Sequence record: NC_019723.1 | Direction: 5' to 3' (one strand) | Length of the DNA stretch: 47,090 nucleotides | Origin: Escherichia phage HK630 | Shown here: one piece after another, positions 1-47,090 of the stretch | Layout of the letters: each line of letters starts with the position of its first letter | Numbering within the stretch: the stretch's first letter is position 1 | Made by a program: the position numbers and the translations under genes | The notes under the pieces: generated by a model | Databases searched by the model: none | Seen by the model: the letters and a program-made list of their open reading frames with translations, nothing else | Told to the model about the DNA's origin: nothing

Positions 1-520
1 ATGGAAGTCAACAAAAAGCAGCTGGCTGACATTTTCGGTGCGAGTATCCGTACCATTCAGAACTGGCAGGAACAGGGAATGCCCGTTCTGCGAGGCGGTG
101 GCAAGGGTAATGAGGTGCTTTATGACTCTGCCGCCGTCATAAAATGGTATGCCGAAAGGGATGCTGAAATTGAGAACGAAAAGCTGCGCCGGGAGGTTGA
201 AGAACTGCGGCAGGCCAGCGAGGCAGATCTCCAGCCAGGAACTATTGAGTACGAACGCCATCGACTTACGCGTGCGCAGGCCGACGCACAGGAACTGAAG
301 AATGCCAGAGACTCCGCTGAAGTGGTGGAAACCGCATTCTGTACTTTCGTGCTGTCGCGGATCGCAGGTGAAATTGCCAGTATTCTCGACGGGCTCCCCC
401 TGTCGGTGCAGCGGCGTTTTCCGGAACTGGAAAACCGACATGTTGATTTCCTGAAACGGGATATCATCAAAGCCATGAACAAAGCAGCCGCGCTGGATGA
501 ACTGATACCGGGGTTGCTGA

Positions 521-546
<26 letters not shown>
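1..546 (+). CDS. nu1: terminase small subunit Nu1
   Basis: 181-aa translation matches recalled lambda Nu1 (MEVNKKQLADIFGASIRTIQNWQEQGMPVL...); overlaps the A start as in lambda. Confidence 0.97.
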
Positions 547-4227
<3,681 letters not shown>

Positions 4228-4247
<20 letters not shown>

Positions 4248-5547
4248 TCTCCCGCATATTGCCAGCATGGCCTTTAATGAGCCGCTGATGCTTGAACCCG
4301 CCTATGCGCGGGTTTTCTTTTGTGCGCTTGCAGGCCAGCTTGGGATCAGCAGCCTGACGGATGCGGTGTCCGGCGACAGCCTGACTGCCCAGGAGGCACT
4401 CGCGACGCTGGCATTATCCGGTGATGATGACGGACCACGACAGGCCCGCAGTTATCAGGTCATGAACGGCATCGCCGTGCTGCCGGTGTCCGGCACGCTG
4501 GTCAGCCGGACGCGGGCGCTGCAGCCGTACTCGGGGATGACCGGTTACAACGGCATTATCGCCCGTCTGCAACAGGCTGCCAGCGATCCGATGGTGGACG
4601 GCATTCTGCTCGATATGGACACGCCCGGCGGGATGGTGGCGGGGGCATTTGACTGCGCTGACATCATCGCCCGTGTGCGTGACATAAAACCGGTATGGGC
4701 GCTTGCCAACGACATGAACTGCAGTGCAGGTCAGTTGCTTGCCAGTGCCGCCTCCCGGCGTCTGGTCACGCAGACCGCCCGGACAGGCTCCATCGGCGTC
4801 ATGATGGCTCACAGTAATTACGGTGCTGCGCTGGAGAAACAGGGTGTGGAAATCACGCTGATTTACAGCGGCAGCCATAAGGTGGATGGCAACCCCTACA
4901 GCCATCTTCCGGATGACGTCCGGGAGACACTGCAGTCCCGGATGGACGCAACCCGCCAGATGTTTGCGCAGAAGGTGTCGGCATATACCGGCCTGTCCGT
5001 GCAGGTTGTGCTGGATACCGAGGCTGCAGTGTACAGCGGTCAGGAGGCCATTGATGCCGGACTGGCTGATGAACTTGTTAACAGCACCGATGCGATCACC
5101 GTCATGCGTGATGCACTGGATGCACGTAAATCCCGTCTCTCAGGAGGGCGAATGACCAAAGAGACTCAATCAACAACTGTTTCAGCCACTGCTTCGCAGG
5201 CTGACGTTACTGACGTGGTGCCAGCGACGGAGGGCGAGAACGCCAGCGCGGCGCAGCCGGACGTGAACGCGCAGATCACCGCAGCGGTTGCGGCAGAAAA
5301 CAGCCGCATTATGGGGATCCTCAACTGTGAGGAGGCTCACGGACGCGAAGAACAGGCACGCGTGCTGGCAGAAACCCCCGGTATGACCGTGAAAACGGCC
5401 CGCCGCATTCTGGCCGCAGCACCACAGAGTGCACAGGCGCGCAGTGACACTGCGCTGGATCGTCTGATGCAGGGGGCACCGGCACCGCTGGCTGCAGGTA
5501 ACCCGGCATCTGATGCCGTTAACGATTTGCTGAACACACCAGTGTAA
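4228..5547 (+). CDS. C: capsid assembly protease C (GTG start)
   Basis: 439-aa product from GTG at 4228 (VTAELRNLPHIASMAFNEPL...), overlapping the B stop; the longer 484-aa ORF-track frame is treated as upstream read-through. Confidence 0.9.
4942..5547 (+). CDS. nu3: scaffolding protein Nu3 (in-frame internal start within C)
   Basis: ATG at 4942 (MDATRQMFAQK...) in the C frame, 201 aa; lambda Nu3 arrangement. Confidence 0.8.
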   Translation: MDATRQMFAQKVSAYTGLSVQVVLDTEAAVYSGQEAIDAGLADELVNSTDAITVMRDALDARKSRLSGGRMTKETQSTTVSATASQADVTDVVPATEGENASAAQPDVNAQITAAVAAENSRIMGILNCEEAHGREEQARVLAETPGMTVKTARRILAAAPQSAQARSDTALDRLMQGAPAPLAAGNPASDAVNDLLNTPV

Positions 5548-5556
5548 GGGATGTTT

Positions 5557-5889
5557 ATGACGAGCAAAGAAACCTTTACCCATTACCAGCCGCAGGGCAA
5601 CAGTGACCCGGCTCATACCGCAACCGCGCCCGGCGGATTGAGTGCGAAAGCGCCTGCAATGACCCCGCTGATGCTGGACACCTCCAGCCGTAAGCTGGTT
5701 GCGTGGGATGGCACCACCGACGGTGCTGCCGTTGGCATTCTTGCGGTTGCTGCTGACCAGACCAGCACCACGCTGACGTTCTACAAGTCCGGCACGTTCC
5801 GTTATGAGGATGTGCTCTGGCCGGAGGCTGCCAGCGACGAGACGAAAAAACGGACCGCGTTTGCCGGAACGGCAATCAGCATCGTTTAA
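5557..5889 (+). CDS. D: head decoration protein D
   Basis: 110 aa [27 protein letters not shown]... matches recalled lambda gpD. Confidence 0.95.
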
Positions 5890-5944
5890 CTTTACCCTTC
5901 ATCACTAAAGGCCGCCTGTGCGGCTTTTTTTACGGGATTTTTTT

Positions 5945-6970
5945 ATGTCGATGTACACAACCGCCCAACTGCTGGCGGCAAATGAGCAGAAATTTAAGTT
6001 TGATCCGCTGTTTCTGCGTCTCTTTTTCCGTGAGAGCTATCCCTTCACCACGGAGAAAGTCTATCTCTCACAAATTCCGGGACTGGTAAACATGGCGCTG
6101 TACGTTTCGCCGATTGTTTCCGGTGAGGTTATCCGTTCCCGTGGCGGCTCCACCTCTGAATTTACGCCGGGATATGTCAAGCCGAAGCATGAAGTGAATC
6201 CGCAGATGACCCTGCGTCGCCTGCCGGATGAAGATCCGCAGAATCTGGCGGACCCGGCTTACCGCCGCCGTCGCATCATCATGCAGAACATGCGTGACGA
6301 AGAGCTGGCCATTGCTCAGGTCGAAGAGATGCAGGCAGTTTCTGCCGTGCTTAAGGGCAAATACACCATGACCGGTGAAGCCTTCGATCCGGTTGAGGTG
6401 GATATGGGCCGCAGTGAGGAGAATAACATCACGCAGTCCGGCGGCACGGAGTGGAGCAAGCGTGACAAGTCCACGTATGACCCGACCGACGATATCGAAG
6501 CCTACGCGCTGAACGCCAGCGGTGTGGTGAATATCATCGTGTTCGATCCGAAAGGCTGGGCGCTGTTCCGTTCCTTCAAAGCCGTCAAGGAGAAGCTGGA
6601 TACCCGTCGTGGCTCTAATTCCGAGCTGGAGACAGCGGTGAAAGACCTGGGCAAAGCGGTGTCCTATAAGGGGATGTATGGCGATGTGGCCATCGTCGTG
6701 TATTCCGGACAGTACGTGGAAAACGGCGTCAAAAAGAACTTCCTGCCGGACAACACGATGGTGCTGGGGAACACTCAGGCACGCGGTCTGCGCACCTATG
6801 GCTGCATTCAGGATGCGGACGCACAGCGCGAAGGCATTAACGCCTCTGCCCGTTACCCGAAAAACTGGGTGACCACCGGCGATCCGGCGCGTGAGTTCAC
6901 CATGATTCAGTCAGCACCGCTGATGCTGCTGGCTGACCCTGATGAGTTCGTGTCCGTACAACTGGCGTAA
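5945..6970 (+). CDS. E: major capsid protein E
   Basis: 341 aa starting MSMYTTAQLLAANEQKFKFDPLFLRLFFRESY...; lambda gpE. Confidence 0.96.
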   Translation: MSMYTTAQLLAANEQKFKFDPLFLRLFFRESYPFTTEKVYLSQIPGLVNMALYVSPIVSGEVIRSRGGSTSEFTPGYVKPKHEVNPQMTLRRLPDEDPQNLADPAYRRRRIIMQNMRDEELAIAQVEEMQAVSAVLKGKYTMTGEAFDPVEVDMGRSEENNITQSGGTEWSKRDKSTYDPTDDIEAYALNASGVVNIIVFDPKGWALFRSFKAVKEKLDTRRGSNSELETAVKDLGKAVSYKGMYGDVAIVVYSGQYVENGVKKNFLPDNTMVLGNTQARGLRTYGCIQDADAQREGINASARYPKNWVTTGDPAREFTMIQSAPLMLLADPDEFVSVQLA

Positions 6971-7011
6971 TCATGGCCCTTCGGGGCCATTGTTTCTCTG
7001 TGGAGGAGTCC

Positions 7012-7410
7012 ATGACGAAAGATGAACTGATTGCCCGTCTCCGCTCGCTGGGTGAACAACTGAACCGTGATGTCAGCCTGACGGGGACGAAAGAAGAACT
7101 GGCGCTCCGTGTGGCAGAGCTGAAAGAGGAGCTTGATGACACGGATGAAACTGCCGGTCAGGACACCCCTCTCAGCCGGGAAAATGTGCTGACCGGACAT
7201 GAAAATGAGGTGGGATCAGCGCAGCCGGATACCGTGATTCTGGATACGTCTGAACTGGTCACGGTCGTGGCACTGGTGAAGCTGCATACTGATGCACTTC
7301 ACGCCACGCGGGATGAACCTGTGGCATTTGTGCTGCCGGGAACGGCGTTTCGTGTCTCTGCCGGTGTGGCAGCCGAAATGACAGAGCGCGGCCTGGCCAG
7401 AATGCAATAA
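7012..7410 (+). CDS. FI: DNA packaging protein FI
   Basis: 132 aa from ATG 7012 (MTKDELIARLRSLGEQ...); lambda FI size and position. Confidence 0.9.
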   Translation: MTKDELIARLRSLGEQLNRDVSLTGTKEELALRVAELKEELDDTDETAGQDTPLSRENVLTGHENEVGSAQPDTVILDTSELVTVVALVKLHTDALHATRDEPVAFVLPGTAFRVSAGVAAEMTERGLARMQ

Positions 7411-7421
7411 CGGGAGGCGCT

Positions 7422-7775
7422 GTGGCTGATTTCGATAACCTGTTCGATGCTGCCATTGCCCGCGCCGATGAAACGATACGCGGGTACATGGGAACGTCAG
7501 CCACCATTACATCCGGTGAGCAGTCAGGTGCGGTGATACGTGGTGTTTTTGATGACCCTGAAAATATCAGCTATGCCGGACAGGGCGTGCGCGTTGAAGG
7601 CTCCAGCCCGTCCCTGTTTGTCCGGACTGATGAGGTGCGGCAGCTGCGGCGTGGAGACACGCTGACCATCGGTGAGGAAAATTTCTGGGTAGATCGGGTT
7701 TCGCCGGATGATGGCGGAAGTTGTCATCTCTGGCTTGGACGGGGCGTACCGCCTGCCGTTAACCGTCGCCGCTGA
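7422..7775 (+). CDS. FII: head-tail connector FII
   Basis: 117-aa ORF at the lambda FII position. Confidence 0.9.
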   Translation: MADFDNLFDAAIARADETIRGYMGTSATITSGEQSGAVIRGVFDDPENISYAGQGVRVEGSSPSLFVRTDEVRQLRRGDTLTIGEENFWVDRVSPDDGGSCHLWLGRGVPPAVNRRR

Positions 7776-7786
7776 AAGGGGGATGT

Positions 7787-8365
7787 ATGGCCATAAAAGG
7801 TCTTGAGCAGGCCGTTGAAAACCTCAGCCGTATCAGCAAAACGGCGGTGCCTGGTGCCGCCGCAATGGCCATTAACCGCGTTGCTTCATCCGCGATATCG
7901 CAGTCGGCGTCACAGGTTGCCCGTGAGACAAAGGTACGCCGGAAACTGGTAAAGGAAAGGGCCAGGCTGAAAAGGGCCACGGTCAAAAATCCGCAGGCCA
8001 GAATCAAAGTTAACCGGGGGGATTTGCCCGTAATCAAGCTGGGTAATGCGCGGGTTGTCCTTTCGCGCCGCAGGCGTCGTAAAAAGGGGCAGCGTTCATC
8101 CCTGAAAGGTGGCGGCAGCGTGCTTGTGGTGGGTAACCGTCGTATTCCCGGCGCGTTTATTCAGCAACTGAAAAATGGCCGGTGGCATGTCATGCAGCGT
8201 GTGGCTGGGAAAAACCGTTACCCCATTGATGTGGTGAAAATCCCGATGGCGGTGCCGCTGACCACGGCGTTTAAACAAAATATTGAGCGGATACGGCGTG
8301 AACGTCTTCCGAAAGAGCTGGGCTATGCGCTGCAGCATCAACTGAGGATGGTAATAAAGCGATGA
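7787..8365 (+). CDS. Z: tail completion protein Z
   Basis: 192-aa ORF, lambda Z position. Confidence 0.9.
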   Translation: MAIKGLEQAVENLSRISKTAVPGAAAMAINRVASSAISQSASQVARETKVRRKLVKERARLKRATVKNPQARIKVNRGDLPVIKLGNARVVLSRRRRRKKGQRSSLKGGGSVLVVGNRRIPGAFIQQLKNGRWHVMQRVAGKNRYPIDVVKIPMAVPLTTAFKQNIERIRRERLPKELGYALQHQLRMVIKR

Positions 8366-8757
8366 AACATACTGAACTCCGTGCAGCCGTACTGGATGCA
8401 CTGGAGAAGCATGACACCGGGGCGACGTTTTTTGATGGTCGCCCCGCTGTTTTTGATGAGGCGGATTTTCCGGCAGTTGCCGTTTATCTCACCGGCGCTG
8501 AATACACGGGCGAAGAGCTGGACAGCGATACCTGGCAGGCGGAGCTGCATATCGAAGTTTTCCTGCCTGCTCAGGTGCCGGATTCAGAGCTGGATGCGTG
8601 GATGGAGTCCCGGATTTATCCGGTGATGAGCGATATCCCGGCACTGTCAGATTTGATCACCAGTATGGTGGCCAGCGGCTATGACTACCGGCGCGACGAT
8701 GATGCGGGCTTGTGGAGTTCAGCCGATCTGACTTATGTCATTACCTATGAAATGTGA
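8362..8757 (+). CDS. U: tail terminator protein U
   Basis: 131-aa ORF overlapping the Z stop, lambda U. Confidence 0.9.
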
Positions 8758-8764
8758 GGACGCT

Positions 8765-9505
8765 ATGCCTGTACCAAATCCTACAATGCCGGTGAAAGGT
8801 GCCGGGACCACCCTGTGGGTTTATAAGGGGAGCGGTGACCCTTACGCGAATCCGCTTTCAGACGTTGACTGGTCGCGTCTGGCAAAAGTTAAAGACCTGA
8901 CGCCCGGCGAACTGACCGCTGAGTCCTATGACGACAGCTATCTCGATGATGAAGATGCAGACTGGACTGCGACCGGGCAGGGGCAGAAATCTGCCGGAGA
9001 TACCAGCTTCACGCTGGCGTGGATGCCCGGAGAGCAGGGGCAGCAGGCGCTGCTGGCGTGGTTTAATGAAGGCGATACCCGTGCCTATAAAATCCGCTTC
9101 CCGAACGGCACGGTCGATGTGTTCCGTGGCTGGGTCAGCAGTATCGGTAAGGCGGTGACGGCGAAGGAAGTGATCACCCGCACGGTGAAAGTCACCAATG
9201 TGGGACGTCCGTCGATGGCAGAAGATCGCAGCACGGTAACAGCGGCAACCGGCATGACCGTGACGCCTGCCAGCACCTCGGTGGTGAAAGGGCAGAGCAC
9301 CACGCTGACCGTGGCCTTCCAGCCGGAGGGCGTAACCGACAAGAGCTTTCGTGCGGTGTCTGCGGATAAAACAAAAGCCACCGTGTCGGTCAGTGGTATG
9401 ACCATCACCGTGAACGGCGTTGCTGCAGGCAAGGTCAACATTCCGGTTGTATCCGGTAATGGTGAGTTTGCTGCGGTTGCAGAAATTACCGTCACCGCCA
9501 GTTAA
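8765..9505 (+). CDS. V: major tail tube protein V
   Basis: 246 aa from ATG 8765 ([22 protein letters not shown]...), Ig-like C-terminal region; lambda gpV. Confidence 0.94.
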
Positions 9506-9520
9506 TCCGGAGAGTCAGCG

Positions 9521-9943
9521 ATGTTCCTGAAAACCGAATCATTTGAACATAACGGTGTGACCGTCACGCTTTCTGAACTGTCAGCCCTGCAGCGCATTGA
9601 GCATCTCGCCCTGATGAAACGGCAGGCAGAACAGGCGGAGTCAGACAGCAACCGGAAGTTTACTGTGGAAGACGCCATCAGAACCGGCGCGTTTCTGGTG
9701 GCGATGTCCCTGTGGCATAACCATCCGCAGAAGACGCAGATGCCGTCCATGAATGAAGCCGTTAAACAGATTGAGCAGGAAGTGCTTACCACCTGGCCCA
9801 CGGAGGCAATTTCTCATGCTGAAAACGTGGTGTACCGGCTGTCTGGTATGTATGAGTTTGTGGTGAATAATGCCCCTGAACAGACAGAGGACGCCGGGCC
9901 CGCAGAGCCTGTTTCTGCGGGAAAGTGTTCGACGGTGAGCTGA
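9521..9943 (+). CDS. G: tail assembly chaperone G
   Basis: 140-aa ORF; slippery heptamer G GGA AAG at 9919-9925 near its 3' end. Confidence 0.92.
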   Translation: MFLKTESFEHNGVTVTLSELSALQRIEHLALMKRQAEQAESDSNRKFTVEDAIRTGAFLVAMSLWHNHPQKTQMPSMNEAVKQIEQEVLTTWPTEAISHAENVVYRLSGMYEFVVNNAPEQTEDAGPAEPVSAGKCSTVS

Positions 9944-10359
9944 GTTTTGCCCTGAAACTGGCGCGTGAGATGGGGCGACCCGACTGGCGTGCCATGCTTG
10001 CCGGGATGTCATCCACGGAGTATGCCGACTGGCACCGCTTTTACAGTACCCATTATTTTCATGATGTTCTGCTGGATATGCACTTTTCCGGGCTGACGTA
10101 CACCGTGCTCAGCCTGTTTTTCAGCGATCCGGATATGCATCCGCTGGATTTCAGTCTGCTGAACCGGCGCGAGGCTGACGAAGAGCCTGAAGATGATGTG
10201 CTGATGCAGAAAGCGGCAGGGCTTGCCGGAGGTGTCCGCTTTGGCCCGGACGGGAATGAAGTTATCCCCGCTTCCCCGGATGTGGCGGACATGACGGAGG
10301 ATGACGTAATGCTGATGACAGTATCAGAAGGGATCGCAGGAGGAGTCCGGTATGGCTGA
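9925..10359 (+). CDS. T: tail assembly protein T (made as G-T fusion by -1 programmed frameshift)
   Basis: 144-aa ORF in the -1 frame relative to G, beginning at the slippery site; conserved lambda G-T arrangement. Confidence 0.88.
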   Translation: MFDGELSFALKLAREMGRPDWRAMLAGMSSTEYADWHRFYSTHYFHDVLLDMHFSGLTYTVLSLFFSDPDMHPLDFSLLNRREADEEPEDDVLMQKAAGLAGGVRFGPDGNEVIPASPDVADMTEDDVMLMTVSEGIAGGVRYG

Positions 10360-12913
10360 ACCGGTAGGCGATCTGGTCGTTGATTTGAGTCTGGATGCGG
10401 CCAGATTTGACGAGCAGATGGCCAGAGTCAGGCGTCATTTTTCTGGTACGGAAAGTGATGCGAAAAAAACAGCGGCAGTCGTTGAACAGTCGCTGAGCCG
10501 ACAGGCGCTGGCTGCACAGAAAGCGGGGATTTCCGTCGGGCAGTATAAAGCCGCCATGCGTATGCTGCCTGCACAGTTCACCGACGTGGCCACGCAGCTT
10601 GCAGGCGGGCAAAGTCCGTGGCTGATCCTGCTGCAACAGGGGGGGCAGGTGAAGGACTCCTTCGGCGGGATGATCCCCATGTTCAGGGGGCTTGCCGGTG
10701 CGATCACCCTGCCGATGGTGGGGGCCACCTCGCTGGCGGTGGCGACCGGTGCGCTGGCGTATGCCTGGTATCAGGGCAACTCAACCCTGTCCGATTTCAA
10801 CAAAACGCTGGTCCTTTCCGGCAATCAGGCGGGACTGACGGCAGATCGTATGCTGGTCCTGTCCAGAGCCGGGCAGGCGGCAGGGCTGACGTTTAACCAG
10901 ACCAGCGAGTCACTCAGCGCACTGGTTAAGGCGGGGGTAAGCGGTGAGGCTCAGATTGCGTCCATCAGCCAGAGTGTGGCGCGTTTCTCCTCTGCATCCG
11001 GCGTGGAGGTGGACAAGGTCGCTGAAGCCTTCGGGAAGCTGACCACAGACCCGACGTCGGGGCTGACGGCGATGGCTCGCCAGTTCCATAACGTGTCGGC
11101 GGAGCAGATTGCGTATGTTGCTCAGTTGCAGCGTTCCGGCGATGAAGCCGGGGCATTGCAGGCGGCGAACGAGGCCGCAACGAAAGGGTTTGATGACCAG
11201 ACCCGCCGCCTGAAAGAGAACATGGGCACGCTGGAGACCTGGGCAGACAGGACTGCGCGGGCATTCAAATCCATGTGGGATGCGGTGCTGGATATTGGTC
11301 GTCCTGATACCGCGCAGGAGATGCTGATTAAGGCAGAGGCTGCGTATAAGAAAGCAGACGACATCTGGAATCTGCGCAAGGATGATTATTTTGTTAACGA
11401 TGAAGCGCGGGCGCGTTACTGGGATGATCGTGAAAAGGCCCGTCTTGCGCTTGAAGCCGCCCGAAAGAAGGCTGAGCAGCAGACTCAACAGGACAAAAAT
11501 GCGCAGCAGCAGAGCGATACCGAAGCGTCACGGCTGAAATATACCGAAGAGGCGCAGAAGGCTTACGAACGGCTGCAGACGCCGCTGGAGAAATATACCG
11601 CCCGTCAGGAAGAACTGAACAAGGCACTGAAAGACGGGAAAATCCTGCAGGCGGATTACAACACGCTGATGGCGGCGGCGAAAAAGGATTATGAAGCGAC
11701 GCTGAAAAAGCCGAAACAGTCCAGCGTGAAGGTGTCTGCGGGCGATCGTCAGGAAGACAGTGCTCATGCTGCCCTGCTGACGCTTCAGGCAGAACTCCGG
11801 ACGCTGGAGAAGCATGCCGGAGCAAATGAGAAAATCAGCCAGCAGCGCCGGGATTTGTGGAAGGCGGAGAGTCAGTTCGCGGTACTGGAGGAGGCGGCGC
11901 AACGTCGCCAGCTGTCTGCACAGGAGAAATCCCTGCTGGCGCATAAAGATGAGACGCTGGAGTACAAACGCCAGCTGGCTGCACTTGGCGACAAGGTTAC
12001 GTATCAGGAGCGCCTGAACGCGCTGGCGCAGCAGGCGGATAAATTCGCACAGCAGCAACGGGCAAAACGGGCCGCCATTGATGCGAAAAGCCGGGGGCTG
12101 ACTGACCGGCAGGCAGAACGGGAAGCCACGGAACAGCGCCTGAAGGAACAGTATGGCGATAATCCGCTGGCGCTGAATAACGTCATGTCAGAGCAGAAAA
12201 AGACCTGGGCGGCTGAAGACCAGCTTCGCGGGAACTGGATGGCAGGCCTGAAGTCCGGCTGGAGTGAGTGGGAAGAGAGCGCCACGGACAGTATGTCGCA
12301 GGTAAAAAGTGCAGCCACGCAGACCTTTGATGGTATTGCACAGAATATGGCGGCGATGCTGACCGGCAGTGAGCAGAACTGGCGCAGCTTCACCCGTTCC
12401 GTGCTGTCCATGATGACAGAAATTCTGCTTAAGCAGGCAATGGTGGGGATTGTCGGGAGTATCGGCAGCGCCATTGGCGGGGCTGTTGGTGGCGGCGCAT
12501 CCGCGTCAGGCGGTACAGCCATTCAGGCCGCTGCGGCGAAATTCCATTTTGCAACCGGAGGATTTACGGGAACCGGCGGCAAATATGAGCCAGCGGGGAT
12601 TGTTCACCGTGGTGAGTTTGTCTTCACGAAGGAGGCAACCAGCCGGATTGGCGTGGGGAATCTTTACCGGCTGATGCGCGGCTATGCCACCGGCGGTTAT
12701 GTCGGTACACCGGGCAGCATGGCAGACAGCCGGTCGCAGGCGTCCGGGACGTTTGAGCAGAATAACCATGTGGTGATTAACAACGACGGCACGAACGGGC
12801 AGATAGGTCCGGCTGCTCTGAAGGCGGTGTATGACATGGCCCGCAAGGGTGCCCGTGATGAAATTCAGACACAGATGCGTGATGGTGGCCTGTTCTCCGG
12901 AGGTGGACGATGA
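10352..12913 (+). CDS. H: tail tape measure protein H
   Basis: 853-aa ORF with an extended Ala/Gln/Glu-rich helical region; lambda gpH size and position. Confidence 0.95.
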   Translation: MAEPVGDLVVDLSLDAARFDEQMARVRRHFSGTESDAKKTAAVVEQSLSRQALAAQKAGISVGQYKAAMRMLPAQFTDVATQLAGGQSPWLILLQQGGQVKDSFGGMIPMFRGLAGAITLPMVGATSLAVATGALAYAWYQGNSTLSDFNKTLVLSGNQAGLTADRMLVLSRAGQAAGLTFNQTSESLSALVKAGVSGEAQIASISQSVARFSSASGVEVDKVAEAFGKLTTDPTSGLTAMARQFHNVSAEQIAYVAQLQRSGDEAGALQAANEAATKGFDDQTRRLKENMGTLETWADRTARAFKSMWDAVLDIGRPDTAQEMLIKAEAAYKKADDIWNLRKDDYFVNDEARARYWDDREKARLALEAARKKAEQQTQQDKNAQQQSDTEASRLKYTEEAQKAYERLQTPLEKYTARQEELNKALKDGKILQADYNTLMAAAKKDYEATLKKPKQSSVKVSAGDRQEDSAHAALLTLQAELRTLEKHAGANEKISQQRRDLWKAESQFAVLEEAAQRRQLSAQEKSLLAHKDETLEYKRQLAALGDKVTYQERLNALAQQADKFAQQQRAKRAAIDAKSRGLTDRQAEREATEQRLKEQYGDNPLALNNVMSEQKKTWAAEDQLRGNWMAGLKSGWSEWEESATDSMSQVKSAATQTFDGIAQNMAAMLTGSEQNWRSFTRSVLSMMTEILLKQAMVGIVGSIGSAIGGAVGGGASASGGTAIQAAAAKFHFATGGFTGTGGKYEPAGIVHRGEFVFTKEATSRIGVGNLYRLMRGYATGGYVGTPGSMADSRSQASGTFEQNNHVVINNDGTNGQIGPAALKAVYDMARKGARDEIQTQMRDGGLFSGGGR

Positions 12914-13239
12914 AGACCTTCCGCTGGAAAGTGAAACCCGGTATGGATGTGGCTTCGGTCCCTTCTGTAAGAAAGGTGCGCTTTGGTGATGGCTATTCTC
13001 AGCGAGCGCCTGCCGGGCTGAATGCCAACCTGAAAACGTACAGCGTGACGCTTTCTGTCCCCCGTGAGGAGGCCACGGTACTGGAGTCGTTTCTGGAAGA
13101 GCACGGGGGCTGGAAATCCTTTCTGTGGACGCCGCCTTATGAGTGGCGGCAGATAAAGGTGACCTGCGCAAAATGGTCGTCGCGGGTCAGTATGCTGCGT
13201 GTTGAGTTCAGCGCAGAGTTTGAACAGGTGGTGAACTGA
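12910..13239 (+). CDS. M: tail tip assembly protein M
   Basis: 109-aa ORF overlapping the H stop. Confidence 0.9.
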   Translation: MKTFRWKVKPGMDVASVPSVRKVRFGDGYSQRAPAGLNANLKTYSVTLSVPREEATVLESFLEEHGGWKSFLWTPPYEWRQIKVTCAKWSSRVSMLRVEFSAEFEQVVN

Positions 13240-13937
13240 TGCAGGATATCCGGCAGGAAACACTGAATGAATGCACCCGTGCGGAGCAGTCGGCCAGCGT
13301 GGTGCTCTGGGAAATCGACCTGACAGAGGTCGGTGGAGAACGTTATTTTTTCTGTAATGAGCAGAACGAAAAAGGTGAGCCGGTCACCTGGCAGGGGCGA
13401 CAGTATCAGCCGTATCCCATTCAGGGGAGCGGTTTTGAACTGAATGGCAAAGGCACCAGTACGCGCCCCACGCTGACGGTTTCTAACCTGTACGGTATGG
13501 TCACCGGGATGGCGGAAGATATGCAGAGTCTGGTCGGCGGAACGGTGGTCCGGCGTAAGGTTTACGCCCGTTTTCTGGATGCGGTGAACTTCGTCAACGG
13601 AAACAGTTACGCCGATCCGGAGCAGGAGGTGATCAGCCGCTGGCGCATTGAGCAGTGCAGCGAACTGAGCGCGGTGAGTGCCTCCTTTGTACTGTCCACG
13701 CCGACGGAAACGGATGGCGCTGTTTTTCCGGGACGTATCATGCTGGCCAACACCTGCACCTGGACCTATCGCGGTGACGAGTGCGGTTATAGCGGTCCGG
13801 CTGTCGCGGATGAATATGACCAGCCAACGTCCGATATCACGAAGGATAAATGCAGCAAATGCCTGAGCGGTTGTAAGTTCCGCAATAACGTCGGCAACTT
13901 TGGCGGCTTCCTTTCCATTAACAAACTTTCGCAGTAA
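13239..13937 (+). CDS. L: tail tip protein L
   Basis: 232-aa ORF with a Cys cluster near the C-terminus; lambda gpL. Confidence 0.92.
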   Translation: MQDIRQETLNECTRAEQSASVVLWEIDLTEVGGERYFFCNEQNEKGEPVTWQGRQYQPYPIQGSGFELNGKGTSTRPTLTVSNLYGMVTGMAEDMQSLVGGTVVRRKVYARFLDAVNFVNGNSYADPEQEVISRWRIEQCSELSAVSASFVLSTPTETDGAVFPGRIMLANTCTWTYRGDECGYSGPAVADEYDQPTSDITKDKCSKCLSGCKFRNNVGNFGGFLSINKLSQ

Positions 13938-13942
13938 ATCCC

Positions 13943-14686
13943 ATGACACAGACAGAATCAGCGATTCTGGCGCACGCCCGGCGATGTGCGCCAGCGGAGT
14001 CGTGCGGCTTCGTGGTAAGCACGCCGGAGGGGGAAAGATATTTCCCCTGCGTGAATATCTCCGGTGAGCCGGAGGCGTATTTCCGTATGTCGCCGGAAGA
14101 CTGGCTGCAGGCAGAAATGCAGGGTGAGATTGTGGCGCTGGTCCACAGCCACCCCGGTGGTCTGCCCTGGCTGAGTGAGGCCGACCGGCGGCTGCAGGTG
14201 CAGAGTGATTTGCCGTGGTGGCTGGTCTGCCGGGGGACGATTCATAAGTTCCGCTGTGTGCCGCATCTCACCGGGCGGCGCTTTGAGCACGGTGTGACGG
14301 ACTGTTACACACTGTTCCGGGATGCTTATCATCTGGCGGGGATTGAGATGCCGGACTTTCATCGTGAGGATGACTGGTGGCGTAACGGCCAGAATCTCTA
14401 TCTGGATAATCTGGAGGCGACGGGGCTGTATCAGGTGCCGTTGTCAGCGGCACAGCCGGGCGATGTGCTGCTGTGCTGTTTTGGTTCATCAGTGCCGAAT
14501 CACGCCGCAATTTACTGCGGCGACGGCGAGCTGCTGCACCATATTCCTGAACAACTGAGCAAACGAGAGAGGTACACCGACAAATGGCAGCGACGCACAC
14601 ACTCCCTCTGGCGTCACCGGGCATGGCGCGCATCTGCCTTTACGGGGATTTACAACGATTTGGTCGCCGCATCGACCTTCGTGTGA
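13943..14686 (+). CDS. K: tail tip protein K (JAB/MPN + NlpC/P60 domains); long form from ATG 13943, a shorter form would start at ATG 14087
   Basis: 247-aa ORF starting 6 nt after the L stop; contains JAMM-like HSHPGGLPWLSEAD motif. Confidence 0.8.
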   Translation: MTQTESAILAHARRCAPAESCGFVVSTPEGERYFPCVNISGEPEAYFRMSPEDWLQAEMQGEIVALVHSHPGGLPWLSEADRRLQVQSDLPWWLVCRGTIHKFRCVPHLTGRRFEHGVTDCYTLFRDAYHLAGIEMPDFHREDDWWRNGQNLYLDNLEATGLYQVPLSAAQPGDVLLCCFGSSVPNHAAIYCGDGELLHHIPEQLSKRERYTDKWQRRTHSLWRHRAWRASAFTGIYNDLVAASTFV

Positions 14687-25211: not shown

Positions 25212-26785
25212 TGTACTTTACCTTCATCTCTGTTCATTATCATCGCTTTTAAAACGGTTCGACCTTCTAATCCTATCTGACCATTATAATTTTTTAGAAT
25301 GGTTTCATAAGAAAGCTCTGAATCAACGGACTGCGATAATAAGTGGTGGTATCCAGAATTTGTCACTTCAAGTAAAAACACCTCACGAGTTAAAACACCT
25401 AAGTTCTCACCGAATGTCTCAATATCCGGACGGATAATATTTATTGCTTCTCTTGACCGTAGGACTTTCCACACGCAGGATTTTGGAACCTCTTGCAGTA
25501 CTACTGGGGAATGAGTTGCAATTATTGCTACACCATTGCGTGCATCGAGTAAGTCGCTTAATGTTCGTAAAAAAGCAGAGAGCAAAGGTGGATGCAGATG
25601 AACCTCTGGTTCATCGAATAAAACTAATGACTTTTCGCCAACGACATCTACTAATCTTGTGATAGTAAATAAAACAATTGCATGTCCAGAGCTCATTCGA
25701 AGCAGATATTTCTGGATATTGTCATAAAACAATTTAGTGAATTTATCATCGTCCACTTGAATCTGTGGTTCATTACGTCTTAACTCTTCATATTTAGAAA
25801 TGAGGCTGATGAGTTCCATATTTGAAAAGTTTTCATCACTACTTAGTTTTTTGATAGCTTCAAGCCAGAGTTGTCTTTTTCTATCTACTCTCATACAACC
25901 AATAAATGCTGAAATGAATTCTAAGCGGAGATCGCCTAGTGATTTTAAACTATTGCTGGCAGCATTCTTGAGTCCAATATAAAAGTATTGTGTACCTTTT
26001 GCTGGGTCAGGTTGTTCTTTAGGAGGAGTAAAAGGATCAAATGCACTAAACGAAACTGAAACAAGCGATCGAAAATATCCCTTTGGGATTCTTGACTCGA
26101 TAAGTCTATTATTTTCAGAGAAAAAATATTCATTGTTTTCTGGGTTGGTGATTGCACCAATCATTCCATTCAAAATTGTTGTTTTACCACACCCATTCCG
26201 CCCGATAAAAGCATGAATGTTCGTGCTGGGCATAGAATTAACCGTCACCTCAAAAGGTATAGTTAAATCACTGAATCCGGGAGCACTTTTTCTATTAAAT
26301 GAAAAGTGGAAATCTGACAATTCTGGCAAACCATTTAACACACGTGCGAACTGTCCATGAATTTCTGAAAGAGTTACCCCTCTAAGTAATGAGGTGTTAA
26401 GGACGCTTTCATTTTCAATGTCGGCTAATCGATTTGGCCATACTACTAAATCCTGAATAGCTTTAAGAAGGTTATGTTTAAAACCATCGCTTAATTTGCT
26501 GAGATTAACATAGTAGTCAATGCTTTCACCTAAGGAAAAAAACATTTCAGGGAGTTGACTGAATTTTTTATCTATTAATGAATAAGTGCTTACTTCTTCT
26601 TTTTGACCTACAAAACCAATTTTAACATTTCCGATATCGCATTTTTCACCATGCTCATCAAAGACAGTAAGATAAAACATTGTAACAAAGGAATAGTCAT
26701 TCCAACCATCTGCTCGTAGGAATGCCTTATTTTTTTCTACTGCAGGAATATACCCGCCTCTTTCAATAACACTAAACTCCAACAT
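25208..26785 (-). CDS. ea59: Ea59, predicted ABC/AAA-type ATPase
   Basis: 525 aa; Walker A GRNGCGKTT, Walker B LVLFDEPEVHLHP, H-loop IATHSP; about 190 aa of N-terminal region precedes the ATPase. Confidence 0.88.
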   Translation of the reverse strand: MLEFSVIERGGYIPAVEKNKAFLRADGWNDYSFVTMFYLTVFDEHGEKCDIGNVKIGFVGQKEEVSTYSLIDKKFSQLPEMFFSLGESIDYYVNLSKLSDGFKHNLLKAIQDLVVWPNRLADIENESVLNTSLLRGVTLSEIHGQFARVLNGLPELSDFHFSFNRKSAPGFSDLTIPFEVTVNSMPSTNIHAFIGRNGCGKTTILNGMIGAITNPENNEYFFSENNRLIESRIPKGYFRSLVSVSFSAFDPFTPPKEQPDPAKGTQYFYIGLKNAASNSLKSLGDLRLEFISAFIGCMRVDRKRQLWLEAIKKLSSDENFSNMELISLISKYEELRRNEPQIQVDDDKFTKLFYDNIQKYLLRMSSGHAIVLFTITRLVDVVGEKSLVLFDEPEVHLHPPLLSAFLRTLSDLLDARNGVAIIATHSPVVLQEVPKSCVWKVLRSREAINIIRPDIETFGENLGVLTREVFLLEVTNSGYHHLLSQSVDSELSYETILKNYNGQIGLEGRTVLKAMIMNRDEGKVQ

Positions 26786-27351
26786 ATAGTAACCCTTAAT
26801 TTTATTAAAATAACCGCAATTTATTTGGCGGCAACACAGGATCTCTCTTTTAAGTTACTCTCTATTACATACGTTTTCCATCTAAAAATTAGTAGTATTG
26901 AACTTAACGGGGCATCGTATTGTAGTTTTCCATATTTAGCTTTCTGCTTCCTTTTGGATAACCCACTGTTATTCATGTTGCATGGTGCACTGTTTATACC
27001 AACGATATAGTCTATTAATGCATATATAGTATCGCCGAACGATTAGCTCTTCAGGCTTCTGAAGAAGCGTTTCAAGTACTAATAAGCCGATAGATAGCCA
27101 CGGACTTCGTAGCCATTTTTCATAAGTGTTAACTTCCGCTCCTCGCTCATAACAGACATTCACTACAGTTATGGCGGAAAGGTATGCATGCTGGGTGTGG
27201 GGAAGTCGTGAAAGAAAAGAAGTCAGCTGCGTCGTTTGACATCACTGCTATCTTCTTACTGGTTATGCAGGTCGTAGTGGGTGGCACACAAAGCTTTGCA
27301 CTGGATTGCGAGGCTTTGTGCTTCTCTGGAGTGCGACAGGTTTGATGACAA

Positions 27352-27400
27352 AAAATTAGCGCAAGAAGACAAAAATCACCTTGCGCTAATGCTCTGTTAC
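27352..27400 (-). terminator. sib: sib / tI hairpin downstream of int
   Basis: Inverted repeat TTAGCGCAAG...CTTGCGCTAA just beyond attP relative to int; matches the recalled lambda sib/tI sequence. Confidence 0.6.
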
Positions 27401-27620
27401 AGGTCACTAATACCATCTAAGTAGTTGATTCATAGTGACTGCATATGTTGTGTTTTACAGTATTATGTAGTCTGTTTTTTATGCAAAATCTAATTTAATA
27501 TATTGATATTTATATCATTTTACGTTTCTCGTTCAGCTTTTTTATACTAAGTTGGCATTATAAAAAAGCATTGCTTATCAATTTGTTGCAACGAACAGGT
27601 CACTATCAGTCAAAATAAAA
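27380..27620. other. attP: attP phage attachment site (core GCTTTTTTATACTAA at 27536-27550)
   Basis: Exact lambda att core with AT-rich P and P' arms adjacent to int; arm limits approximate. Confidence 0.9.
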
Positions 27621-27623
27621 TCA

Positions 27624-28694
27624 TTATTTGATTTCAATTTTGTCCCACTCCCTGCCTCTGTCATCACGATACTGTGATGCCATGGTGTCCGACTTATGCC
27701 CGAGAAGATGTTGAGCAAACTTATCGCTTATCTGCTTCTCATAGAGTCTTGCAGACAAACTGCGCAACTCGTGAAAGGTAGGCGGATCCCCTTCGAAGGA
27801 AAGACCTGATGCTTTTCGTGCGCGCATAAAATACCTTGATACTGTGCCGGATGAAAGCGGTTCGCGACGAGTAGATGCAATTATGGTTTCTCCGCCAAGA
27901 ATCTCTTTGCATTTATCAAGTGTTTCCTTCATTGATATTCCGAGAGCATCAATATGCAATGCTGTTGGGATGGCAATTTTTACGCCTGTTTTGCTTTGCT
28001 CGACATAAAGATATCCATCTACGATATCAGACCACTTCATTTCGCATAAATCACCAACTCGTTGCCCGGTAACAACAGCCAGTTCCATTGCAAGTCTGAG
28101 CCAACATGGTGATGATTCTGCTGCTTGATAAATTTTCAGGTATTCGTCAGCCGTAAGTCTTGATCTCCTTACCTCTGATTTTGCTGCGCGAGTGGCAGCG
28201 ACATGGTTTGTTGTTATATGGCCTTCAGCTATTGCCTCTCGGAATGCATCGCTCAGTGTTGATCTGATTAACTTGGCTGACGCCGCCTTGCCCTCGTCTA
28301 TGTATCCATTGAGCATTGCCGCAATTTCTTTTGTGGTGATGTCTTCAAGTGGAGCATCAGGCAGACCCCTCCTTATTGCTTTAATTTTGCTCATGTAATT
28401 TATGAGTGTCTTCTGCTTGATTCCTCTGCTGGCCAGGATTTTTTCGTAGCGATCAAGCCATGAATGTAACGTAACGGAATTATCACTGTTGATTCTCGCT
28501 GTCAGAGGCTTGTGTTTGTGTCCTGAAAATAACTCAATGTTGGCCTGTATAGCTTCAGTGATTGCGATTCGCCTGTCTCTGCCTAATCCAAACTCTTTAC
28601 CCGTCCTTGGGTCCCTGTAGCAGTAATATCCATTGTTTCTTATATAAAGGTTAGGGGGTAAATCCCGGCGCTCATGACTTCGCCTTCTTCCCAT
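27624..28694 (-). CDS. int: integrase (tyrosine recombinase)
   Basis: 356-aa ORF MGRRRSHERRDLPPNLYIRNNGYYCYRDPRTGKEFGLG..., lambda Int. Confidence 0.97.
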   Translation of the reverse strand: MGRRRSHERRDLPPNLYIRNNGYYCYRDPRTGKEFGLGRDRRIAITEAIQANIELFSGHKHKPLTARINSDNSVTLHSWLDRYEKILASRGIKQKTLINYMSKIKAIRRGLPDAPLEDITTKEIAAMLNGYIDEGKAASAKLIRSTLSDAFREAIAEGHITTNHVAATRAAKSEVRRSRLTADEYLKIYQAAESSPCWLRLAMELAVVTGQRVGDLCEMKWSDIVDGYLYVEQSKTGVKIAIPTALHIDALGISMKETLDKCKEILGGETIIASTRREPLSSGTVSRYFMRARKASGLSFEGDPPTFHELRSLSARLYEKQISDKFAQHLLGHKSDTMASQYRDDRGREWDKIEIK

Positions 28695-28890
28695 TTCTGA
28701 TCCTCTTCAAAAGGCCACCTGTTACTGGTCGATTTAAGTCAACCTTTACCGCTGATTCGTGGAACAGATACTCTCTTCCATCCTTAACCGGAGGTGGGAA
28801 TATCCTGCATTCCCGAACCCATCGACGAACTGTTTCAAGGCTTCTTGGACGTCGCTGGCGTGCGTTCCACTCCTGAAGTGTCAAGTACAT
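28672..28890 (-). CDS. xis: excisionase
   Basis: 72-aa ORF MYLTLQEWNARQRRPRSLETVRRWVRECRIFPPPVKDGREYLFHESAVKVDL...; overlaps the int start. Confidence 0.95.
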   Translation of the reverse strand: MYLTLQEWNARQRRPRSLETVRRWVRECRIFPPPVKDGREYLFHESAVKVDLNRPVTGGLLKRIRNGKKAKS

Positions 28891-29185
28891 CGCAAAGTCT
28901 CCGCAATTACACGCAAGAAAAAACCGCCATCAGGCGGCTTGGTGTTCTTTCAGTTCTTCAATTCGAATATTGGTTACGTCTGCATGTGCTATCTGCGCCC
29001 ATATCATCCAGTGGTCGTAGCAGTCGTTGATGTTCTCCGCTTCGATAACTCTGTTGAATGGCTCTCCATTCCATTCTCCTGTGACTCGGAAGTGCATTTA
29101 TCATCTCCATAAAACAAAACCCGCCGTAGCGAGTTCAGATAAAATAAATCCCCGCGAGTGCGAGGATTGTTATGTAATATTGGGT

Positions 29186-29467
29186 TTAATCATCTATATG
29201 TTTTGTACAGAGAGGGCAAGTATCGTTTCCACCGTACTCGTGATAATAATTTTGCACGGTATCAGTCATTTCTCGCACATTGCAGAATGGGGATTTGTCT
29301 TCATTAGACTTATAAACCTTCATGGAATATTTGTATGCCGACTCTATATCTATACCTTCATCTACATAAACACCTTCGTGATGTCTGCATGGAGACAAGA
29401 CACCGGATCTGCACAACATTGATAACGCCCAATCTTTTTGCTCAGACTCTAACTCATTGATACTCAT
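29186..29467 (-). CDS. ea8.5: Ea8.5 protein
   Basis: 93-aa ORF at the lambda ea8.5 position; Cys/His-rich. Confidence 0.85.
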   Translation of the reverse strand: MSINELESEQKDWALSMLCRSGVLSPCRHHEGVYVDEGIDIESAYKYSMKVYKSNEDKSPFCNVREMTDTVQNYYHEYGGNDTCPLCTKHIDD

Positions 29468-29658
29468 TTATAAACTCCTTGCAATGTATGTCGTTTCAGC
29501 TAAACGGTATCAGCAATGTTTATGTAAAGAAACAGTAAGATAATACTCAACCCGATGTTTGAGTACGGTCATCATCTGACACTACAGACTCTGGCATCGC
29601 TGTGAAGACGACGCGAAATTCAGCATTTTCACAAGCGTTATCTTTTACAAAACCGATC

Positions 29659-30207
29659 TCACTCTCCTTTGATGCGAATGCCAGCGTCAGACATCATATG
29701 CAGATACTCACCTGCATCCTGAACCCATTGACCTCCAACCCCGTAATAGCGATGCGTAATGATGTCGATAGTTACTAACGGGTCTTGTTCGATTAACTGC
29801 CGCAGAAACTCTTCCAGGTCACCAGTGCAGTGCTTGATAACAGGAGTCTTCCCAGGATGGCGAACAACAAGAAACTGGTTTCCGTCTTCACGGACTTCGT
29901 TGCTTTCCAGTTTAGCAATACGCTTACTCCCATCCGAGATAACACCTTCGTAATACTCACGCTGCTCGTTGAGTTTTGATTTTGCTGTTTCAAGCTCAAC
30001 ACGCAGTTTCCCTACTGTTAGCGCAATATCCTCGTTCTCCTGGTCGCGGCGTTTGATGTATTGCTGGTTTCTTTCCCGTTCATCCAGCAGTTCCAGCACA
30101 ATCGATGGTGTTACCAATTCATGGAAAAGGTCTGCGTCAAATCCCCAGTCGTCATGCATTGCCTGCTCTGCCGCTTCACGCAGTGCCTGAGAGTTAATTT
30201 CGCTCAC
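29659..30207 (-). CDS. ea22: Ea22 protein
   Basis: 182-aa ORF with coiled-coil-like central region, lambda ea22 position. Confidence 0.85.
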   Translation of the reverse strand: MSEINSQALREAAEQAMHDDWGFDADLFHELVTPSIVLELLDERERNQQYIKRRDQENEDIALTVGKLRVELETAKSKLNEQREYYEGVISDGSKRIAKLESNEVREDGNQFLVVRHPGKTPVIKHCTGDLEEFLRQLIEQDPLVTIDIITHRYYGVGGQWVQDAGEYLHMMSDAGIRIKGE

Positions 30208-30425
30208 TTCGAACCTCTCTGTTTACTGATAAGTTCCAGATCCTCCTGGCAACTTGCACAAGTCCGACAACCCTGAACGACCAGGCGTCTTCGTTCATCT
30301 ATCGGATCGCCACACTCACAACAATGAGTGGCAGATATAGCCTGGTGGTTCAGGCGGCGCATTTTTATTGCTGTGTTGCGCTGTAATTCTTCTATTTCTG
30401 ATGCTGAATCAATGATGTCTGCCAT
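30204..30425 (-). CDS. small zinc-ribbon protein (pL-operon ORF)
   Basis: 73 aa with two CxxC pairs (CCECGDP...CRTCASC); overlaps the ea22 start by 4 nt. Confidence 0.6.
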   Translation of the reverse strand: MADIIDSASEIEELQRNTAIKMRRLNHQAISATHCCECGDPIDERRRLVVQGCRTCASCQEDLELISKQRGSK

Positions 30426-30523
30426 CTTTCATTAATCCCTGAACTGTTGGTTAATACGCTTGAGGGTGAATGCGAATAATAAAAAAGGAGCCTGTAGCTC
30501 CCTGATGATTTTGCTTTTCATGT

Positions 30524-30706
30524 TCATCGTTCCTTAAAGACGCCGTTTAACATGCCGATTGCCAGGCTTAAATGAGTCGGTGTGAATCCCATCAGCGTTA
30601 CCGTTTCGCGGTGCTTCTTCAGTACGCTACGGCAAATGTCATCGACGTTTTTATCCGGAAACTGCTGTCTGGCTTTTTTTGATTTCAGAATTAGCCTGAC
30701 GGGCAA
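30524..30706 (-). CDS. hypothetical small protein (pL-operon ORF)
   Basis: 60-aa ORF in the ea22-exo interval. Confidence 0.45.
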   Translation of the reverse strand: MPVRLILKSKKARQQFPDKNVDDICRSVLKKHRETVTLMGFTPTHLSLAIGMLNGVFKER

Positions 30707-30836
30707 TGCTGCGAAGGGCGTTTTCCTGCTGAGGTGTCATTGAACAAGTCCCATGTCGGCAAGCATAAGCACACAGAATATGAAGCCCGCTGCCAGAAAA
30801 ATGCATTCCGTGGTTGTCATACCTGGTCTCTCTCAT
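30651..30836 (-). CDS. hypothetical protein orf61
   Basis: 61-aa ORF at the lambda orf61 position. Confidence 0.55.
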   Translation of the reverse strand: MRETRYDNHGMHFSGSGLHILCAYACRHGTCSMTPQQENALRSIARQANSEIKKSQTAVSG

Positions 30837-31008
30837 CTGCTTCTGCTTTCGCCACCATCATTTCCAGCTTTTGTGAAAGGGATGCGGCTAACGTATGAAA
30901 TTCTTCGTCTGTTTCTACTGGTATTGGCACAAACCTGATTCCAATTTGAGCAAGGCTATGTGCCATCTCGATACTCGTTCTTAACTCAACAGAAGATGCT
31001 TTGTGCAT
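30817..31008 (-). CDS. hypothetical protein orf63
   Basis: 63-aa ORF at the lambda orf63 position. Confidence 0.6.
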   Translation of the reverse strand: MHKASSVELRTSIEMAHSLAQIGIRFVPIPVETDEEFHTLAASLSQKLEMMVAKAEADERDQV

Positions 31009-31163
31009 ACAGCCCCTCGTTTATTATTTATCTCCTCAGCCAGCCGCTGTGCTTTCAGTGGATTTCGGATAACAGAAAGGCCGGGAAATACCCAGCCTCG
31101 CTTTGTAACGGAGTAGACGAAAGTGATTGCGCCTACCCGGATATTATCGTGAGGATGCGTCAT
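30981..31163 (-). CDS. hypothetical protein orf60a
   Basis: 60 aa from [28 protein letters not shown]...; ends just before the exo start. Confidence 0.6.
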
Positions 31164-31840
31164 CGCCATTGCTCCCCAAATACAAAACCAATTTCAGCCA
31201 GTGCCTCGTCCATTTTTTCGATGAACTCCGGCACGATCTCGTCAAAACTCGCCATGTACTTTTCATCCCGCTCAATCACGACATAATGCAGGCCTTCACG
31301 CTTCATACGCGGGTCATAGTTGGCAAAGTACCAGGCATTTTTTCGCGTCACCCACATGCTGTACTGCACCTGGGCCATGTAAGCTGACTTTATGGCCTCG
31401 AAACCACCGAGCCGGAACTTCATGAAATCCCGGGAGGTAAACGGGCATTTCAGTTCAAGGCCGTTGCCGTCACTGCATAAACCATCGGGAGAGCAGGCGG
31501 TACGCATACTTTCGTCGCGATAGATGATCGGGGATTCAGTAACATTCACGCCGGAAGTGAATTCAAACAGGGTTCTGGCGTCGTTCTCGTACTGTTTTCC
31601 CCAGGCCAGTGCTTTAGCGTTAACTTCCGGAGCCACACCGGTGCAAACCTCAGCAAGCAGGGTGTGGAAGTAGGACATTTTCATGTCAGGCCACTTCTTT
31701 CCGGAGCGGGGTTTTGCTATCACGTTGTGAACTTCTGAAGCGGTGATGACGCCGAGCCGTAATTTGTGCCACGCATCTTCCCCCTGTTCGACAGCTCTCA
31801 CATCGATCCCGGTACGCTGCAGGATAATGTCCGGTGTCAT
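31160..31840 (-). CDS. exo: lambda exonuclease (Red-alpha)
   Basis: 226-aa [43 protein letters not shown]..., lambda Exo. Confidence 0.96.
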
Positions 31841-32622
31841 GCTGCCACCTTCTGCTCTGCGGCTTTCTGTTTCAGGAATCCAAGAGCTTTTACTGCTTCG
31901 GCCTGTGTCAGTTCTGACGATGCACGAATGTCGCGGCGAAATATCTGGGAACAGAGCGGCAATAAGTCGTCATCCCATGTTTTATCCAGGGCGATCAGCA
32001 GAGTGTTAATCTCCTGCATGGTTTCATCGTTAACCGGAGTGATGTCGCGTTCCGGCTGACGTTCTGCAGTGTATGCAGTATTTTCGACAATGCGCTCGGC
32101 TTCATCCTTGTCATAGATACCAGCAAATCCGAAGGCCAGACGGGCACACTGAATCATGGCTTTATGACGTAACATCCGTTTGGGATGCGACTGCCACGGC
32201 CCCGTGATTTCTCTGCCTTCGCGAGTTTTGAATGGTTCGCGGCGGCATTCATCCATCCATTCGGTAACGCAGATCGGATGATTACGGTCCTTGCGGTAAA
32301 TCCGGCATGTACAGGATTCATTGTCCTGCTCAAAGTCCATGCCATCAAACTGCTGGTTTTCATTGATGATGCGGGACCAGCCATCAACGCCCACCACCGG
32401 AACGATGCCATTCTGCTTATCAGGAAAGGCGTAAATTTCTTTCGTCCACGGATTAAGGCCGTACTGGTTGGCAACGATCAGTAATGCGATGAACTGCGCA
32501 TCGCTGGCATCACCTTTAAATGCCGTCTGGCGAAGAGTGGTGATCAGTTCCTGTGGGTCGACAGAATCCATGCCGACACGTTCAGCCAGCTTCCCAGCCA
32601 GCGTTGCGAGTGCAGTACTCAT
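31837..32622 (-). CDS. bet: Red-beta single-strand annealing protein
   Basis: 261-aa ORF overlapping the exo start, lambda Bet. Confidence 0.96.
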
Positions 32623-32627
32623 TCGTT

Positions 32628-33044
32628 TTATACCTCTGAATCAATATCAACCTGGTGGTGAGCAATGGTTTCAACCATGTACCGGATGTGTTCTGCCATG
32701 CGCTCCTGAAACTCAACATCGTCATCAAACGCACGGGTAATGGATTTTTTGCTGGCCCCGTGGCGTTGCAAATGATCGATGCATAGCGATTCAAACAGGT
32801 GCTGGGGCAGGCCTTTTTCCATGTCGTCTGCCAGTTCTGCCTCTTTCTCTTCACGGGCGAGCTGCTGGTAGTGACGCGCCCAGCTCTGAGCCTCAAGACG
32901 ATCCTGAATGTAATAAGCGTTCATGGCTGAACTCCTGAAATAGCTGTGAAAATATCGCCCGCGAAATGCCGGGCTGATTAGGAAAACAGGAAAGGGGGTT
33001 AGTGAATGCTTTTGCTTGATCTCAGTTTCAGTATTAATATCCAT
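32628..33044 (-). CDS. gam: Gam (RecBCD inhibitor)
   Basis: 138-aa [62 protein letters not shown]..., lambda Gam. Confidence 0.95.
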
Positions 33045-33142
33045 TTTTTATAAGCGTCGACGGCTTCACGAAACATCTTTTCATCGCCAATAAAAGTGGC
33101 GATAGTGAATTTAGTCTGGATAGCCATAAGTGTTTGATCCAT
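32999..33142 (-). CDS. kil: Kil host-killing protein
   Basis: 47 aa [47 protein letters not shown] within the longer ORF-track frame. Confidence 0.8.
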
Positions 33143-33275
33143 TCTTTGGGACTCCTGGCTGATTAAGTATGTCGATAAGGCGTTTCCATCCGTCACGTAA
33201 TTTACGGGTGATTCGTTCAAGTAAAGATTCGGAAGGGCAGCCAGCAACAGGCCACCCTGCAATGGCATATTGCAT
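33111..33275 (-). CDS. cIII: CIII (FtsH inhibitor)
   Basis: 54 aa [54 protein letters not shown], identical to recalled lambda CIII. Confidence 0.93.
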   Translation of the reverse strand: MQYAIAGWPVAGCPSESLLERITRKLRDGWKRLIDILNQPGVPKNGSNTYGYPD

Positions 33276-33333
33276 GGTGTGCTCCTTATTTATACATAAC
33301 GGAAAACGCCTCTCGTGAAGCGTTATTGGTATG

Positions 33334-33362
33334 CATATAAAAAGGCCCTCACATTGGAGGGC
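33334..33362 (-). terminator. rho-independent terminator upstream of cIII in the leftward operon (tL2-like)
   Basis: Stem GCCCTC/GAGGGC (33345-33350 / 33357-33362) with a 6-nt loop, followed on the minus strand by a T-run. Confidence 0.5.
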
Positions 33363-33572
33363 AAAGAAGATTTCCAATAATCAGAACAAGTCGGCTCCTG
33401 TTTAGTTACGAGCGACATTGCTCCGTGTATTCACTCATTGGAATGAATACACAGTGCAGTGTTTATTCGTATGCCTGTCTTTTAACCACATCAGGCTCGG
33501 TGGTTCTCGTGTACCCCTACAGCGAGAAAAATAGTAAAATCCTCTTACCCCTACAGTAAGAGAGTAATTTAT

Positions 33573-34067
33573 ATGGATGTGTTATCTGGTATAACTGCCG
33601 CGAAACAGGCTTATGATCTGCTGAAGACAATAAAAGAAACCAGAGACGATGCTGTTATCGCTAAAGCTATTGGTGATCTACACCAAAGAATAACTGACTT
33701 ACAGATGCTTAATGCGGAGCTCTCTGGCCTTTATCAGGCCGAGAAGGAGATCGCAATGAAGCTTCGAGATGAAAATAGAAAAATCAAGATGTTTGTTGTG
33801 CAAGCTGAGAATTATGAACTTCATACAACTGAAGGTGGTTCTGTCGTGTATCGACCTAAGAGTCATTCCGATCATTCTATTCAGCAGCATAACCTTTGTG
33901 CACATTGCTTCGGCGAACATAAAATATCGATACTTCAACCAAGCACGGTTACTATAAAATCTAATGGATTCTTTGTGCATTCATGTCCTCGCTGTAAGAA
34001 TGAATACCGGATGTATAGAGCGCCAGACCCTAAGCCTGTATATGTACCGCCGCTGACAAATTATTAA
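33573..34067 (+). CDS. hypothetical coiled-coil / zinc-ribbon protein, transcribed opposite to the pL operon
   Basis: 164-aa ORF with SD AAGAGAG 8 nt upstream of ATG; helical heptad-like N-terminus; C-terminal CAHC...CPRC pairs; no lambda gene recognised here. Confidence 0.6.
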   Translation: MDVLSGITAAKQAYDLLKTIKETRDDAVIAKAIGDLHQRITDLQMLNAELSGLYQAEKEIAMKLRDENRKIKMFVVQAENYELHTTEGGSVVYRPKSHSDHSIQQHNLCAHCFGEHKISILQPSTVTIKSNGFFVHSCPRCKNEYRMYRAPDPKPVYVPPLTNY

Positions 34068-34097
34068 TTTTATTCCTGAAATGGCCTCTTCACCCCC

Positions 34098-34460
34098 TTA
34101 CTTTGTCAGGGGGATATCTCCTTCAGTTTTGACCATTCGCCTTAATACTTTCCTTAAGTCGATGTAAAGTTGAAGGTCTCCATTTGCTGCGGCATCAGCC
34201 ATTTTTTGCCTGACAAGCAGTAATGTTTCATACGGCTCAATAAGAATATCGTCATGAGTAATTAGGTGAAGCGTTGCCGCATCAACTATTCCTAGAGCTG
34301 CGCCAAGTATCAAAAATTCCCTGCTATTTTTGTCGCATGAGGAGATAAGCGTATTTAGCGCATACCTAATATTCTTTATAGCTGTTGTTAATGCTGCAAT
34401 TTCTTCTATGGCGTCTTCTCCAATGAGCTTTTTAAGCTCATATTTTTCTTCCTGACCCAT
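34098..34460 (-). CDS. hypothetical protein immediately downstream of N (position of lambda sieB)
   Basis: 120 aa from ATG 34460 (MGQEEKYELKKLIGEDAIEEIAALT...) with GAGGT SD; starts 3 nt after the N stop; not hydrophobic, so unlike SieB. Confidence 0.55.
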   Translation of the reverse strand: MGQEEKYELKKLIGEDAIEEIAALTTAIKNIRYALNTLISSCDKNSREFLILGAALGIVDAATLHLITHDDILIEPYETLLLVRQKMADAAANGDLQLYIDLRKVLRRMVKTEGDIPLTK

Positions 34461-34462
34461 AA

Positions 34463-34735
34463 TTACCTCGCCGTCAGTTGTTTTGATTTCCGGTAGCCTG
34501 CCGCGTAAATGGCTACGTTTGGCAGGCAAATACTTCCACTGCATTCTTCTGCCTTCTTGCAGCGAATGCTTCCGAGTGATGCTGCTTTATCTGCTCTGAC
34601 GCAACCAGAGAGCTTTAGCGCAATTTTTCGCGCCAGTCGCTGCTCTTGCATTGCCTGTTCACGTTGAGCCTGTCTGCGTGCTCTGCGGCGATTTCTGGCG
34701 TTATCGTCAGCCAGATATGTAATGACTACTGTCAT
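34463..34735 (-). CDS. N: N-like transcription antiterminator
   Basis: 90 aa; arginine-rich motif NARNRRRARRQAQREQ near the N-terminus; C-terminus ...LPNVAIYAAGYRKSKQLTAR resembles recalled P22 gp24; GGAGG SD; nut site downstream. Confidence 0.75.
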   Translation of the reverse strand: MTVVITYLADDNARNRRRARRQAQREQAMQEQRLARKIALKLSGCVRADKAASLGSIRCKKAEECSGSICLPNVAIYAAGYRKSKQLTAR

Positions 34736-34839
34736 GTTGACCTCCGATGATTGACTTTGGCGGTGACGCGCCGGGTGCTTATCTTCAGGTTGCCGTCGTG
34801 CAGCTGCACTTCACGTCACCCCAAAGCCAACTACTCTTT

Positions 34840-34885
34840 GGTTCCCGCATTTCGGCGGGACAATCCCATCAATGTTAAAGAGCCT
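34840..34885 (-). promoter_or_regulatory. nutL: nutL (boxA GCTCTTTAAC, boxB hairpin CCCGC-CGAAAU-GCGGG)
   Basis: On the leftward transcript, boxA-like CTCTTTAAC followed by a 5-bp stem/6-nt loop hairpin; the same boxB recurs at nutR. Confidence 0.65.
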
Positions 34886-34924
34886 GCCAATCTGTTCCGT
34901 TTGGCTTCCAGCGTCCTGCTGATG

Positions 34925-35035
34925 GCTAAAGAATACTGTAGGTATTTTATTGTGTAAATACCCAAGGTATTTATTTTTGATGAAATAATGATAAACAAAT
35001 GAATACAAAGGATATTTATTTTTTCGCTGTCTGCT
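34925..35035 (-). promoter_or_regulatory. OL / pL operator-promoter region
   Basis: Perfect 19-bp palindrome TAAATACCCAAGGTATTTA (34955-34973) plus imperfect copies GAATACTGTAGGTATTT (34931-34947) and GAATACAAAGGATATT; upstream of nutL and N. Confidence 0.6.
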
Positions 35036-35102
35036 TGTTCAGTGATTTTTATGCGGGATATGTGAAGTGGATCCCGATAGCTATTGCTGCCGGGATTATG
35101 GG

Positions 35103-35471
35103 TTAGTCAGCGAAGGTTAAGACGAGAATTACCTTAATGATGTCTGCTACAACAGACACGGCCATAGATAAACCAAAGACGATCCAAGCCACAGTGATGT
35201 CTTCACTACCATCGTATAGAGTTCCGTAATCACTGGTGTAAGGCGTAAATGTCGCGCCTTGATACAATAGGTATAAGCTTGATCCATAGAGGATAAATGC
35301 AGATATCCCTTGTATTGCTATGATCACAAGAATCATGAAACGAGCTGATCTATGCGCCCAAGCCTGGCTTATTTTTTCTGATAGAGATTTCGCAATAAAA
35401 GCATGCGCTAAGACGTAAATTGTCGAGATTGCCAACATCCCAAAAAAGCTTGCTATAGCGGTTCCAACCAT
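35103..35471 (-). CDS. hypothetical integral membrane protein co-transcribed with cI (position of rexAB)
   Basis: 122 aa from ATG 35471 (a TTG at 35492 would give 129 aa); about 3 predicted TM segments; AAGGGG SD; begins 18 nt after the cI stop. Confidence 0.65.
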   Translation of the reverse strand: MVGTAIASFFGMLAISTIYVLAHAFIAKSLSEKISQAWAHRSARFMILVIIAIQGISAFILYGSSLYLLYQGATFTPYTSDYGTLYDGSEDITVAWIVFGLSMAVSVVADIIKVILVLTFAD

Positions 35472-35488
35472 AATCGCCCCTTGCGTGA

Positions 35489-36205
35489 TCAAACCAGCCT
35501 TAGTTTTGTCTCAATTGCAACGCCTATAATCTTGCAGTTTCCATTGATTGGCACGAGAGGCCATGCAGGATTAAGTCCCTTGAGGTATTTATTTCCGCCG
35601 TCGATTATCAGCTTCTTGAATGTTGCTTCGTTAGAGTCAGAAAGTTTTGCTATGACCAAGCTGCCGTTGATCGCCTCCCTTCCGGTATCGAAAAGAACGA
35701 ATGTTCCCTCTGGAATGCTTAACCCAACCGGTGCCGTCATTGAATCACCTTCCACTTTAAGCCAGAACGCATTACCTTGAATATGCGCGTCAGACTCAAG
35801 CCAAACATCTATGTCTTTAATGGTGTATGGTTCGCATGCTTCACACCACGAGCCAGCCTGGATACTGCTTAACACCGGATACCTCTTTCCTGCTCTGTAT
35901 TCCCCTGCATACCTTACGTTGGCATCGCTCTTAAGGCTTTCTGCCTGTTCTGCAACCTTGGCAACAATTGACTGGCTAAAATCAGCAATAGAGACTTGCA
36001 ACAATCGTGCAAAACCAGATGCAACCTCAACGTTTAGCGCGTTTCTGCCATTAAGATAATGCCCTACCGCTCCTTGGGTGATACCCAGTTCATCAGCGAT
36101 TGAGTATTGGGTTATTCCCAATTCTTTCTTTTTTGACTCATACAAAGCCTTAAGCCGCTTAGCGTCTTCGAGCTGTTCTGTCGTCAGTGATTTTTTATTT
36201 TCCAT
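35489..36205 (-). CDS. cI: CI-family repressor (HTH N-domain + LexA/S24-like C-domain), non-lambda immunity
   Basis: 238 aa MENKKSLTTEQLEDAKRLKALYESKKKELGITQ...; C-terminal ...WLKVEGDSMTAPVGLSIPEGTFVLFD...ATFKKL... resembles CI/C2 autocleavage domains. Confidence 0.9.
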   Translation of the reverse strand: MENKKSLTTEQLEDAKRLKALYESKKKELGITQYSIADELGITQGAVGHYLNGRNALNVEVASGFARLLQVSIADFSQSIVAKVAEQAESLKSDANVRYAGEYRAGKRYPVLSSIQAGSWCEACEPYTIKDIDVWLESDAHIQGNAFWLKVEGDSMTAPVGLSIPEGTFVLFDTGREAINGSLVIAKLSDSNEATFKKLIIDGGNKYLKGLNPAWPLVPINGNCKIIGVAIETKLRLV

Positions 36206-36300
36206 AGCTTAATTCTAATAGCTAAGGTACTTAAACTAAAAATACCCTGAGTATTGATTGCTTTGAATACCTGTAGTATTCTTTGTTCATGGTTAATAAC
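36206..36300. promoter_or_regulatory. OR operators with divergent pRM/pR
   Basis: Operator-like palindromes AAATACCCTGAGTATT (36238-36257) and GAATACCTGTAGTATTC (36264-36283) between divergent cI and cro, same half-site as OL. Confidence 0.6.
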
Positions 36301-36311
36301 GGAGAGTGCAT

Positions 36312-36506
36312 ATGATTCGAATGACACTTGCCGATTACGCCAAAATCCATGGACAGGCTAAAGCAGCCAGTGACTTTGGTGTAATCCAGTGCGCTATCAG
36401 CAAGGCCATTCTGGCAGGCCGTAACATCATGGTTACGGTAAAGCCTGATGGCAGTGTGATTGGAGAGGAAGTTCGTCCTTTCCCAAGCAACAAGAAAAAC
36501 AAATAG
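36312..36506 (+). CDS. cro: Cro-like repressor
   Basis: 64 aa [64 protein letters not shown], similar to lambda Cro in the HTH and C-terminal PFPSNKK; GGAGAG SD. Confidence 0.88.
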
Positions 36507-36511
36507 TAACA

Positions 36512-36561
36512 CCGCTCTTTAACAGTCATGGTCCTCATTCCCGCCGAAATGCGGGAATACA
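36512..36561 (+). promoter_or_regulatory. nutR: nutR (boxA CGCTCTTTAA, boxB hairpin identical to nutL)
   Basis: CGCTCTTTAA at 36512-36521 and hairpin TCCCGCCGAAATGCGGGAA at about 36540-36560, between cro and cII. Confidence 0.65.
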
Positions 36562-36614
36562 ACGCGCATAAGTTGATGCGCATAACTTCTTATTTGTTAA
36601 GGAAATACTTACAT

Positions 36615-36893
36615 ATGCAACTTACAAGTACTCGCAAGAAAGCGAATGCAATTACAAGCAACATCCTAAATCGAATTGCTGTACGTGGTCAGCGAAAGGT
36701 TGCTGATGCATTAGGGATCAATGAATCGCAAATTTCGCGATGGAAAGACAGCTTTATCCCAAAGATGGCCATGCTTCTGGCTGTGCTGGAGTGGGGTGTT
36801 GAAGACGAGGAGTTGGCGGAACTGGCTAAGAAAGTAGCCAGAATGCTGACAAAAGAAAAAGCCCCGAAGAACGGCGAATTCTTCGAGGCCTAA
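36615..36893 (+). CDS. cII: CII-like transcriptional activator
   Basis: 92 aa from ATG 36615; ...[45 protein letters not shown] closely matches recalled lambda CII ([25 protein letters not shown]). Confidence 0.88.
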
Positions 36894-36927
36894 TGTAGAA
36901 AGACTGGATCAATCCACGGGAGTAATT

Positions 36928-37074
36928 ATGACAAAACAACTCAGTCCTTACCAGGACAAAATTCACAAACACATACTACGTGATCGCTTCCTGTCCAGCT
37001 TCAAGCAGCCTGGTCGATTCCGGGCTGAGTTGGAAAAAGTGAAGCTGATGCAGAAGGAGAAAGGTCATGAGTAA
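36928..37074 (+). CDS. small basic hypothetical protein (48 aa) overlapping the O start
   Basis: ATG 36928 with GGAG 8 nt upstream; [48 protein letters not shown]; below the ORF-track size cutoff. Confidence 0.35.
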
Positions 37075-37966
37075 CATATCTAATCTAGCCGAAGCCAGAG
37101 AGGCCAGAAGGCTACAACAACCGCATCAAAGCAGCGGTAAGGGGTATGCCTTGCTGCACCGTAAAATTATGGATGTGCCGTTTTACAAGGACGCAGAAGC
37201 AGCGCATCTGTGGGTTCACTTAATTCTCAAAGCAAAGCATACGCCTGAGTATGTAATGACTGACGCAGGAGAAATTCTGGTAGGCAGAGGGAAGCTACTT
37301 GGCGGTAGAAACTCTCTGGCGTTTGAAACAGGACTCAAACCAGATCGCGTTCAGTACCTGCTTAGAAAGTTCAAAAAACTCGGCATGATTGACTGGGTTT
37401 CACACGGTAAATTCTCAGTTTTCTCGGTAGAGAAATATGACGATTATCAGTCAAATTTTGTACCAGCAGATTACCAGCAAATTACCACCTCAAAGCCAGC
37501 AATACCAATGCCTGTAAGCAATACTGTACCAGCAGATTACCAGCAAATTACCACAGATAAAGAATATAATAATATTATCTCTAATACTGACGTATTAGAG
37601 AGTGCCACAGTAGACAAAAAGTCTGACAAGAAAAAACCTTCCGTTAGCTGTCAGGATGTTGTCGATGCTTACCACGAAATCCTTCCTGAAGCGCCAAAAA
37701 TCCGCGCACTGAATGACAAGCGTAAAAACCAGATCCGAACGTTCTGGCGCAAAGCCGGAGTGATAACCCGCCAGCTTGACGGGCATGGGTTCACGATGCA
37801 GGACTGGAGAAATTATTTGATCTACGTAGGCGAAAATTGCCGATGGATGTTCGAAGAACGCCCAAACCATCAACGCGGAACCGTCTGGCACAAAAAGGGA
37901 TTTGATTTCCTGCTTAACGACAATACCTACCTGAAAGTTCGTGAGGGTGAACACGATGACCGATAA
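37067..37966 (+). CDS. O: replication initiator (O-like), iterons embedded in the coding sequence
   Basis: 299-aa ORF at the position of lambda O; the internal direct repeats encode the duplicated [10 protein letters not shown] peptide. Confidence 0.8.
37460..37600. repeat. ori: replication origin: two 29-bp direct repeats (six ~11-bp TACCAGCA iterons) plus AT-rich stretch
   Basis: GTACCAGCAGATTACCAGCAAATTACCAC at 37460-37488 and 37526-37554, followed by AGATAAAGAATATAATAATATTATCTCTAATA. Confidence 0.65.
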
Positions 37967-39392
37967 TTTTTATGCGCCGCCCCATAGCATCGAGGCAGAG
38001 CAGGCGGTGATTGGTGGATTGCTTCTGGATGATGACAGCAGTGAGCGCGTCCAGAAAGTTCTGGCGATGCTGAAGCCTGACTCATTTTACAGCCGGCCAC
38101 ACAAAATCCTTTTCGAAGAAATAACCAGAATGCACCGGGAGCAAAAGCCAGTAGATGGCCTGACGCTTTTCGATGAACTGGAGCGTAAATCGTTAACGGC
38201 GTCTGTTGGCGGTTTTGCTTATATCGCTGAGATCGCAAAGAACACGCCGAGCGCCGCAAACATCGTTGCCTATGCAATGCAGGTTCGTGAAACCGCAATG
38301 GAACGCTACGCCATCAACCGCATGACTGAAGCGACGGAATTGCTCTATTCCCGCAACGGAATGACTGCAACGCAGAAGTACGAAGCTATTCAGGCGATTT
38401 TCACGCAACTGACAGACCATGCAAAAACCGGATCGCGTCGCGGCCTTCGCTCATTTGGTGAGGTCATGGAAGACTGGGTTAGCGACCTTGAGAAGCGATT
38501 TGACCCGTCAGGCGAACAGCGAGGAATGAGCACAGGGATCCCATCGCTGGACAGGATGCTGTCACCGAAAGGTCTGGTGAAAGGTTCTCTGTTTGTCATT
38601 GGCGCTCGCCCTAAGATGGGGAAAACGACGCTATACAGCCAGATGGCAATCAACTGCGCAGTGCATGAGAAAAAGCCCGCTCTGATGTTCAGCCTTGAAA
38701 TGCCAGGTGACCAGATACTGGAAAAACTGGTAGGGCAGAAGTCTGGTGTTAACCCGAATATTTTTTACCTTCCGGCGACAAATGACGCTGATGACGGCTA
38801 TCAGGGTGATTACGATGGTGACTTCAACAGGGCGATCGAAACAGCCAATCGCTTGAGTGAAATCGACATGCTTTACATCGACGACACGCCGGGATTATCT
38901 CTGGCTCAAATCGTCAGCGAAAGCCGTCGAATCAAGCGAGAAAAAGGATGTGTTGGCATGATTCTGGTCGATTACCTGACACTAATGACCGCTGAAAAGG
39001 CCGATCGCAACGACCTTGCTTACGGCATGATCACCAAAGGACTGAAGAACCTTGCCAAAGAGCTTGATTGCGTTGTTGTGCTTCTGACGCAGCTTAACCG
39101 CGCATTGGAAAGCAGAACCAATAAACGCCCATTACCAAGTGACTCACGAGATACAGGGCAGATTGAACAGGATTGCGATTATTGGGTGGGGATCCATCGT
39201 GAAGGCGCTTTTGATGACAGTGTTCCACCTGGTGAAACTGAACTAATCCTTCGTCTCAATCGTCATGGCAATACCGGCACGGTGTATTGCATTCAGGCAA
39301 ATGGCGCTATTTATGACACCGACCAACAGTCTGCTGAAATGCGCCGCCGTGAACGCGAGGAACCGCAGTCCAAGAAGAAAGGAGGATTCTGA
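37956..39392 (+). CDS. DnaB-family replicative helicase
   Basis: 478 aa from ATG 37956, overlapping the O stop; Walker A GARPKMGKTT and DnaB-like N-domain (SIEAEQAVIGGLLLD). Confidence 0.85.
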   Translation: MTDNFYAPPHSIEAEQAVIGGLLLDDDSSERVQKVLAMLKPDSFYSRPHKILFEEITRMHREQKPVDGLTLFDELERKSLTASVGGFAYIAEIAKNTPSAANIVAYAMQVRETAMERYAINRMTEATELLYSRNGMTATQKYEAIQAIFTQLTDHAKTGSRRGLRSFGEVMEDWVSDLEKRFDPSGEQRGMSTGIPSLDRMLSPKGLVKGSLFVIGARPKMGKTTLYSQMAINCAVHEKKPALMFSLEMPGDQILEKLVGQKSGVNPNIFYLPATNDADDGYQGDYDGDFNRAIETANRLSEIDMLYIDDTPGLSLAQIVSESRRIKREKGCVGMILVDYLTLMTAEKADRNDLAYGMITKGLKNLAKELDCVVVLLTQLNRALESRTNKRPLPSDSRDTGQIEQDCDYWVGIHREGAFDDSVPPGETELILRLNRHGNTGTVYCIQANGAIYDTDQQSAEMRRREREEPQSKKKGGF

Positions 39393-39420
39393 TGACCATC
39401 TACATCACTGAGCTAATAAC

Positions 39421-39453
39421 AGGCCTGCTGGTAATCGCAGGCCTTTTTATTTG
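39421..39453 (+). terminator. rho-independent terminator after the helicase gene (tR2-like)
   Basis: Stem AGGCCTGC/GCAGGCCT with 8-nt loop followed by TTTTTATTT. Confidence 0.7.
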
Positions 39454-39467
39454 GGGGAGAGTAAATC

Positions 39468-39674
39468 GTGGCTGAGTTGATTTTCTCTGCATTGAGGATT
39501 CTCGGTGCTATGTGGATGGTGGCGACGTTCATTGTGGTTGCCAGCAGTTTTGTCCGGTTGGTAGGCGAAGGTAAAGACCTGGTTGGTGTGCTTTTCGGTA
39601 GCATTTTTCTGTGGGTGATTATCGGTGTTATGCCTGTCGCTGTAGCAAAAATGGCGTGGCGTTTTGTTAGTTGA
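39468..39674 (+). CDS. hypothetical small two-TM membrane protein
   Basis: 68-aa ORF from GTG 39468 with GGGGAGAG SD; two hydrophobic helices, basic C-terminus KMAWRFVS. Confidence 0.5.
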   Translation: MAELIFSALRILGAMWMVATFIVVASSFVRLVGEGKDLVGVLFGSIFLWVIIGVMPVAVAKMAWRFVS

Positions 39675-39681
39675 GGTGACA

Positions 39682-40092
39682 ATGAAGCAAACAATCTTCC
39701 TCCGAACTAAGCAACAACAGCAAGCTGCAATAAATGCCATCCTCGCAACACCACTCGATAAAGACAAGCCAGTCACCATCCGCATTACTGACTACAAGCG
39801 CAACCTTGACCAGAACGCAAAATTTCACGTGATGCTGGCGGATATCGCTCGTCAGGTTCAATGGTGCGGCAAATGGTTAAAACCGGAACAATGGAAGGTT
39901 TTGTTGATCAGCGGTCATGCAGTGGCTACAAAGCAGGAAGCTGATGTTTTGCCCGGCCTTGAAGGCGAATACGTCAACATTCGCGAAAGCAGCGCGCAGA
40001 TGAGCGTGAAGCGCATGGCAAGCCTGATTGAGTACACGACAGCATGGGCTATTGGTCAGGGTGTCAGATTTACCGACAGGAGGTACGAATGA
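39682..40092 (+). CDS. ninB: NinB (Orf-family recombination mediator) homologue
   Basis: 136 aa from ATG 39682 with GAGGTGA SD; ...[27 protein letters not shown]... resembles recalled lambda NinB (RSLDQNRKLWACLGDVSRQVEWHGRWL) but is divergent. Confidence 0.75.
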
Positions 40093-40265
40093 GACGACAG
40101 CGACGAAGTTTCACCGACATCATCTGCGAAAACTGCAAATACCTTCCAACGAAGCGCTCCAGAAATAAACGCAAGCCAATCCCAAAAGAATCTGACGTAA
40201 AAACCTTCAACTACACGGCTCACCTGTGGGATATCCGGTGGCTAAGACATCGTGCGAGGAAATGA
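40089..40265 (+). CDS. ninE: NinE
   Basis: 58 aa [58 protein letters not shown]; ATGA overlap with the ninB stop. Confidence 0.8.
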
Positions 40266-40669
40266 CAATGCTTTTAATTCAACCTGGATTTGGCCTTAGC
40301 ATCAAAAAAGGGCACATGTTTGGCGAGAAAGAGTCTCAACGAAAAATGGTGTCTATCCAGTTGCCATTTATCAGTATTTTATGGCTAAACAGGGAGGCAA
40401 CAAATTATTGGTATACATGCGCCAGAGCAGCATTTAACGACCCTGACTGGTTTGTGGAAAACCACCACGCAGTTCGTCAGGCAAAGAGAAAGGCCAATAC
40501 GACATACATGAAGGCGTATCGAAAAGCATGGAAAGAACACCGCGATCGATACCAACAAGACATGGAAAAACTTGAATCAGAAAACATGGAATTAAGACGA
40601 AAGCTTGGTGAAGCAAAACGAGACATTGATGCTTACAAGCGACTTTTTAATGGTGAAAGCCATGCTTAG
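40262..40669 (+). CDS. hypothetical protein between ninE and ninF (NinX-like position)
   Basis: 135 aa from ATG 40262 (ATGA overlap with the ninE stop); C-terminal coiled-coil-like region; absent from lambda. Confidence 0.55.
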
Positions 40670-40838
40670 CCCATCCCAATACATTCAATACCAGAAAGAA
40701 AGCGTCGAGCGGGCTTTAACGTGCGCTAACTGCGGTCAGAAGCTGCATGTGCTGGAAGTTCACGTGTGTGAGCACTGCTGCGCAGAACTGATGAGCGATC
40801 CGAATAGCTCGATGCACGAGGAAGAAGATGATGGCTAA
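40662..40838 (+). CDS. ninF: NinF
   Basis: 58 aa [58 protein letters not shown], near-identical to recalled lambda NinF. Confidence 0.8.
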
Positions 40839-41442
40839 ACCAGCGCGAAGACGATGTAAAAACGATGAATGCCGGGAATGGTTTCACCCTGCATTCGCTA
40901 ATCAGTGGTGGTGCTCTCCAGAGTGTGGAACCAAGATAGCACTCGAACGACGAAGTAAAGAACGCGAAAAAGCGGAAAAAGCAGCAGAGAAGAAACGACG
41001 ACGAGAGGAGCAGAAACAGAAAGATAAACTTAAGATTCGAAAACTCGCCTTAAAGCCCCGCAGTTACTGGATTAAACAAGCCCAACAAGCCGTAAACGCC
41101 TTCATCAGAGAAAGAGACCGCGACTTACCATGTATCTCGTGCGGAACGCTCACGTCTGCTCAGTGGGATGCCGGACATTACCGGACAACTGCTGCGGCAC
41201 CTCAACTCCGATTTAATGAACGCAATATTCACAAGCAATGCGTGGTGTGCAACCAGCACAAAAGCGGAAATCTCGTTCCGTATCGCGTCGAACTGATTAG
41301 CCGCATCGGGCAGGAAGCAGTAGACGAAATCGAATCAAACCATAACCGCCATCGCTGGACTATCGAAGAGTGCAAGGCGATCAAGGCAGAGTACCAACAG
41401 AAACTCAAAGACCTGCGAAATAGCAGAAGTGAGGCCGCATGA
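40828..41442 (+). CDS. ninG: NinG (Rap-like Holliday junction endonuclease)
   Basis: 204-aa ORF with Cys clusters, lambda NinG position. Confidence 0.88.
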
Positions 41443-41645
41443 CGTTCTCAGTAAAAACCATTCCAGACATGCTCGTTGAAGCATACGGAAATCAGACAGA
41501 AGTAGCACGCAGACTGAAATGTAGTCGCGGTACGGTCAGAAAATACGTTGATGATAAAGACGGGAAAATGCACGCCATCGTCAACGACGTTCTCATGGTT
41601 CATCGCGGATGGAGTGAAAGAGATGCGCTATTACGAAAAAATTGA
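41439..41645 (+). CDS. ninH: NinH
   Basis: 68-aa ORF overlapping the ninG stop. Confidence 0.8.
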
Positions 41646-42288
41646 TGGCAGCAAATACCGAAATATTTGGGTAGTTGGCGATCTGCACGGATGCTACACG
41701 AACCTGATGAACAAACTGGATACGATTGGATTCGACAACAAAAAAGACCTGCTTATCTCGGTGGGCGATTTGGTTGATCGTGGTGCAGAGAACGTTGAAT
41801 GCCTGGAATTAATCACATTCCCCTGGTTCAGAGCTGTACGTGGAAACCATGAGCAAATGATGATTGATGGCTTATCAGAGCGTGGAAACGTTAATCACTG
41901 GCTGCTTAATGGCGGTGGCTGGTTCTTTAATCTCGATTACGACAAAGAAATTCTGGCTAAAGCTCTTGCCCATAAAGCAGATGAACTTCCGTTAATCATC
42001 GAACTGGTGAGCAAAGATAAAAAATATGTTATCTGCCACGCCGATTATCCCTTTGACGAATACGAGTTTGGAAAGCCAGTTGATCATCAGCAGGTAATCT
42101 GGAACCGCGAACGAATCAGCAACTCACAAAACGGGATCGTGAAAGAAATCAAAGGCGCGGACACGTTCATCTTTGGTCATACGCCAGCAGTGAAACCACT
42201 CAAGTTTGCCAACCAAATGTATATCGATACCGGCGCAGTGTTCTGCGGAAACCTAACATTGATTCAGGTACAGGGAGAAGGCGCATGA
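41623..42288 (+). CDS. ninI: Ser/Thr protein phosphatase NinI
   Basis: 221 aa from [25 protein letters not shown]...; metallophosphatase motifs GDLHG, GDLVDRG, GNHE. Confidence 0.9.
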
Positions 42289-42908
42289 GACTCGAAAGCG
42301 TAGCTAAATTTCATTCGCCAAAAAGCCCGATGATGAGCGACTCACCACGGGCCACGGCTTCTGACTCTCTTTCCGGTACTGATGTGATGGCTGCTATGGG
42401 GATGGCGCAATCACAAGCCGGATTCGGTATGGCTGCATTCTGCGGTAAGCACGAACTCAGCCAGAACGACAAACAAAAGGCTATCAACTATCTGATGCAA
42501 TTTGCACACAAGGTATCGGGGAAATACCGTGGTGTGGCAAAGCTTGAAGGAAATACTAAGGCAAAGGTACTGCAAGTGCTCGCAACATTCGCTTATGCGG
42601 ATTATTGCCGTAGTGCCGCGACGCCGGGGGCAAGATGCAGAGATTGCCATGGTACAGGCCGTGCGGTTGATATTGCCAAAACAGAGCTGTGGGGGAGAGT
42701 TGTCGAGAAAGAGTGCGGAAGATGCAAAGGCGTCGGCTATTCAAGGATGCCAGCAAGCGCAGCATATCGCGCTGTGACGATGCTAATCCCAAACCTTACC
42801 CAACCCACCTGGTCACGCACTGTTAAGCCGCTGTATGACGCTCTGGTGGTGCAATGCCACAAAGAAGAGTCAATCGCAGACAACATTTTGAATGCGGTCA
42901 CACGTTAG
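42285..42908 (+). CDS. Q: late gene antiterminator Q
   Basis: 207-aa ORF with zinc-binding CRDCHGTG...CGRCKG, lambda Q. Confidence 0.93.
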
Positions 42909-42951
42909 CAGCATGATTGCCACGGATGGCAACATATTAACGGCATGATAT

Positions 42952-42980
42952 TGACTTATTGAATAAAATTGGGTAAATTT
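42952..42980 (+). promoter_or_regulatory. late promoter pR' (-35 TTGACT, 17-nt spacer, -10 TAAATT), overlapping qut
   Basis: TTGACTtattgaataaaattgggTAAATT about 45 nt after the Q stop; position matches lambda pR'. Confidence 0.75.
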
Positions 42981-42986
42981 GACTCA

Positions 42987-43180
42987 ACGATGGGTTAATT
43001 CGCTCGTTGTGGTAGTGAGATGAAAAGAGGCGGCGCTTACTACCGATTCCGCCTAGTTGGTCACTTCGACGTATCGTCTGGAACTCCAACCATCGCAGGC
43101 AGAGAGGTCTGCAAAATGCAATCCCGAAACAGTTCGCAGGTAATAGTTAGAGCCTGCATAACGGTTTCGGGATTTTTTAT
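42987..43180 (+). ncRNA. 6S late leader RNA (pR' to tR')
   Basis: Interval from the predicted pR' start to the strong terminator hairpin ending about 43180. Confidence 0.55.
43122..43180 (+). terminator. tR' rho-independent terminator
   Basis: Long inverted repeat TCCCGAAAC...GTTTCGGGA followed by TTTTTTAT. Confidence 0.8.
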
Positions 43181-43584
43181 ATCTGCACAACAGGTAAGAG
43201 CATTGAGTCGATAATCGTGAAGAGTCGGCGAGCCTGGTTAGCCAGTGCTCTTTCCGTTGTGCTGAATTAAGCGAATACCGGAAGCAGAACCGGATCACCA
43301 AATGCGTACAGGCGTCATCGCCGCCCAGCAACAGCACAACCCAAACTGAGCCGTAGCCACTGTCTGTCCTGAATTCATTAGTAATAGTTACGCTGCGGCC
43401 TTTTACACATGACCTTCGTGAAAGCGGGTGGCAGGAGGTCGCGCTAACAACCTCCTGCCGTTTTGCCCGTGCATATCGGTCACGAACAAATCTGATTACT
43501 AAACACAGTAGCCTGGATTTGTTCTATCAGTAATCGACCTTATTCCTAATTAAATAGAGCAAATCCCCTTATTGGGGGTAAGAC

Positions 43585-43908
43585 ATGAAGATGCCAGAAA
43601 AACATGACCTGTTGGCCGCCATTCTCGCGGCAAAGGAACAAGGCATCGGGGCAATCCTTGCGTTTGCAATGGCGTACCTTCGCGGCAGATATAATGGCGG
43701 TGCGTTTACAAAAACAGTAATCGACGCAACGATGTGCGCCATTATCGCCTGGTTCATTCGTGACCTTCTCGACTTCGCCGGACTAAGTAGCAATCTCGCT
43801 TATATAACGAGCGTGTTTATCGGCTACATCGGTACTGACTCGATTGGTTCGCTTATCAAACGCTTCGCTGCTAAAAAAGCCGGAGTAGAAGATGGTAGAA
43901 ATCAATAA
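43585..43908 (+). CDS. S: holin S (S107/S105 dual start)
   Basis: 107 aa [34 protein letters not shown]... with Met1 and Met3 starts and three TM segments. Confidence 0.95.
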
Positions 43909-44368
43909 TCAACGTAAGGCGTTCCTCGATATGCTGGCGTGGTCGGAGGGAACTGATAACGGACGTCAGAAAACCAGAAATCATGGTTATGACGTCATTG
44001 TAGGCGGAGAGCTATTCACTGATTACTCCGATCACCCTCGCAAACTTGTCACGCTAAACCCAAAACTCAAATCAACAGGCGCCGGACGCTACCAGCTTCT
44101 TTCCCGTTGGTGGGATGCCTACCGCAAGCAGCTTGGCCTGAAAGACTTCTCTCCGAAAAGTCAGGACGCTGTGGCATTGCAGCAGATTAAGGAGCGTGGC
44201 GCTTTACCTATGATTGATCGTGGTGATATCCGTCAGGCAATCGACCGTTGCAGCAATATCTGGGCTTCACTGCCGGGCGCTGGTTATGGTCAGTTCGAGC
44301 ATAAGGCTGACAGCCTGATTGCAAAATTCAAAGAAGCGGGCGGAACGGTCAGAGAGATTGATGTATGA
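43892..44368 (+). CDS. R: endolysin R (lytic transglycosylase)
   Basis: 158-aa [38 protein letters not shown]..., overlapping the S stop. Confidence 0.95.
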
Positions 44369-44826
44369 GCAGAGTCACCGCGATTATCTCCGCTCTGGTT
44401 ATCTGCATCATCGTCTGCCTGTCATGGGCTGTTAATCATTACCGTGATAACGCCATTACCTACAAAGCCCAGCGCGACAAAAATGCCAGAGAACTGAAGC
44501 TGGCGAACGCGGCAATTACTGACATGCAGATGCGTCAGCGTGATGTTGCTGCGCTCGATGCAAAATACACGAAGGAGTTAGCTGATGCTAAAGCTGAAAA
44601 TGATGCTCTGCGTGATGATGTTGCCGCTGGTCGTCGTCGGTTGCACATCAAAGCAGTCTGTCAGTCAGTGCGTGAAGCCACCACCGCCTCCGGCGTGGAT
44701 AATGCAGCCTCCCCCCGACTGGCAGACACCGCTGAACGGGATTATTTCACCCTCAGAGAGAGGCTGATCACTATGCAAAAACAACTGGAAGGAACCCAGA
44801 AGTATATTAATGAGCAGTGCAGATAG
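44365..44826 (+). CDS. Rz: spanin inner-membrane subunit Rz
   Basis: 153-aa ORF with N-terminal TM and coiled-coil. Confidence 0.93.
44585..44767 (+). CDS. Rz1: spanin outer-membrane lipoprotein Rz1 (embedded in Rz, +1 frame)
   Basis: 60 aa with lipobox LVVVGC and a Pro-rich segment, nested entirely inside Rz. Confidence 0.88.
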
Positions 44827-44857
44827 AGTTGCCCATATCGATGGGCAACTCATGCAA

Positions 44858-45151
44858 TTATTGTGAGCAATACACACGCGCTTCCAGCGGAGTATAAATG
44901 CCTAAAGTAATAAAACCGAGCAATCCATTTACGAATGTTTGCTGGGTTTCTGTTTTAACAACATTTTCTGCGCCGCCACAAATTTTGGCTGCATCGACAG
45001 TTTTCTTCTGCCCAATTCCAGAAACGAAGAAATGATGGGTGATGGTTTCCTTTGGTGCTACTGCTGCCGGTTTGTTTTGAACAGTAAACGTCTGTTGAGC
45101 ACATCCTGTAATAAGCAGGGCCAGCGCAGTAGCGAGTAGCATTTTTTTCAT
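44858..45151 (-). CDS. bor: Bor lipoprotein (serum resistance)
   Basis: 97 aa MKKMLLATALALLITGCAQQTF... with lipobox, lambda Bor. Confidence 0.93.
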   Translation of the reverse strand: MKKMLLATALALLITGCAQQTFTVQNKPAAVAPKETITHHFFVSGIGQKKTVDAAKICGGAENVVKTETQQTFVNGLLGFITLGIYTPLEARVYCSQ

Positions 45152-45440
45152 GGTGTTATTCCCGATGCTTTTTGAAGTTCGCAGAATCGTATGTGTAGAA
45201 AATTAAACAAACCCTAAACAATGAGTTGAAATTTCATATTGTTAATATTTATTAATGTATGTCAGGTGCGATGAATCGTCATTGTATTCCCGGATTAACT
45301 ATGTCCACAGCCCTGACGGGGAACTTCTCTGCGGGAGTGTCCGGGAATAATTAAAACGATGCACACAGGGTTTAGCGCGTACACGTATTGCATTATGCCA
45401 ACGCCCCGGTGCTGACACGGAAGAAACCGGACGTTATGAT

Positions 45441-45974
45441 TTAGCGTGGAAAGATTTGTGTAGTGTTCTGAATGCTCTCAGTAAATAGTAATGAATTATC
45501 AAAGGTATAGTAATATCTTTTATGTTCATGGATATTTGTAACCCATCGGAAAACTCCTGCTTTAGCAAGATTTTCCCTGTATTGCTGAAATGTGATTTCT
45601 CTTGATTTCAACCTATCATAGGACGTTTCTATAAGATGCGTGTTTCTTGAGAATTTAACATTTACAACCTTTTTAAGTCCTTTTATTAACACGGTGTTAT
45701 CGTTTTCTAACACGATGTGAATATTATCTGTGGCTAGATAGTAAATATAATGTGAGACGTTGTGACGTTTTAGTTCAGAATAAAACAATTCACAGTCTAA
45801 ATCTTTTCGCACTTGATCGAATATTTCTTTAAAAATGGCAACCTGAGCCATTGGTAAAACCTTCCATGTGATACGAGGGCGCGTAGTTTGCATTATCGTT
45901 TTTATCGTTTCAATCTGGTCTGACCTCCTTGTGTTTTGTTGATGATTTATGTCAAATATTAGGAATGTTTTCAC
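45441..45974 (-). CDS. hypothetical protein (lambda right-arm ORF, putative envelope protein)
   Basis: 177-aa AT-rich ORF between bor and cos. Confidence 0.6.
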
Positions 45975-46136
45975 TTAATAGTATTGGTTGCGTAACAAAG
46001 TGCGGTCCTGCTGGCATTCTGGAGGGAAATACAACCGACAGATGTATGTAAGGCCAACGTGCTCAAATCTTCATACAGAAAGATTTGAAGTAATATTTTA
46101 ACCGCTAGATGAAGAGCAAGCGCATGGAGCGACAAA

Positions 46137-46343
46137 ATGAATAAAGAACAATCTGCTGATGATCCCTCCGTGGATCTGATTCGTGTAAAAAATATGCTTA
46201 ATAGCACCATTTCTATGAGTTACCCTGATGTTGTAATTGCATGTATAGAACATAAGGTGTCTCTGGAAGCATTCAGAGCAATTGAGGCAGCGTTGGTGAA
46301 GCACGATAATAATATGAAGGATTATTCCCTGGTGGTTGACTGA
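46137..46343 (+). CDS. hypothetical protein (lambda right-arm ORF)
   Basis: 68-aa ORF. Confidence 0.45.
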
Positions 46344-46507
46344 TCACCATAACTGCTAATCATTCAAACTATTTAGTCTGTGACAGAGCCAACACGCAGT
46401 CTGTCACTGTCAGGAAAGTGGTAAAACTGCAACTCAATTACTGCAATGCCCTCGTAATTAAGTGAATTTACAATATCGTCCTGTTCGGAGGGAAGAACGC
46501 GGGATGT

Positions 46508-46702
46508 TCATTCTTCATCACTTTTAATTGATGTATATGCTCTCTTTTCTGACGTTAGTCTCCGACGGCAGGCTTCAATGACCCAGGCTGAGAAATTCCC
46601 GGACCCTTTTTGCTCAAGAGCGATGTTAATTTGTTCAATCATTTGGTTAGGAAAGCGGATGTTGCGGGTTGTTGTTCTGCGGGTTCTGTTCTTCGTTGAC
46701 AT
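46508..46702 (-). CDS. small ribbon-helix-helix-like DNA-binding protein
   Basis: 64 aa; basic N-terminus then RNIRFPNQMIEQINIALEQKG...FSAWVIEACRRRL, a beta-strand/helix/helix pattern typical of Arc/CopG-type proteins. Confidence 0.45.
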   Translation of the reverse strand: MSTKNRTRRTTTRNIRFPNQMIEQINIALEQKGSGNFSAWVIEACRRRLTSEKRAYTSIKSDEE

Positions 46703-46869
46703 GAGGTTGCCCCGTATTCAGTGTCGCTGATTTGTATTGTCTGAAGTTGTTTTTACGTTAAGTTGATGCAGATCAATTAATACGATACCTGCGTCATAAT
46801 TGATTATTTGACGTGGTTTGATGGCCTCCACGCACGTTGTGATATGTAGATGATAATCATTATCACTTT

Positions 46870-47090
46870 ACGGGTCCTTTCCGGTGATCCGACAGGTTAC
46901 GGGGCGGCGACCTCGCGGGTTTTCGCTATTTATGAAAATTTTCCGGTTTAAGGCGTTTCCGTTCTTCTTCGTCATAACTTAATGTTTTTATTTAAAATAC
47001 CCTCTGAAAAGAAAGGAAACGACAGGTGCTGAAAGCGAGCTTTTTGGCCTCTGTCGTTTCCTTTCTCTGTTTTTGTCCGTGGAATGAACA
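46870..47090. other. cos: cos region (nick-site overhang GGGCGGCGACCT at 46902-46913, plus flanking terminase-binding sequence)
   Basis: Exact lambda left-end sequence GGGCGGCGACCTCGCGGGTTTTCGCTATTTATGAAAATTTTCCGG... begins at 46902 and runs to the window end, joining the Nu1 start at position 1. Confidence 0.9.

Follow-up and report, generated by a model that had tools for sequence, protein, structure and literature searches.

A 48-codon 5′ extension of gene K, missing from the lambda reference annotation, encodes part of a predicted JAB domain

Gene K of the window (the whole stretch analysed, 47,090 nucleotides of Escherichia phage HK630, NC_019723.1) very probably functions as a 247-residue protein translated from ATG 13943, as judged from sequence comparison and structure prediction. 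Its first 48 residues, which are missing from the conventional annotation, contain the predicted JAMM glutamate and three core elements of a JAB/MPN fold. The long form and its JAB domain are already known from a 2006 description of the domain architecture and from database records; the new value lies in a correction of annotation, not in a new biological entity. Lambda is the reference siphophage, and in its current reference records (NC_001416, UniProt P03729) and in copies of them such as HK629 NC_019711, K is without a quarter of the JAB domain and without the catalytic glutamate. A structural-bioinformatics survey of 2020 took gpK as 199 residues with a peptidase domain at 52-182 only, and the JAB domain was missed (PMC7291167). 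ORF-based screens designed from the reference annotation would have used the truncated gpK. In the assembly of the lambda tail, the role of gpK is one of the few points left to explain. Features of the locus are collected in Table 1.

Table 1. Features of the gene K locus (positions in the window)
Feature	Position	Strand	Details and basis
Gene L stop TAA	13935..13937	+	Followed by 5 nt (ATCCC), then ATG 13943
Full-length gene K	13943..14686	+	ATG start, 247 aa, 28.3 kDa, stop codon included (ORF list)
48-codon N-terminal extension, missing from conventional annotation	13943..14086	+	Pfam, model, alignment, codon bias, dN/dS
Predicted JAB/MPN (Prok-JAB) metalloprotease domain, residues 3-104	13949..14254	+	Pfam PF14464, Foldseek
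Glu19 codon, upstream JAMM glutamate in invariant P-x-E-x-C-G	13997..13999	+	Both alignments
SD-like GGAGG, 11 nt 5′ of ATG 14087, within codons E42-P43-E44-A45	14071..14075	+	Duplex dG -9.5 kcal/mol
G missing from the lambda reference, after J02459 position 14266	14077	+	Direct sequence comparison
Conventional K start ATG, codon Met49 (MSPEDWLQ...)	14087..14089	+	Annotation of NC_019711, J02459, NC_001416
H68-S69-H70-x7-S78-x2-D81, zinc-binding part of JAMM motif	14144..14185	+	Sequence, alignments
NlpC/P60 (C40) papain-like peptidase domain, residues 111-224	14273..14614	+	Pfam PF00877, invariant columns, Foldseek
Gene I, ubiquitin-like tail assembly protein, proposed gpK substrate	14584..15255	+	ORF list, annotation
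Predicted long-form-specific gpK peptides from residues 1-48			(M)TQTESAILAHAR, CAPAESCGFVVSTPEGER, YFPCVNISGEPEAYFR
Predicted N-terminal peptide of a putative 199-aa product begun at ATG 14087			(M)SPEDWLQAEMQGEIVALVHSHPGGLPWLSEADR

Reading frame and domains of gpK

The frame is closed 5′ of ATG 13943 by a stop at 13919-13921, the nearest in frame, and as the interval holds no further start codon, Met1 is the sole start 5′ of the conserved region. Met49 precedes H68 by 19 residues. The initial annotation had described the long frame, with ATG 14087 as its codon 49 and an HxHx7Sx2D motif downstream of it; each coordinate and motif was found as claimed. About 17% of mononucleotide shuffles of the extension's 144 nt were free of in-frame stops, so 48 open codons are weak evidence by themselves, and the significance of the extension comes from homology.

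Against the Pfam Prok-JAB profile (PF14464), the long form scored 52.3 bits (cut-off 25) over profile positions 3-112 of 114. The 199-residue form scored 23.3 bits, under the cut-off, and matched positions 63-112 only; the 48 extension residues alone matched positions 3-41 (E=5.8e-5). When a K profile was compared with PDB sequences, residues 4-107 were matched to 2kks_A, a JAB domain of solved structure (E=1.8e-6); in this alignment, the profile segment '..ilaharkcapaescgyv..' is paired with EEMLAHARQALPNEACGLL of that chain. The AF2 model places a helix at residues 3-15 and strands at 19-27 and 30-40, ahead of the helix and strand that bear H68-S-H70. Its pLDDT was ~86-93 for residues 1-40, with a mean of 72.6 (moderate overall, from a shallow alignment). 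Foldseek searches of the PDB matched the N-terminal half to PfJAMM1 (5ld9), Rpn11, CSN5 and 2kks (probability 1.00).

Ambroggio et al. (PMC300881) define the JAMM motif as EXnHS/THX7SXXD; its glutamate forms a hydrogen bond to the catalytic water. The complete motif of gpK (E19, H68, S69, H70, S78, D81) was invariant in both alignments, and its predicted catalytic glutamate is E19, which lies within the extension and is absent from the 199-residue form. Because the extension holds helix 1, strands 1-2 and E19, a product from Met49 would be without three fold elements and the catalytic glutamate. The earlier proposal that the short product would have a truncated JAB/MPN fold was supported by Pfam, AF2 and the alignments. 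Two internal GTG codons, 14012 (codon 24) and 14051 (codon 37, the start in KT232076), were rejected as K starts, as both lie 3′ of the invariant E19-x-C-G and of helix 1.

The NlpC/P60 domain is complete in both the 247- and 199-residue forms. It matched PF00877 with 49.2 bits (cut-off 23) over profile positions 1-105 of 105, and its Cys-His-His triad (C121, H187, H199) was invariant across relatives at 31-96% identity. Foldseek matched the C-terminal half to MepS and C. difficile NlpC/P60 hydrolases.

Conservation of the extension

Stop codons in the extension of relatives had been named as a finding that would speak against the long form, and alignment with K homologues of other lambdoid phages had been proposed as a check. 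No stop was found in codons 1-48 of any of 66 distinct close sequences (viral contigs), codon 1 being ATG in all 66, and the extension was aligned down to 27% identity. Variable sites among the 66 were distributed over the three codon positions as 8/2/19 in the extension and 20/17/63 in the rest of the gene. Against a 77%-identical Citrobacter prophage, the extension had a dN/dS of 0.169 and codons 49-247 one of 0.166; dS was saturated against Salmonella and Edwardsiella, and the usable extension value comes from the Citrobacter pair only. By these measures, the extension is conserved coding sequence. Its origin as a chance open frame was dismissed because of homology and dN/dS rather than length.

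Residues I8, L9, H11, A12, A16, P17, E19, S20, C21, G22, V24, V25, Y33, P35, N38, S40 and F47 were invariant in relatives at 67-96% identity, and E19, C21, G22, N38 and F47 were invariant down to 31% identity (six distant homologues). The viral-contig scan yielded relatives at 96-100% identity only, and the distant ones were taken from a tblastn search of the 247 residues against 50,697 phage records, which gave 1750 matches, 1718 of them with a coverage of at least 80%. In an evenly spaced sample of the tblastn matches listed, relatives at 27-48% identity (T1-like, Klebsiella, Pseudomonas, Burkholderia, Acinetobacter and Rhizobium phages) aligned from residues 2-10. The six distant K homologues are annotated at 239-260 residues, and the five that have an annotated gene directly upstream start 0-20 nt past its end. 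Residue 49 is Ile or Leu in all six, and codon 49 is ATA or CTG in two of the 66 close relatives. The earlier suggestion that the long form is the functional protein was supported by every test based on relatives (stops, alignments, annotations, Met49 and Glu19).

The lambda reference sequence

Over 2.6 kb (13000-15600), the window differs from J02459 by one base and is otherwise identical. The window has GGAGGCGTATTTCC at the point where J02459 has GGAGGC-TATTTCC, and its additional G lies 10 nt before ATG 14087. Because this G is absent, the 48 upstream codons are out of frame with K in J02459/NC_001416, and the reference frame, opening MTQTESAILAHARRCAPAESCGF..., is out of register with K. 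Annotators took the first ATG past the error as the start of 'K, 199 aa', and HK629 received a copy of that annotation. HK629 (JQ182735/NC_019711) is 100% identical to the window over 13200-15400, at the same coordinates, as are many lambda derivatives. Its K is annotated at 14087..14686 and noted as 'similar to NP_040598' of lambda, which indicates that the conventional start there was inherited from lambda. On the base comparison, the 199-residue K of the 1982 lambda reference is to be read as a historical artefact of one omitted G. A programmed frameshift joining the two frames of the reference was rejected, the real sequence being one continuous frame.

Among the matches listed, gap-free identity to the window over 13200-15400, and with it the G, is shared by 13 other phage records, including lambda imm21, imm434, DE3, LC730321 (48,503 bp), PV340536 and resequenced lambda stocks; lambda imm21 alone was compared directly by sequence, the others by gap-free identity. 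A G-containing 26-mer had at least 120 matches in IMG/VR. Vendor information for commercial lambda cI857 ind1 Sam7 DNA presumably also gives one inserted base at J02459 position 14266. A literature search for an error of the lambda reference at 14266 returned no relevant paper, and the position is not discussed in the MutaMouse lambda gt10 paper.

Four records are without the G (J02459, NC_001416, OR474059 and OR974322), and these would be the evidence for a real strain variant (lambda cI857 S7) in which the short form alone is enough for growth. That reading is hardly credible. NC_001416 was derived from J02459, OR474059 is flagged UNVERIFIED, OR974322 has the coordinates of the reference, and the G-less 25-mer had no match in 2.9 million IMG/VR viral contigs. 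Of these, OR474059 describes an engineered strain of lambda, S3243, and OR974322 a so-called 'isolate' obtained from cloacal swabs of chickens; both are probably derived from the reference, by reference-guided assembly or in-silico construction, rather than independent sequence.

One further record of the region is of separate interest. MW057783.1, 'Campylobacter phage CJLB-4' (48,361 bp), is 100% identical to lambda/HK629 over the 2.2-kb tail region (13200-15400). Its genes are named as in lambda, and it seems to be lambda DNA (perhaps a control or contaminant) rather than a Campylobacter phage.

Initiation signals and alternative readings of the start

ATG 13943 has no Shine-Dalgarno sequence (anti-SD duplex dG +0.7), which suggests coupling to gene L: K would probably be initiated there by ribosomes that have just finished L, whose stop codon is 5 nt ahead of the ATG. 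Coupled initiation would yield low expression, as expected for a non-structural assembly enzyme. Neighbouring genes of the same operon show similar coupling, H and M overlapping by 4 nt and M and L by 1 nt (ORF list). The K genes of Salmonella and Citrobacter relatives begin 11 nt past L with little or no SD (dG -0.2, -3.1). An HNH endonuclease gene lies between L and K in the T1-like phage AHP42 (399-887 of its locus) and a small zinc-ribbon ORF in an Edwardsiella prophage (769-1098 of its locus), so tight L-K coupling is not universal.

The GGAGG ahead of ATG 14087 led to the annotation of a ribosome-binding site there in lambda imm21, and it probably also accounts for thousands of automated 199-residue calls. 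The conventional reading takes K as a 199-residue NlpC/P60 protein from 14087, the upstream frame being untranslated or a decayed remnant. Besides this good SD, it has the reference annotation and UniProt TIPK_LAMBD on its side, both giving 199 residues, and some prophage versions of K carry the NlpC/P60 domain only (Iyer et al., PMC1779556). It is nevertheless considered extremely improbable. The reference start stems from a one-base error; purifying selection acts equally on the extension and on the remainder of K; within the extension lie the invariant catalytic Glu and three core fold elements; a truncated domain would have no use for the conserved H-S-H...S..D motif; and an untranslated gap of 149 nt past L would be atypical for an operon with the H/M and M/L overlaps.

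Somewhat less remote, though still unlikely, is the production of two proteins in lambda/HK629, 247 residues from 13943 and, by internal initiation at ATG 14087, 199 residues with a dead, short JAB domain. The strength of the GGAGG (dG -9.5), the lack of an SD at 13943, and the retention of both GGAGG and ATG 14087 in 64 of the 66 close relatives would fit such a pair. However, the GGAGG sits in the conserved codons E42-P43, so coding constraint can account for it, and it may be a mere consequence of coding for these residues. Its spacing of 11 nt exceeds the optimum. No SD precedes the codon-49 equivalent in the Salmonella, Citrobacter and Edwardsiella relatives (dG +0.4 to +0.9), one of which has Ile at that position; the Ile or Leu of the six distant relatives and the ATA or CTG of two close ones argue in the same direction. 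A nested pair with divided functions is given slightly less weight again: lambda/HK629 would make a low level of the full enzyme through L coupling, together with a 199-residue form without JAMM activity and with a separate (e.g. scaffolding or regulatory) role at the tail tip. If true, the nested K pair would be a lineage-specific case of internal initiation, like other nested phage gene pairs. The single 247-residue product from ATG 13943 is the preferred reading.

Gene I and the proposed role of gpK

The gene order of the tail module is L - K - I - J, and it was the same in the relatives examined. The last 103 nt of K are shared, in a different frame, with the start of gene I, and the same overlap was seen in the Salmonella, Citrobacter and Edwardsiella prophages. 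The K family was described as JAB plus NlpC/P60, adjoining a ubiquitin-like I, with cleavage of I predicted at the glycine that ends its ubiquitin-like domain (Iyer, Burroughs & Aravind 2006, PMC1779556). Distant gpI homologues carry a K/R-x-G-G-(L/V)-F-(Q/N) motif past the beta-grasp/ubiquitin-like domain. The lambda version is AKSGGVFQ (AGAKSGGVFQ), at gpI residues ~96-105 (window ~14870-14900), and may be the site at which the JAB domain of gpK cuts gpI. Following the proposal of 2006, the JAB domain would probably process the ubiquitin-like N-terminal domain of gpI at the conserved K-x-G-G during tail-tip assembly. By cryo-EM, only gpI residues 135-223 were resolved in the virion tail-tip lumen, which, together with the conserved K-x-G-G motif, is consistent with the predicted cleavage.

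K is required for tail assembly, and the location of gpK in the assembly has been described as unknown (PMC12617516). Mass spectrometry of virions did not reveal gpK (PMC10721106). The literature searched yielded no assay of gpK for zinc binding or (iso)peptidase activity. Any test of the proposal that gpK processes gpI must use the 247-residue protein.

The start of gene I also differs among public records. It is placed either at ATG 14584 (223 residues, SD dG -9.3) or at GTG 14683 (190 residues), the latter in PV340536, OM475432 and KT232076, where GTGA overlaps the K stop. The 190-residue gpI drops ARICLYGDLQRFGRRIDLRV, a beta-hairpin of the ubiquitin-like domain. Burkholderia, Acinetobacter, Klebsiella and T1-like homologues keep this hairpin, so the 190-residue gpI looks truncated. 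A third candidate start is Met14 (ATG 14623), without an SD. In Salmonella phage Oslo, the I homologue (146 residues, 1611-2051 of its locus) is annotated from past the conserved hairpin, with FKFAGSLRRFYRQIHLNV open upstream, and is probably another truncated start call.

Comparison with known families and records

The closest match is the lambda TAPK family (PHROG 30), which is the same gene: it lies between L and I/J, combines JAB and NlpC/P60, and is a non-virion assembly factor. The long form scored 547 bits against PHROG 30 and the short form 441. The exact 247-residue protein is present unchanged in lambda records PV340536 and OM475432, annotated at 247 residues. In NCBI it also occurs, on no fewer than 1000 contigs of E. 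coli, as 'MULTISPECIES C40 family peptidase' with the source name 'metal-dependent protease of the PAD1/JAB1 superfamily'. From the lambda K reference there is no biological difference, only one of annotation (199 residues in J02459, NC_001416, UniProt P03729/TIPK_LAMBD and HK629 NC_019711). Lambda K, in the form of the 199-residue entry AAA96551, was among the proteins listed with a JAMM motif in 2003/2004 (PMC300881). The lambda yeast two-hybrid map contains nothing on the K start (PMC3224144).

In its C-terminal half, gpK resembles NlpC/P60 peptidases (MepS/Spr, phage cell-wall peptidases TIGR02219) in the Cys-His-His triad and papain-like fold. It falls short of the phage cell-wall family itself, scoring 23.9 bits against the TIGR02219 cut-off of 81.9, and since gpK was not detected in virions, it is doubtful that it digests the cell wall at infection.

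In its N-terminal half, gpK resembles the JAMM/MPN+ isopeptidases (Rpn11, CSN5, AMSH, the PfJAMM1/HvJAMM1 desampylase and Mec+/CysO), with which it shares E...HSH-x7-S-xx-D and the predicted MPN fold; residues 3-103 also gave a weak match to the NCBIfam desampylase model. These enzymes act on ubiquitin-like proteins, and the gene next to K encodes such a protein, with a C-terminal G-G motif. Unlike them, gpK is fused to an NlpC/P60 domain and presumably serves virion assembly rather than signalling or sulphur transfer, and its predicted cut is of a peptide bond within gpI rather than of an isopeptide bond.

What the first reader, a model, noticed from the sequence alone, without database searches (positions are those of the whole stretch)
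33370..40700. Mosaic genome: lambda backbone carrying a heterologous immunity-replication-early nin segment
Everything outside about 33370-40700 translates to proteins I recognise as lambda. Inside, N, cI, cro and cII are divergent homologues, replication uses an iteron-containing O-like initiator with a DnaB-type helicase, and the ninB/ninE/extra-ORF/ninF order resembles P22. I could not identify the donor phage by eye. The left junction falls between the tL2-like hairpin (about 33362) and the + gene, and the right junction near ninF-ninG.
Basis: partly seen in the sequence, partly recalled or inferred. Interest (0 to 1): 0.45.

Follow-up and report, generated by a model that had tools for sequence, protein, structure and literature searches.

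The report
Known phage HK630: lambda–HK620 hybrid
The window is the complete genome of the already deposited phage HK630: laboratory-type lambda in which a 7.5-kb block for immunity, replication and early nin genes has been swapped for one almost identical to phages HK620 and HK629, which is a textbook mosaic and not a new element.

Summary

- **Arms:** Window 1-33180 and 40811-47090 (84% of the window) match laboratory lambda. Against a resequenced stock there are no substitutions and one T-run length difference. The split stf gene of lambda PaPa is retained.
- **Insert:** The block between is foreign and has two sources.
  - 33181-38077 matches HK620 exactly except for two bases, both changing cI.
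  - 39106-40810 matches HK629 exactly.
- **Crossovers:** They lie in short shared stretches: 33181-33301 (cIII 5' half and upstream), 39106-39205 (3' end of the helicase gene) and 40713-40810 (inside ninF).
- **Identity:** The resulting hybrid NinF is annotated in public data only as "NinF protein [Escherichia phage HK630]". It has been seen on a contig of 47,090 bases, exactly the window's length.
  - The left junction lies about 70-190 bp further left than stated.
  - N and "O" are functional analogues, not recognisable lambda homologues.
  - The extra nin ORF is not P22 NinX.
- **Curiosities:**
  - The backbone is laboratory lambda, so HK630 is probably a recent, possibly lab-born, recombinant.
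  - HK620 and HK630 each carry one private cI substitution.

The parts
1..33180 (.). Lambda left arm: nu1 through the virion genes, b region, att-int-xis, exo-bet-gam-kil and the 3' half of cIII. It is laboratory lambda type.
   Evidence: 99.97% identical to NC_001416. Seven differences from the 1982 reference; six of them are shared with resequenced lab lambda PV340536. Against PV340536 there are 0 substitutions; the only real difference is a T-run at 19444. stf is still split into ORFs ending at 20667 and 21785.
33181..33301 (.). Left crossover interval: 121 bp identical in lambda, HK620 and HK629, covering cIII codons 1-32 and 26 bp upstream.
   Evidence: Three-way alignment. The window carries lambda alleles up to 33180 and HK620 alleles from 33302.
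33303..33362 (-). tL2B and tL2A type terminators, HK620 version.
   Evidence: Transferred from the HK620 annotation at a constant offset of 27090; base-identical.
33573..34067 (+). hkaP-like ORF (164 aa). HK620 annotates it as a putative superinfection-exclusion protein; it occupies the sieB position.
   Evidence: 100% identical to HK620 hkaP and HK629_042. phrog_1244, function unknown; no Pfam hit.
34098..34460 (-). hkaQ (120 aa), function unknown.
   Evidence: 100% identical to HK620 hkaQ; phrog_7374.
34463..34735 (-). Antiterminator N of the HK620/21/H-19B type (90 aa).
   Evidence: 100% identical to HK620 N. Pfam PF25694 N_peptide, E = 1e-15. Only the arginine-rich motif resembles lambda N. 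37% identical to P22 gp24.
34843..34884 (-). nutL (boxA and boxB hairpin).
   Evidence: Identical to the HK620 annotated nutL.
34923..34994 (-). pL with operators OL1, OL2 and OL3.
   Evidence: Identical to the HK620 annotated sites. The operators are 17-mers: OL1, OL2, OR2 and OR1 are of the form (A/G)AATAC-N5-GTATT(T/C/G), OR3 is a degenerate version (TAATAG-N5-GTACTT) and OL3 does not fit the form.
35103..35471 (-). hkaS (122 aa), a hydrophobic protein downstream of cI in the position of lambda rex.
   Evidence: 100% identical to HK620 hkaS; phrog_6534, function unknown.
35489..36205 (-). cI repressor of the HK620 immunity type (238 aa) carrying a private A81V substitution.
   Evidence: 99.2% identical to HK620 cI and 43% to lambda cI. 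Pfam HTH_3 plus Peptidase_S24. Residues 66 and 81 compared across ten sequences.
36216..36289 (+). OR3, OR2 and OR1 with pR (and the divergent pRM region).
   Evidence: Identical to the HK620 annotated sites.
36312..36506 (+). cro (64 aa).
   Evidence: 100% identical to HK620 Cro and 63% to lambda Cro; Pfam PF09048 Cro.
36513..36558 (+). nutR (boxA CGCTCTTTAA plus boxB hairpin).
   Evidence: Identical to the HK620 annotation.
36615..36893 (+). cII (92 aa), with the pRE region and a perfect TTGC-N6-TTGC box at 36648-36661.
   Evidence: 100% identical to HK620 cII, 53% to lambda cII and 85% to P22 c1. Pfam Phage_CII. Motif scan.
36928..37074 (+). hkaW (48 aa), homologue of P22 orf48.
   Evidence: 100% identical to HK620 hkaW and 85% to P22 orf48.
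37067..37966 (+). Replication initiator 'O' (299 aa). It is an analogue of lambda O, not a recognisable homologue.
   Evidence: 100% identical to HK620 O (AAK28872) and to AFH20802. phrog_345 'replication initiation O-like' with weaker DnaD-like loader families. No Pfam family above cut-off. BLASTP against lambda O gives E = 4.8. 25% identical to P22 gp18, E = 0.002.
37459..37600 (+). Origin inside the O gene. Two 30-bp blocks (37459-37488 and 37525-37554) each hold three 11-bp-spaced (G/T)TACCA(G/C)(C/A) units. An A+T-rich stretch follows.
   Evidence: the repeat finder, sequence, unit positions. Identical to the HK620 rep_origin annotation.
37956..39392 (+). Replicative helicase 'P' (478 aa), DnaB type and unrelated to lambda P.
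   Evidence: Pfam DnaB N-terminal (3e-31) plus DnaB_C (3e-60). 100% identical to HK620 P, 99.8% to HK629 P and 31% to P22 gp12.
39106..39205 (.). Internal switch from HK620-type to HK629-type sequence, at the 3' end of the helicase gene.
   Evidence: The last difference from HK629 is at 39105. Differences from HK620 resume at 39206.
39392..39475 (+). ninA-like small ORF overlapping the tR2 terminator (39420-39452).
   Evidence: 96% identical to both HK620 and P22 ninA. tR2 is identical to the HK620 annotation.
39510..39674 (+). ORF54, a small hydrophobic protein.
   Evidence: 100% identical to HK629_051; phrog_1165, function unknown.
39682..40092 (+). ninB (136 aa), an Orf-family recombination mediator.
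   Evidence: 100% identical to HK629 NinB, 97% to HK620 and 38% to lambda NinB; phrog_72.
40089..40265 (+). ninE (58 aa).
   Evidence: Identical to HK629 over this stretch; 96.6% to HK620, 93% to lambda and 96.6% to P22.
40262..40669 (+). Extra ORF135, a basic coiled-coil protein of unknown function. It is absent from lambda and HK620.
   Evidence: 100% identical to HK629_054. phrog_1511, function unknown. No NinX Pfam hit and no BLASTP match to P22 NinX.
40662..40838 (+). Hybrid ninF (58 aa): the 5' part is HK629-type and the 3' part is lambda.
   Evidence: Alignment. The exact protein is AFH20809.1 / YP_007112594.1 'NinF protein [Escherichia phage HK630]'.
40713..40810 (.). Right crossover interval: 98 bp identical in lambda and HK629, inside ninF.
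   Evidence: The last non-lambda site is 40712. The first site that is lambda-type and not HK629/HK620-type is 40811.
40811..47090 (.). Lambda right arm: ninG-ninH-ninI-Q, the lysis genes, bor, cos (between 46901 and 46902), and the 189 bp upstream of nu1.
   Evidence: 0 differences from resequenced lab lambda PV340536 over 6,280 nt. Two differences from the 1982 reference.

Best explanation
The window is the complete 47,090-bp genome of Escherichia phage HK630, a three-source recombinant.

**Structure.**
- About 84% is laboratory lambda (PaPa type): the virion genes, b region, int-xis, red-gam-kil-cIII, ninG to Q, lysis genes and cos.
- Lambda's ea10-ral-sieB-N-rex-cI-cro-cII-O-P-ren-ninB-ninC-ninD-ninE block (about 8.9 kb) has been replaced by a 7.5-kb cassette.
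- From the region upstream of cIII to near the end of the helicase gene, the cassette is HK620 sequence. From there into ninF it is HK629 sequence.

**How it formed.** The exchanges took place by homologous recombination in short stretches that the parents share exactly: 121 bp at cIII, 100 bp in the helicase gene and 98 bp in ninF.

**Why it is viable.** The cassette is self-contained. It carries:
- its own N with matching nutL and nutR;
- its own cI and Cro with matching OL and OR operators;
- its own CII and pRE;
- its own initiator, with the origin inside the initiator gene, and its own DnaB-type helicase.

The phage should therefore have lambda's particle, host range, integration site and late control, together with HK620's immunity and replication specificity. 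The functions that must cross the junctions are generic. The CII boxes at pI and paQ in the lambda arms have the same TTGC-N6-TTGC form as the box in the insert. Lambda CIII acts on the host protease.

**Shown versus inferred.** The sequence relationships, breakpoints, gene families and identity with HK630 are shown. The phenotypes (immunity, independence from host DnaB) and the place where the recombination happened are inferred.
For: **Arms equal lambda.**
- Searches give the overall match.
- There are 0 substitutions against resequenced lab lambda PV340536 in 39.46 kb.
- The split stf of lambda PaPa is retained. PMC12617516 states that laboratory lambda differs from Ur-lambda by this frameshift.

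**Insert.**
- Only 2 differences from HK620 in 33181-38077, and 0 differences from HK629 in 39106-40810.
- All 18 HK620 regulatory features I transferred are base-identical.
- Gene-by-gene identities are; Pfam and PHROG assignments are.

**Breakpoints.**

**Identity with HK630.**
- Among annotated records the hybrid NinF carries only the HK630 accessions AFH20809.1 / YP_007112594.1, with a longest contig of 47090.
- N, hkaP, hkaS and O also carry AFH20795, AFH20793, AFH20797 and AFH20802, in the window's gene order.
- HK630 is a listed Lambdavirus species.
- HK630 is reported as indistinguishable from lambda by optical mapping (10.1101/609412).
- Its spanins are reported as identical to lambda's (PMC6139136).

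**No closer donor.** None among 50,697 phage records or 5,426 complete E. coli genomes.

**Mechanism.**
- Lambda Red recombines short and diverged homologies efficiently and is proposed to generate lambdoid mosaics (PMC2327257).
- cI and cro, and other interdependent neighbours, are preferentially co-transferred (PMC9836094).
- The exact O protein, next to a 478-aa DnaB-type helicase in most of the loci, sits beside at least four different repressor types in P22-like prophages.
Against: - I could not align the window with the HK630 nucleotide record. It is not in the phage collection, and the contig look-up returned only two unrelated assemblies. Identity therefore rests on proteins, accession order and contig length.
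- The window's exact cI protein and the 56-aa version of NinF were not found in the protein collection. For cI this is unexplained if the HK630 record is fully included.
- The same NinF protein also occurs in two natural lambda-like contigs that are 98.2% identical in DNA. The 'hybrid' allele is therefore not unique at the protein level.
- No experiment here shows immunity, replication or viability.
Confidence: 0.93

Rival explanations
1. HK630 is a recent descendant of laboratory lambda PaPa that recombined with an HK620/HK629-family phage or prophage in a laboratory setting. The route could have been a deliberate cross, propagation on a lysogen, or contamination of an isolation. On this view it is not an independent natural isolate. 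This refines the main explanation rather than contradicting it.
For: - The arms carry 0 substitutions against a modern lab lambda in 39.46 kb and retain the PaPa stf frameshift (PMC12617516).
- Natural lambda relatives in the collection are only about 96-98% identical.
- The two closest donors carry the same 'HK' isolate prefix, and the HK629 record gives Hong Kong as its country.
- HK629 and the window alone share the T-run variant at 19444.
- No closer donor exists among 5,426 E. coli genomes.
- The only changes from HK620 in 4.9 kb are in cI, the gene phage geneticists select on.
Against: - No document I could read states how HK630 was obtained. Clark 2001, Dhillon 1998 and the Casjens-Hendrix review are not held.
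- Laboratory lambda could in principle have escaped and recombined outside the laboratory.
- The T-run variant could be a shared homopolymer sequencing error.
Confidence: 0.75
2. The sequence is an assembly chimera, with reads of lambda (a common control or contaminant DNA) joined to reads of HK620- and HK629-like phages at shared repeats. On this view it is not a real phage genome.
For: - All three switches fall exactly in stretches of 98-121 bp shared by the sources, where an assembler could also switch.
- The arms are identical to lab lambda.
- HK629 has a similar JQ-series accession, which suggests but does not show that it was deposited by the same sequencing effort as HK630.
Against: - The genome is functionally complete and non-redundant: one copy of each essential early function, all junction ORFs intact (cIII, P, ninF), and matching protein-site sets.
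- Its 47.1-kb length is within lambda's packaging range (established knowledge).
- The insert is not a copy of either sequenced relative. It has a private cI A81V and lacks HK620's T66, so the reads cannot all come from those two phages.
- Homologous recombination predicts the same junction positions.
Confidence: 0.04
3. HK630 is a wild lambda relative whose arms merely resemble lambda through common ancestry, and the insert is an old natural module exchange.
For: - Lambdoid mosaicism is pervasive in nature (PMC9836094).
- The O-P module is shared by many prophages.
- The GenBank records of related HK phages list Hong Kong as the country.
Against: - Zero substitutions in 39 kb against lab lambda, plus the laboratory-specific stf frameshift, are incompatible with independent natural descent.
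- Zero to two differences from HK620 and HK629 over kilobases mean that the exchanges are very recent.
Confidence: 0.03

Closest known systems
Escherichia phage HK630 (species Lambdavirus HK630; proteins AFH20793-AFH20809, YP_007112580-YP_007112594)
   Same: It has the same length (47,090 bp). The junction-specific NinF is an exact match, as are N, hkaP, hkaS and O, with accession numbers running in the window's gene order. It is classified in Lambdavirus.
   Different: Nothing detected. The nucleotide record itself could not be aligned here.
Classical lambda immunity hybrids (lambda imm434, lambda imm21) and lambda-P22 hybrids that carry P22 immunity and replication genes
   Same: All have lambda arms with a substituted central block containing the repressor, cro and operators, exchanged at flanking homology. 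Lambda imm434 and imm21 records share identical arms with the window. As in lambda-P22 hybrids, the substitution also brings a DnaB-type helicase replication module (a lambda-P22 hybrid host-requirement paper is cited in PMC3349717).
   Different: The donor is HK620/HK629-type. The substitution is longer than in imm434: it runs from upstream of cIII to ninF and includes N, O, P and part of nin. The insert itself has two sources.
Phage HK620 (AF335538; P22-like podovirus, Lederbergvirus)
   Same: From the region upstream of cIII to near the end of P (window 33181-39105) there are only 5 base differences. The operators, nut sites, origin and terminators are identical. The immunity specificity is predicted to be the same.
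   Different: HK620 has P22-like virion genes, a different integrase and recombination module, and no ORF135. Its cI record has T66 where the window has A66, and A81 where the window has V81.
Phage HK629 (JQ182735; Lambdavirus HK629)
   Same: The left arm 1-27556 is identical, including the T-run variant. Window 39106-40810 (end of P, ORF54, ninB, ninE, ORF135, 5' part of ninF) is identical.
   Different: HK629 has a P22 c2-type repressor, a different O, a non-lambda early-left region, roi-rusA and a different Q. Its right arm is 0.9% diverged from lambda.

Membership tests
Phage lambda backbone (genus Lambdavirus) | Lambda-type virion, integration, recombination, late-control and lysis genes at near identity and in lambda order | tested here: met
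   Window 1-33180 and 40811-47090 are colinear with lambda at 99.97% or better. HK630 is classified in Lambdavirus.
Phage lambda backbone (genus Lambdavirus) | Same species as lambda, meaning near identity over essentially the whole genome (the ICTV practice of about 95% is quoted from my own knowledge) | tested here: not met
   About 16% of the window (33181-40810) is not lambda. Only four short islands there match lambda.
Lambda immunity-substitution hybrids (imm434/imm21/immP22 kind) | Lambda arms flanking a foreign block that contains the repressor, cro and their operators, with crossovers in shared flanking homology | tested here: met
   Crossovers lie in a 121-bp and a 98-bp shared stretch. 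The foreign cI, cro, OL and OR are present.
Lambda immunity-substitution hybrids (imm434/imm21/immP22 kind) | Heteroimmune to lambda and homoimmune to the donor | not testable with these tools
   This is predicted from 43% cI identity to lambda and from operators identical to HK620. It needs plating tests.
HK620 immunity and early-regulation module | HK620-type cI, Cro, N and CII with matching OL1-3, OR1-3, nutL, nutR and pRE | tested here: met
   N, Cro and CII are 100% identical and cI is 99.2% identical. All annotated sites are identical.
Lambda O/P replication module | An initiator homologous to lambda O (Pfam Phage_rep_O) and a lambda P-type loader that recruits host DnaB | tested here: not met
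   BLASTP of O against lambda O gives E = 4.8, and there is no Phage_rep_O hit. P is a DnaB-family helicase (PF00772 plus PF03796), and lambda P gave no tblastn match in the window.
Initiator plus own DnaB-type helicase module (P22 18/12, HK022, HK620 kind) | An origin of short direct repeats followed by an A+T-rich stretch inside the initiator gene, followed directly by a phage-encoded DnaB-type helicase gene | tested here: met
   Six 11-bp-spaced units in two blocks, then an A+T-rich stretch, lie inside O. The helicase gene overlaps the end of O. The helicase is 31% identical to P22 gp12; O is only marginally similar to P22 gp18, E = 0.002.
P22-type nin region (ninB-ninD-ninE-ninX-ninF) | A NinX-family protein between ninE and ninF | tested here: not met
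   ORF135 has no PF10765 hit and no BLASTP match to P22 NinX. It belongs to phrog_1511. ninD is absent. NinE and NinF themselves are 93-97% identical to P22's.

The most novel reading that the evidence does not exclude
HK630, and in its left arm also HK629, may not be independent natural lambda relatives even though both are listed as separate Lambdavirus species. They may be very recent recombinants of laboratory lambda PaPa with HK620-family phages, most likely formed in a laboratory. If so, they would be unsuitable as examples of 'natural' lambda diversity, and their species status would rest on a lab-made mosaic.
Probability: 0.7. Interest if true: 0.2.

Novelty: already known. Interest (0 to 1): 0.08.

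Why it matters
It matters little for discovery. Lambdoid phages are the textbook case of modular, mosaic genomes, and this particular mosaic is a deposited and classified phage.

The analysis has three practical uses.
1. It gives base-level breakpoints and names the sources of each part. This is a clean worked example of exchange at 100-120-bp shared 'linker' stretches.
2. It shows that the lambda portion is laboratory lambda. Studies that use HK630 or HK629 as natural relatives of lambda (for example for J-protein or spanin diversity) should be aware of this.
3. It flags that the HK620 reference repressor has Thr at the position that aligns with lambda cI Ala66. From memory, that is the cI857 site.

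Tried and rejected
- **A single closer donor.** I searched 50,697 phage records and 5,426 complete E. coli genomes. Nothing beat HK620 (94% coverage at 98.5%) plus HK629. No phage record spans the left junction.
- **The HK630 nucleotide record.**
  - My remembered accession NC_019723 is not in the collection.
  - The exact-protein contig look-up found nothing for cI.
  - For NinF it returned only two unrelated Logan contigs, which are natural lambda-like sequence at 98.2% identity.
- **Primary literature on the origin of HK630.** Clark et al. 2001, Dhillon et al. 1998 and the Casjens-Hendrix review are not held. The papers that mention HK630 only list it.
- **'O' as a diverged lambda O.** Rejected.
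- **N as a diverged lambda N.** Only the arginine-rich motif is similar.
- **ORF135 as P22 NinX.** Rejected.
- **An assembly chimera.** Considered unlikely because the genome is functionally coherent and the insert has private alleles.
- **The hybrid NinF as proof of a unique event.** Weakened, because the same protein occurs in wild relatives. The DNA-level switch from 100% HK629 to 100% lambda still stands.

Full report
**1. What the window is.**

Megablast of the two halves of the window against 50,697 phage records showed the following.
- Bases 1-24000 are identical to HK629 and virtually identical to lambda. They start at the same base as the HK629 record, which is lambda position 191, the nu1 start codon.
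- No single record covers the right half.

Local BLASTN against lambda NC_001416 gave three matches, so the window is a whole genome written from nu1:
- window 1-33334 = lambda 191-33522 (99.97%);
- window 40696-46901 = lambda 42297-48502 (99.97%);
- window 46902-47090 = lambda 1-190.

Between the arms only four short islands match lambda: 33335-33468, 33472-33529, 39391-39461 and 40096-40262. The observation of a lambda backbone with a foreign central block at about 33370-40700 is therefore confirmed.

**2. The donor.**

The block matches HK620 (AF335538) over 94% of its length at 98.5%. The differences are very unevenly distributed.
- From 33181 to 38077 there are only two, at 35964 and 36010, and both fall in cI.
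- A three-base patch at 38078-38096 carries HK629 alleles.
- From 39206 onward the differences from HK620 become frequent.
- Against HK629 (JQ182735) the reverse holds: differences are scattered up to 39105, and then there are none at all from 39106 to 40810.

The insert is therefore itself bipartite: HK620-type on the left and HK629-type on the right. The switch lies in the 100 bp 39106-39205, at the 3' end of the helicase gene.

The extra ORF between ninE and ninF (40262-40669) is absent from HK620 and lambda. It is 100% identical to HK629_054.

No closer donor exists in 5,426 complete E. coli genomes. The best covers 84% at 98.2% for the whole block and reaches 97.8% for the P-nin part.

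**3. Breakpoints.**

Three-way alignments locate the outer crossovers by diagnostic sites.
- **Left.** The window carries lambda alleles through 33177 and 33180, and HK620 alleles from 33302. The exchange therefore lies in 33181-33301: cIII codons 1-32 plus 26 bp upstream, a stretch identical in all parents. cIII and kil are 100% lambda at the protein level.
- **Right.** The last non-lambda site is 40712, and the first site that is lambda-type but not HK629/HK620-type is 40811. The exchange therefore lies in 40713-40810, inside ninF.

It is actually 70-190 bp further left. The hairpin region belongs to the HK620 side, although lambda has a 96% similar copy elsewhere (lambda 33923-34056).

Relative to lambda, about 8.9 kb (ea10 through most of ninF) is replaced by about 7.5 kb. 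This accounts for the genome being about 1.4 kb shorter.

**4. Identity of the phage.**

Exact-sequence look-ups showed the following.
- The 58-aa NinF that spans the right junction is annotated only as 'NinF protein [Escherichia phage HK630]' (AFH20809.1, YP_007112594.1; its UniRef entry has a single member, HK630). The longest contig carrying it is 47,090 bases, which is the window's length.
- N, hkaP, hkaS and O also carry AFH20795, AFH20793, AFH20797 and AFH20802, in the window's gene order.
- HK630 is a listed species of Lambdavirus.
- It is described as practically indistinguishable from lambda by optical mapping (10.1101/609412).
- Its spanins are reported to be identical to lambda's (PMC6139136).

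The HK630 nucleotide record is not in the collection I could search, so a direct DNA alignment was not possible. The same NinF protein also occurs on two assembled contigs from natural lambda relatives that are 98.2% identical in DNA. The allele is thus not unique as a protein, but the DNA-level switch in the window is unambiguous.

**5. Anatomy and predicted working of the insert.**

Window 33181-38077 is colinear with HK620 at a constant offset of 27,090. I transferred 18 regulatory features from the HK620 annotation, and all are base-identical: tL2B, tL2A, tL1, nutL, pL, OL1-3, tIMM, OR1-3, pR, nutR, pRE, the cII site, ori and tR2.

Proteins:

| Protein | Size | Closest relatives and family |
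|---|---|---|
| hkaP, hkaQ, hkaS, hkaW | - | 100% HK620; function unknown |
| N | 90 aa | 100% HK620; Pfam N_peptide |
| cI | 238 aa | 99.2% HK620, 43% lambda; HTH plus S24 peptidase |
| Cro | 64 aa | 100% HK620, 63% lambda |
| CII | 92 aa | 100% HK620, 53% lambda, 85% P22 c1 |
| 'O' | 299 aa | 100% HK620 |
| 'P' | 478 aa | DnaB N- and C-terminal domains |

- 'O' has no detectable similarity to lambda O (E = 4.8) and no Pfam family above cut-off. It falls in PHROG 345, 'replication initiation O-like', with weaker DnaD-like loader matches.
- The origin lies inside the O gene. Two 30-bp blocks each hold three 11-bp-spaced (G/T)TACCA(G/C)(C/A) units, followed by an A+T-rich stretch.
- N shares only its arginine-rich motif with lambda N.

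The cassette is therefore a complete, internally matched set: antiterminator and nut sites; repressor, Cro and operators; CII and pRE; initiator, origin and helicase. This explains why it can replace lambda's set as a unit.

Cross-junction dependencies look compatible. Perfect TTGC-N6-TTGC boxes occur in the insert (36648) and at pI (28903) and paQ (42572) in the lambda arms.

Phenotypes are inferred, not shown. The phage should have HK620 immunity and replication that does not depend on lambda P, together with lambda host range, integration and late control.

**6. The P22 comparison.**

Compared directly with P22:
- NinA, NinE and NinF are 93-97% identical.
- CII is 85% identical to c1.
- The helicase is 31% identical to gp12.
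- 'O' is only marginally similar to gp18.
- ORF135 has no similarity to NinX.

The resemblance in gene order is therefore positional only.

**7. Mechanism of formation.**

All three switches lie in 98-121-bp stretches that the parents share exactly. This is the pattern expected from homologous recombination at conserved inter-module sequences.
- Lambda's Red system, which is retained in the left arm, recombines short and diverged homology efficiently and has been proposed as a driver of lambdoid mosaicism (PMC2327257).
- Co-transfer of functionally interdependent neighbours such as cI and cro is documented (PMC9836094).
- The exact O protein of the window occurs beside at least four different repressor types in P22-like prophages, next to a 478-aa DnaB-type helicase in most of those loci. 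This shows the same modularity in nature.

**8. Provenance.**

The arms differ from the 1982 lambda reference at nine positions. Eight of these are shared by a lambda stock resequenced in 2025, PV340536. Against that stock:
- the right arm has 0 differences in 6,280 nt;
- the left arm's only real difference is a T-run length at 19444; five extra bases at attP sit at that record's linearisation point.

The stf gene is split exactly as in laboratory lambda. Laboratory lambda (PaPa) differs from the original Ur-lambda by this frameshift (PMC12617516).

By contrast, natural lambda relatives are 96-98% identical. The backbone is therefore laboratory lambda.

The nearest relatives of the insert are two other phages with the 'HK' prefix. 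HK629 alone shares the T-run variant. I infer that HK630 is a very recent recombinant, probably lab-associated. I could not find a document that says so.

**9. Verdict.**

The window is a known phage and the phenomenon is textbook. Novelty is 'already known' and interest is low.

Noticed in passing
window 35964 and 36010 (cI, 35489-36205, minus strand): These are the only two differences from HK620 in 4.9 kb, and both change an amino acid in cI. Eight other repressors of this type all have Ala66 and Ala81. The HK620 record alone has Thr66. That position aligns exactly with lambda cI Ala66, which from memory is the site of the cI857 A66T temperature-sensitive mutation. The window alone has Val81. 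Each phage may therefore carry a laboratory-selected repressor mutation.
   Followed up: partly
window 19438-19444 (T-run upstream of stf orf-401): A run of seven T where lambda J02459 and resequenced lambda PV340536 have six. Only HK629 shares it. It is either a shared derived marker linking HK629 and HK630, or the same homopolymer sequencing error in both.
   Followed up: partly
L003 (HK629) 1-27556 versus 43533-47288: HK629's left arm is identical to the window and to lab lambda, but its lysis-cos end is 0.9% diverged (33 mismatches in 3.76 kb). HK629 therefore also looks like a recombinant between laboratory lambda and a wild relative.
   Followed up: no
window 36648-36661 versus 36615-36638: A perfect CII box (TTGC-N6-TTGC on the minus strand, GCAATTACAAGCAA) lies 10 bp to the right of the site HK620 annotates as the cII binding site. 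It is nearly identical to the pI box in the lambda arm (28903, GCAATTACACGCAA). The HK620 annotation of pRE may be misplaced.
   Followed up: no
window 38078-38096 (inside the helicase gene): Three clustered synonymous sites carry HK629 alleles inside otherwise HK620-identical sequence. This is a possible short conversion tract or a shared polymorphism.
   Followed up: no
L004-L013 (prophages encoding the exact O protein): The identical 299-aa initiator, followed in most of these loci by a 478-aa DnaB-type helicase, sits in P22-like prophages. They carry at least four different repressor types (216, 210, 231 and 237/238 aa) and varied nin regions. Two of the loci (L008, L011) look like decayed prophage remnants.
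   Followed up: no
window 40262-40669 (ORF135): A basic, heptad-rich C-terminal half. One database source names the protein 'bZIP domain-containing'. It is widespread in E. coli prophages (a cluster of 966 members) at the NinX position but is unrelated to NinX. Its function is unknown.
   Followed up: partly
window 35103-35471 (hkaS) and 33573-34067 (hkaP): A hydrophobic 122-aa protein sits just downstream of cI, where lambda has rexA and rexB. A 164-aa + strand ORF sits where lambda and P22 have sieB. Both are candidates for prophage-expressed exclusion functions, but neither has a family assignment.
   Followed up: no
L014 and L015 (Logan contigs ERR2933051_101 and ERR987334_675): These natural lambda-like ninF-ninG-ninH-phosphatase-Q-S-R stretches are 98.2% identical to lambda and encode exactly the same NinF protein as HK630. 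In L014 it follows a NinX gene and sits in a genome with a Phage_rep_O initiator and a primase-type replication protein.
   Followed up: partly

Follow-up and report, generated by a model that had tools for sequence, protein, structure and literature searches.

The best-described relative of the locus studied here is the lambda switch, in which 17-bp operators, symmetric about a central base pair, are spaced 24 and 23 bp apart at OR, with O1 over the -10 element and O2 between two -35 elements. The third OL site of lambda stands 20 bp from OL2, rexAB lies between cI and OL, and OL and OR are separated by ~2.4 kb. Lambda repressor contacts base pairs 4 and 3 through Ser45 and Ala49, respectively; the roles of its Ala-Gly, Ser and Lys residues in self-cleavage are established, and the -10/N6/ATG geometry of lambda PRM (TAGATT-TAACGT-ATG) yields a leaderless mRNA. 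The immunity region of phage HK620 was deposited as AF335538 / NC_002730, a record reportedly originating from Clark, Inwood, Cloutier and Dillon in 2001 (J Mol Biol 311:657), and annotates pL, OL1, OL2, OL3, tIMM, cI, OR3, OR2, pR and OR1, together with cro, N, hkaS, nutL and nutR. Phage mEpX2, in turn, is reported to differ in immunity group from lambda, HK022 and phi80; double and triple lysogens of mEpX2 and lambda form (PMC3442831).

The DNA analysed here is the 47,090-nucleotide sequence of Escherichia phage HK630 (NC_019723.1), referred to as a whole as the window. Its switch contains the following genes:

N, 34463-34735, minus strand, Pfam N_peptide.
cI repressor, 35489..36205, minus strand, 238 aa, Pfam HTH_3 at 8e-10 (N-terminal HTH) and Peptidase_S24 at 5e-24 (C-terminal).
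cro, 36312..36506, plus strand, 64 aa, Pfam Cro at 3.6e-26, recognition helix QCAISKAIL.
cII, 36615-36893, downstream of cro, Pfam Phage_CII.

Gene order equals that of the lambda switch, and both cI and Cro are orthologous to their lambda counterparts (E=1e-51 for cI against lambda repressor 3bdn; E=5e-19 for Cro against lambda Cro 1cop/5cro). The two genes diverge from a 106-bp spacer, as expected of a lambdoid cI/Cro switch with a tripartite operator. OL and OR lie only ~1.28 kb apart, and a single 122-aa membrane ORF between cI and OL takes the place of rexAB. The self-cleavage motifs of lambda cI are retained, IQAGSW, EGDSMT and FKKLI aligning with VQAGMF, EGNSMT and FKKLI of 3bdn. Since cI keeps the elements of RecA-stimulated self-cleavage, namely the Ala-Gly site and the Ser/Lys dyad, induction should be RecA-dependent.

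Comparison with HK620 identified the immunity type. The region 34700-36600 is 99.9% identical to AF335538 over 1901 bp, the near-identity extending to cI, cro and the operators, and the annotated positions correspond when HK620 coordinates are converted to those of the window (locus + 33199). Five of the six operators annotated in HK620 (OL1, OL2, OR3, OR2 and OR1) coincide exactly with sites of the family described below. As these operators have been annotated in GenBank since 2001, our reading of them is correct and is not a discovery. The feature is an ordinary, known HK620 immunity module on a lambda chassis: the window is a mosaic in which positions 1-24000 are 100% identical to lambda/HK629 structural genes and the lambda red region extends to ~33468. 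HK620 matches it (98.4% identity) at about 33040-40262 only, the structural genes and red region being those of lambda instead, whereas HK629 has the left arm in common (100% over the first 24 kb) and differs in its P22-type immunity. The same module occurs at 98.6-99.6% identity in HZ41, mEpX2 (99.3%), phi296, phi367, HF4s, HK140, 611R6 and two Stx2c phages, and it is common in E. coli, being present at ≥99% identity in 146 of 5426 complete genomes. The open literature searched yielded no binding, footprint or EMSA data for the HK620 operators, cI or Cro; what is gained here is strong comparative support for predicted operators that, in that literature, have apparently never been footprinted.

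An earlier note on this DNA, made from the sequence alone, had described an operator family AATACC-N3-GGTATT at OL and OR and had suggested searching the window for further copies. The 47,090 bases contain exactly four copies of the core AATAC-N5-GTATT (34932-34946, 34957-34971, 36241-36255 and 36266-36280), compared with 0.01 occurrences expected from dinucleotide-preserving shuffles, of which 0 in 100 reached four. All four copies are located at PL or within the cI-cro intergenic region, which bears out the family at OL and OR. Allowing up to one mismatch raised the count to seven, including 35002-35016, against 1.25 expected. The one-mismatch matches at 21621 and 34003 were dismissed as chance occurrences, since 1.25 such matches are expected and their PWM scores, at most 7.2, fall under the shuffle maximum.

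The family as first written needs one amendment: the sixth position of AATACC can be T as well as C, and AATACY-N3-RGTATT or AATAC-N5-GTATT describes the sites more accurately. The sequences quoted in the earlier note for OL and the cI-cro region were each found in place (TAAATACCCAAGGTATTTA at 34955-34973, AAATACCCTGAGTATT at 36240-36255 and GAATACCTGTAGTATTC at 36265-36281), but the first of these, presented as a perfect 19-bp palindrome, actually consists of 8-bp arms flanking a non-symmetric 3-bp centre (CAA). There are further copies at OL, as claimed, yet one of those called weaker, 34932-34946, is OL1 and has a perfect core. At OR, the earlier note overlooked OR3 (36217-36231, AATAGCTAAGGTACT, two mismatches). 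The operators and promoters are as follows:

OL1 operator, 34931..34947, AGAATACTGTAGGTATT with core AATACTGTAGGTATT at 34932-34946; exact core, overlaps the PL -10.
OL2 operator, 34956..34972, AAATACCCAAGGTATTT; exact core, adjoins the PL -35.
PL promoter, 34930..34958, minus strand; -35 TTTACA (34958..34953), 17-nt spacer, -10 TATTCT (34935..34930).
OR3 operator, 36216..36232, TAATAGCTAAGGTACTT; two core mismatches, final base starts the PRM -10.
OR2 operator, 36240..36256, AAATACCCTGAGTATTG; exact core, adjoins the PRM -35.
OR1 operator, 36265..36281, GAATACCTGTAGTATTC; exact core, overlaps the PR -10.
PR promoter, 36254..36282, plus strand; -35 TTGATT (36254-36259), 17-nt spacer, -10 TATTCT (36277-36282).
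Putative PRM promoter, 36212..36240, minus strand; -35 TTTAGT (36240..36235), 17-nt spacer, -10 TAGAAT (36217..36212).

Three dyad-symmetric intergenic sites thus lie across PR and PRM, with a second set across PL, which is the layout of a tripartite switch. Site centres fall at 36273, 36248 and 36224 in OR and at 34939 and 34964 in OL (plus 35009), with centre-to-centre spacings of 25 bp for OR1-OR2, 24 bp for OR2-OR3 and 25 bp for OL1-OL2. The 17-bp length, the axis on a base pair and the placement of O1 over the -10 and of O2 between two -35 elements are all as in lambda, the 25/24 spacing at OR differing from the 24/23 of lambda. PL is the only sigma-70-like match in 34700-36700 and falls inside the HK620 pL annotation; PR was read from the sequence and falls inside the pR annotation. 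The two promoters are built alike, each with its -10 inside O1 and its -35 next to O2; OR2 reaches 3 bp into the PR -35, or 2 bp if only the 15-bp core is counted. PRM, which has no GenBank annotation and is proposed here, has its -10 element 6 nt from the cI ATG (TAGAAT-TAAGCT-ATG), and this geometry, being that of lambda, implies a leaderless cI mRNA.

When a PWM built from other, diverged loci was scored over the 47-kb window, OR2, OL2, OL1 and OR1 ranked 1 to 4 in that order, the site centred at 35009 ranked 5 and OR3 ranked 8. OR3 is weak, with a score of 9.7 compared with an average of 11.1 for the best score in composition-matched shuffles; as it lies below this mean maximum, it is assigned by its position and conservation, not by score.

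Conservation was examined at increasing distance. Eight close relatives (98.6-99.9% identity) have two variable columns in OR and nearly invariant OL sites, and because they are too alike to test conservation, diverged genome loci were used. Relatives of the cI N-terminal domain, taken at one genome per species, gave ~30 prophage loci of 58-85% identity from Serratia, Yersinia, Pectobacterium, Pantoea, Lonsdalea, Proteus, Morganella, Providencia, Enterobacter and other hosts. In 30 distinct loci, the 71 nt upstream of cI (2.1 kb in total) hold 70 family sites at ≤1 mismatch, and 77,430 nt of control sequence hold 0 at the same threshold. At least two sites are present in 24 of these 30 loci and three sites in 18, spaced by 24-25 and 23-24 bp. 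The stacked alignment has its information peaks at AATAC and GTATT, with the central bases free to vary, and most of the 30 have a site at the OR3 position, ~-19 relative to the cI ATG. The PR -35 (TTGAnn) and -10 (TATTnT) are conserved as well, as is a TAnAAT-like hexamer 6-7 nt ahead of the cI ATG.

One diverged switch is that of Serratia phage vB_SspS_OS31 (85% identity), whose cro-cI family sites have centres 25 and 24 bp apart and which carries more sites downstream of cI, 25 and 45 bp apart, these spacings equalling those of the window. OS31 and the ~30 Enterobacterales prophages, which have the cI helix (T/S)QGAVGHYLNGRN, have in common with the window the half-sites, a three-site OR (about -67/-43/-19 relative to the cI ATG) and a lambda-type Cro with helix Q-x-A-I-S-K, although some of the prophage loci are without a lambda-type Cro. 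They differ from it in the cI N-terminal domain (58-85% identity) and the flanking genes, and the distance of their OL3 from OL2 is 21, ~30 or 45 bp. At the level of sequence comparison, the prediction that the same helix goes with the same operator is borne out in the diverged loci. The loci were retrieved partly by the peptide word GHYLNGRN, which is located in the cI recognition helix, so the invariance of the helix is partly a selection effect.

The claim that the half-site (A/G)AATAC(C/T) is unlike the operators of lambda, 434 and P22 held when those operators were read from their records, all of which differ from the sites found here. The sites conform neither to the lambda pattern TATCACCGC(N)GGTGATA (operators read from NC_001416) nor to the 434 (ACAA-N6-TTGT) and P22 (ANTNAAG-N4-CTTNANT) patterns. 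Conversely, the operator regions of lambda, 434 and P22 type contain no family site, the last two having been read from the lambda imm434 and HK629 (P22-type) intergenic regions, where the operators are unrelated dyads. In the 17-bp register the lambda half-site is T1 A2 T3 C4 A5 C6 C7 and that of the HK620 type is (A/G)1 A2 A3 T4 A5 C6 C7, so that they differ at positions 1, 3 and 4 and are equal at 2, 5, 6 and 7.

The recognition helices diverge as well, in agreement with the earlier note: QCAISKAIL compared with QSAINKAIH of lambda for Cro, and QGAVGHYLNG compared with QSGVGALFNG for cI. The Cro helix residues changed from lambda are Ser28 (H2), here Cys, and Asn31, here Ser; in the lambda Cro complex, Ser28 contacts base pairs 4-5 and Asn31 base pair 3 (PMC6649833). 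The published Cro code (Hall, Lefevre & Cordes 2005; PMC6649833) pairs Gln at H1 with A+2, Ala at H3 with A+5 and Lys at H6 with C+6, and all three pairings are found between the helix Q-C-A-I-S-K and the half-site. The half-site changes at positions 1, 3 and 4 accompany matching changes in the recognition helices.

We consider it very probable that these predicted operators at OL and OR serve a lambda-type switch between lysis and lysogeny and that its immunity specificity is that of HK620. Because the build of PR and PL, the geometry of PRM, the alignment of cI and its cleavage motifs are those of lambda, we infer a lambda mechanism, including binding, order of site occupancy, PRM activation and any OL-OR looping. 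Dimers of cI and Cro would bind the 17-bp dyads by way of the half-site. If lambda is a guide, cI bound at OR1 and OR2 would turn PR off and activate PRM, and cI on OR3 would turn PRM off, giving autorepression; Cro would occupy OR3 first, in the order opposite to cI. OL1 and OL2 cover PL, which would likewise be repressed by cI on O1/O2, and a weak third OL site may lie 45 bp beyond OL2, at 35002-35016. RecA-dependent cleavage of cI would then lead to prophage induction.

Could some protein other than cI or Cro bind the palindromes instead, or are these AT-rich promoter DNA that is symmetric by chance? The half-site GTATT shares bases with -10-like hexamers (TATTCT, TATTAT), and part of the conservation could accordingly reflect promoter function. 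However, both half-sites are conserved, also outside the hexamers, as in the OR2 and OL2 inner halves, and accidental symmetry would hardly produce three sites spaced as in lambda, with central bases free to vary, while 77 kb of control DNA contain none. Against another regulator, the half-site agrees with the recognition-code prediction for the helix of this Cro, and no further DNA-binding gene is common to all loci. Such an origin is therefore highly improbable. It is scarcely credible, too, that the module, different as its sequence is, should be functionally equivalent in immunity to lambda or some other classical phage. The equal half-site positions 2, 5, 6 and 7 (TATCACC compared with AATACC, 17-bp register) and the clear orthology of cI and Cro with those of lambda speak for such a shared immunity; against it, half-site positions 3 and 4 and the Cro residues Ser28 and Asn31 (Cys and Ser here) differ, and the operator regions of lambda, 434 and P22 type are devoid of family sites. 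Moreover, mEpX2, which carries this module, belongs to another immunity group, is heteroimmune to lambda and co-lysogenises with it (PMC3442831), indirectly supporting the different immunity specificity that the earlier note had proposed.

The third OL site requires separate treatment, as the family site and the GenBank annotation disagree:

Proposed third OL operator, 35001..35017, GAATACAAAGGATATTT, core AATACAAAGGATATT at 35002-35016; one mismatch, 45 bp from OL2.
HK620 GenBank OL3, 34978..34994, TGATGAAATAATGATAA; membership of the operator family unsupported.

The earlier note had left the first of these unplaced. It lies 45 bp from OL2, compared with 20 bp in lambda, and this distance is 21 bp (two helical turns) more than the 24-bp OR2-OR3 spacing. 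Its dyad is invariant in the eight close relatives, and a family site exactly 45 bp from OL2 is also present in the diverged loci L011, L012, L015, L038 and L039. The annotated OL3, on the other hand, mismatches 6 of 10 core positions, scores -24.9 with the PWM (rank 6928) and has variable columns in the close relatives; between centres 34974 and 35000 every register has at least 5 core mismatches. In five diverged loci the third site is located 21 bp from OL2, the position of the GenBank OL3. As some loci have the site at 45 bp and others at 21 bp, there are two OL3 placements within the family. The spot 21 bp from OL2 is where the HK620 annotators looked.

On these comparisons, the OL3 annotation of HK620 is probably wrong and 35002-35016 is probably the better third OL operator; that the latter is a genuine, if weak, cI site we regard as likely. 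It is doubtful, though it deserves some weight, that OL has only two functional operators or that the GenBank OL3 is the true one, with 35002-35016 being the terminator of the cI operon (tIMM) or a relic of an A-rich block. The record does place OL3 at 34978-34994 and tIMM at 34991-35021, the tIMM dyad overlapping 35002-35016, and the loci with a third site 21 bp from OL2 fit the annotated position. In addition, 35002-35016 overlaps the A-rich block AAAAATAAAT, which is widely conserved even in loci that form no dyad, and L019, L025 and L031 have just two OL sites. Set against the annotated OL3 are its core mismatches and its score. A two-site OL fits poorly with the rank of 35002-35016, fifth in 47 kb and ahead of OR3, and with the perfect family sites that L038 and L039 carry exactly 45 bp from OL2. 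As for a terminator, RNA folding at 35002-35016 gives a weak, A/U-only stem without a clean U-tract, and a pattern scan of 34975-35105 detected no intrinsic terminator downstream of the cI operon.

Beyond correct annotation, the importance of the module in HK630 is small. For the family as a whole, we lean towards the view that the OL of HK620-type phages has been mis-annotated for 25 years and that AATAC-N5-GTATT defines a pan-Enterobacterales class of repressor specificity with OL3 at 21 or 45 bp. If this is true, the family would offer a natural test-bed for how the position of OL3 bears on long-range OL-OR looping and PRM autorepression. The specificity itself, which is common to many enterobacterial genera, provides a natural example for studies of the recognition code of repressor and Cro.

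The HK630 window (1-47090) is a natural-looking mosaic of lambda-like and HK620-like parts. The structural genes of lambda, together with att-int and the red region, occupy it up to ~33468, and the early region from 33040 to 40262 (N, immunity, O, P and ninB) is HK620-like, with an identity of 98.4%. Past 40262, lambda-like segments alternate with HK620-like ones; the lysis genes, at 43477-44609, are 94% HK620-like. The right half of the window was covered by no record in the phage collection. The first 24 kb are identical in HK629, which instead possesses P22-type immunity.

Three ORFs were located around N and cI:
33573-34067, + strand: hkaP-like ORF of 164 aa, on the strand opposite to the PL operon
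34098-34460, - strand: hkaQ-like ORF, downstream of N
35103-35471, - strand: hydrophobic ORF of 122 aa (hkaS of HK620), between cI and OL

The hkaP-like ORF, which has two CxxC pairs at its C-terminal end, fills the sieB position, and both it and the hkaQ-like ORF match families of unknown function (PHROGs 1244 and 7374). The hkaS ORF occupies the place taken by rexAB in lambda; a Pfam search with it returned no match, and it matches PHROG 6534, likewise a family of unknown function. Since every close relative retains hkaS alongside the immunity module, this ORF is a candidate for a prophage-expressed exclusion or membrane function.

One further element was observed on the cI side of OL2, the second predicted operator at PL:
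35013-35025: A-rich block (C)AAAAATAAAT, reading ATTTATTTTTTCG on the + strand of the window, compared with loci L011-L039

The block is positioned ~48-57 bp from OL2 and is kept in nearly all of the diverged prophage loci (L011-L039), both where it makes an operator-like dyad and where it does not. It may represent an operator relic, a piece of a terminator, or a distal element of PL that is UP-like or IHF-related.

Four Morganella loci (L029, L030, L034 and L036) are without a lambda-type Cro upstream of cI and have only two family sites (AATAC-N5-GTATT) downstream of cI, 45-47 bp apart, with the promoter-proximal site near the next gene; judged by sequence, this is the same half-site in a different operator architecture. 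A separate locus, L037, resides on a 799-kb contig (CACSKA010000001.1) labelled Chryseobacterium sp. 18061, a Bacteroidota genus, and contains an Enterobacterales-type cI/Cro module whose cI N-terminal domain is 67% identical; the assembly is likely mislabelled or contaminated.

Comparison with L005, L006 and L007 revealed that the leader from nutL to the N start (34735-34830) is an insertion hotspot in relatives otherwise ~99% identical, with ~203 bp extra in HK140, ~87 bp in 611R6 and ~340 bp in Stx2_EH1904. Where transcription of the PL operon begins (34905-34929, …CCAGCGTCCTGCTGATGGCT…), the bases are near-identical in the window, lambda imm434 and HK629, while the operators just upstream are unrelated among the three, indicating a sharp left boundary of an exchangeable immunity cassette.

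What the first reader, a model, noticed from the sequence alone, without database searches (positions are those of the whole stretch)
35103..35492. Small multi-pass membrane protein co-transcribed with cI where lambda carries rexAB
Directly downstream of the repressor (18 nt after its stop, AAGGGG SD) is a 122-129-aa protein with about three predicted TM helices and no resemblance to RexA or RexB. Genes in the cI operon are expressed in the lysogen, and in lambda this slot holds the RexAB abortive-infection system, so a membrane protein here is a strong candidate for a prophage-expressed exclusion factor.
Basis: inference. Interest (0 to 1): 0.62.

Follow-up and report, generated by a model that had tools for sequence, protein, structure and literature searches.

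The report
Unstudied membrane gene riding behind cI
The gene is real: a 122-residue, three-helix inner-membrane protein (hkaS of phage HK620, function unknown since 2001) sitting directly behind the prophage repressor in the slot where lambda carries rexAB, so it is a reasonable but untested candidate for a lysogen-expressed phage-exclusion factor.

Summary
The gene is window 35103-35471 (-), 122 aa from an ATG. It starts 17 nt after the cI stop codon and is preceded by an AAGGGG Shine-Dalgarno. It has three hydrophobic helices, predicted N-out/C-in, and the AlphaFold2 model has mean pLDDT 92.

It is not a new ORF. The DNA is 100% identical to hkaS ('unknown') of coliphage HK620, and the protein is PHROG 6534 ('unknown function'). 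The window is a lambda backbone carrying HK620's early region.

The family is tiny: 12 clusters among 5.8 billion proteins, and nothing more distant among 1.84 billion representatives. It matches no Pfam, PADLOC or NCBIfam family, and shows no similarity to RexB, 434 Hex or lambda S.

It is a genuine gene, with dN/dS of 0.15-0.2, but it evolves about 4 times faster than its cI. It always sits 17-20 nt behind a cI gene, including in 146 of 5426 complete E. coli genomes.

Closely related cI genes carry other cargo in the same slot. One carries rexA that is 99% identical to lambda's, followed by a 144-aa ORF in rexB's position. Others carry Hex homologues.

So the 'rexAB slot' reading is directly supported. 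An exclusion function is plausible but untested. This is a new member of a known kind, of moderate interest.

The parts
35103..35471 (-). hkaS coding sequence: 122 aa plus stop, a three-helix inner-membrane protein.
   Evidence: ORF and translation. 100% DNA identity to HK620 hkaS. PHROG 6534 aligns over its full length. AlphaFold2 mean pLDDT 92.3. dN/dS 0.15-0.2.
35472..35488 (-). 17-nt cI-hkaS spacer containing the AAGGGG Shine-Dalgarno, 5 nt before the ATG.
   Evidence: Sequence read directly. Homologous loci keep a 17-20 nt spacer with a purine-rich Shine-Dalgarno although the spacer sequence itself has diverged.
35489..36205 (-). cI repressor, 238 aa, HTH_3 plus Peptidase_S24.
   Evidence: Pfam. 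Annotated as cI in HK620.
35073..35098 (-). Hairpin AUCCCGGCAGCAAUAGCUAUCGGGAU, starting a few nt after the hkaS stop. Likely 3'-end or terminator element of the cI-hkaS transcript. It has no U tract.
   Evidence: RNA fold. A hairpin sits in the same position in all four other lineages with unrelated sequences, and the Buttiauxella locus L044 has a canonical stem plus T6. The simple terminator scan did not call it.
34991..35021 (-). Position of tIMM as annotated in the HK620 record, transferred by coordinates.
   Evidence: HK620 annotation. I saw no hairpin plus U tract here, so this rests on the annotation only.
34923..34994 (-). OL1-OL3 operators and the pL promoter, marking the downstream boundary of the slot.
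   Evidence: HK620 annotation transferred. The pL-like TTTACA-17-TATTCT was found by the scan. Operator sequences are conserved in L003, L007 and L009.
36216..36290 (+). OR3-OR1 and pR, the region that must also contain PRM, the inferred promoter of cI-hkaS.
   Evidence: HK620 annotation transferred. PRM itself is not annotated and was not mapped here.

Best explanation
hkaS is an interchangeable accessory ('moron') gene in the cI-to-OL slot of a lambdoid immunity region.

It is most likely transcribed with cI from PRM (and PRE) as the last gene of a two-gene operon. It would then be made continuously in lysogens as a 122-residue inner-membrane protein with three helices. The predicted topology is N-terminus in the periplasm and C-terminus in the cytoplasm.

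The protein has no soluble domain. It can therefore only act inside or at the faces of the membrane.

My best guess is that it protects the lysogen against other phages at the inner membrane. The most likely route is interference with genome entry, as the small membrane proteins T4 Imm, P22 SieA and HK97 gp15 do, or as prophage protein DicB does by inhibiting ManYZ.

Shown here: gene reality, position, membrane character, linkage to cI, and equivalence of the slot to that of rexAB.

Inferred: expression in lysogens.

Guessed from analogy: the anti-phage role and the entry-block mechanism.
For: Gene is real and constrained:
- dN/dS is 0.146 (window vs L009) and 0.205 (L003 vs L009); cI gives 0.033 for window vs L009 (0.017 vs L007).
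- It is intact in 146 of 5426 complete E. coli genomes.

Operon anatomy:
- The spacer is 17-20 nt with a Shine-Dalgarno in five lineages.
- No promoter-like or terminator-like site lies between cI and hkaS.
- A hairpin follows the stop codon in every lineage, and L044 has a canonical terminator there.
- In the analogous BTP1 prophage, cI-bstA is a single-TSS operon expressed in lysogeny (PMC7067206).

Slot equivalence:
- A cI 76% identical to this one carries rexA 99% identical to lambda's, followed by a 144-aa ORF in rexB's position.
- Hex homologues and other cargo follow related cI genes.
- The literature describes this slot as a hotspot for exclusion and abortive-infection genes (PMC8585504, PMC3564112).

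Membrane protein with no soluble domain.

Independent of virion type: it occurs in P22-like podoviruses (HK620), Stx-type podoviruses (phi296, phi367) and this lambda-type genome (PMC12502783).

Fast evolution: the protein evolves about 4 times faster than cI. The periplasmic loop and the outer helix halves are the least conserved (about 0.5 mean identity). The cytoplasmic loop and C-terminus are the most conserved (about 0.7). This fits a surface facing incoming phage components, though it does not prove it.

Precedents: single small inner-membrane proteins that block entry (PMC11436027, PMC10461980) and DicB acting on ManYZ (PMC6832061).
Against: No experiment or paper links hkaS to any phenotype.

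There is no homology to any exclusion or defence family:
- no Pfam, PADLOC or NCBIfam hit;
- the only PHROG hit has unknown function;
- profile search of 1.84 billion representatives finds only the family itself;
- fold searches return only generic helical bundles.

The slot also carries non-defence cargo such as 434 Hex, which stabilises lysogens, so position alone does not fix function.

Faster evolution with dN/dS well below 1 is equally explained by the loose constraints typical of transmembrane helices.

The conservation pattern rests on only five lineages.

The hairpin after the stop in this window lacks a U tract, and PRM was not mapped, so even lysogenic expression remains an inference.
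Confidence: 0.4

Rival explanations
1. Abortive-infection effector. HkaS is a RexB-like membrane executioner: a pore or depolarising oligomer that stays silent in the lysogen and opens when an infecting phage is sensed, killing the cell before progeny form.
For: It occupies the same slot as rexAB. It is a small polytopic membrane protein with conserved intramembrane polar residues Q54, D110 and K113, and its most conserved face is cytoplasmic, where a trigger could act. Its three helices with N-out/C-in topology resemble class I holins.
Against: There is no RexA-like sensor or any second gene between cI and OL. There is no similarity to RexB or to lambda S. It lacks the charged C-terminal tail typical of holins. 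A lone pore former made constitutively would need a gating mechanism, and nothing here points to one.
Confidence: 0.15
2. Host-conversion factor unrelated to phages. HkaS alters a host membrane function to the benefit of the lysogen, for example tolerance to a bacteriocin, antimicrobial peptide or stress, or modulation of a transporter or sensor kinase.
For: It is kept intact in 2.7% of complete E. coli genomes from varied hosts. It is a small membrane protein with no soluble domain, like many modulators of membrane complexes. Pore-forming colicin immunity proteins are also small proteins with 3-4 helices (my own knowledge). Another phage carries PagP next to its repressor (phage Huey).
Against: There is no match to colicin-immunity or any other Pfam or NCBIfam family. 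The characterised cargo of this slot is mostly anti-phage (PMC8585504).
Confidence: 0.2
3. Lysogeny or induction modulator. Like 434 Hex, HkaS tunes the stability of its own prophage, through repressor cleavage, induction threshold or lysis timing, rather than acting on other phages.
For: The 434 Hex precedent occupies the identical position and is co-transcribed from PRM (PMC3564112). hkaS was never found apart from a cI with the same C-terminal (cleavage/oligomerisation) domain type, even when the DNA-binding domain is unrelated (L044).
Against: The same C-terminal domain type, at 84-90% identity, also precedes other cargo or none (L019, L020, L036, L041). The association therefore looks like physical linkage, not functional coupling. 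A protein that is almost entirely transmembrane is an unlikely partner for a cytoplasmic DNA-bound repressor. There is no similarity to Hex.
Confidence: 0.1
4. No useful function. hkaS is a hitch-hiking remnant kept only by its 17-nt linkage to an essential gene.
For: Linkage to cI is very tight. The family is very narrow. Rare frameshifted alleles exist.
Against: dN/dS is 0.15-0.2, and length, start codon and 43 of 122 invariant residues are preserved across lineages whose synonymous sites are saturated. All 146 E. coli copies cover at least 80% of the gene.
Confidence: 0.05

Closest known systems
HK620 hkaS (AAK28867), with the same gene in mEpX2, HK140, HF4s, HZ41, phi296, phi367 and some Stx2c phages; PHROG 6534
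   Same: The same gene. DNA is 100% identical to HK620 over 34900-35700 and 98-99% identical in the others. The PHROG match covers the full length, E=1e-78.
   Different: Nothing differs in the gene. Here it sits in a lambda-type genome rather than a P22-like podovirus. The function is annotated as unknown everywhere.
Lambda RexB (with RexA)
   Same: Lysogen-expressed cargo between cI and OL. Polytopic inner-membrane protein of similar size (144 aa). A cI 76% identical to this one carries rexA and a 144-aa ORF in rexB's position in the same place.
   Different: No sequence or profile similarity. Three helices rather than four. No RexA partner. Its own activity is unknown.
Phage 434 Hex
   Same: A single gene immediately after, or overlapping, the cI stop codon and co-transcribed from PRM. 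Size is 134 aa. Homologues occupy this slot behind related cI genes (PMC3564112).
   Different: Hex has one N-terminal signal-like hydrophobic segment and a soluble domain, whereas HkaS is almost all membrane. There is no similarity.
BstA of Salmonella prophage BTP1
   Same: Encoded downstream of cI, shares the cI promoter, and is highly expressed in lysogens (PMC8585504, PMC7067206).
   Different: BstA acts at sites of phage DNA replication in the cytoplasm (PMC8585504) and is not described as a membrane protein. It is unrelated in sequence: there is no hit in PADLOC, whose coverage of BstA I assume but did not check.
Small inner-membrane superinfection-exclusion proteins (T4 Imm, P22 SieA, HK97 gp15)
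   Same: A single small membrane protein without enzymatic domains, made by the resident phage. This is the mechanism class I consider most likely (PMC11436027, PMC10461980).
   Different: No detectable homology. Those genes lie elsewhere in their genomes, not in the cI operon. No injection-block data exist for HkaS.
Class I holins (lambda S)
   Same: About 105-120 aa, three transmembrane helices, N-out/C-in topology.
   Different: Not in the lysis cassette; the window has its own S gene at 43585-43908. There is no charged C-terminal tail and no similarity.

Membership tests
HkaS / PHROG 6534 | Full-length sequence match to the family profile | tested here: met
   E=1.1e-78, residues 1-122 against profile positions 1-122. 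100% DNA identity to HK620 hkaS.
cI-operon accessory cargo of lambdoid phages (a positional class: rexAB, hex, stk, bstA) | Lies between the cI stop codon and OL/pL, on the same strand as cI | tested here: met
   True in all 11 loci fetched with a homologue.
cI-operon accessory cargo of lambdoid phages | Transcribed from PRM in lysogens | not testable with these tools
   Only anatomy is available: 17-nt spacer, Shine-Dalgarno, no internal promoter or terminator, hairpin or terminator after the stop. No transcript data were found.
cI-operon accessory cargo of lambdoid phages | The slot is exchangeable: related repressors carry different cargo | tested here: met
   rexA plus a 144-aa ORF in rexB's position (L020), Hex homologues (L071, L073, L081), Tlde1, HipA-like, MscS-like, or nothing, behind cI relatives.
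RexAB abortive-infection system | RexB homology | tested here: not met
   hhalign probability 0.7%. No Pfam or PADLOC hit.
RexAB abortive-infection system | Presence of a RexA-like sensor gene | tested here: not met
   hkaS is the only ORF between cI and OL3.
434 Hex | Sequence homology to Hex | tested here: not met
   BLASTP E=4.2.
Known superinfection-exclusion or defence protein families (PHROGs v4, PADLOC v2, Pfam) | Profile match to any annotated exclusion or defence family | tested here: not met
   I did not verify that every known Sie protein has a model in these libraries.
Known superinfection-exclusion proteins | Blocks phage genome entry or plating | not testable with these tools
   Needs plaque and DNA-injection assays.
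Class I holin | Three transmembrane helices, N-out/C-in | tested here: met
   Hydropathy and the positive-inside rule, supported by AlphaFold2 helices. This is a prediction only.
Class I holin | Located in the lysis cassette next to an endolysin, with a charged C-terminal tail | tested here: not met
   The gene is in the immunity region. Lambda S is at 43585-43908. HkaS ends ...LVLTFAD directly after helix 3. No similarity to S.

The most novel reading that the evidence does not exclude
HkaS is the founding member of a new class of stand-alone defence proteins. It would be a sensor-less, three-helix inner-membrane protein that by itself confers broad protection on lysogens against unrelated phages. 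It would work in a way unlike Imm, SieA, gp15 or RexAB. For example, it might recognise membrane-inserting ejection or tape-measure proteins through its variable periplasmic face and signal or gate through its conserved cytoplasmic face.
Probability: 0.12. Interest if true: 0.65.

Novelty: new member of a known kind. Interest (0 to 1): 0.38.

Why it matters
If hkaS does exclude phages, it would add a minimal, single-gene membrane defence to the list of cargo carried in the repressor operon of lambdoid prophages. It is present in about 2.7% of complete E. coli genomes, including prophages of O145:H28 and O111:H8 strains and some Stx2c-converting phages. It is invisible to current defence-finding tools.

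It would also be an easy test case for a rule that is often assumed but rarely tested beyond rexAB, stk, hex and bstA: that 'whatever sits behind cI is a lysogen-benefit gene'.

If it turns out to have no phage phenotype, that would be a useful caution against assigning function from position alone.

Tried and rejected
- Sequence libraries: Pfam, NCBIfam and PADLOC scans gave nothing. The only hit was a meaningless E=0.011 match to Lnt.
- Distant relatives: a profile search of 1.84 billion representatives found only the family itself plus a 44-aa fragment.
- Direct profile comparisons with RexB, 434 Hex and lambda S were all negative.
- Literature searches for hkaS, its accession numbers, PHROG 6534, HK629, and mEpX2 or HK140 exclusion found nothing on function. 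The HK620 genome paper is not held.
- Functional coupling to its own repressor: I considered this because hkaS always follows the same cI C-terminal domain type, even behind an unrelated DNA-binding domain. I rejected it as unsupported, because equally similar C-terminal domains precede other cargo or none.
- HK620's annotated tIMM: I looked for an intrinsic terminator at that position and did not find one. The convincing structure is the hairpin directly after the stop codon.
- Window identity: I first thought the window was phage HK629. It matches HK629 and lambda only in the left arm, and HK629 has a different, P22-type repressor without hkaS.

Full report
**What is there**

On the minus strand, a 238-aa cI repressor (35489-36205; HTH_3 plus Peptidase_S24) is followed by an ORF ending at 35103.

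The ORF list gives a TTG start at 35492 (129 aa), which overlaps the cI stop. The functional start is the ATG at 35471 (122 aa), for three reasons:
- AAGGGG lies 5 nt upstream of it.
- All intact homologues begin at this Met.
- In the Salmonella lineage an in-frame TAA directly precedes the ATG.

The spacer between the cI stop and the ATG is 17 nt.

Hydropathy shows three hydrophobic segments at about 3-27, 45-70 and 92-120. The 28-44 loop is basic and the 71-91 loop is acidic, which predicts an N-out/C-in topology. AlphaFold2, run on a 7-sequence alignment, gives a confident model with mean pLDDT 92.3. It has three long helices, a short amphipathic helix in loop 1 and a small beta-hairpin in loop 2.

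**Identity**

The 801 bp around the gene are 100% identical to coliphage HK620. There the gene is annotated hkaS, 'unknown', with operators OL1-3, pL and a tIMM terminator downstream. The protein is PHROG 6534, 'unknown function'.

The window itself is a lambda genome (virion, int/red and lysis genes). Its central segment, about 33040-40834, is HK620-like at 98.4% identity. It is not HK629, which has a P22-type repressor and no hkaS.

**How isolated the family is**

- Only 12 clusters were found among 5.8 billion proteins. The sources that carry names are E. coli, Hafnia and Salmonella.
- A profile search with no word index over 1.84 billion representatives found only the family itself and a fragment.
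- There are no Pfam, NCBIfam or PADLOC matches.
- Fold searches give only generic helical bundles.
- Profile comparisons with lambda RexB, 434 Hex and lambda S are negative.

**It is a real, constrained gene**

Where synonymous sites are not saturated, dN/dS is 0.146 and 0.205. For cI the value is 0.033 for the same window-L009 pair.

Across lineages HkaS is 52-60% identical, while the adjacent cI is 86-88% identical and Cro is 84-95%. The protein therefore evolves about 4 times faster than its neighbours.

Conservation is highest in the cytoplasmic loop (KISQAW.HR.ARF) and in the inner half of helix 3, including the invariant C-terminus ILVLTFAD. It is lowest in the periplasmic loop and the outer halves of helices 2 and 3. 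This rests on five lineages and is weak evidence.

**Linkage and the nature of the slot**

The gene is present in 146 of 5426 complete E. coli genomes. It is always chromosomal and nearly always single-copy. A query covering cI plus hkaS together also returns 146 genomes and 147 places, each covering at least 80% of the query.

In every locus fetched with a diverged homologue, the gene sits 17-20 nt after a cI and before OL/pL and N. The surrounding N, replication and recombination genes differ between loci.

I then surveyed 80 species-representative genomes carrying cI relatives. One more hkaS turned up, in Buttiauxella locus L044:
- Its cI has an unrelated DNA-binding domain (27-28% identity) but an 84-88% identical C-terminal domain.
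- It is followed by a canonical stem plus T6 terminator.

The same C-terminal domain type, at 84-90% identity, also precedes other cargo:
- nothing convincing (L019);
- a 99-aa soluble ORF (L036);
- a 131-aa one-helix protein (L041);
- in Siccibacter (L020), rexA 99% identical to lambda's, followed by a 144-aa ORF in rexB's position.

Other relatives carry Hex homologues and Tlde1-, HipA-like-, MscS-like- and DUF1275-domain proteins.

So hkaS is one of many interchangeable cargos of a known hotspot, and it is literally an alternative to rexAB. The published literature already describes the cI-N interval this way and lists rexAB, 933W stk, 434 hex and bstA as lysogen-expressed occupants (PMC3564112, PMC8585504, PMC7067206).

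**Expression**

This is inferred, not shown.
- There is no sigma-70-like promoter or terminator between cI and hkaS.
- The Shine-Dalgarno and short spacer are kept even though the spacer sequence has diverged.
- A stable hairpin follows the stop codon in all lineages, with unrelated sequences. In this window it lacks a U tract.
- I could not see a terminator at the position HK620's annotators called tIMM.

**Mechanism**

With no soluble domain, HkaS must act within the membrane. It is a single gene with no sensor partner, it would be made constitutively, and it travels with cI across at least three virion types (PMC12502783).

I rank the explanations as follows:
1. A lysogen-expressed anti-phage factor acting at the inner membrane, probably by hindering genome entry. 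Precedents are Imm, SieA, gp15 and DicB acting on ManYZ (PMC11436027, PMC10461980, PMC6832061). About 0.4 for the overall statement.
2. A host-conversion factor unrelated to phages (0.2).
3. A RexB-like abortive-infection effector (0.15).
4. A Hex-like modulator of lysogeny (0.1).
5. No function (0.05).

None of these is supported by direct data. No paper reports a phenotype.

**Verdict**

The function is an untested analogy. The gene has been annotated since 2001, and the idea that cargo behind cI benefits lysogens is established. This is a plausible new member of a known kind: moderately interesting and cheap to test.

Noticed in passing
L020 (Siccibacter colletis NZ_JMSQ01000026) 2501-4613: A cI 76% identical to the window's is followed by rexA that is 99% identical to lambda rexA and by a 144-aa ORF in rexB's position (not itself compared with lambda RexB). 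Near-identical lambda rex genes therefore sit behind an HK620-type repressor in another genus.
   Followed up: partly
L044 (uncultured Buttiauxella) 2501-3600: An hkaS homologue (55% identity) lies behind a hybrid cI whose DNA-binding domain is unrelated (27-28% identity) but whose C-terminal domain is 84-88% identical. It is followed by a canonical terminator, CCCGGA...TCCGGG plus T6. This shows recombination within cI that keeps the C-terminal domain and hkaS together.
   Followed up: partly
window 33573-34067 (+): This is hkaP of HK620, labelled 'putative superinfection exclusion protein' in AF335538. It lies on the opposite strand inside the pL operon. It has a coiled-coil N-terminal half and a CxxC...CxxC C-terminus. 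It matches PHROG 1244 (unknown function) and has 34 homologue clusters across Enterobacterales. It may be a second lysogen-expressed cargo gene.
   Followed up: partly
window 34098-34460 (-): This is hkaQ, directly downstream of N. It matches PHROG 7374 (unknown function). The only other hit is an insignificant AbiH match (E=0.16).
   Followed up: no
L019-L098 (80 loci with cI relatives), just downstream of cI: A crude ORF survey shows very diverse cargo behind related repressors: 434-Hex homologues (L071, L073, L081), a Tlde1-domain protein (L045), a HipA_C-like protein (L066), an MscS-like channel (L042), a DUF1275 membrane protein (L022), a 122-aa three-helix protein with a zinc ribbon (L091), and tiny 50-52-aa membrane peptides (L024, L058).
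   Followed up: partly
P0005, P0007, P0009 (hkaS alleles): These are rare alleles in which the first 30 or so residues are replaced by an out-of-frame sequence. They are probably frameshifts that remove helix 1, so occasional inactivation occurs.
   Followed up: no
window 22128-22326 (+) and 33230-33288 (-): Rfam matches above gathering score: IS009 (224 bits) in the lambda b-region, and the lambda cIII thermoregulator.
   Followed up: no
window 34991-35021 (-): HK620's annotated tIMM position shows no hairpin plus U tract in my fold or scan. The conserved structure is instead the hairpin at about 35073-35098.
   Followed up: partly

Follow-up and report, generated by a model that had tools for sequence, protein, structure and literature searches.

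Escherichia phage HK630 raises the question of how a phage with a lambda backbone starts its replication when the O and P genes of lambda have been replaced. The window analysed here, the whole stretch of 47,090 nucleotides in sequence record NC_019723.1, is lambda backbone with an HK620-like immunity and replication segment: HK629 and lambda match its left arm at 100% identity, and its replication segment is closest to HK620. We conclude with high confidence that the replication module is of the HK022/HK620/VT2-Sakai type of lambdoid phages, and corresponds in function to P22 genes 18 and 12. DNA identity to the HK620, HK022, mEp235 and VT2-Sakai group is 98-99.6% over 36900-39500, with the O/P region 99.6% identical to that of HK620, and the gene order equals the orf48-18(ori)-12-ninA order of P22, followed by a terminator. 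Such a module, in which origin repeats lie within the origin-binding gene and a phage DnaB-family helicase follows, is ordinary and already known; the reading of an in-gene origin with the phage's own helicase is given in PMC2669165, PMC8022706 and the GenBank records of HK620, VT2-Sakai, HK022 and P22. The module is present in 409 phage records and in 408 of 5426 complete E. coli genomes (~7.5%), and the searchable literature yielded no experiments on the O protein, origin or helicase of HK630.

The module opens with a 48-aa ORF on the plus strand (36928-37074), an orf48/hkaW homologue with DUF2740 (Pfam PF10872, E = 8.9e-29) that is 85% identical to P22 orf48 and is annotated as hkaW in HK620 and as H0097 in VT2-Sakai. 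It begins a string of translationally coupled replication genes, with an 8-nt overlap at the start of O. The module ends at a 27-aa ninA-like ORF (39392-39475, plus strand; PHROG 5907, E = 1.3e-18), where the HK620 record annotates ninA and tR2; a terminator scan placed the tR2 hairpin inside this ORF, at 39421-39444 with a T run, and the ninA/tR2 region is 98.6% identical to lambda 40566-40636. An orf48 upstream, a DnaB-family gene overlapping the preceding stop, and ninA with a terminator downstream are the parts of a P22-type module, and all are found here. An Rfam scan of 33000-41000 returned the lambda cIII thermoregulator element only, with nothing inside the module.

The O-like replication initiator (37067-37966, plus strand) is a protein of 299 aa that matches PHROG 345, ‘replication initiation O-like’ (E = 8.4e-86); its DNA is 99.6% identical to HK620 gene O. 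The best 120 homologues listed are all 85-100% identical, and the exact HK630 protein (P0028) is found on 41 contigs. Its layout comprises an N-terminal domain (residues ~1-131), a linker encoded by the repeats (~132-172) and a C-terminal domain (~173-299). Residues 1-144 gave no match to PF04492 (Phage_rep_O) even at E <= 1, whereas lambda O (5.7e-36) and P22 gp18 (6.9e-38) do match, and the N-domain matched no other Pfam or NCBIfam family. BLASTP of HK630 O against lambda O returned no match, no lambda O homologue was found in the window, and similarity to the N-domain of P22 gp18 was not detectable; when an HK630/HK629 N-domain profile was compared by hhalign with that of the lambda O and P22 gp18 N-domains, the probability was 0.3%, at which homology is not demonstrable. 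A PDB sequence search with O produced chance matches only (E of at least 0.5), and a single-sequence AlphaFold2 model, with a mean pLDDT of 43.7, was too poor to reveal a DNA-binding fold. Because the N-domain has neither a family nor detectable similarity to lambda O or P22 gp18, the label ‘initiator’ rests on position, on PHROG 345 and on the co-variation of N-domain and iterons described below.

Two exact copies of the 30-nt repeat TGTACCAGCAGATTACCAGCAAATTACCAC lie inside the O gene as iteron block 1 (37459-37488) and iteron block 2 (37525-37554), their starts 66 bp, or 6 x 11 bp, apart. Each block holds three units in 11-bp phase, TACCAGCAGAT, TACCAGCAAAT and a degenerate TACCAC (37483 and 37549), with TACCAGCA recurring at an 11-bp period at 37461 and 37472 and again at 37527 and 37538. 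The two strands of the 47-kb window together hold seven exact copies of TACCAGCA, four of them within the 85-nt iteron stretch. The HK620 rep_origin annotation maps in two pieces to HK630 37459-37554, and the VT2-Sakai features ‘ori iteron 1’ and ‘ori iteron 2’ map to the same two blocks; the origin assignment in these GenBank records is itself made by analogy. A reading of the DNA from sequence alone (hereafter the sequence-only reading) had described two 29-bp direct repeats of 11-bp-spaced iterons in the initiator gene; the number, place and spacing stand, and the length is corrected to exactly 30 nt.

Directly to the right of block 2 is an AT-rich tract (37555-37601), the presumed DNA-unwinding element, whose G+C content of 22% (measured over 37556-37600), against 50% in the window and 45% in the O gene, bears out the earlier placing of the in-gene iterons next to AT-rich DNA. 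The tract ends in a perfect 10+10 palindrome of 24 bp, TCTCTAATAC-gtca-GTATTAGAGA (37578-37601), which folds as single-stranded DNA at -8.6 kcal/mol (z = -5.0). Six units in 11-bp phase, grouped in two blocks beside an AT-rich tract, have the form of an iteron-type origin. To call this the classic lambdoid ori layout, as the sequence-only reading did, is right for the order of iterons, AT-rich tract and palindrome, but not for the parts themselves, as the 11-bp iterons repeat directly and have no dyad symmetry, unlike the ~18-19-bp palindromes of the lambda family, and the N-domain falls outside PF04492.

The repeats are also in frame, encoding the same 10-residue peptide twice (O residues 132-141 and 154-163), and their copy number changes in 22-codon steps, so they could be taken for a duplicated flexible peptide linker with no origin function, replication starting elsewhere. 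We consider this highly improbable. Across the units the same iteron 8-mer falls into each of the three codon phases, so that the peptide is not repeated at the 11-bp period, which argues for a role of the repeats as DNA, and the blocks adjoin the AT-rich tract and its palindrome in the manner of the lambda ori. HK629 and phage L, moreover, have a diverged N-domain and unrelated iterons and peptide in an identical 3 x 11 bp/66-bp layout (PMC8022706), and two distant phages have mid-gene repeats of their own, phased with a period of 10 bp in Ralstonia phage Firinga and direct, without clear helical phase, in Shewanella phage ZP9. Natural O alleles of 321 and 343 aa, which correspond to three and four copies of the 66-bp unit, also speak for such a role, and the DNA of L009 confirms one such multi-unit allele (period 66, 3.5 copies, 100% matches); possibly the presence of 2, 3 or 4 copies tunes the strength of the origin, or the incompatibility of prophages that share a cell.

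An origin function for the repeats also fits a comparison with phage HK629. The helicases of the two phages are identical at 477 of 478 residues and the C-terminal regions of O are nearly so, whereas the N-domain of HK629 O is only ~45% identical to that of HK630 and its iterons are TTGTCCAACGG, arranged in 3 x 11 bp blocks with a 66-bp period. DNA identity rises from ~55% to 93-100% at ~37563, just past iteron block 2. Iteron sequence thus co-varies with the N-domain, as in an iteron origin, and the combination of another N-domain and other iterons with the same C-domain and helicase speaks for each of the two domains of O having a task of its own. The six 11-bp repeats TGTCCAACGGA in gene 18 of phage L have likewise been taken as its origin (PMC8022706). 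An exact inverted copy of the iteron 11-mer, TGCTGGTAATC, in the tR2 terminator loop (39426-39436) was considered as a distal O site and rejected, because lambda, P22 and HK629 share the terminator sequence yet have other iterons.

The gene downstream of O encodes a DnaB-family replicative helicase, ‘P’, of 478 aa (37956-39392, plus strand), with a DnaB domain at the N-terminus and a RecA-like domain at the C-terminus. The ORF list starts it at GTG 37941, but all related records annotate ATG 37956, preceded by GAGGGTGA, and the latter is the more likely start; read from there, the gene overlaps O by 11 nt, the O stop TAA lying at 37964-37966. Pfam identified DnaB (PF00772, 3.4e-31; residues 13-117 of the 483-aa reading) and DnaB_C (PF03796, 2.8e-60), and the protein scored 583.8 bits against TIGR03600 phage_DnaB, over the curated whole-protein cut-off of 498.65, while staying short of those set for chromosomal DnaB equivalogs. 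Structures of E. coli DnaB were matched end to end at E = 1.9e-83, with 40.6% identity across 424 aligned residues. The claim of a full DnaB-family helicase overlapping the initiator stop had been made from the Walker A sequence GARPKMGKTT, and it holds on these wider grounds. All the conserved motifs whose loss would speak against it are kept: Walker A itself (38601-38630, residues 216-225; AARPSMGKTT in E. coli DnaB), the Walker B region ILVDYL (38961-38978; IMIDYL), the SQLNR-type motif TQLNR (39087-39101; SQLNR) and the arginine-containing motif RDTGQIEQDCD (within 39138-39179; RESGSIEQDAD), all on the plus strand. Alignment with P22 genes 18 and 12 had been proposed as a check. The gene 12 product proved to be of the same helicase family (31% identity, E = 3e-59), although further from the HK630 helicase than E. 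coli DnaB is, and gp18 proved to be related to HK630 O in the C-terminal domain only (25% identity over the C-terminal 135 aa, 144 aligned positions, E = 3e-4).

Similarity to host DnaB of this degree could in principle permit mixed oligomers. The phage protein might then not be the helicase of the fork but, much in the way of lambda P, a decoy or adaptor for capturing host DnaB, with mixed hexamers as one way of doing so. We give this explanation hardly any credence, as the catalytic motifs are all intact, the protein clears the cut-off of an equivalog-grade model for phage helicases, and its P22 counterpart is described as a DnaB-type helicase that is active as an ATPase and supports priming by DnaG (Wickner 1984, as summarised in PMC8022706). 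By analogy with the biochemistry of P22 gene 12, HK630 would use its own helicase instead of recruiting host DnaB.

DnaB-family rings generally need a loader. The sequence-only reading had held that no lambda P-like loader is encoded, and we found none: tblastn of the window with lambda P reached a best E of 0.17, and Pfam detected no DnaC/IstB-type domain in the ORFs scanned between 33573 and 40838, which cover the non-lambda segment apart from the cIII/kil region at its left edge. The remaining window is lambda DNA, and the lambda genome outside the replaced region has no annotated DnaC-type or P-like gene. The lack of a dedicated loader gene, together with a helicase nearer to E. coli DnaB than to P22 gp12, would suit a scheme in which it is host DnaC that opens the DnaB-like ring of the phage and places it on origin DNA bound by O, such that the module replaces host DnaB and not its loader. 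We think this unlikely, since the C-domain of O is paired and translationally coupled with a DnaB-type helicase in every sampled record whose adjoining gene could be identified, even in phages of Shewanella and Ralstonia, and P22 gp12 is not known to work through DnaC. The pairing was seen among the 106 phage records found by tblastn with the O C-domain, whose carriers range from enterobacterial to Shewanella and Ralstonia phages. Every sampled annotated row that names the adjoining gene (24 of 30 rows) gives a helicase or ‘P/gp12’; in Shewanella ZP9 and Ralstonia Firinga, two of the three distant rows that read only ‘hypothetical protein’, the next gene overlaps the stop and contains Pfam DnaB and DnaB_C, while the N-domains are unrelated. 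In all, the adjoining gene was identified in 26 of the 30 sampled records, with H75 and H79 (no annotation) and H86 (distant) left out. Such pairing across differing hosts points to direct contact between O and the helicase as the delivery route. We suggest, tentatively, that in its ~110-aa C-domain the initiator may have a fused loader of its own, which would deliver and perhaps open the helicase ring without any DnaC-, lambda P- or DciA-like protein.

In the mechanism that we propose, the N-domain of the 299-aa O protein would bind both iteron blocks, each with three direct 11-bp units, within the O gene itself, and the adjacent tract of 22% G+C would melt. The C-domain would recruit the hexameric phage DnaB-family helicase made from the next, translationally coupled gene, which would stand in for the host DnaB that lambda obtains through its P loader, and would then act together with the DnaG primase and DNA polymerase III of the host. 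Replication by this route would be independent of both host DnaB and host DnaC.

The main value of these results is for annotation, as HK630 can be described as a lambda-backbone phage in which an HK022/HK620-type origin and a DnaB-type helicase replace lambda O-P. An origin of this type with its own helicase predicts that the phage does not depend on host DnaB, and that it is insensitive to groP-type host mutations and to inhibition directed at the lambda ori. The same module replicates the Stx2 prophage Sp5/VT2-Sakai; because it is common among complete E. coli genomes and is carried by this prophage, a clean description of its parts is useful. The scheme is one of a variable N-domain matched to the iterons and a conserved C-domain matched to the helicase, and it does not constitute a new kind of system.

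Of the known systems, hkaW-O-P of HK620 (AF335538; Clark et al. 2001) is alike in gene order, in the two 30-nt blocks, in the helicase and in tR2, and the module recurs with only point differences in HK022 (gp53-54-55), mEp235 and VT2-Sakai/Sp5; some relatives carry three or four iteron units. The setting differs, as the HK630 module sits in a lambda backbone whereas HK620 has a P22-like and HK022 an HK97-like virion gene set. Initiators of the HK629/Sf6 gene 43/phage L gene 18 type have the O C-domain, the helicase and the two-block 3 x 11-bp layout in common with HK630, but differ in the N-domain and the iterons, with the mosaic joint at the ~37563 step in identity.

Lambda likewise has its origin inside the O gene, in the interdomain linker of a protein that is also 299 aa long, and its iterons, AT-rich tract and palindrome (28 bp, lambda 39162-39189) follow in the same order. 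Its O protein, however, is without sequence similarity to HK630 O, its iterons are four 18-19-bp palindromes in place of direct 11-bp repeats, and its P, a protein of 233 aa that loads host DnaB (PHROG 109), has no homologue in the HK630 window. In P22, the N-domain of gp18 belongs to PF04492 as does that of lambda O, unlike that of HK630, and the TCGGTAAAA-type iterons form inverted pairs unrelated to the HK630 iterons. Gene order and translational coupling are nevertheless identical in P22 and HK630, the C-domains of the two initiators are homologous, and gp18 and HK630 O both match PHROG 345 over their full length (7e-88 vs 8e-86).

The replication module of the window is that of HK620, HK022 and VT2-Sakai. 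Positions 36900-39500 are 99.6% identical to coliphage HK620 and 98-99% identical to HK022, mEp235, Stx2-converting phage 86, VT2-Sakai and many Stx phages; 409 phage records match this interval, and of 5426 complete E. coli genomes 408 carry the module. None of this is new, as database records and papers already contain the repeats, the origin assignment and a helicase of DnaB type. The two-piece rep_origin of the HK620 record maps onto 37459-37554, the VT2-Sakai record marks exactly the two 30-nt blocks as 'ori iteron 1' and 'ori iteron 2', and in the HK022 record the initiator gene reads 'similar to P22 gp18' and the helicase gene 'similar to P22 gp12; similar to DnaB'. The backbone is lambda: lambda 191-33522 (window 1-33334) and 42297-48502 (window 40696-46901) are present at 99.97% identity, with lambda 1-190 at the window end, while the segment for immunity and replication (33900-40262) matches HK620 at 98.4% identity. 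HK629 is 100% identical over the left 24 kb of the window and differs in its repressor and the N-domain of its initiator, O. A minus-strand match to the Rfam lambda cIII thermoregulator element (RF01804; 33230-33288, 88.5 bits) is expected, since the DNA is lambda-derived.

The replication genes form a string of four translationally coupled ORFs on the plus strand, namely a DUF2740 ORF (orf48/hkaW; 36928-37074, 48 aa), O (37067-37966, 299 aa), the helicase (37956-39392, 478 aa) and a ninA-like ORF (39392-39475, 27 aa), with successive overlaps of 8, 11 and 1 nt. An automatic ORF listing starts the helicase upstream, at GTG 37941; most likely the start is ATG 37956, which is preceded by GAGGGTGA and is chosen in every related GenBank record. 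The sequence-only reading had the helicase gene overlap the initiator stop, and from that ATG the overlap is 11 nt. The DUF2740 ORF lies in the early right operon between cII/oop and O, is 85% identical to P22 orf48, and is missing from lambda, while HK629 has an unrelated 53-aa ORF there. Its PHROG 1913 label, 'tail protein', which also appears in RefSeq phage annotations, looks like a mis-annotation. Its start is overlapped by the conserved 33-nt pO/oop 5' sequence ACTGGATCAATCCAC.GGAGTAATTATGACAAA (36903-36935), an arrangement described in 23 lambdoid phages (PMC3349717), and the oop-type antisense RNA terminator, a hairpin plus T run on the minus strand (36859-36891), overlaps the end of cII. 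Directly past tR2 lies a hydrophobic 68-aa ORF (39468-39674) with no Pfam match, which lacks annotation in the HK620 record; an E. coli prophage has a called gene of equal size in the same place (L009, 5034-5240). A 147-aa ORF between ninE and ninF (40226-40669) has no significant Pfam family, and the segment holding it (~40263-40695) has no match in lambda or in the HK620 stretch compared.

The presumed origin lies within the O gene. Two direct repeats of 29 bp had been proposed there; both copies are exact, but the repeat, TGTACCAGCAGATTACCAGCAAATTACCAC, is 30 nt long (37459-37488 and 37525-37554, spaced 66 bp). Each copy is composed of the 11-bp units TACCAGCAGAT, TACCAGCAAAT and TACCAC, which are direct repeats without dyad symmetry; four of the seven exact occurrences of TACCAGCA in the 47-kb window (both strands) fall in these repeats. 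The AT-rich tract noted beside them is present to the right, with 22% G+C at 37556-37600 against a window mean of 50%, and is closed by a perfect 10+10 palindrome (37578-37601). In the tR2 terminator loop (39426-39436) the iteron 11-mer GATTACCAGCA recurs exactly in inverted orientation, most likely a coincidence, because lambda, P22 and HK629 have the identical terminator sequence but other iterons.

The repeats are constrained at the DNA level: the codon phase of one and the same 8-mer changes from 2 to 1 to 3, and natural O alleles differ by whole 66-bp units. Alleles of 321 and 343 aa (proteins P0001, P0002 and P0025) differ solely by one or two additional units, each of three 11-bp iterons plus a 33-bp spacer, giving three or four copies where the window has two; four exact iteron blocks in the E. 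coli prophage (L009:2893-3120) confirm the extra units in DNA. A mere duplication of a peptide is a highly improbable reading of the repeats.

The downstream gene encodes a full DnaB-family helicase, as first supposed. Both Pfam DnaB domains are present, the NCBIfam model TIGR03600 ('phage replicative helicase, DnaB family') gives 583.8 bits against a cut-off of 498.65, and the protein aligns with E. coli DnaB structures over 440 residues (E = 1.9e-83, 40.6% identity), retaining the Walker A, Walker B, SQLNR-type and arginine-containing motifs. It is nearer to E. coli DnaB (283 bits) than to P22 gp12 (31% identity, 189 bits), and carries a ~10-residue insertion, PATNDADDGYQGDYDGD, relative to E. 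coli DnaB. Published work already divides the 'P' proteins of lambdoid prophages into loaders of lambda type, loaders of DnaC type and helicases of the DnaB family, with those of Sp5/VT2-Sakai and HK022 in the third class (PMC2669165), and Hayes and co-workers noted P analogues that code for a helicase of their own (PMC3640518). The suggested lack of a lambda P-like loader also held: tblastn of lambda P, O and ren against the window gave no homologue (best E = 0.17, also the best for P), and Pfam found no DnaC/IstB-type domain in ORFs scanned across the non-lambda segment (33573-40838), the rest being lambda DNA from outside O-P. By the precedent of P22 gene 12 (Wickner 1984, as cited in PMC8022706), the helicase would be independent of host DnaB; that it needs host DnaC we consider unlikely. 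In the most likely mechanism, O would bind the six phased iterons, the AT tract would open, the O C-domain would bring in the phage helicase, and host DnaG and DNA polymerase III would do the remainder.

Three observations support a model in which the N-domain of O would bind the iterons and its C-domain partner the helicase: the DNA-level constraint on the repeats, a domain swap in HK629, and the travelling of the C-domain with a helicase. HK629 reads as a natural swap. Its helicase matches at 477 of 478 residues and the post-origin part of its O is nearly identical, whereas its N-domain is ~45% identical and its iterons, laid out alike (3 x 11 bp, 66-bp period), have the sequence TTGTCCAACGG published for phage L (PMC8022706). 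DNA identity rises from ~55% to 93-100% at ~37563, directly past iteron block 2. Tblastn of the C-domain returned 106 phage records, of which 30 rows were sampled across the ranking; the adjoining gene was a helicase or 'P/gp12/gene 44' protein in all 24 rows whose annotation names it, and two rows (H75 and H79) carry no annotation. Three distant rows read just 'hypothetical protein', and two of them (all but H86) were opened, Shewanella phage ZP9 (38.5% identity) and Ralstonia phage Firinga (24.5%). Their initiators share only the C-terminal domain with O, the N-domains being unrelated (DUF6291, or none), and each initiator stop is overlapped by a gene with Pfam DnaB and DnaB_C domains. Both have their own mid-gene direct repeats, a 20-nt repeat plus TGATAG runs in ZP9 (L010:863-952) and GCAACGC with a 10-bp period in Firinga (L011:2240-2286). 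It is possible, if somewhat doubtful, that the conserved C-domain acts as a helicase loader fused to the initiator, which would dispense with DnaC or P.

O is less simple than its name implies: BLASTP gave no similarity to lambda O, and neither Pfam nor NCBIfam assigned it to a family with significance. PHROG 345 ('replication initiation O-like') spans the full length of both O and P22 gp18, while pairwise relation to gp18 is confined to the C-terminal ~135 residues (25% identity, E = 3e-4). PHROG 2514 ('DnaD-like helicase loader') is matched by O through its N-domain (profile positions 3-160) and by lambda O through its C-domain (88-269), so that some phages seem to join an N-domain like the window's to a C-domain like lambda's.

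Overall, the module resembles P22 18/12 in its probable way of working and the lambda ori in its layout. The suggested comparison with P22 genes 18 and 12 revealed the same order (orf48, gene 18 with its rep_origin inside, gene 12, ninA, terminator), with 25% identity at the O C-terminus and 31% in the helicase. Lambda O and P22 gp18 are both strong matches to PF04492 (Phage_rep_O) through their N-domains, whereas the N-terminal 144 residues of the window O gave no match to it even at E <= 1, and profile-profile comparison of its N-domain with theirs was negative. Lambda and P22 iterons are palindromic or in inverted pairs, whereas those of the window are direct 11-bp repeats.

Follow-up and report, generated by a model that had tools for sequence, protein, structure and literature searches.

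Why does Escherichia phage HK630 carry an additional short reading frame between its replicative helicase gene and ninB, immediately behind a transcription terminator? Is this frame a gene at all, and if so, under which circumstances would it be expressed and what might its product do? A first-pass annotation, made from the letters of the 47,090-nucleotide record NC_019723.1 (the window, to which all positions refer), had proposed a terminator followed by a small two-helix membrane protein that resembles toxins or exclusion peptides. We set out to examine this proposal by comparative sequence analysis.

The tR2 module and the inserted reading frame

The following features make up the locus:

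37956-39392, plus strand: DnaB-type replicative helicase, the gene P analogue (Pfam DnaB_C, 2.8e-60; DnaB, 3.4e-31), annotated at the same place in HK75 and HK629
39392-39475, plus strand: ninA, 27 codons (MTIYITELITGLLVIAGLFIWGRVNRG), read from the sequence and annotated as ninA in HK620 and SPN9CC
39421-39452, plus strand: intrinsic terminator tR2 (8-bp stem, 8-nt loop, T-run), assigned by identity to lambda
39456-39459, plus strand: Shine-Dalgarno element GGAG, 8 nt before the GTG
39468-39674, plus strand: 68-codon gene for a predicted two-helix membrane hairpin protein (PHROG 1165)
39478-39617, plus strand: in-frame allelic cassette, codons ~4-50 (TM1, loop and start of TM2), delimited by comparison with HK620
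39682-40092, plus strand: ninB, an Orf-type recombination mediator (Pfam NinB, 3.1e-55)

A terminator scan places the two stem arms at 39421-39428 (AGGCCTGC) and 39437-39444 (GCAGGCCT), with eight base pairs, six of them G-C, closed by the 8-nt loop TGGTAATC. The complete hairpin, 39421-39444, is present in the minimum free energy fold of the region and is directly followed on its 3' side by the T-run TTTTATTT (39445-39452). Over the whole scan the number of such sites is not enriched (12, compared to 7.8 +/- 2.6 in shuffled sequences), and our assignment therefore relies on identity to a characterised terminator rather than on the generic scan. More than 50 nt at this site are identical to lambda tR2 (the lambda 40,596-40,640 region; positions 1097-1138 of locus L003); the match sits between the replication genes and ninB, and the sequence occurs once in the window, with zero occurrences expected. 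From the ATG of ninA at 39392 through GGGGGAGAG, HK630 equals lambda (L003 1069-1138) but for one synonymous C/T difference in ninA, and the same hairpin is annotated as 'terminator' in HK75 and as 'tR2' in HK620. The clean intrinsic terminator seen on first pass is, by sequence identity, the textbook tR2 of lambda, for which a maximal in vivo termination efficiency of ~0.9 has been determined (PMC4824070).

The ninA reading frame, missed in the first-pass annotation, runs across tR2 and on past the GTG of the 68-codon frame. Its ATG shares one base, the A, with the helicase stop codon TGA at 39390-39392 (TGATG, 39390-39394), and its own stop codon, TGA at 39473-39475, lies within an 8-nt overlap with the 68-codon frame (GTGGCTGA, 39468-39475). 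The latter overlap is kept in every allele; the stop codon is mostly TGA, and TAA in mEp213 and the Salmonella phages. The ninA frame is found in lambda as well, and in those 35 of the 39 exact-motif IMG/VR loci for which the upstream region was parsed. Among the IMG/VR loci, its ATG overlaps the stop codon of at least five different upstream genes. ninA was first described in the ninR region of lambda by Kroger and Hobom (1982; cited in PMC4824070). Its start site is active and 'not weak', and translation from it reduces termination at lambda tR2 by only ~10% (PMC4824070). Gene chaining of the ATGA type is known for nin regions (PMC8022706); the presence of such chaining at ninA thus suggests that ribosomes are handed over from the helicase gene to ninA and from there to the 68-codon frame, so that ninA, tR2 and this frame can be recognised as one translationally chained unit. 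The name NinA does not belong to the 68-codon product: ninA features were listed by tblastn under the HK620 and SPN9CC matches, and they denote the separate 27-codon frame across tR2.

The 68-codon frame itself starts with GTG at 39468 and ends with TGA at 39672-39674. The T-run of tR2 is followed by GGGGGAGAG, which contains the GGAG element, so that the good Shine-Dalgarno sequence attributed earlier to this GTG-initiated frame is indeed in place. Every locus examined retains this context, as GGGGGAGAG or GGGGGAGGG, and in lambda the same GGAG element serves ninB. The GTG follows the T-run after only 15 nt, tR2 being 16 nt upstream of the start codon. At the other end, the ninB Shine-Dalgarno sequence GAGG (39673-39676) overlaps the stop codon of the 68-codon frame, and the gap to the ninB ATG is 7 nt. 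The position between helicase and ninB, also given on first pass, agrees with the Pfam matches on either side.

How does this arrangement differ from that of lambda? There, the stop codon of ninA overlaps the ATG of ninB directly (TCATGA), and nothing is found between tR2 and ninB. HK630 departs from lambda right after GGGGGAGAG, with 214 bp added that carry the 68-codon frame. The accessory status suggested earlier accordingly stands, since the frame is absent from lambda. Its assignment to a 'ren/tR2 slot' holds for the terminator and fails for the frame, which is located downstream of tR2 and not in the place of ren. Phage mEpX1 carries both a Ren-like gene upstream of tR2 and the 68-codon frame downstream of it, and the two are therefore not alternatives. 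As judged from these alignments, the frame is an accessory insertion between ninA/tR2 and ninB. HK630 is itself a phage of the lambda type, 99.9% identical to lambda over 68% of 25000-47090. In the immunity and replication region it shows 98% identity to HK620, and the 321 bp around tR2 and the 68-codon frame are 100% identical to HK75 and HK629. The G+C content of the frame (0.48-0.49) resembles that of its surroundings, and its strong excess of G and T is as hydrophobic codons produce.

Conservation and predicted structure of the 68-codon product

Could the open frame be fortuitous, and the stretch merely a spacer or an element acting at the RNA or DNA level 3' of tR2? The frame is short, the RefSeq record of HK620 leaves its 56%-identical copy without annotation, and in HK629 and mEp235 the annotated version is shorter, with another start. 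Yet the exact length persists through ~50% nucleotide divergence without insertions or deletions: the nine distinct phage alleles compared, which go down to 44% identity, all have 68 codons, as do 75 of 80 IMG/VR loci; motif search left the other five unresolved. The position of the start is constant across alleles, with GTG in E. coli phages and ATG in Salmonella phages. The shorter annotations of HK629 (54 residues) and mEp235 (52 residues) begin at an internal ATG, and because this methionine is absent from other alleles, their start is unsupported. Pairwise dN/dS values of diverged pairs, at 0.25-0.35, likewise argue against a non-coding element, and most differences fall on third positions. 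W16, W49, G53, K61 and W64 are invariant, even among relatives of 30-37% identity, and V32, G35, D37, F47, P56 and V57 are nearly so. Stop codons interrupt both alternative sense frames, as well as one antisense frame, in every one of the nine alleles. The remaining two antisense frames stay open in several alleles, HK630 among them, and each is stopped in some close relatives. As for an RNA element, an Rfam scan of 38800-40300 yielded no match, and the stability of the fold around tR2 and the 68-codon frame is ordinary (z = -1.3). We consider a fortuitous frame extremely unlikely. These patterns of conservation indicate with high confidence a genuine gene, and it is very probable that it is translated into a membrane protein.

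The protein belongs to a described family. The HMM of PHROG 1165, labelled as of unknown function, matches residues 1-68 over profile positions 1-68 of 68 (E = 3.5e-37). Homologues amount to 205-242 clusters at 90% identity, all of them from Escherichia or Salmonella and all named 'hypothetical protein'. An exhaustive search of 1.84 billion representatives recovered only 17 clusters at 50% identity, and the family is therefore narrow. Named members include HK75 gp43 ('unknown'), HK629 gp52, HK022 gp58, gp69 of Stx2-converting phage 86, mEp213 gp58 and SPN9CC_0027. Among phage records, 404 match the tR2 region and ~105 encode a homologue. Of 5426 complete E. coli genomes, 502 (~9%, or about one in eleven) contain DNA nearly identical to the gene or to its 3' third; PGAP calls the product 'hypothetical protein' there, and many Stx-converting phages are among the carriers. 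At such prevalence, a defined function, for instance in modulating the envelope, in lytic-growth exclusion or in anti-defence, would help in understanding the biology of prophage induction in STEC. A full-text literature search found no paper on the 68-codon frame.

The two hydrophobic helices noted on first pass are borne out. Kyte-Doolittle averages over 19 residues peak at 2.15 (residues 11-29) and 2.49 (residues 41-59, within a hydrophobic stretch of ~38-60), with a GRAVY of 1.49, and AlphaFold2, given a 17-sequence alignment, predicts helices at 2-33 and 38-67 with a mean pLDDT of 89.9. The helices are joined by a loop of four to five residues, G-E-G-K-D (G-x-G-K-D), and there is no soluble domain. 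The 'basic tail' is real but modest, K61 and R65 being the only basic residues of the C-terminal AKMAWRFVS. Charge counts (+1 at the N-terminus, +1 to +2 in the loop, +2 at the C-terminus) are ambiguous and only weakly favour a topology with both termini inside. The model thus obtained is that of a helical hairpin in the membrane, presumably the inner membrane.

Family searches with the HK630 protein returned no match in Pfam (E<=0.1) or NCBIfam, none in the PDB by sequence or profile, and none among the PADLOC-DB 2.0 defence HMMs (0 families at E<=1). Foldseek against BFVD and the PDB gave nothing below E = 0.001; its weaker matches are generic transmembrane hairpins, among them c-subunits of ATP synthase and designed transmembrane proteins. 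A permissive Pfam scan of 17 members produced T4SS_pilin (E = 0.015, in 7 of 17), DUF6773 and Phage_holin_3_6 (E = 0.6, in 3 of 17). We do not regard these as relatives: the scores are below threshold and reflect composition, a generic similarity of two-helix hydrophobic proteins. Two candidate paralogues, a second 68-residue frame in SPN9CC and a frame of 68 or 69 residues beside a distant homologue (locus L013), turned out to be unrelated Cys-rich proteins.

Comparison with HK620 delimits an in-frame region of divergence. Across 39478-39617, nucleotide identity drops to ~50%, while the flanks are 97-100% identical, and the frame is kept without insertions or deletions. Synonymous divergence is saturated in the N-terminal part of the gene, as opposed to a dS of 0.4-0.5 in the C-terminal part, and two recombinant alleles (P0160, P0163) switch type after the G35-K36-D37 loop. 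TM1 and the loop therefore behave as an exchangeable allele, TM2 and the C-terminus as the constant part. Common lambdoid mosaicism may explain this exchange, without any role in specificity.

The unit of ninA, tR2 and 68-codon frame has at least five upstream junctions and at least four downstream partners, including ninB and a PF26207-like protein (W..WQASRAAIE...AIRAAGIKVKE). The latter follows the frame in HK022, mEp235, mEp213 and locus L014 and is found nearby in SPN9CC and L013. Since it is absent from HK630, HK75, HK620 and Stx2-converting phage 86, we view it as a frequent neighbour and not as a required partner. The named members of PHROG 1165 sit directly after tR2, as in HK630. The 30%-identical relative P0134, on a lambdoid contig (L014), comes after the O and DnaC-like genes and two small frames, and is chained to a PF26207 protein. 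No tR2 precedes it. Linkage to tR2 thus characterises the E. coli/Salmonella lineage and does not extend to every member of the family; a further relative, P0129, is part of an unrelated phage-like operon.

Proposed expression from the pR operon

When would such a gene be read? The elements upstream in the operon, and the N-type antiterminator, are these:

34463-34735, minus strand: N-type antiterminator, required for read-through of tR1 and tR2 (Pfam N_peptide PF25694, 1.1e-15)
36254-36289, plus strand: pR, an exact match to the HK620 feature ('putative' in the HK620 record)
36513-36558, plus strand: nutR, an exact match to the HK620 feature ('putative' in the HK620 record)
36254-36558, plus strand: pR-cro-nutR, within which lie the sole promoter and the sole N-utilisation site upstream in the operon

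A simple sigma-70 scan of both strands of 36000-42950, which weak or non-canonical promoters could escape, revealed no promoter-like site, and no terminator follows the 68-codon frame in the 7 nt before ninB. A boxA search with the consensus CGCTCTTA gave a single match, inside cI, no more than expected by chance. With no promoter-like site nearby and no terminator behind it, the gene is best assigned to N-antiterminated transcripts from pR. Transcripts that end at tR2 stop before the Shine-Dalgarno sequence; only those that read through the terminator therefore contain the gene. From this anatomy, expression is likely to depend on N and to be gated by tR2. A read-through of ~10% at tR2 could give low expression of the frame without N.

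The course of events that we propose is as follows. N-modified RNA polymerase would carry pR transcripts through tR1 and tR2 into the 68-codon frame. As elsewhere in the nin region, the gene would then be expressed delayed-early in the lytic cycle and stay silent in the repressed prophage. Translation would start at the GTG by way of the GGAG element inherited from the tR2 module, and ribosomes that end ninA at the overlapping TGA probably help initiation. The nin regions typically form a 'chain of interlinked genes', with which such an overlap agrees. As to a self-contained cassette, neither an own promoter upstream nor an own terminator downstream, as a moron would have, was found, and composition is not atypical. 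We infer an N-dependent delayed-early gene rather than a moron or toxin cassette that the prophage would express.

Candidate functions and known systems

Taken as a whole, our account has this locus as the start of the nin region, with tR2 located in ninA, followed by an accessory, N-dependent gene whose membrane protein acts within the bilayer; we assign it a probability of roughly 0.6. Judged by its absence from lambda, the gene appears to be a non-essential accessory. Action within the bilayer is proposed because the protein has no soluble domain and a loop of only a few residues. The hairpin could bind a membrane protein of host or phage, or self-associate, this action being the least certain step of the scheme. 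Such action might alter the cell envelope during lytic infection, for instance by blocking secondary DNA entry or by neutralising a host response based at the membrane. In this scheme, specificity for the partner would come from the variable TM1 half, with the conserved half made of TM2 and C-terminus (W49, G53, P56, K61, W64) as a constant core. That the protein is an intramembrane binder or modulator rather than a pore or toxin is a tentative preference, held at somewhat less than even odds; we deem it less likely that it lyses or poisons the cell.

What of the likeness to toxins and exclusion peptides, from which the question arose? Size and topology support it, and the searches of Pfam, NCBIfam, PADLOC and the PDB, as well as Foldseek at E<0.001, offer no family to which it could be attached. 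A membrane-damaging toxin or pore, similar to Hok, TisB and GhoT or to holins and viroporins, would form oligomers that depolarise the inner membrane or make it permeable. The small size, the high GRAVY and the two helices would suit such a protein, as would the conserved G53-x-x-P56 and small-residue pattern of TM2, a length and helix count equal to those of class II pinholins, and the tight shielding of the gene behind tR2, which would befit a toxic product. Against this, no toxin or holin family of Pfam matches, the best being the sub-threshold Phage_holin_3_6; the neighbours are ninA and ninB rather than an antitoxin gene, and no antisense promoter-like site is seen. The delayed-early position would be ill-chosen, for premature depolarisation would cut phage yield, and the late region of HK630, 99.9% identical to lambda, presumably includes lambda's own lysis cassette. 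Two features typical of holins, a charged C-terminal tail and a dual-start motif, are missing too, and we hold a toxin or pore to be unlikely. For an exclusion or defence moron expressed in the lysogen, comparable to SieB, Rex or HK97 gp15 and guarding the prophage-bearing cell, one can cite the small size, the membrane location, the patchy occurrence among lambdoid phages and the allelic diversity of TM1. N-dependent expression argues against it: no promoter-like site is found between pR and 42951, a ~90%-efficient terminator lies 16 nt upstream and leaves no room for a promoter after tR2, and only the 7-nt gap, with no terminator, precedes ninB. PADLOC gave no match, and a periplasmic loop of four to five residues exposes nothing to an incoming phage. 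This makes a lysogenic exclusion gene very unlikely.

A more specific version of the preferred intramembrane binder would be a factor of exclusion or anti-defence that acts in lytic growth only, either in the manner of T4 Imm or by countering a membrane-based abortive-infection system. The delayed-early timing deduced from operon structure and the membrane hairpin are consistent with it, and the swapped TM1 alleles suggest partner specificity. The gene, moreover, adjoins the position of lambda ren, and ren protects against Rex exclusion. Neither Imm nor any other family of Pfam shows sequence similarity to the protein, and this version is possible, though doubtful. Bolder still would be the idea that the hairpin represents an unrecognised class of lytic-phase intramembrane effector. 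TM1, with its two deeply diverged alleles exchanged in frame among phages that are otherwise nearly identical, would then be a swappable specificity cassette on a scaffold of TM2 and C-terminus, the target would be an inner-membrane protein of the host, for instance a component of a DNA-entry channel or an abortive-infection effector acting at the membrane, and gating would be achieved by N read-through together with hand-over from ninA. We offer this as speculation and rate it quite unlikely. Nothing at tR2 or the 68-codon frame points to a new principle: terminator and frame are already catalogued and ordinary, and tR2 and ninA are textbook features of lambda. The gains are in annotation, namely the correct GTG start of the 68-codon gene as compared with the records of HK629 and mEp235, and a previously unannotated homologue in HK620. 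Together with the ninA overlap and the in-frame allelic cassette in TM1, these are the points worth keeping.

How do known small membrane proteins compare to the 68-codon product? T4 Imm (Pfam Imm_superinfect) is a small early protein with two transmembrane segments that blocks the entry of superinfecting DNA. It shares with the HK630 protein its size class, two predicted transmembrane helices and, as deduced here, expression early in lytic growth instead of from the prophage. Imm stems from another phage lineage and shows no detectable sequence similarity; Imm_superinfect has no match even at E<=10 among 17 family members. Phage 21 S68, a class II holin or pinholin of 68 residues with two transmembrane domains, is alike in length and helix count. 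Unlike class II holins, which are encoded in the late lysis cassette upstream of the endolysin, the HK630 protein is encoded in the delayed-early nin region, and it has neither a dual-start motif, nor a highly charged C-terminus, nor a significant match to a holin family. The toxins Hok/Gef, TisB and GhoT are likewise small, very hydrophobic and membrane-inserted, as predicted for the 68-residue protein. Hok and TisB possess one helix rather than two, and for all of these toxins the HK630 gene differs in showing no family match and no antisense RNA promoter or antitoxin gene nearby (no minus-strand promoter-like site and no Rfam match, in scans that an unconventional antisense RNA would escape), and in being translationally chained into a phage operon. 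As far as sequence comparison reaches, the likeness to T4 Imm, class II holins and small toxin-antitoxin toxins stops at size and number of helices.

The closest counterparts are found among the lambdoid phages themselves. Lambda has the same tR2/ninA sequence in the same place after the replication genes, with the same ATGA-type overlaps; there, ren precedes the module and ninB takes over from ninA, whereas in HK630 a DnaB-type helicase gene precedes and the GTG of the extra 68-codon gene is overlapped instead. The named phages that carry PHROG 1165 share with HK630 both the family and its position after tR2, and HK629 and mEp235 differ only in their shorter annotated start.

Mosaic structure and an allelic segment within the 68-codon gene

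By its sequence, the window is a natural chimera in which lambda-like arms surround an HK620-like segment. In comparisons covering 25000-47090 and 34000-41000, the arms are 99.9% identical to lambda, and the immunity and replication segment is HK620-like (98%). A further breakpoint lies near 40250, past the HK620-like stretch that contains ninB. Two features concern the 68-codon gene, which encodes a predicted two-helix membrane protein:

L004 (HK620, NC_002730) 1501-1707, homologue of the 68-codon gene, intact, 68 codons, 56% identical to the window protein
39478-39617, + strand, divergent segment within the 68-codon gene, in frame and without indels, identity to HK620 about 50%

The HK620 homologue is placed between ninA/tR2 and ninB, and record NC_002730 (RefSeq/GenBank) carries no CDS for it. 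Both flanks of the divergent segment are 97–100% identical to HK620. This segment is an intragenic allelic cassette, comprising the first predicted transmembrane helix, the loop and the start of the second.

ninA and the tR2 terminator

39392-39475, + strand, ninA, a 27-codon hydrophobic ORF whose reading frame is open through the tR2 hairpin

In the window, the ninA ATG shares bases with the helicase stop, and the ninA stop with the start of the next gene; this stop is kept across alleles by alternative codons, TGA or TAA. In other phages, the gene that precedes ninA and shares bases with its ATG varies; at least five such genes occur. HK022 (L005 1440-1450) lacks the ninA ATG, and there the upstream gene ends in a TAA that directly adjoins the tR2 hairpin at its first base. 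With a stop codon so placed at the hairpin, a terminating ribosome should suppress termination (PMC4824070). In one IMG/VR locus (among L015-L094), the tR2 arm and loop are duplicated in tandem (CAGGCCTGCTGGTAATCGCAGGCCTGCTGGTAATCGCAGGCC), with an intact 68-codon ORF downstream.

A PF26207-like neighbour in other phages

In other phages, the 68-codon gene is repeatedly followed directly, or closely neighboured, by a member of a small protein family whose shared motif is W..WQASRAAIEIE...AIRAAGIKVKE; precomputed matches identify this family as PF26207 (Phage_phiTE_015). It also accompanies a distant relative of this gene (30% identity), and the window encodes no such protein.

PF26207-like proteins in the comparison loci
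L005 1719-2036
L006 1937-2443
L007 1719-2033
L010 1719-2090
L013 1600-1890
L014 4189-4452

Other exclusion-type candidates in the window

33573-34067, + strand, 164-codon ORF, equivalent to HK620 hkaP
35103-35492, − strand, 129-codon ORF, strongly hydrophobic and multi-helix, counterpart of HK620 hkaS ('hypothetical')

In HK620, hkaP is noted as a 'putative superinfection exclusion protein'. Its equivalent here runs opposite to the pL operon, overlapping the annotated tL1, and bears a Cys/His-rich motif at its C-terminal end; Pfam returned no match, and PADLOC no more than a weak one, to a Cas10 model (E=0.0011). For the 129-codon ORF, neither Pfam nor PADLOC returned a match. As a lysogen-expressed membrane exclusion candidate, it is more plausible than the 68-codon ORF. 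It follows cI directly, at the position where lambda has rexAB.
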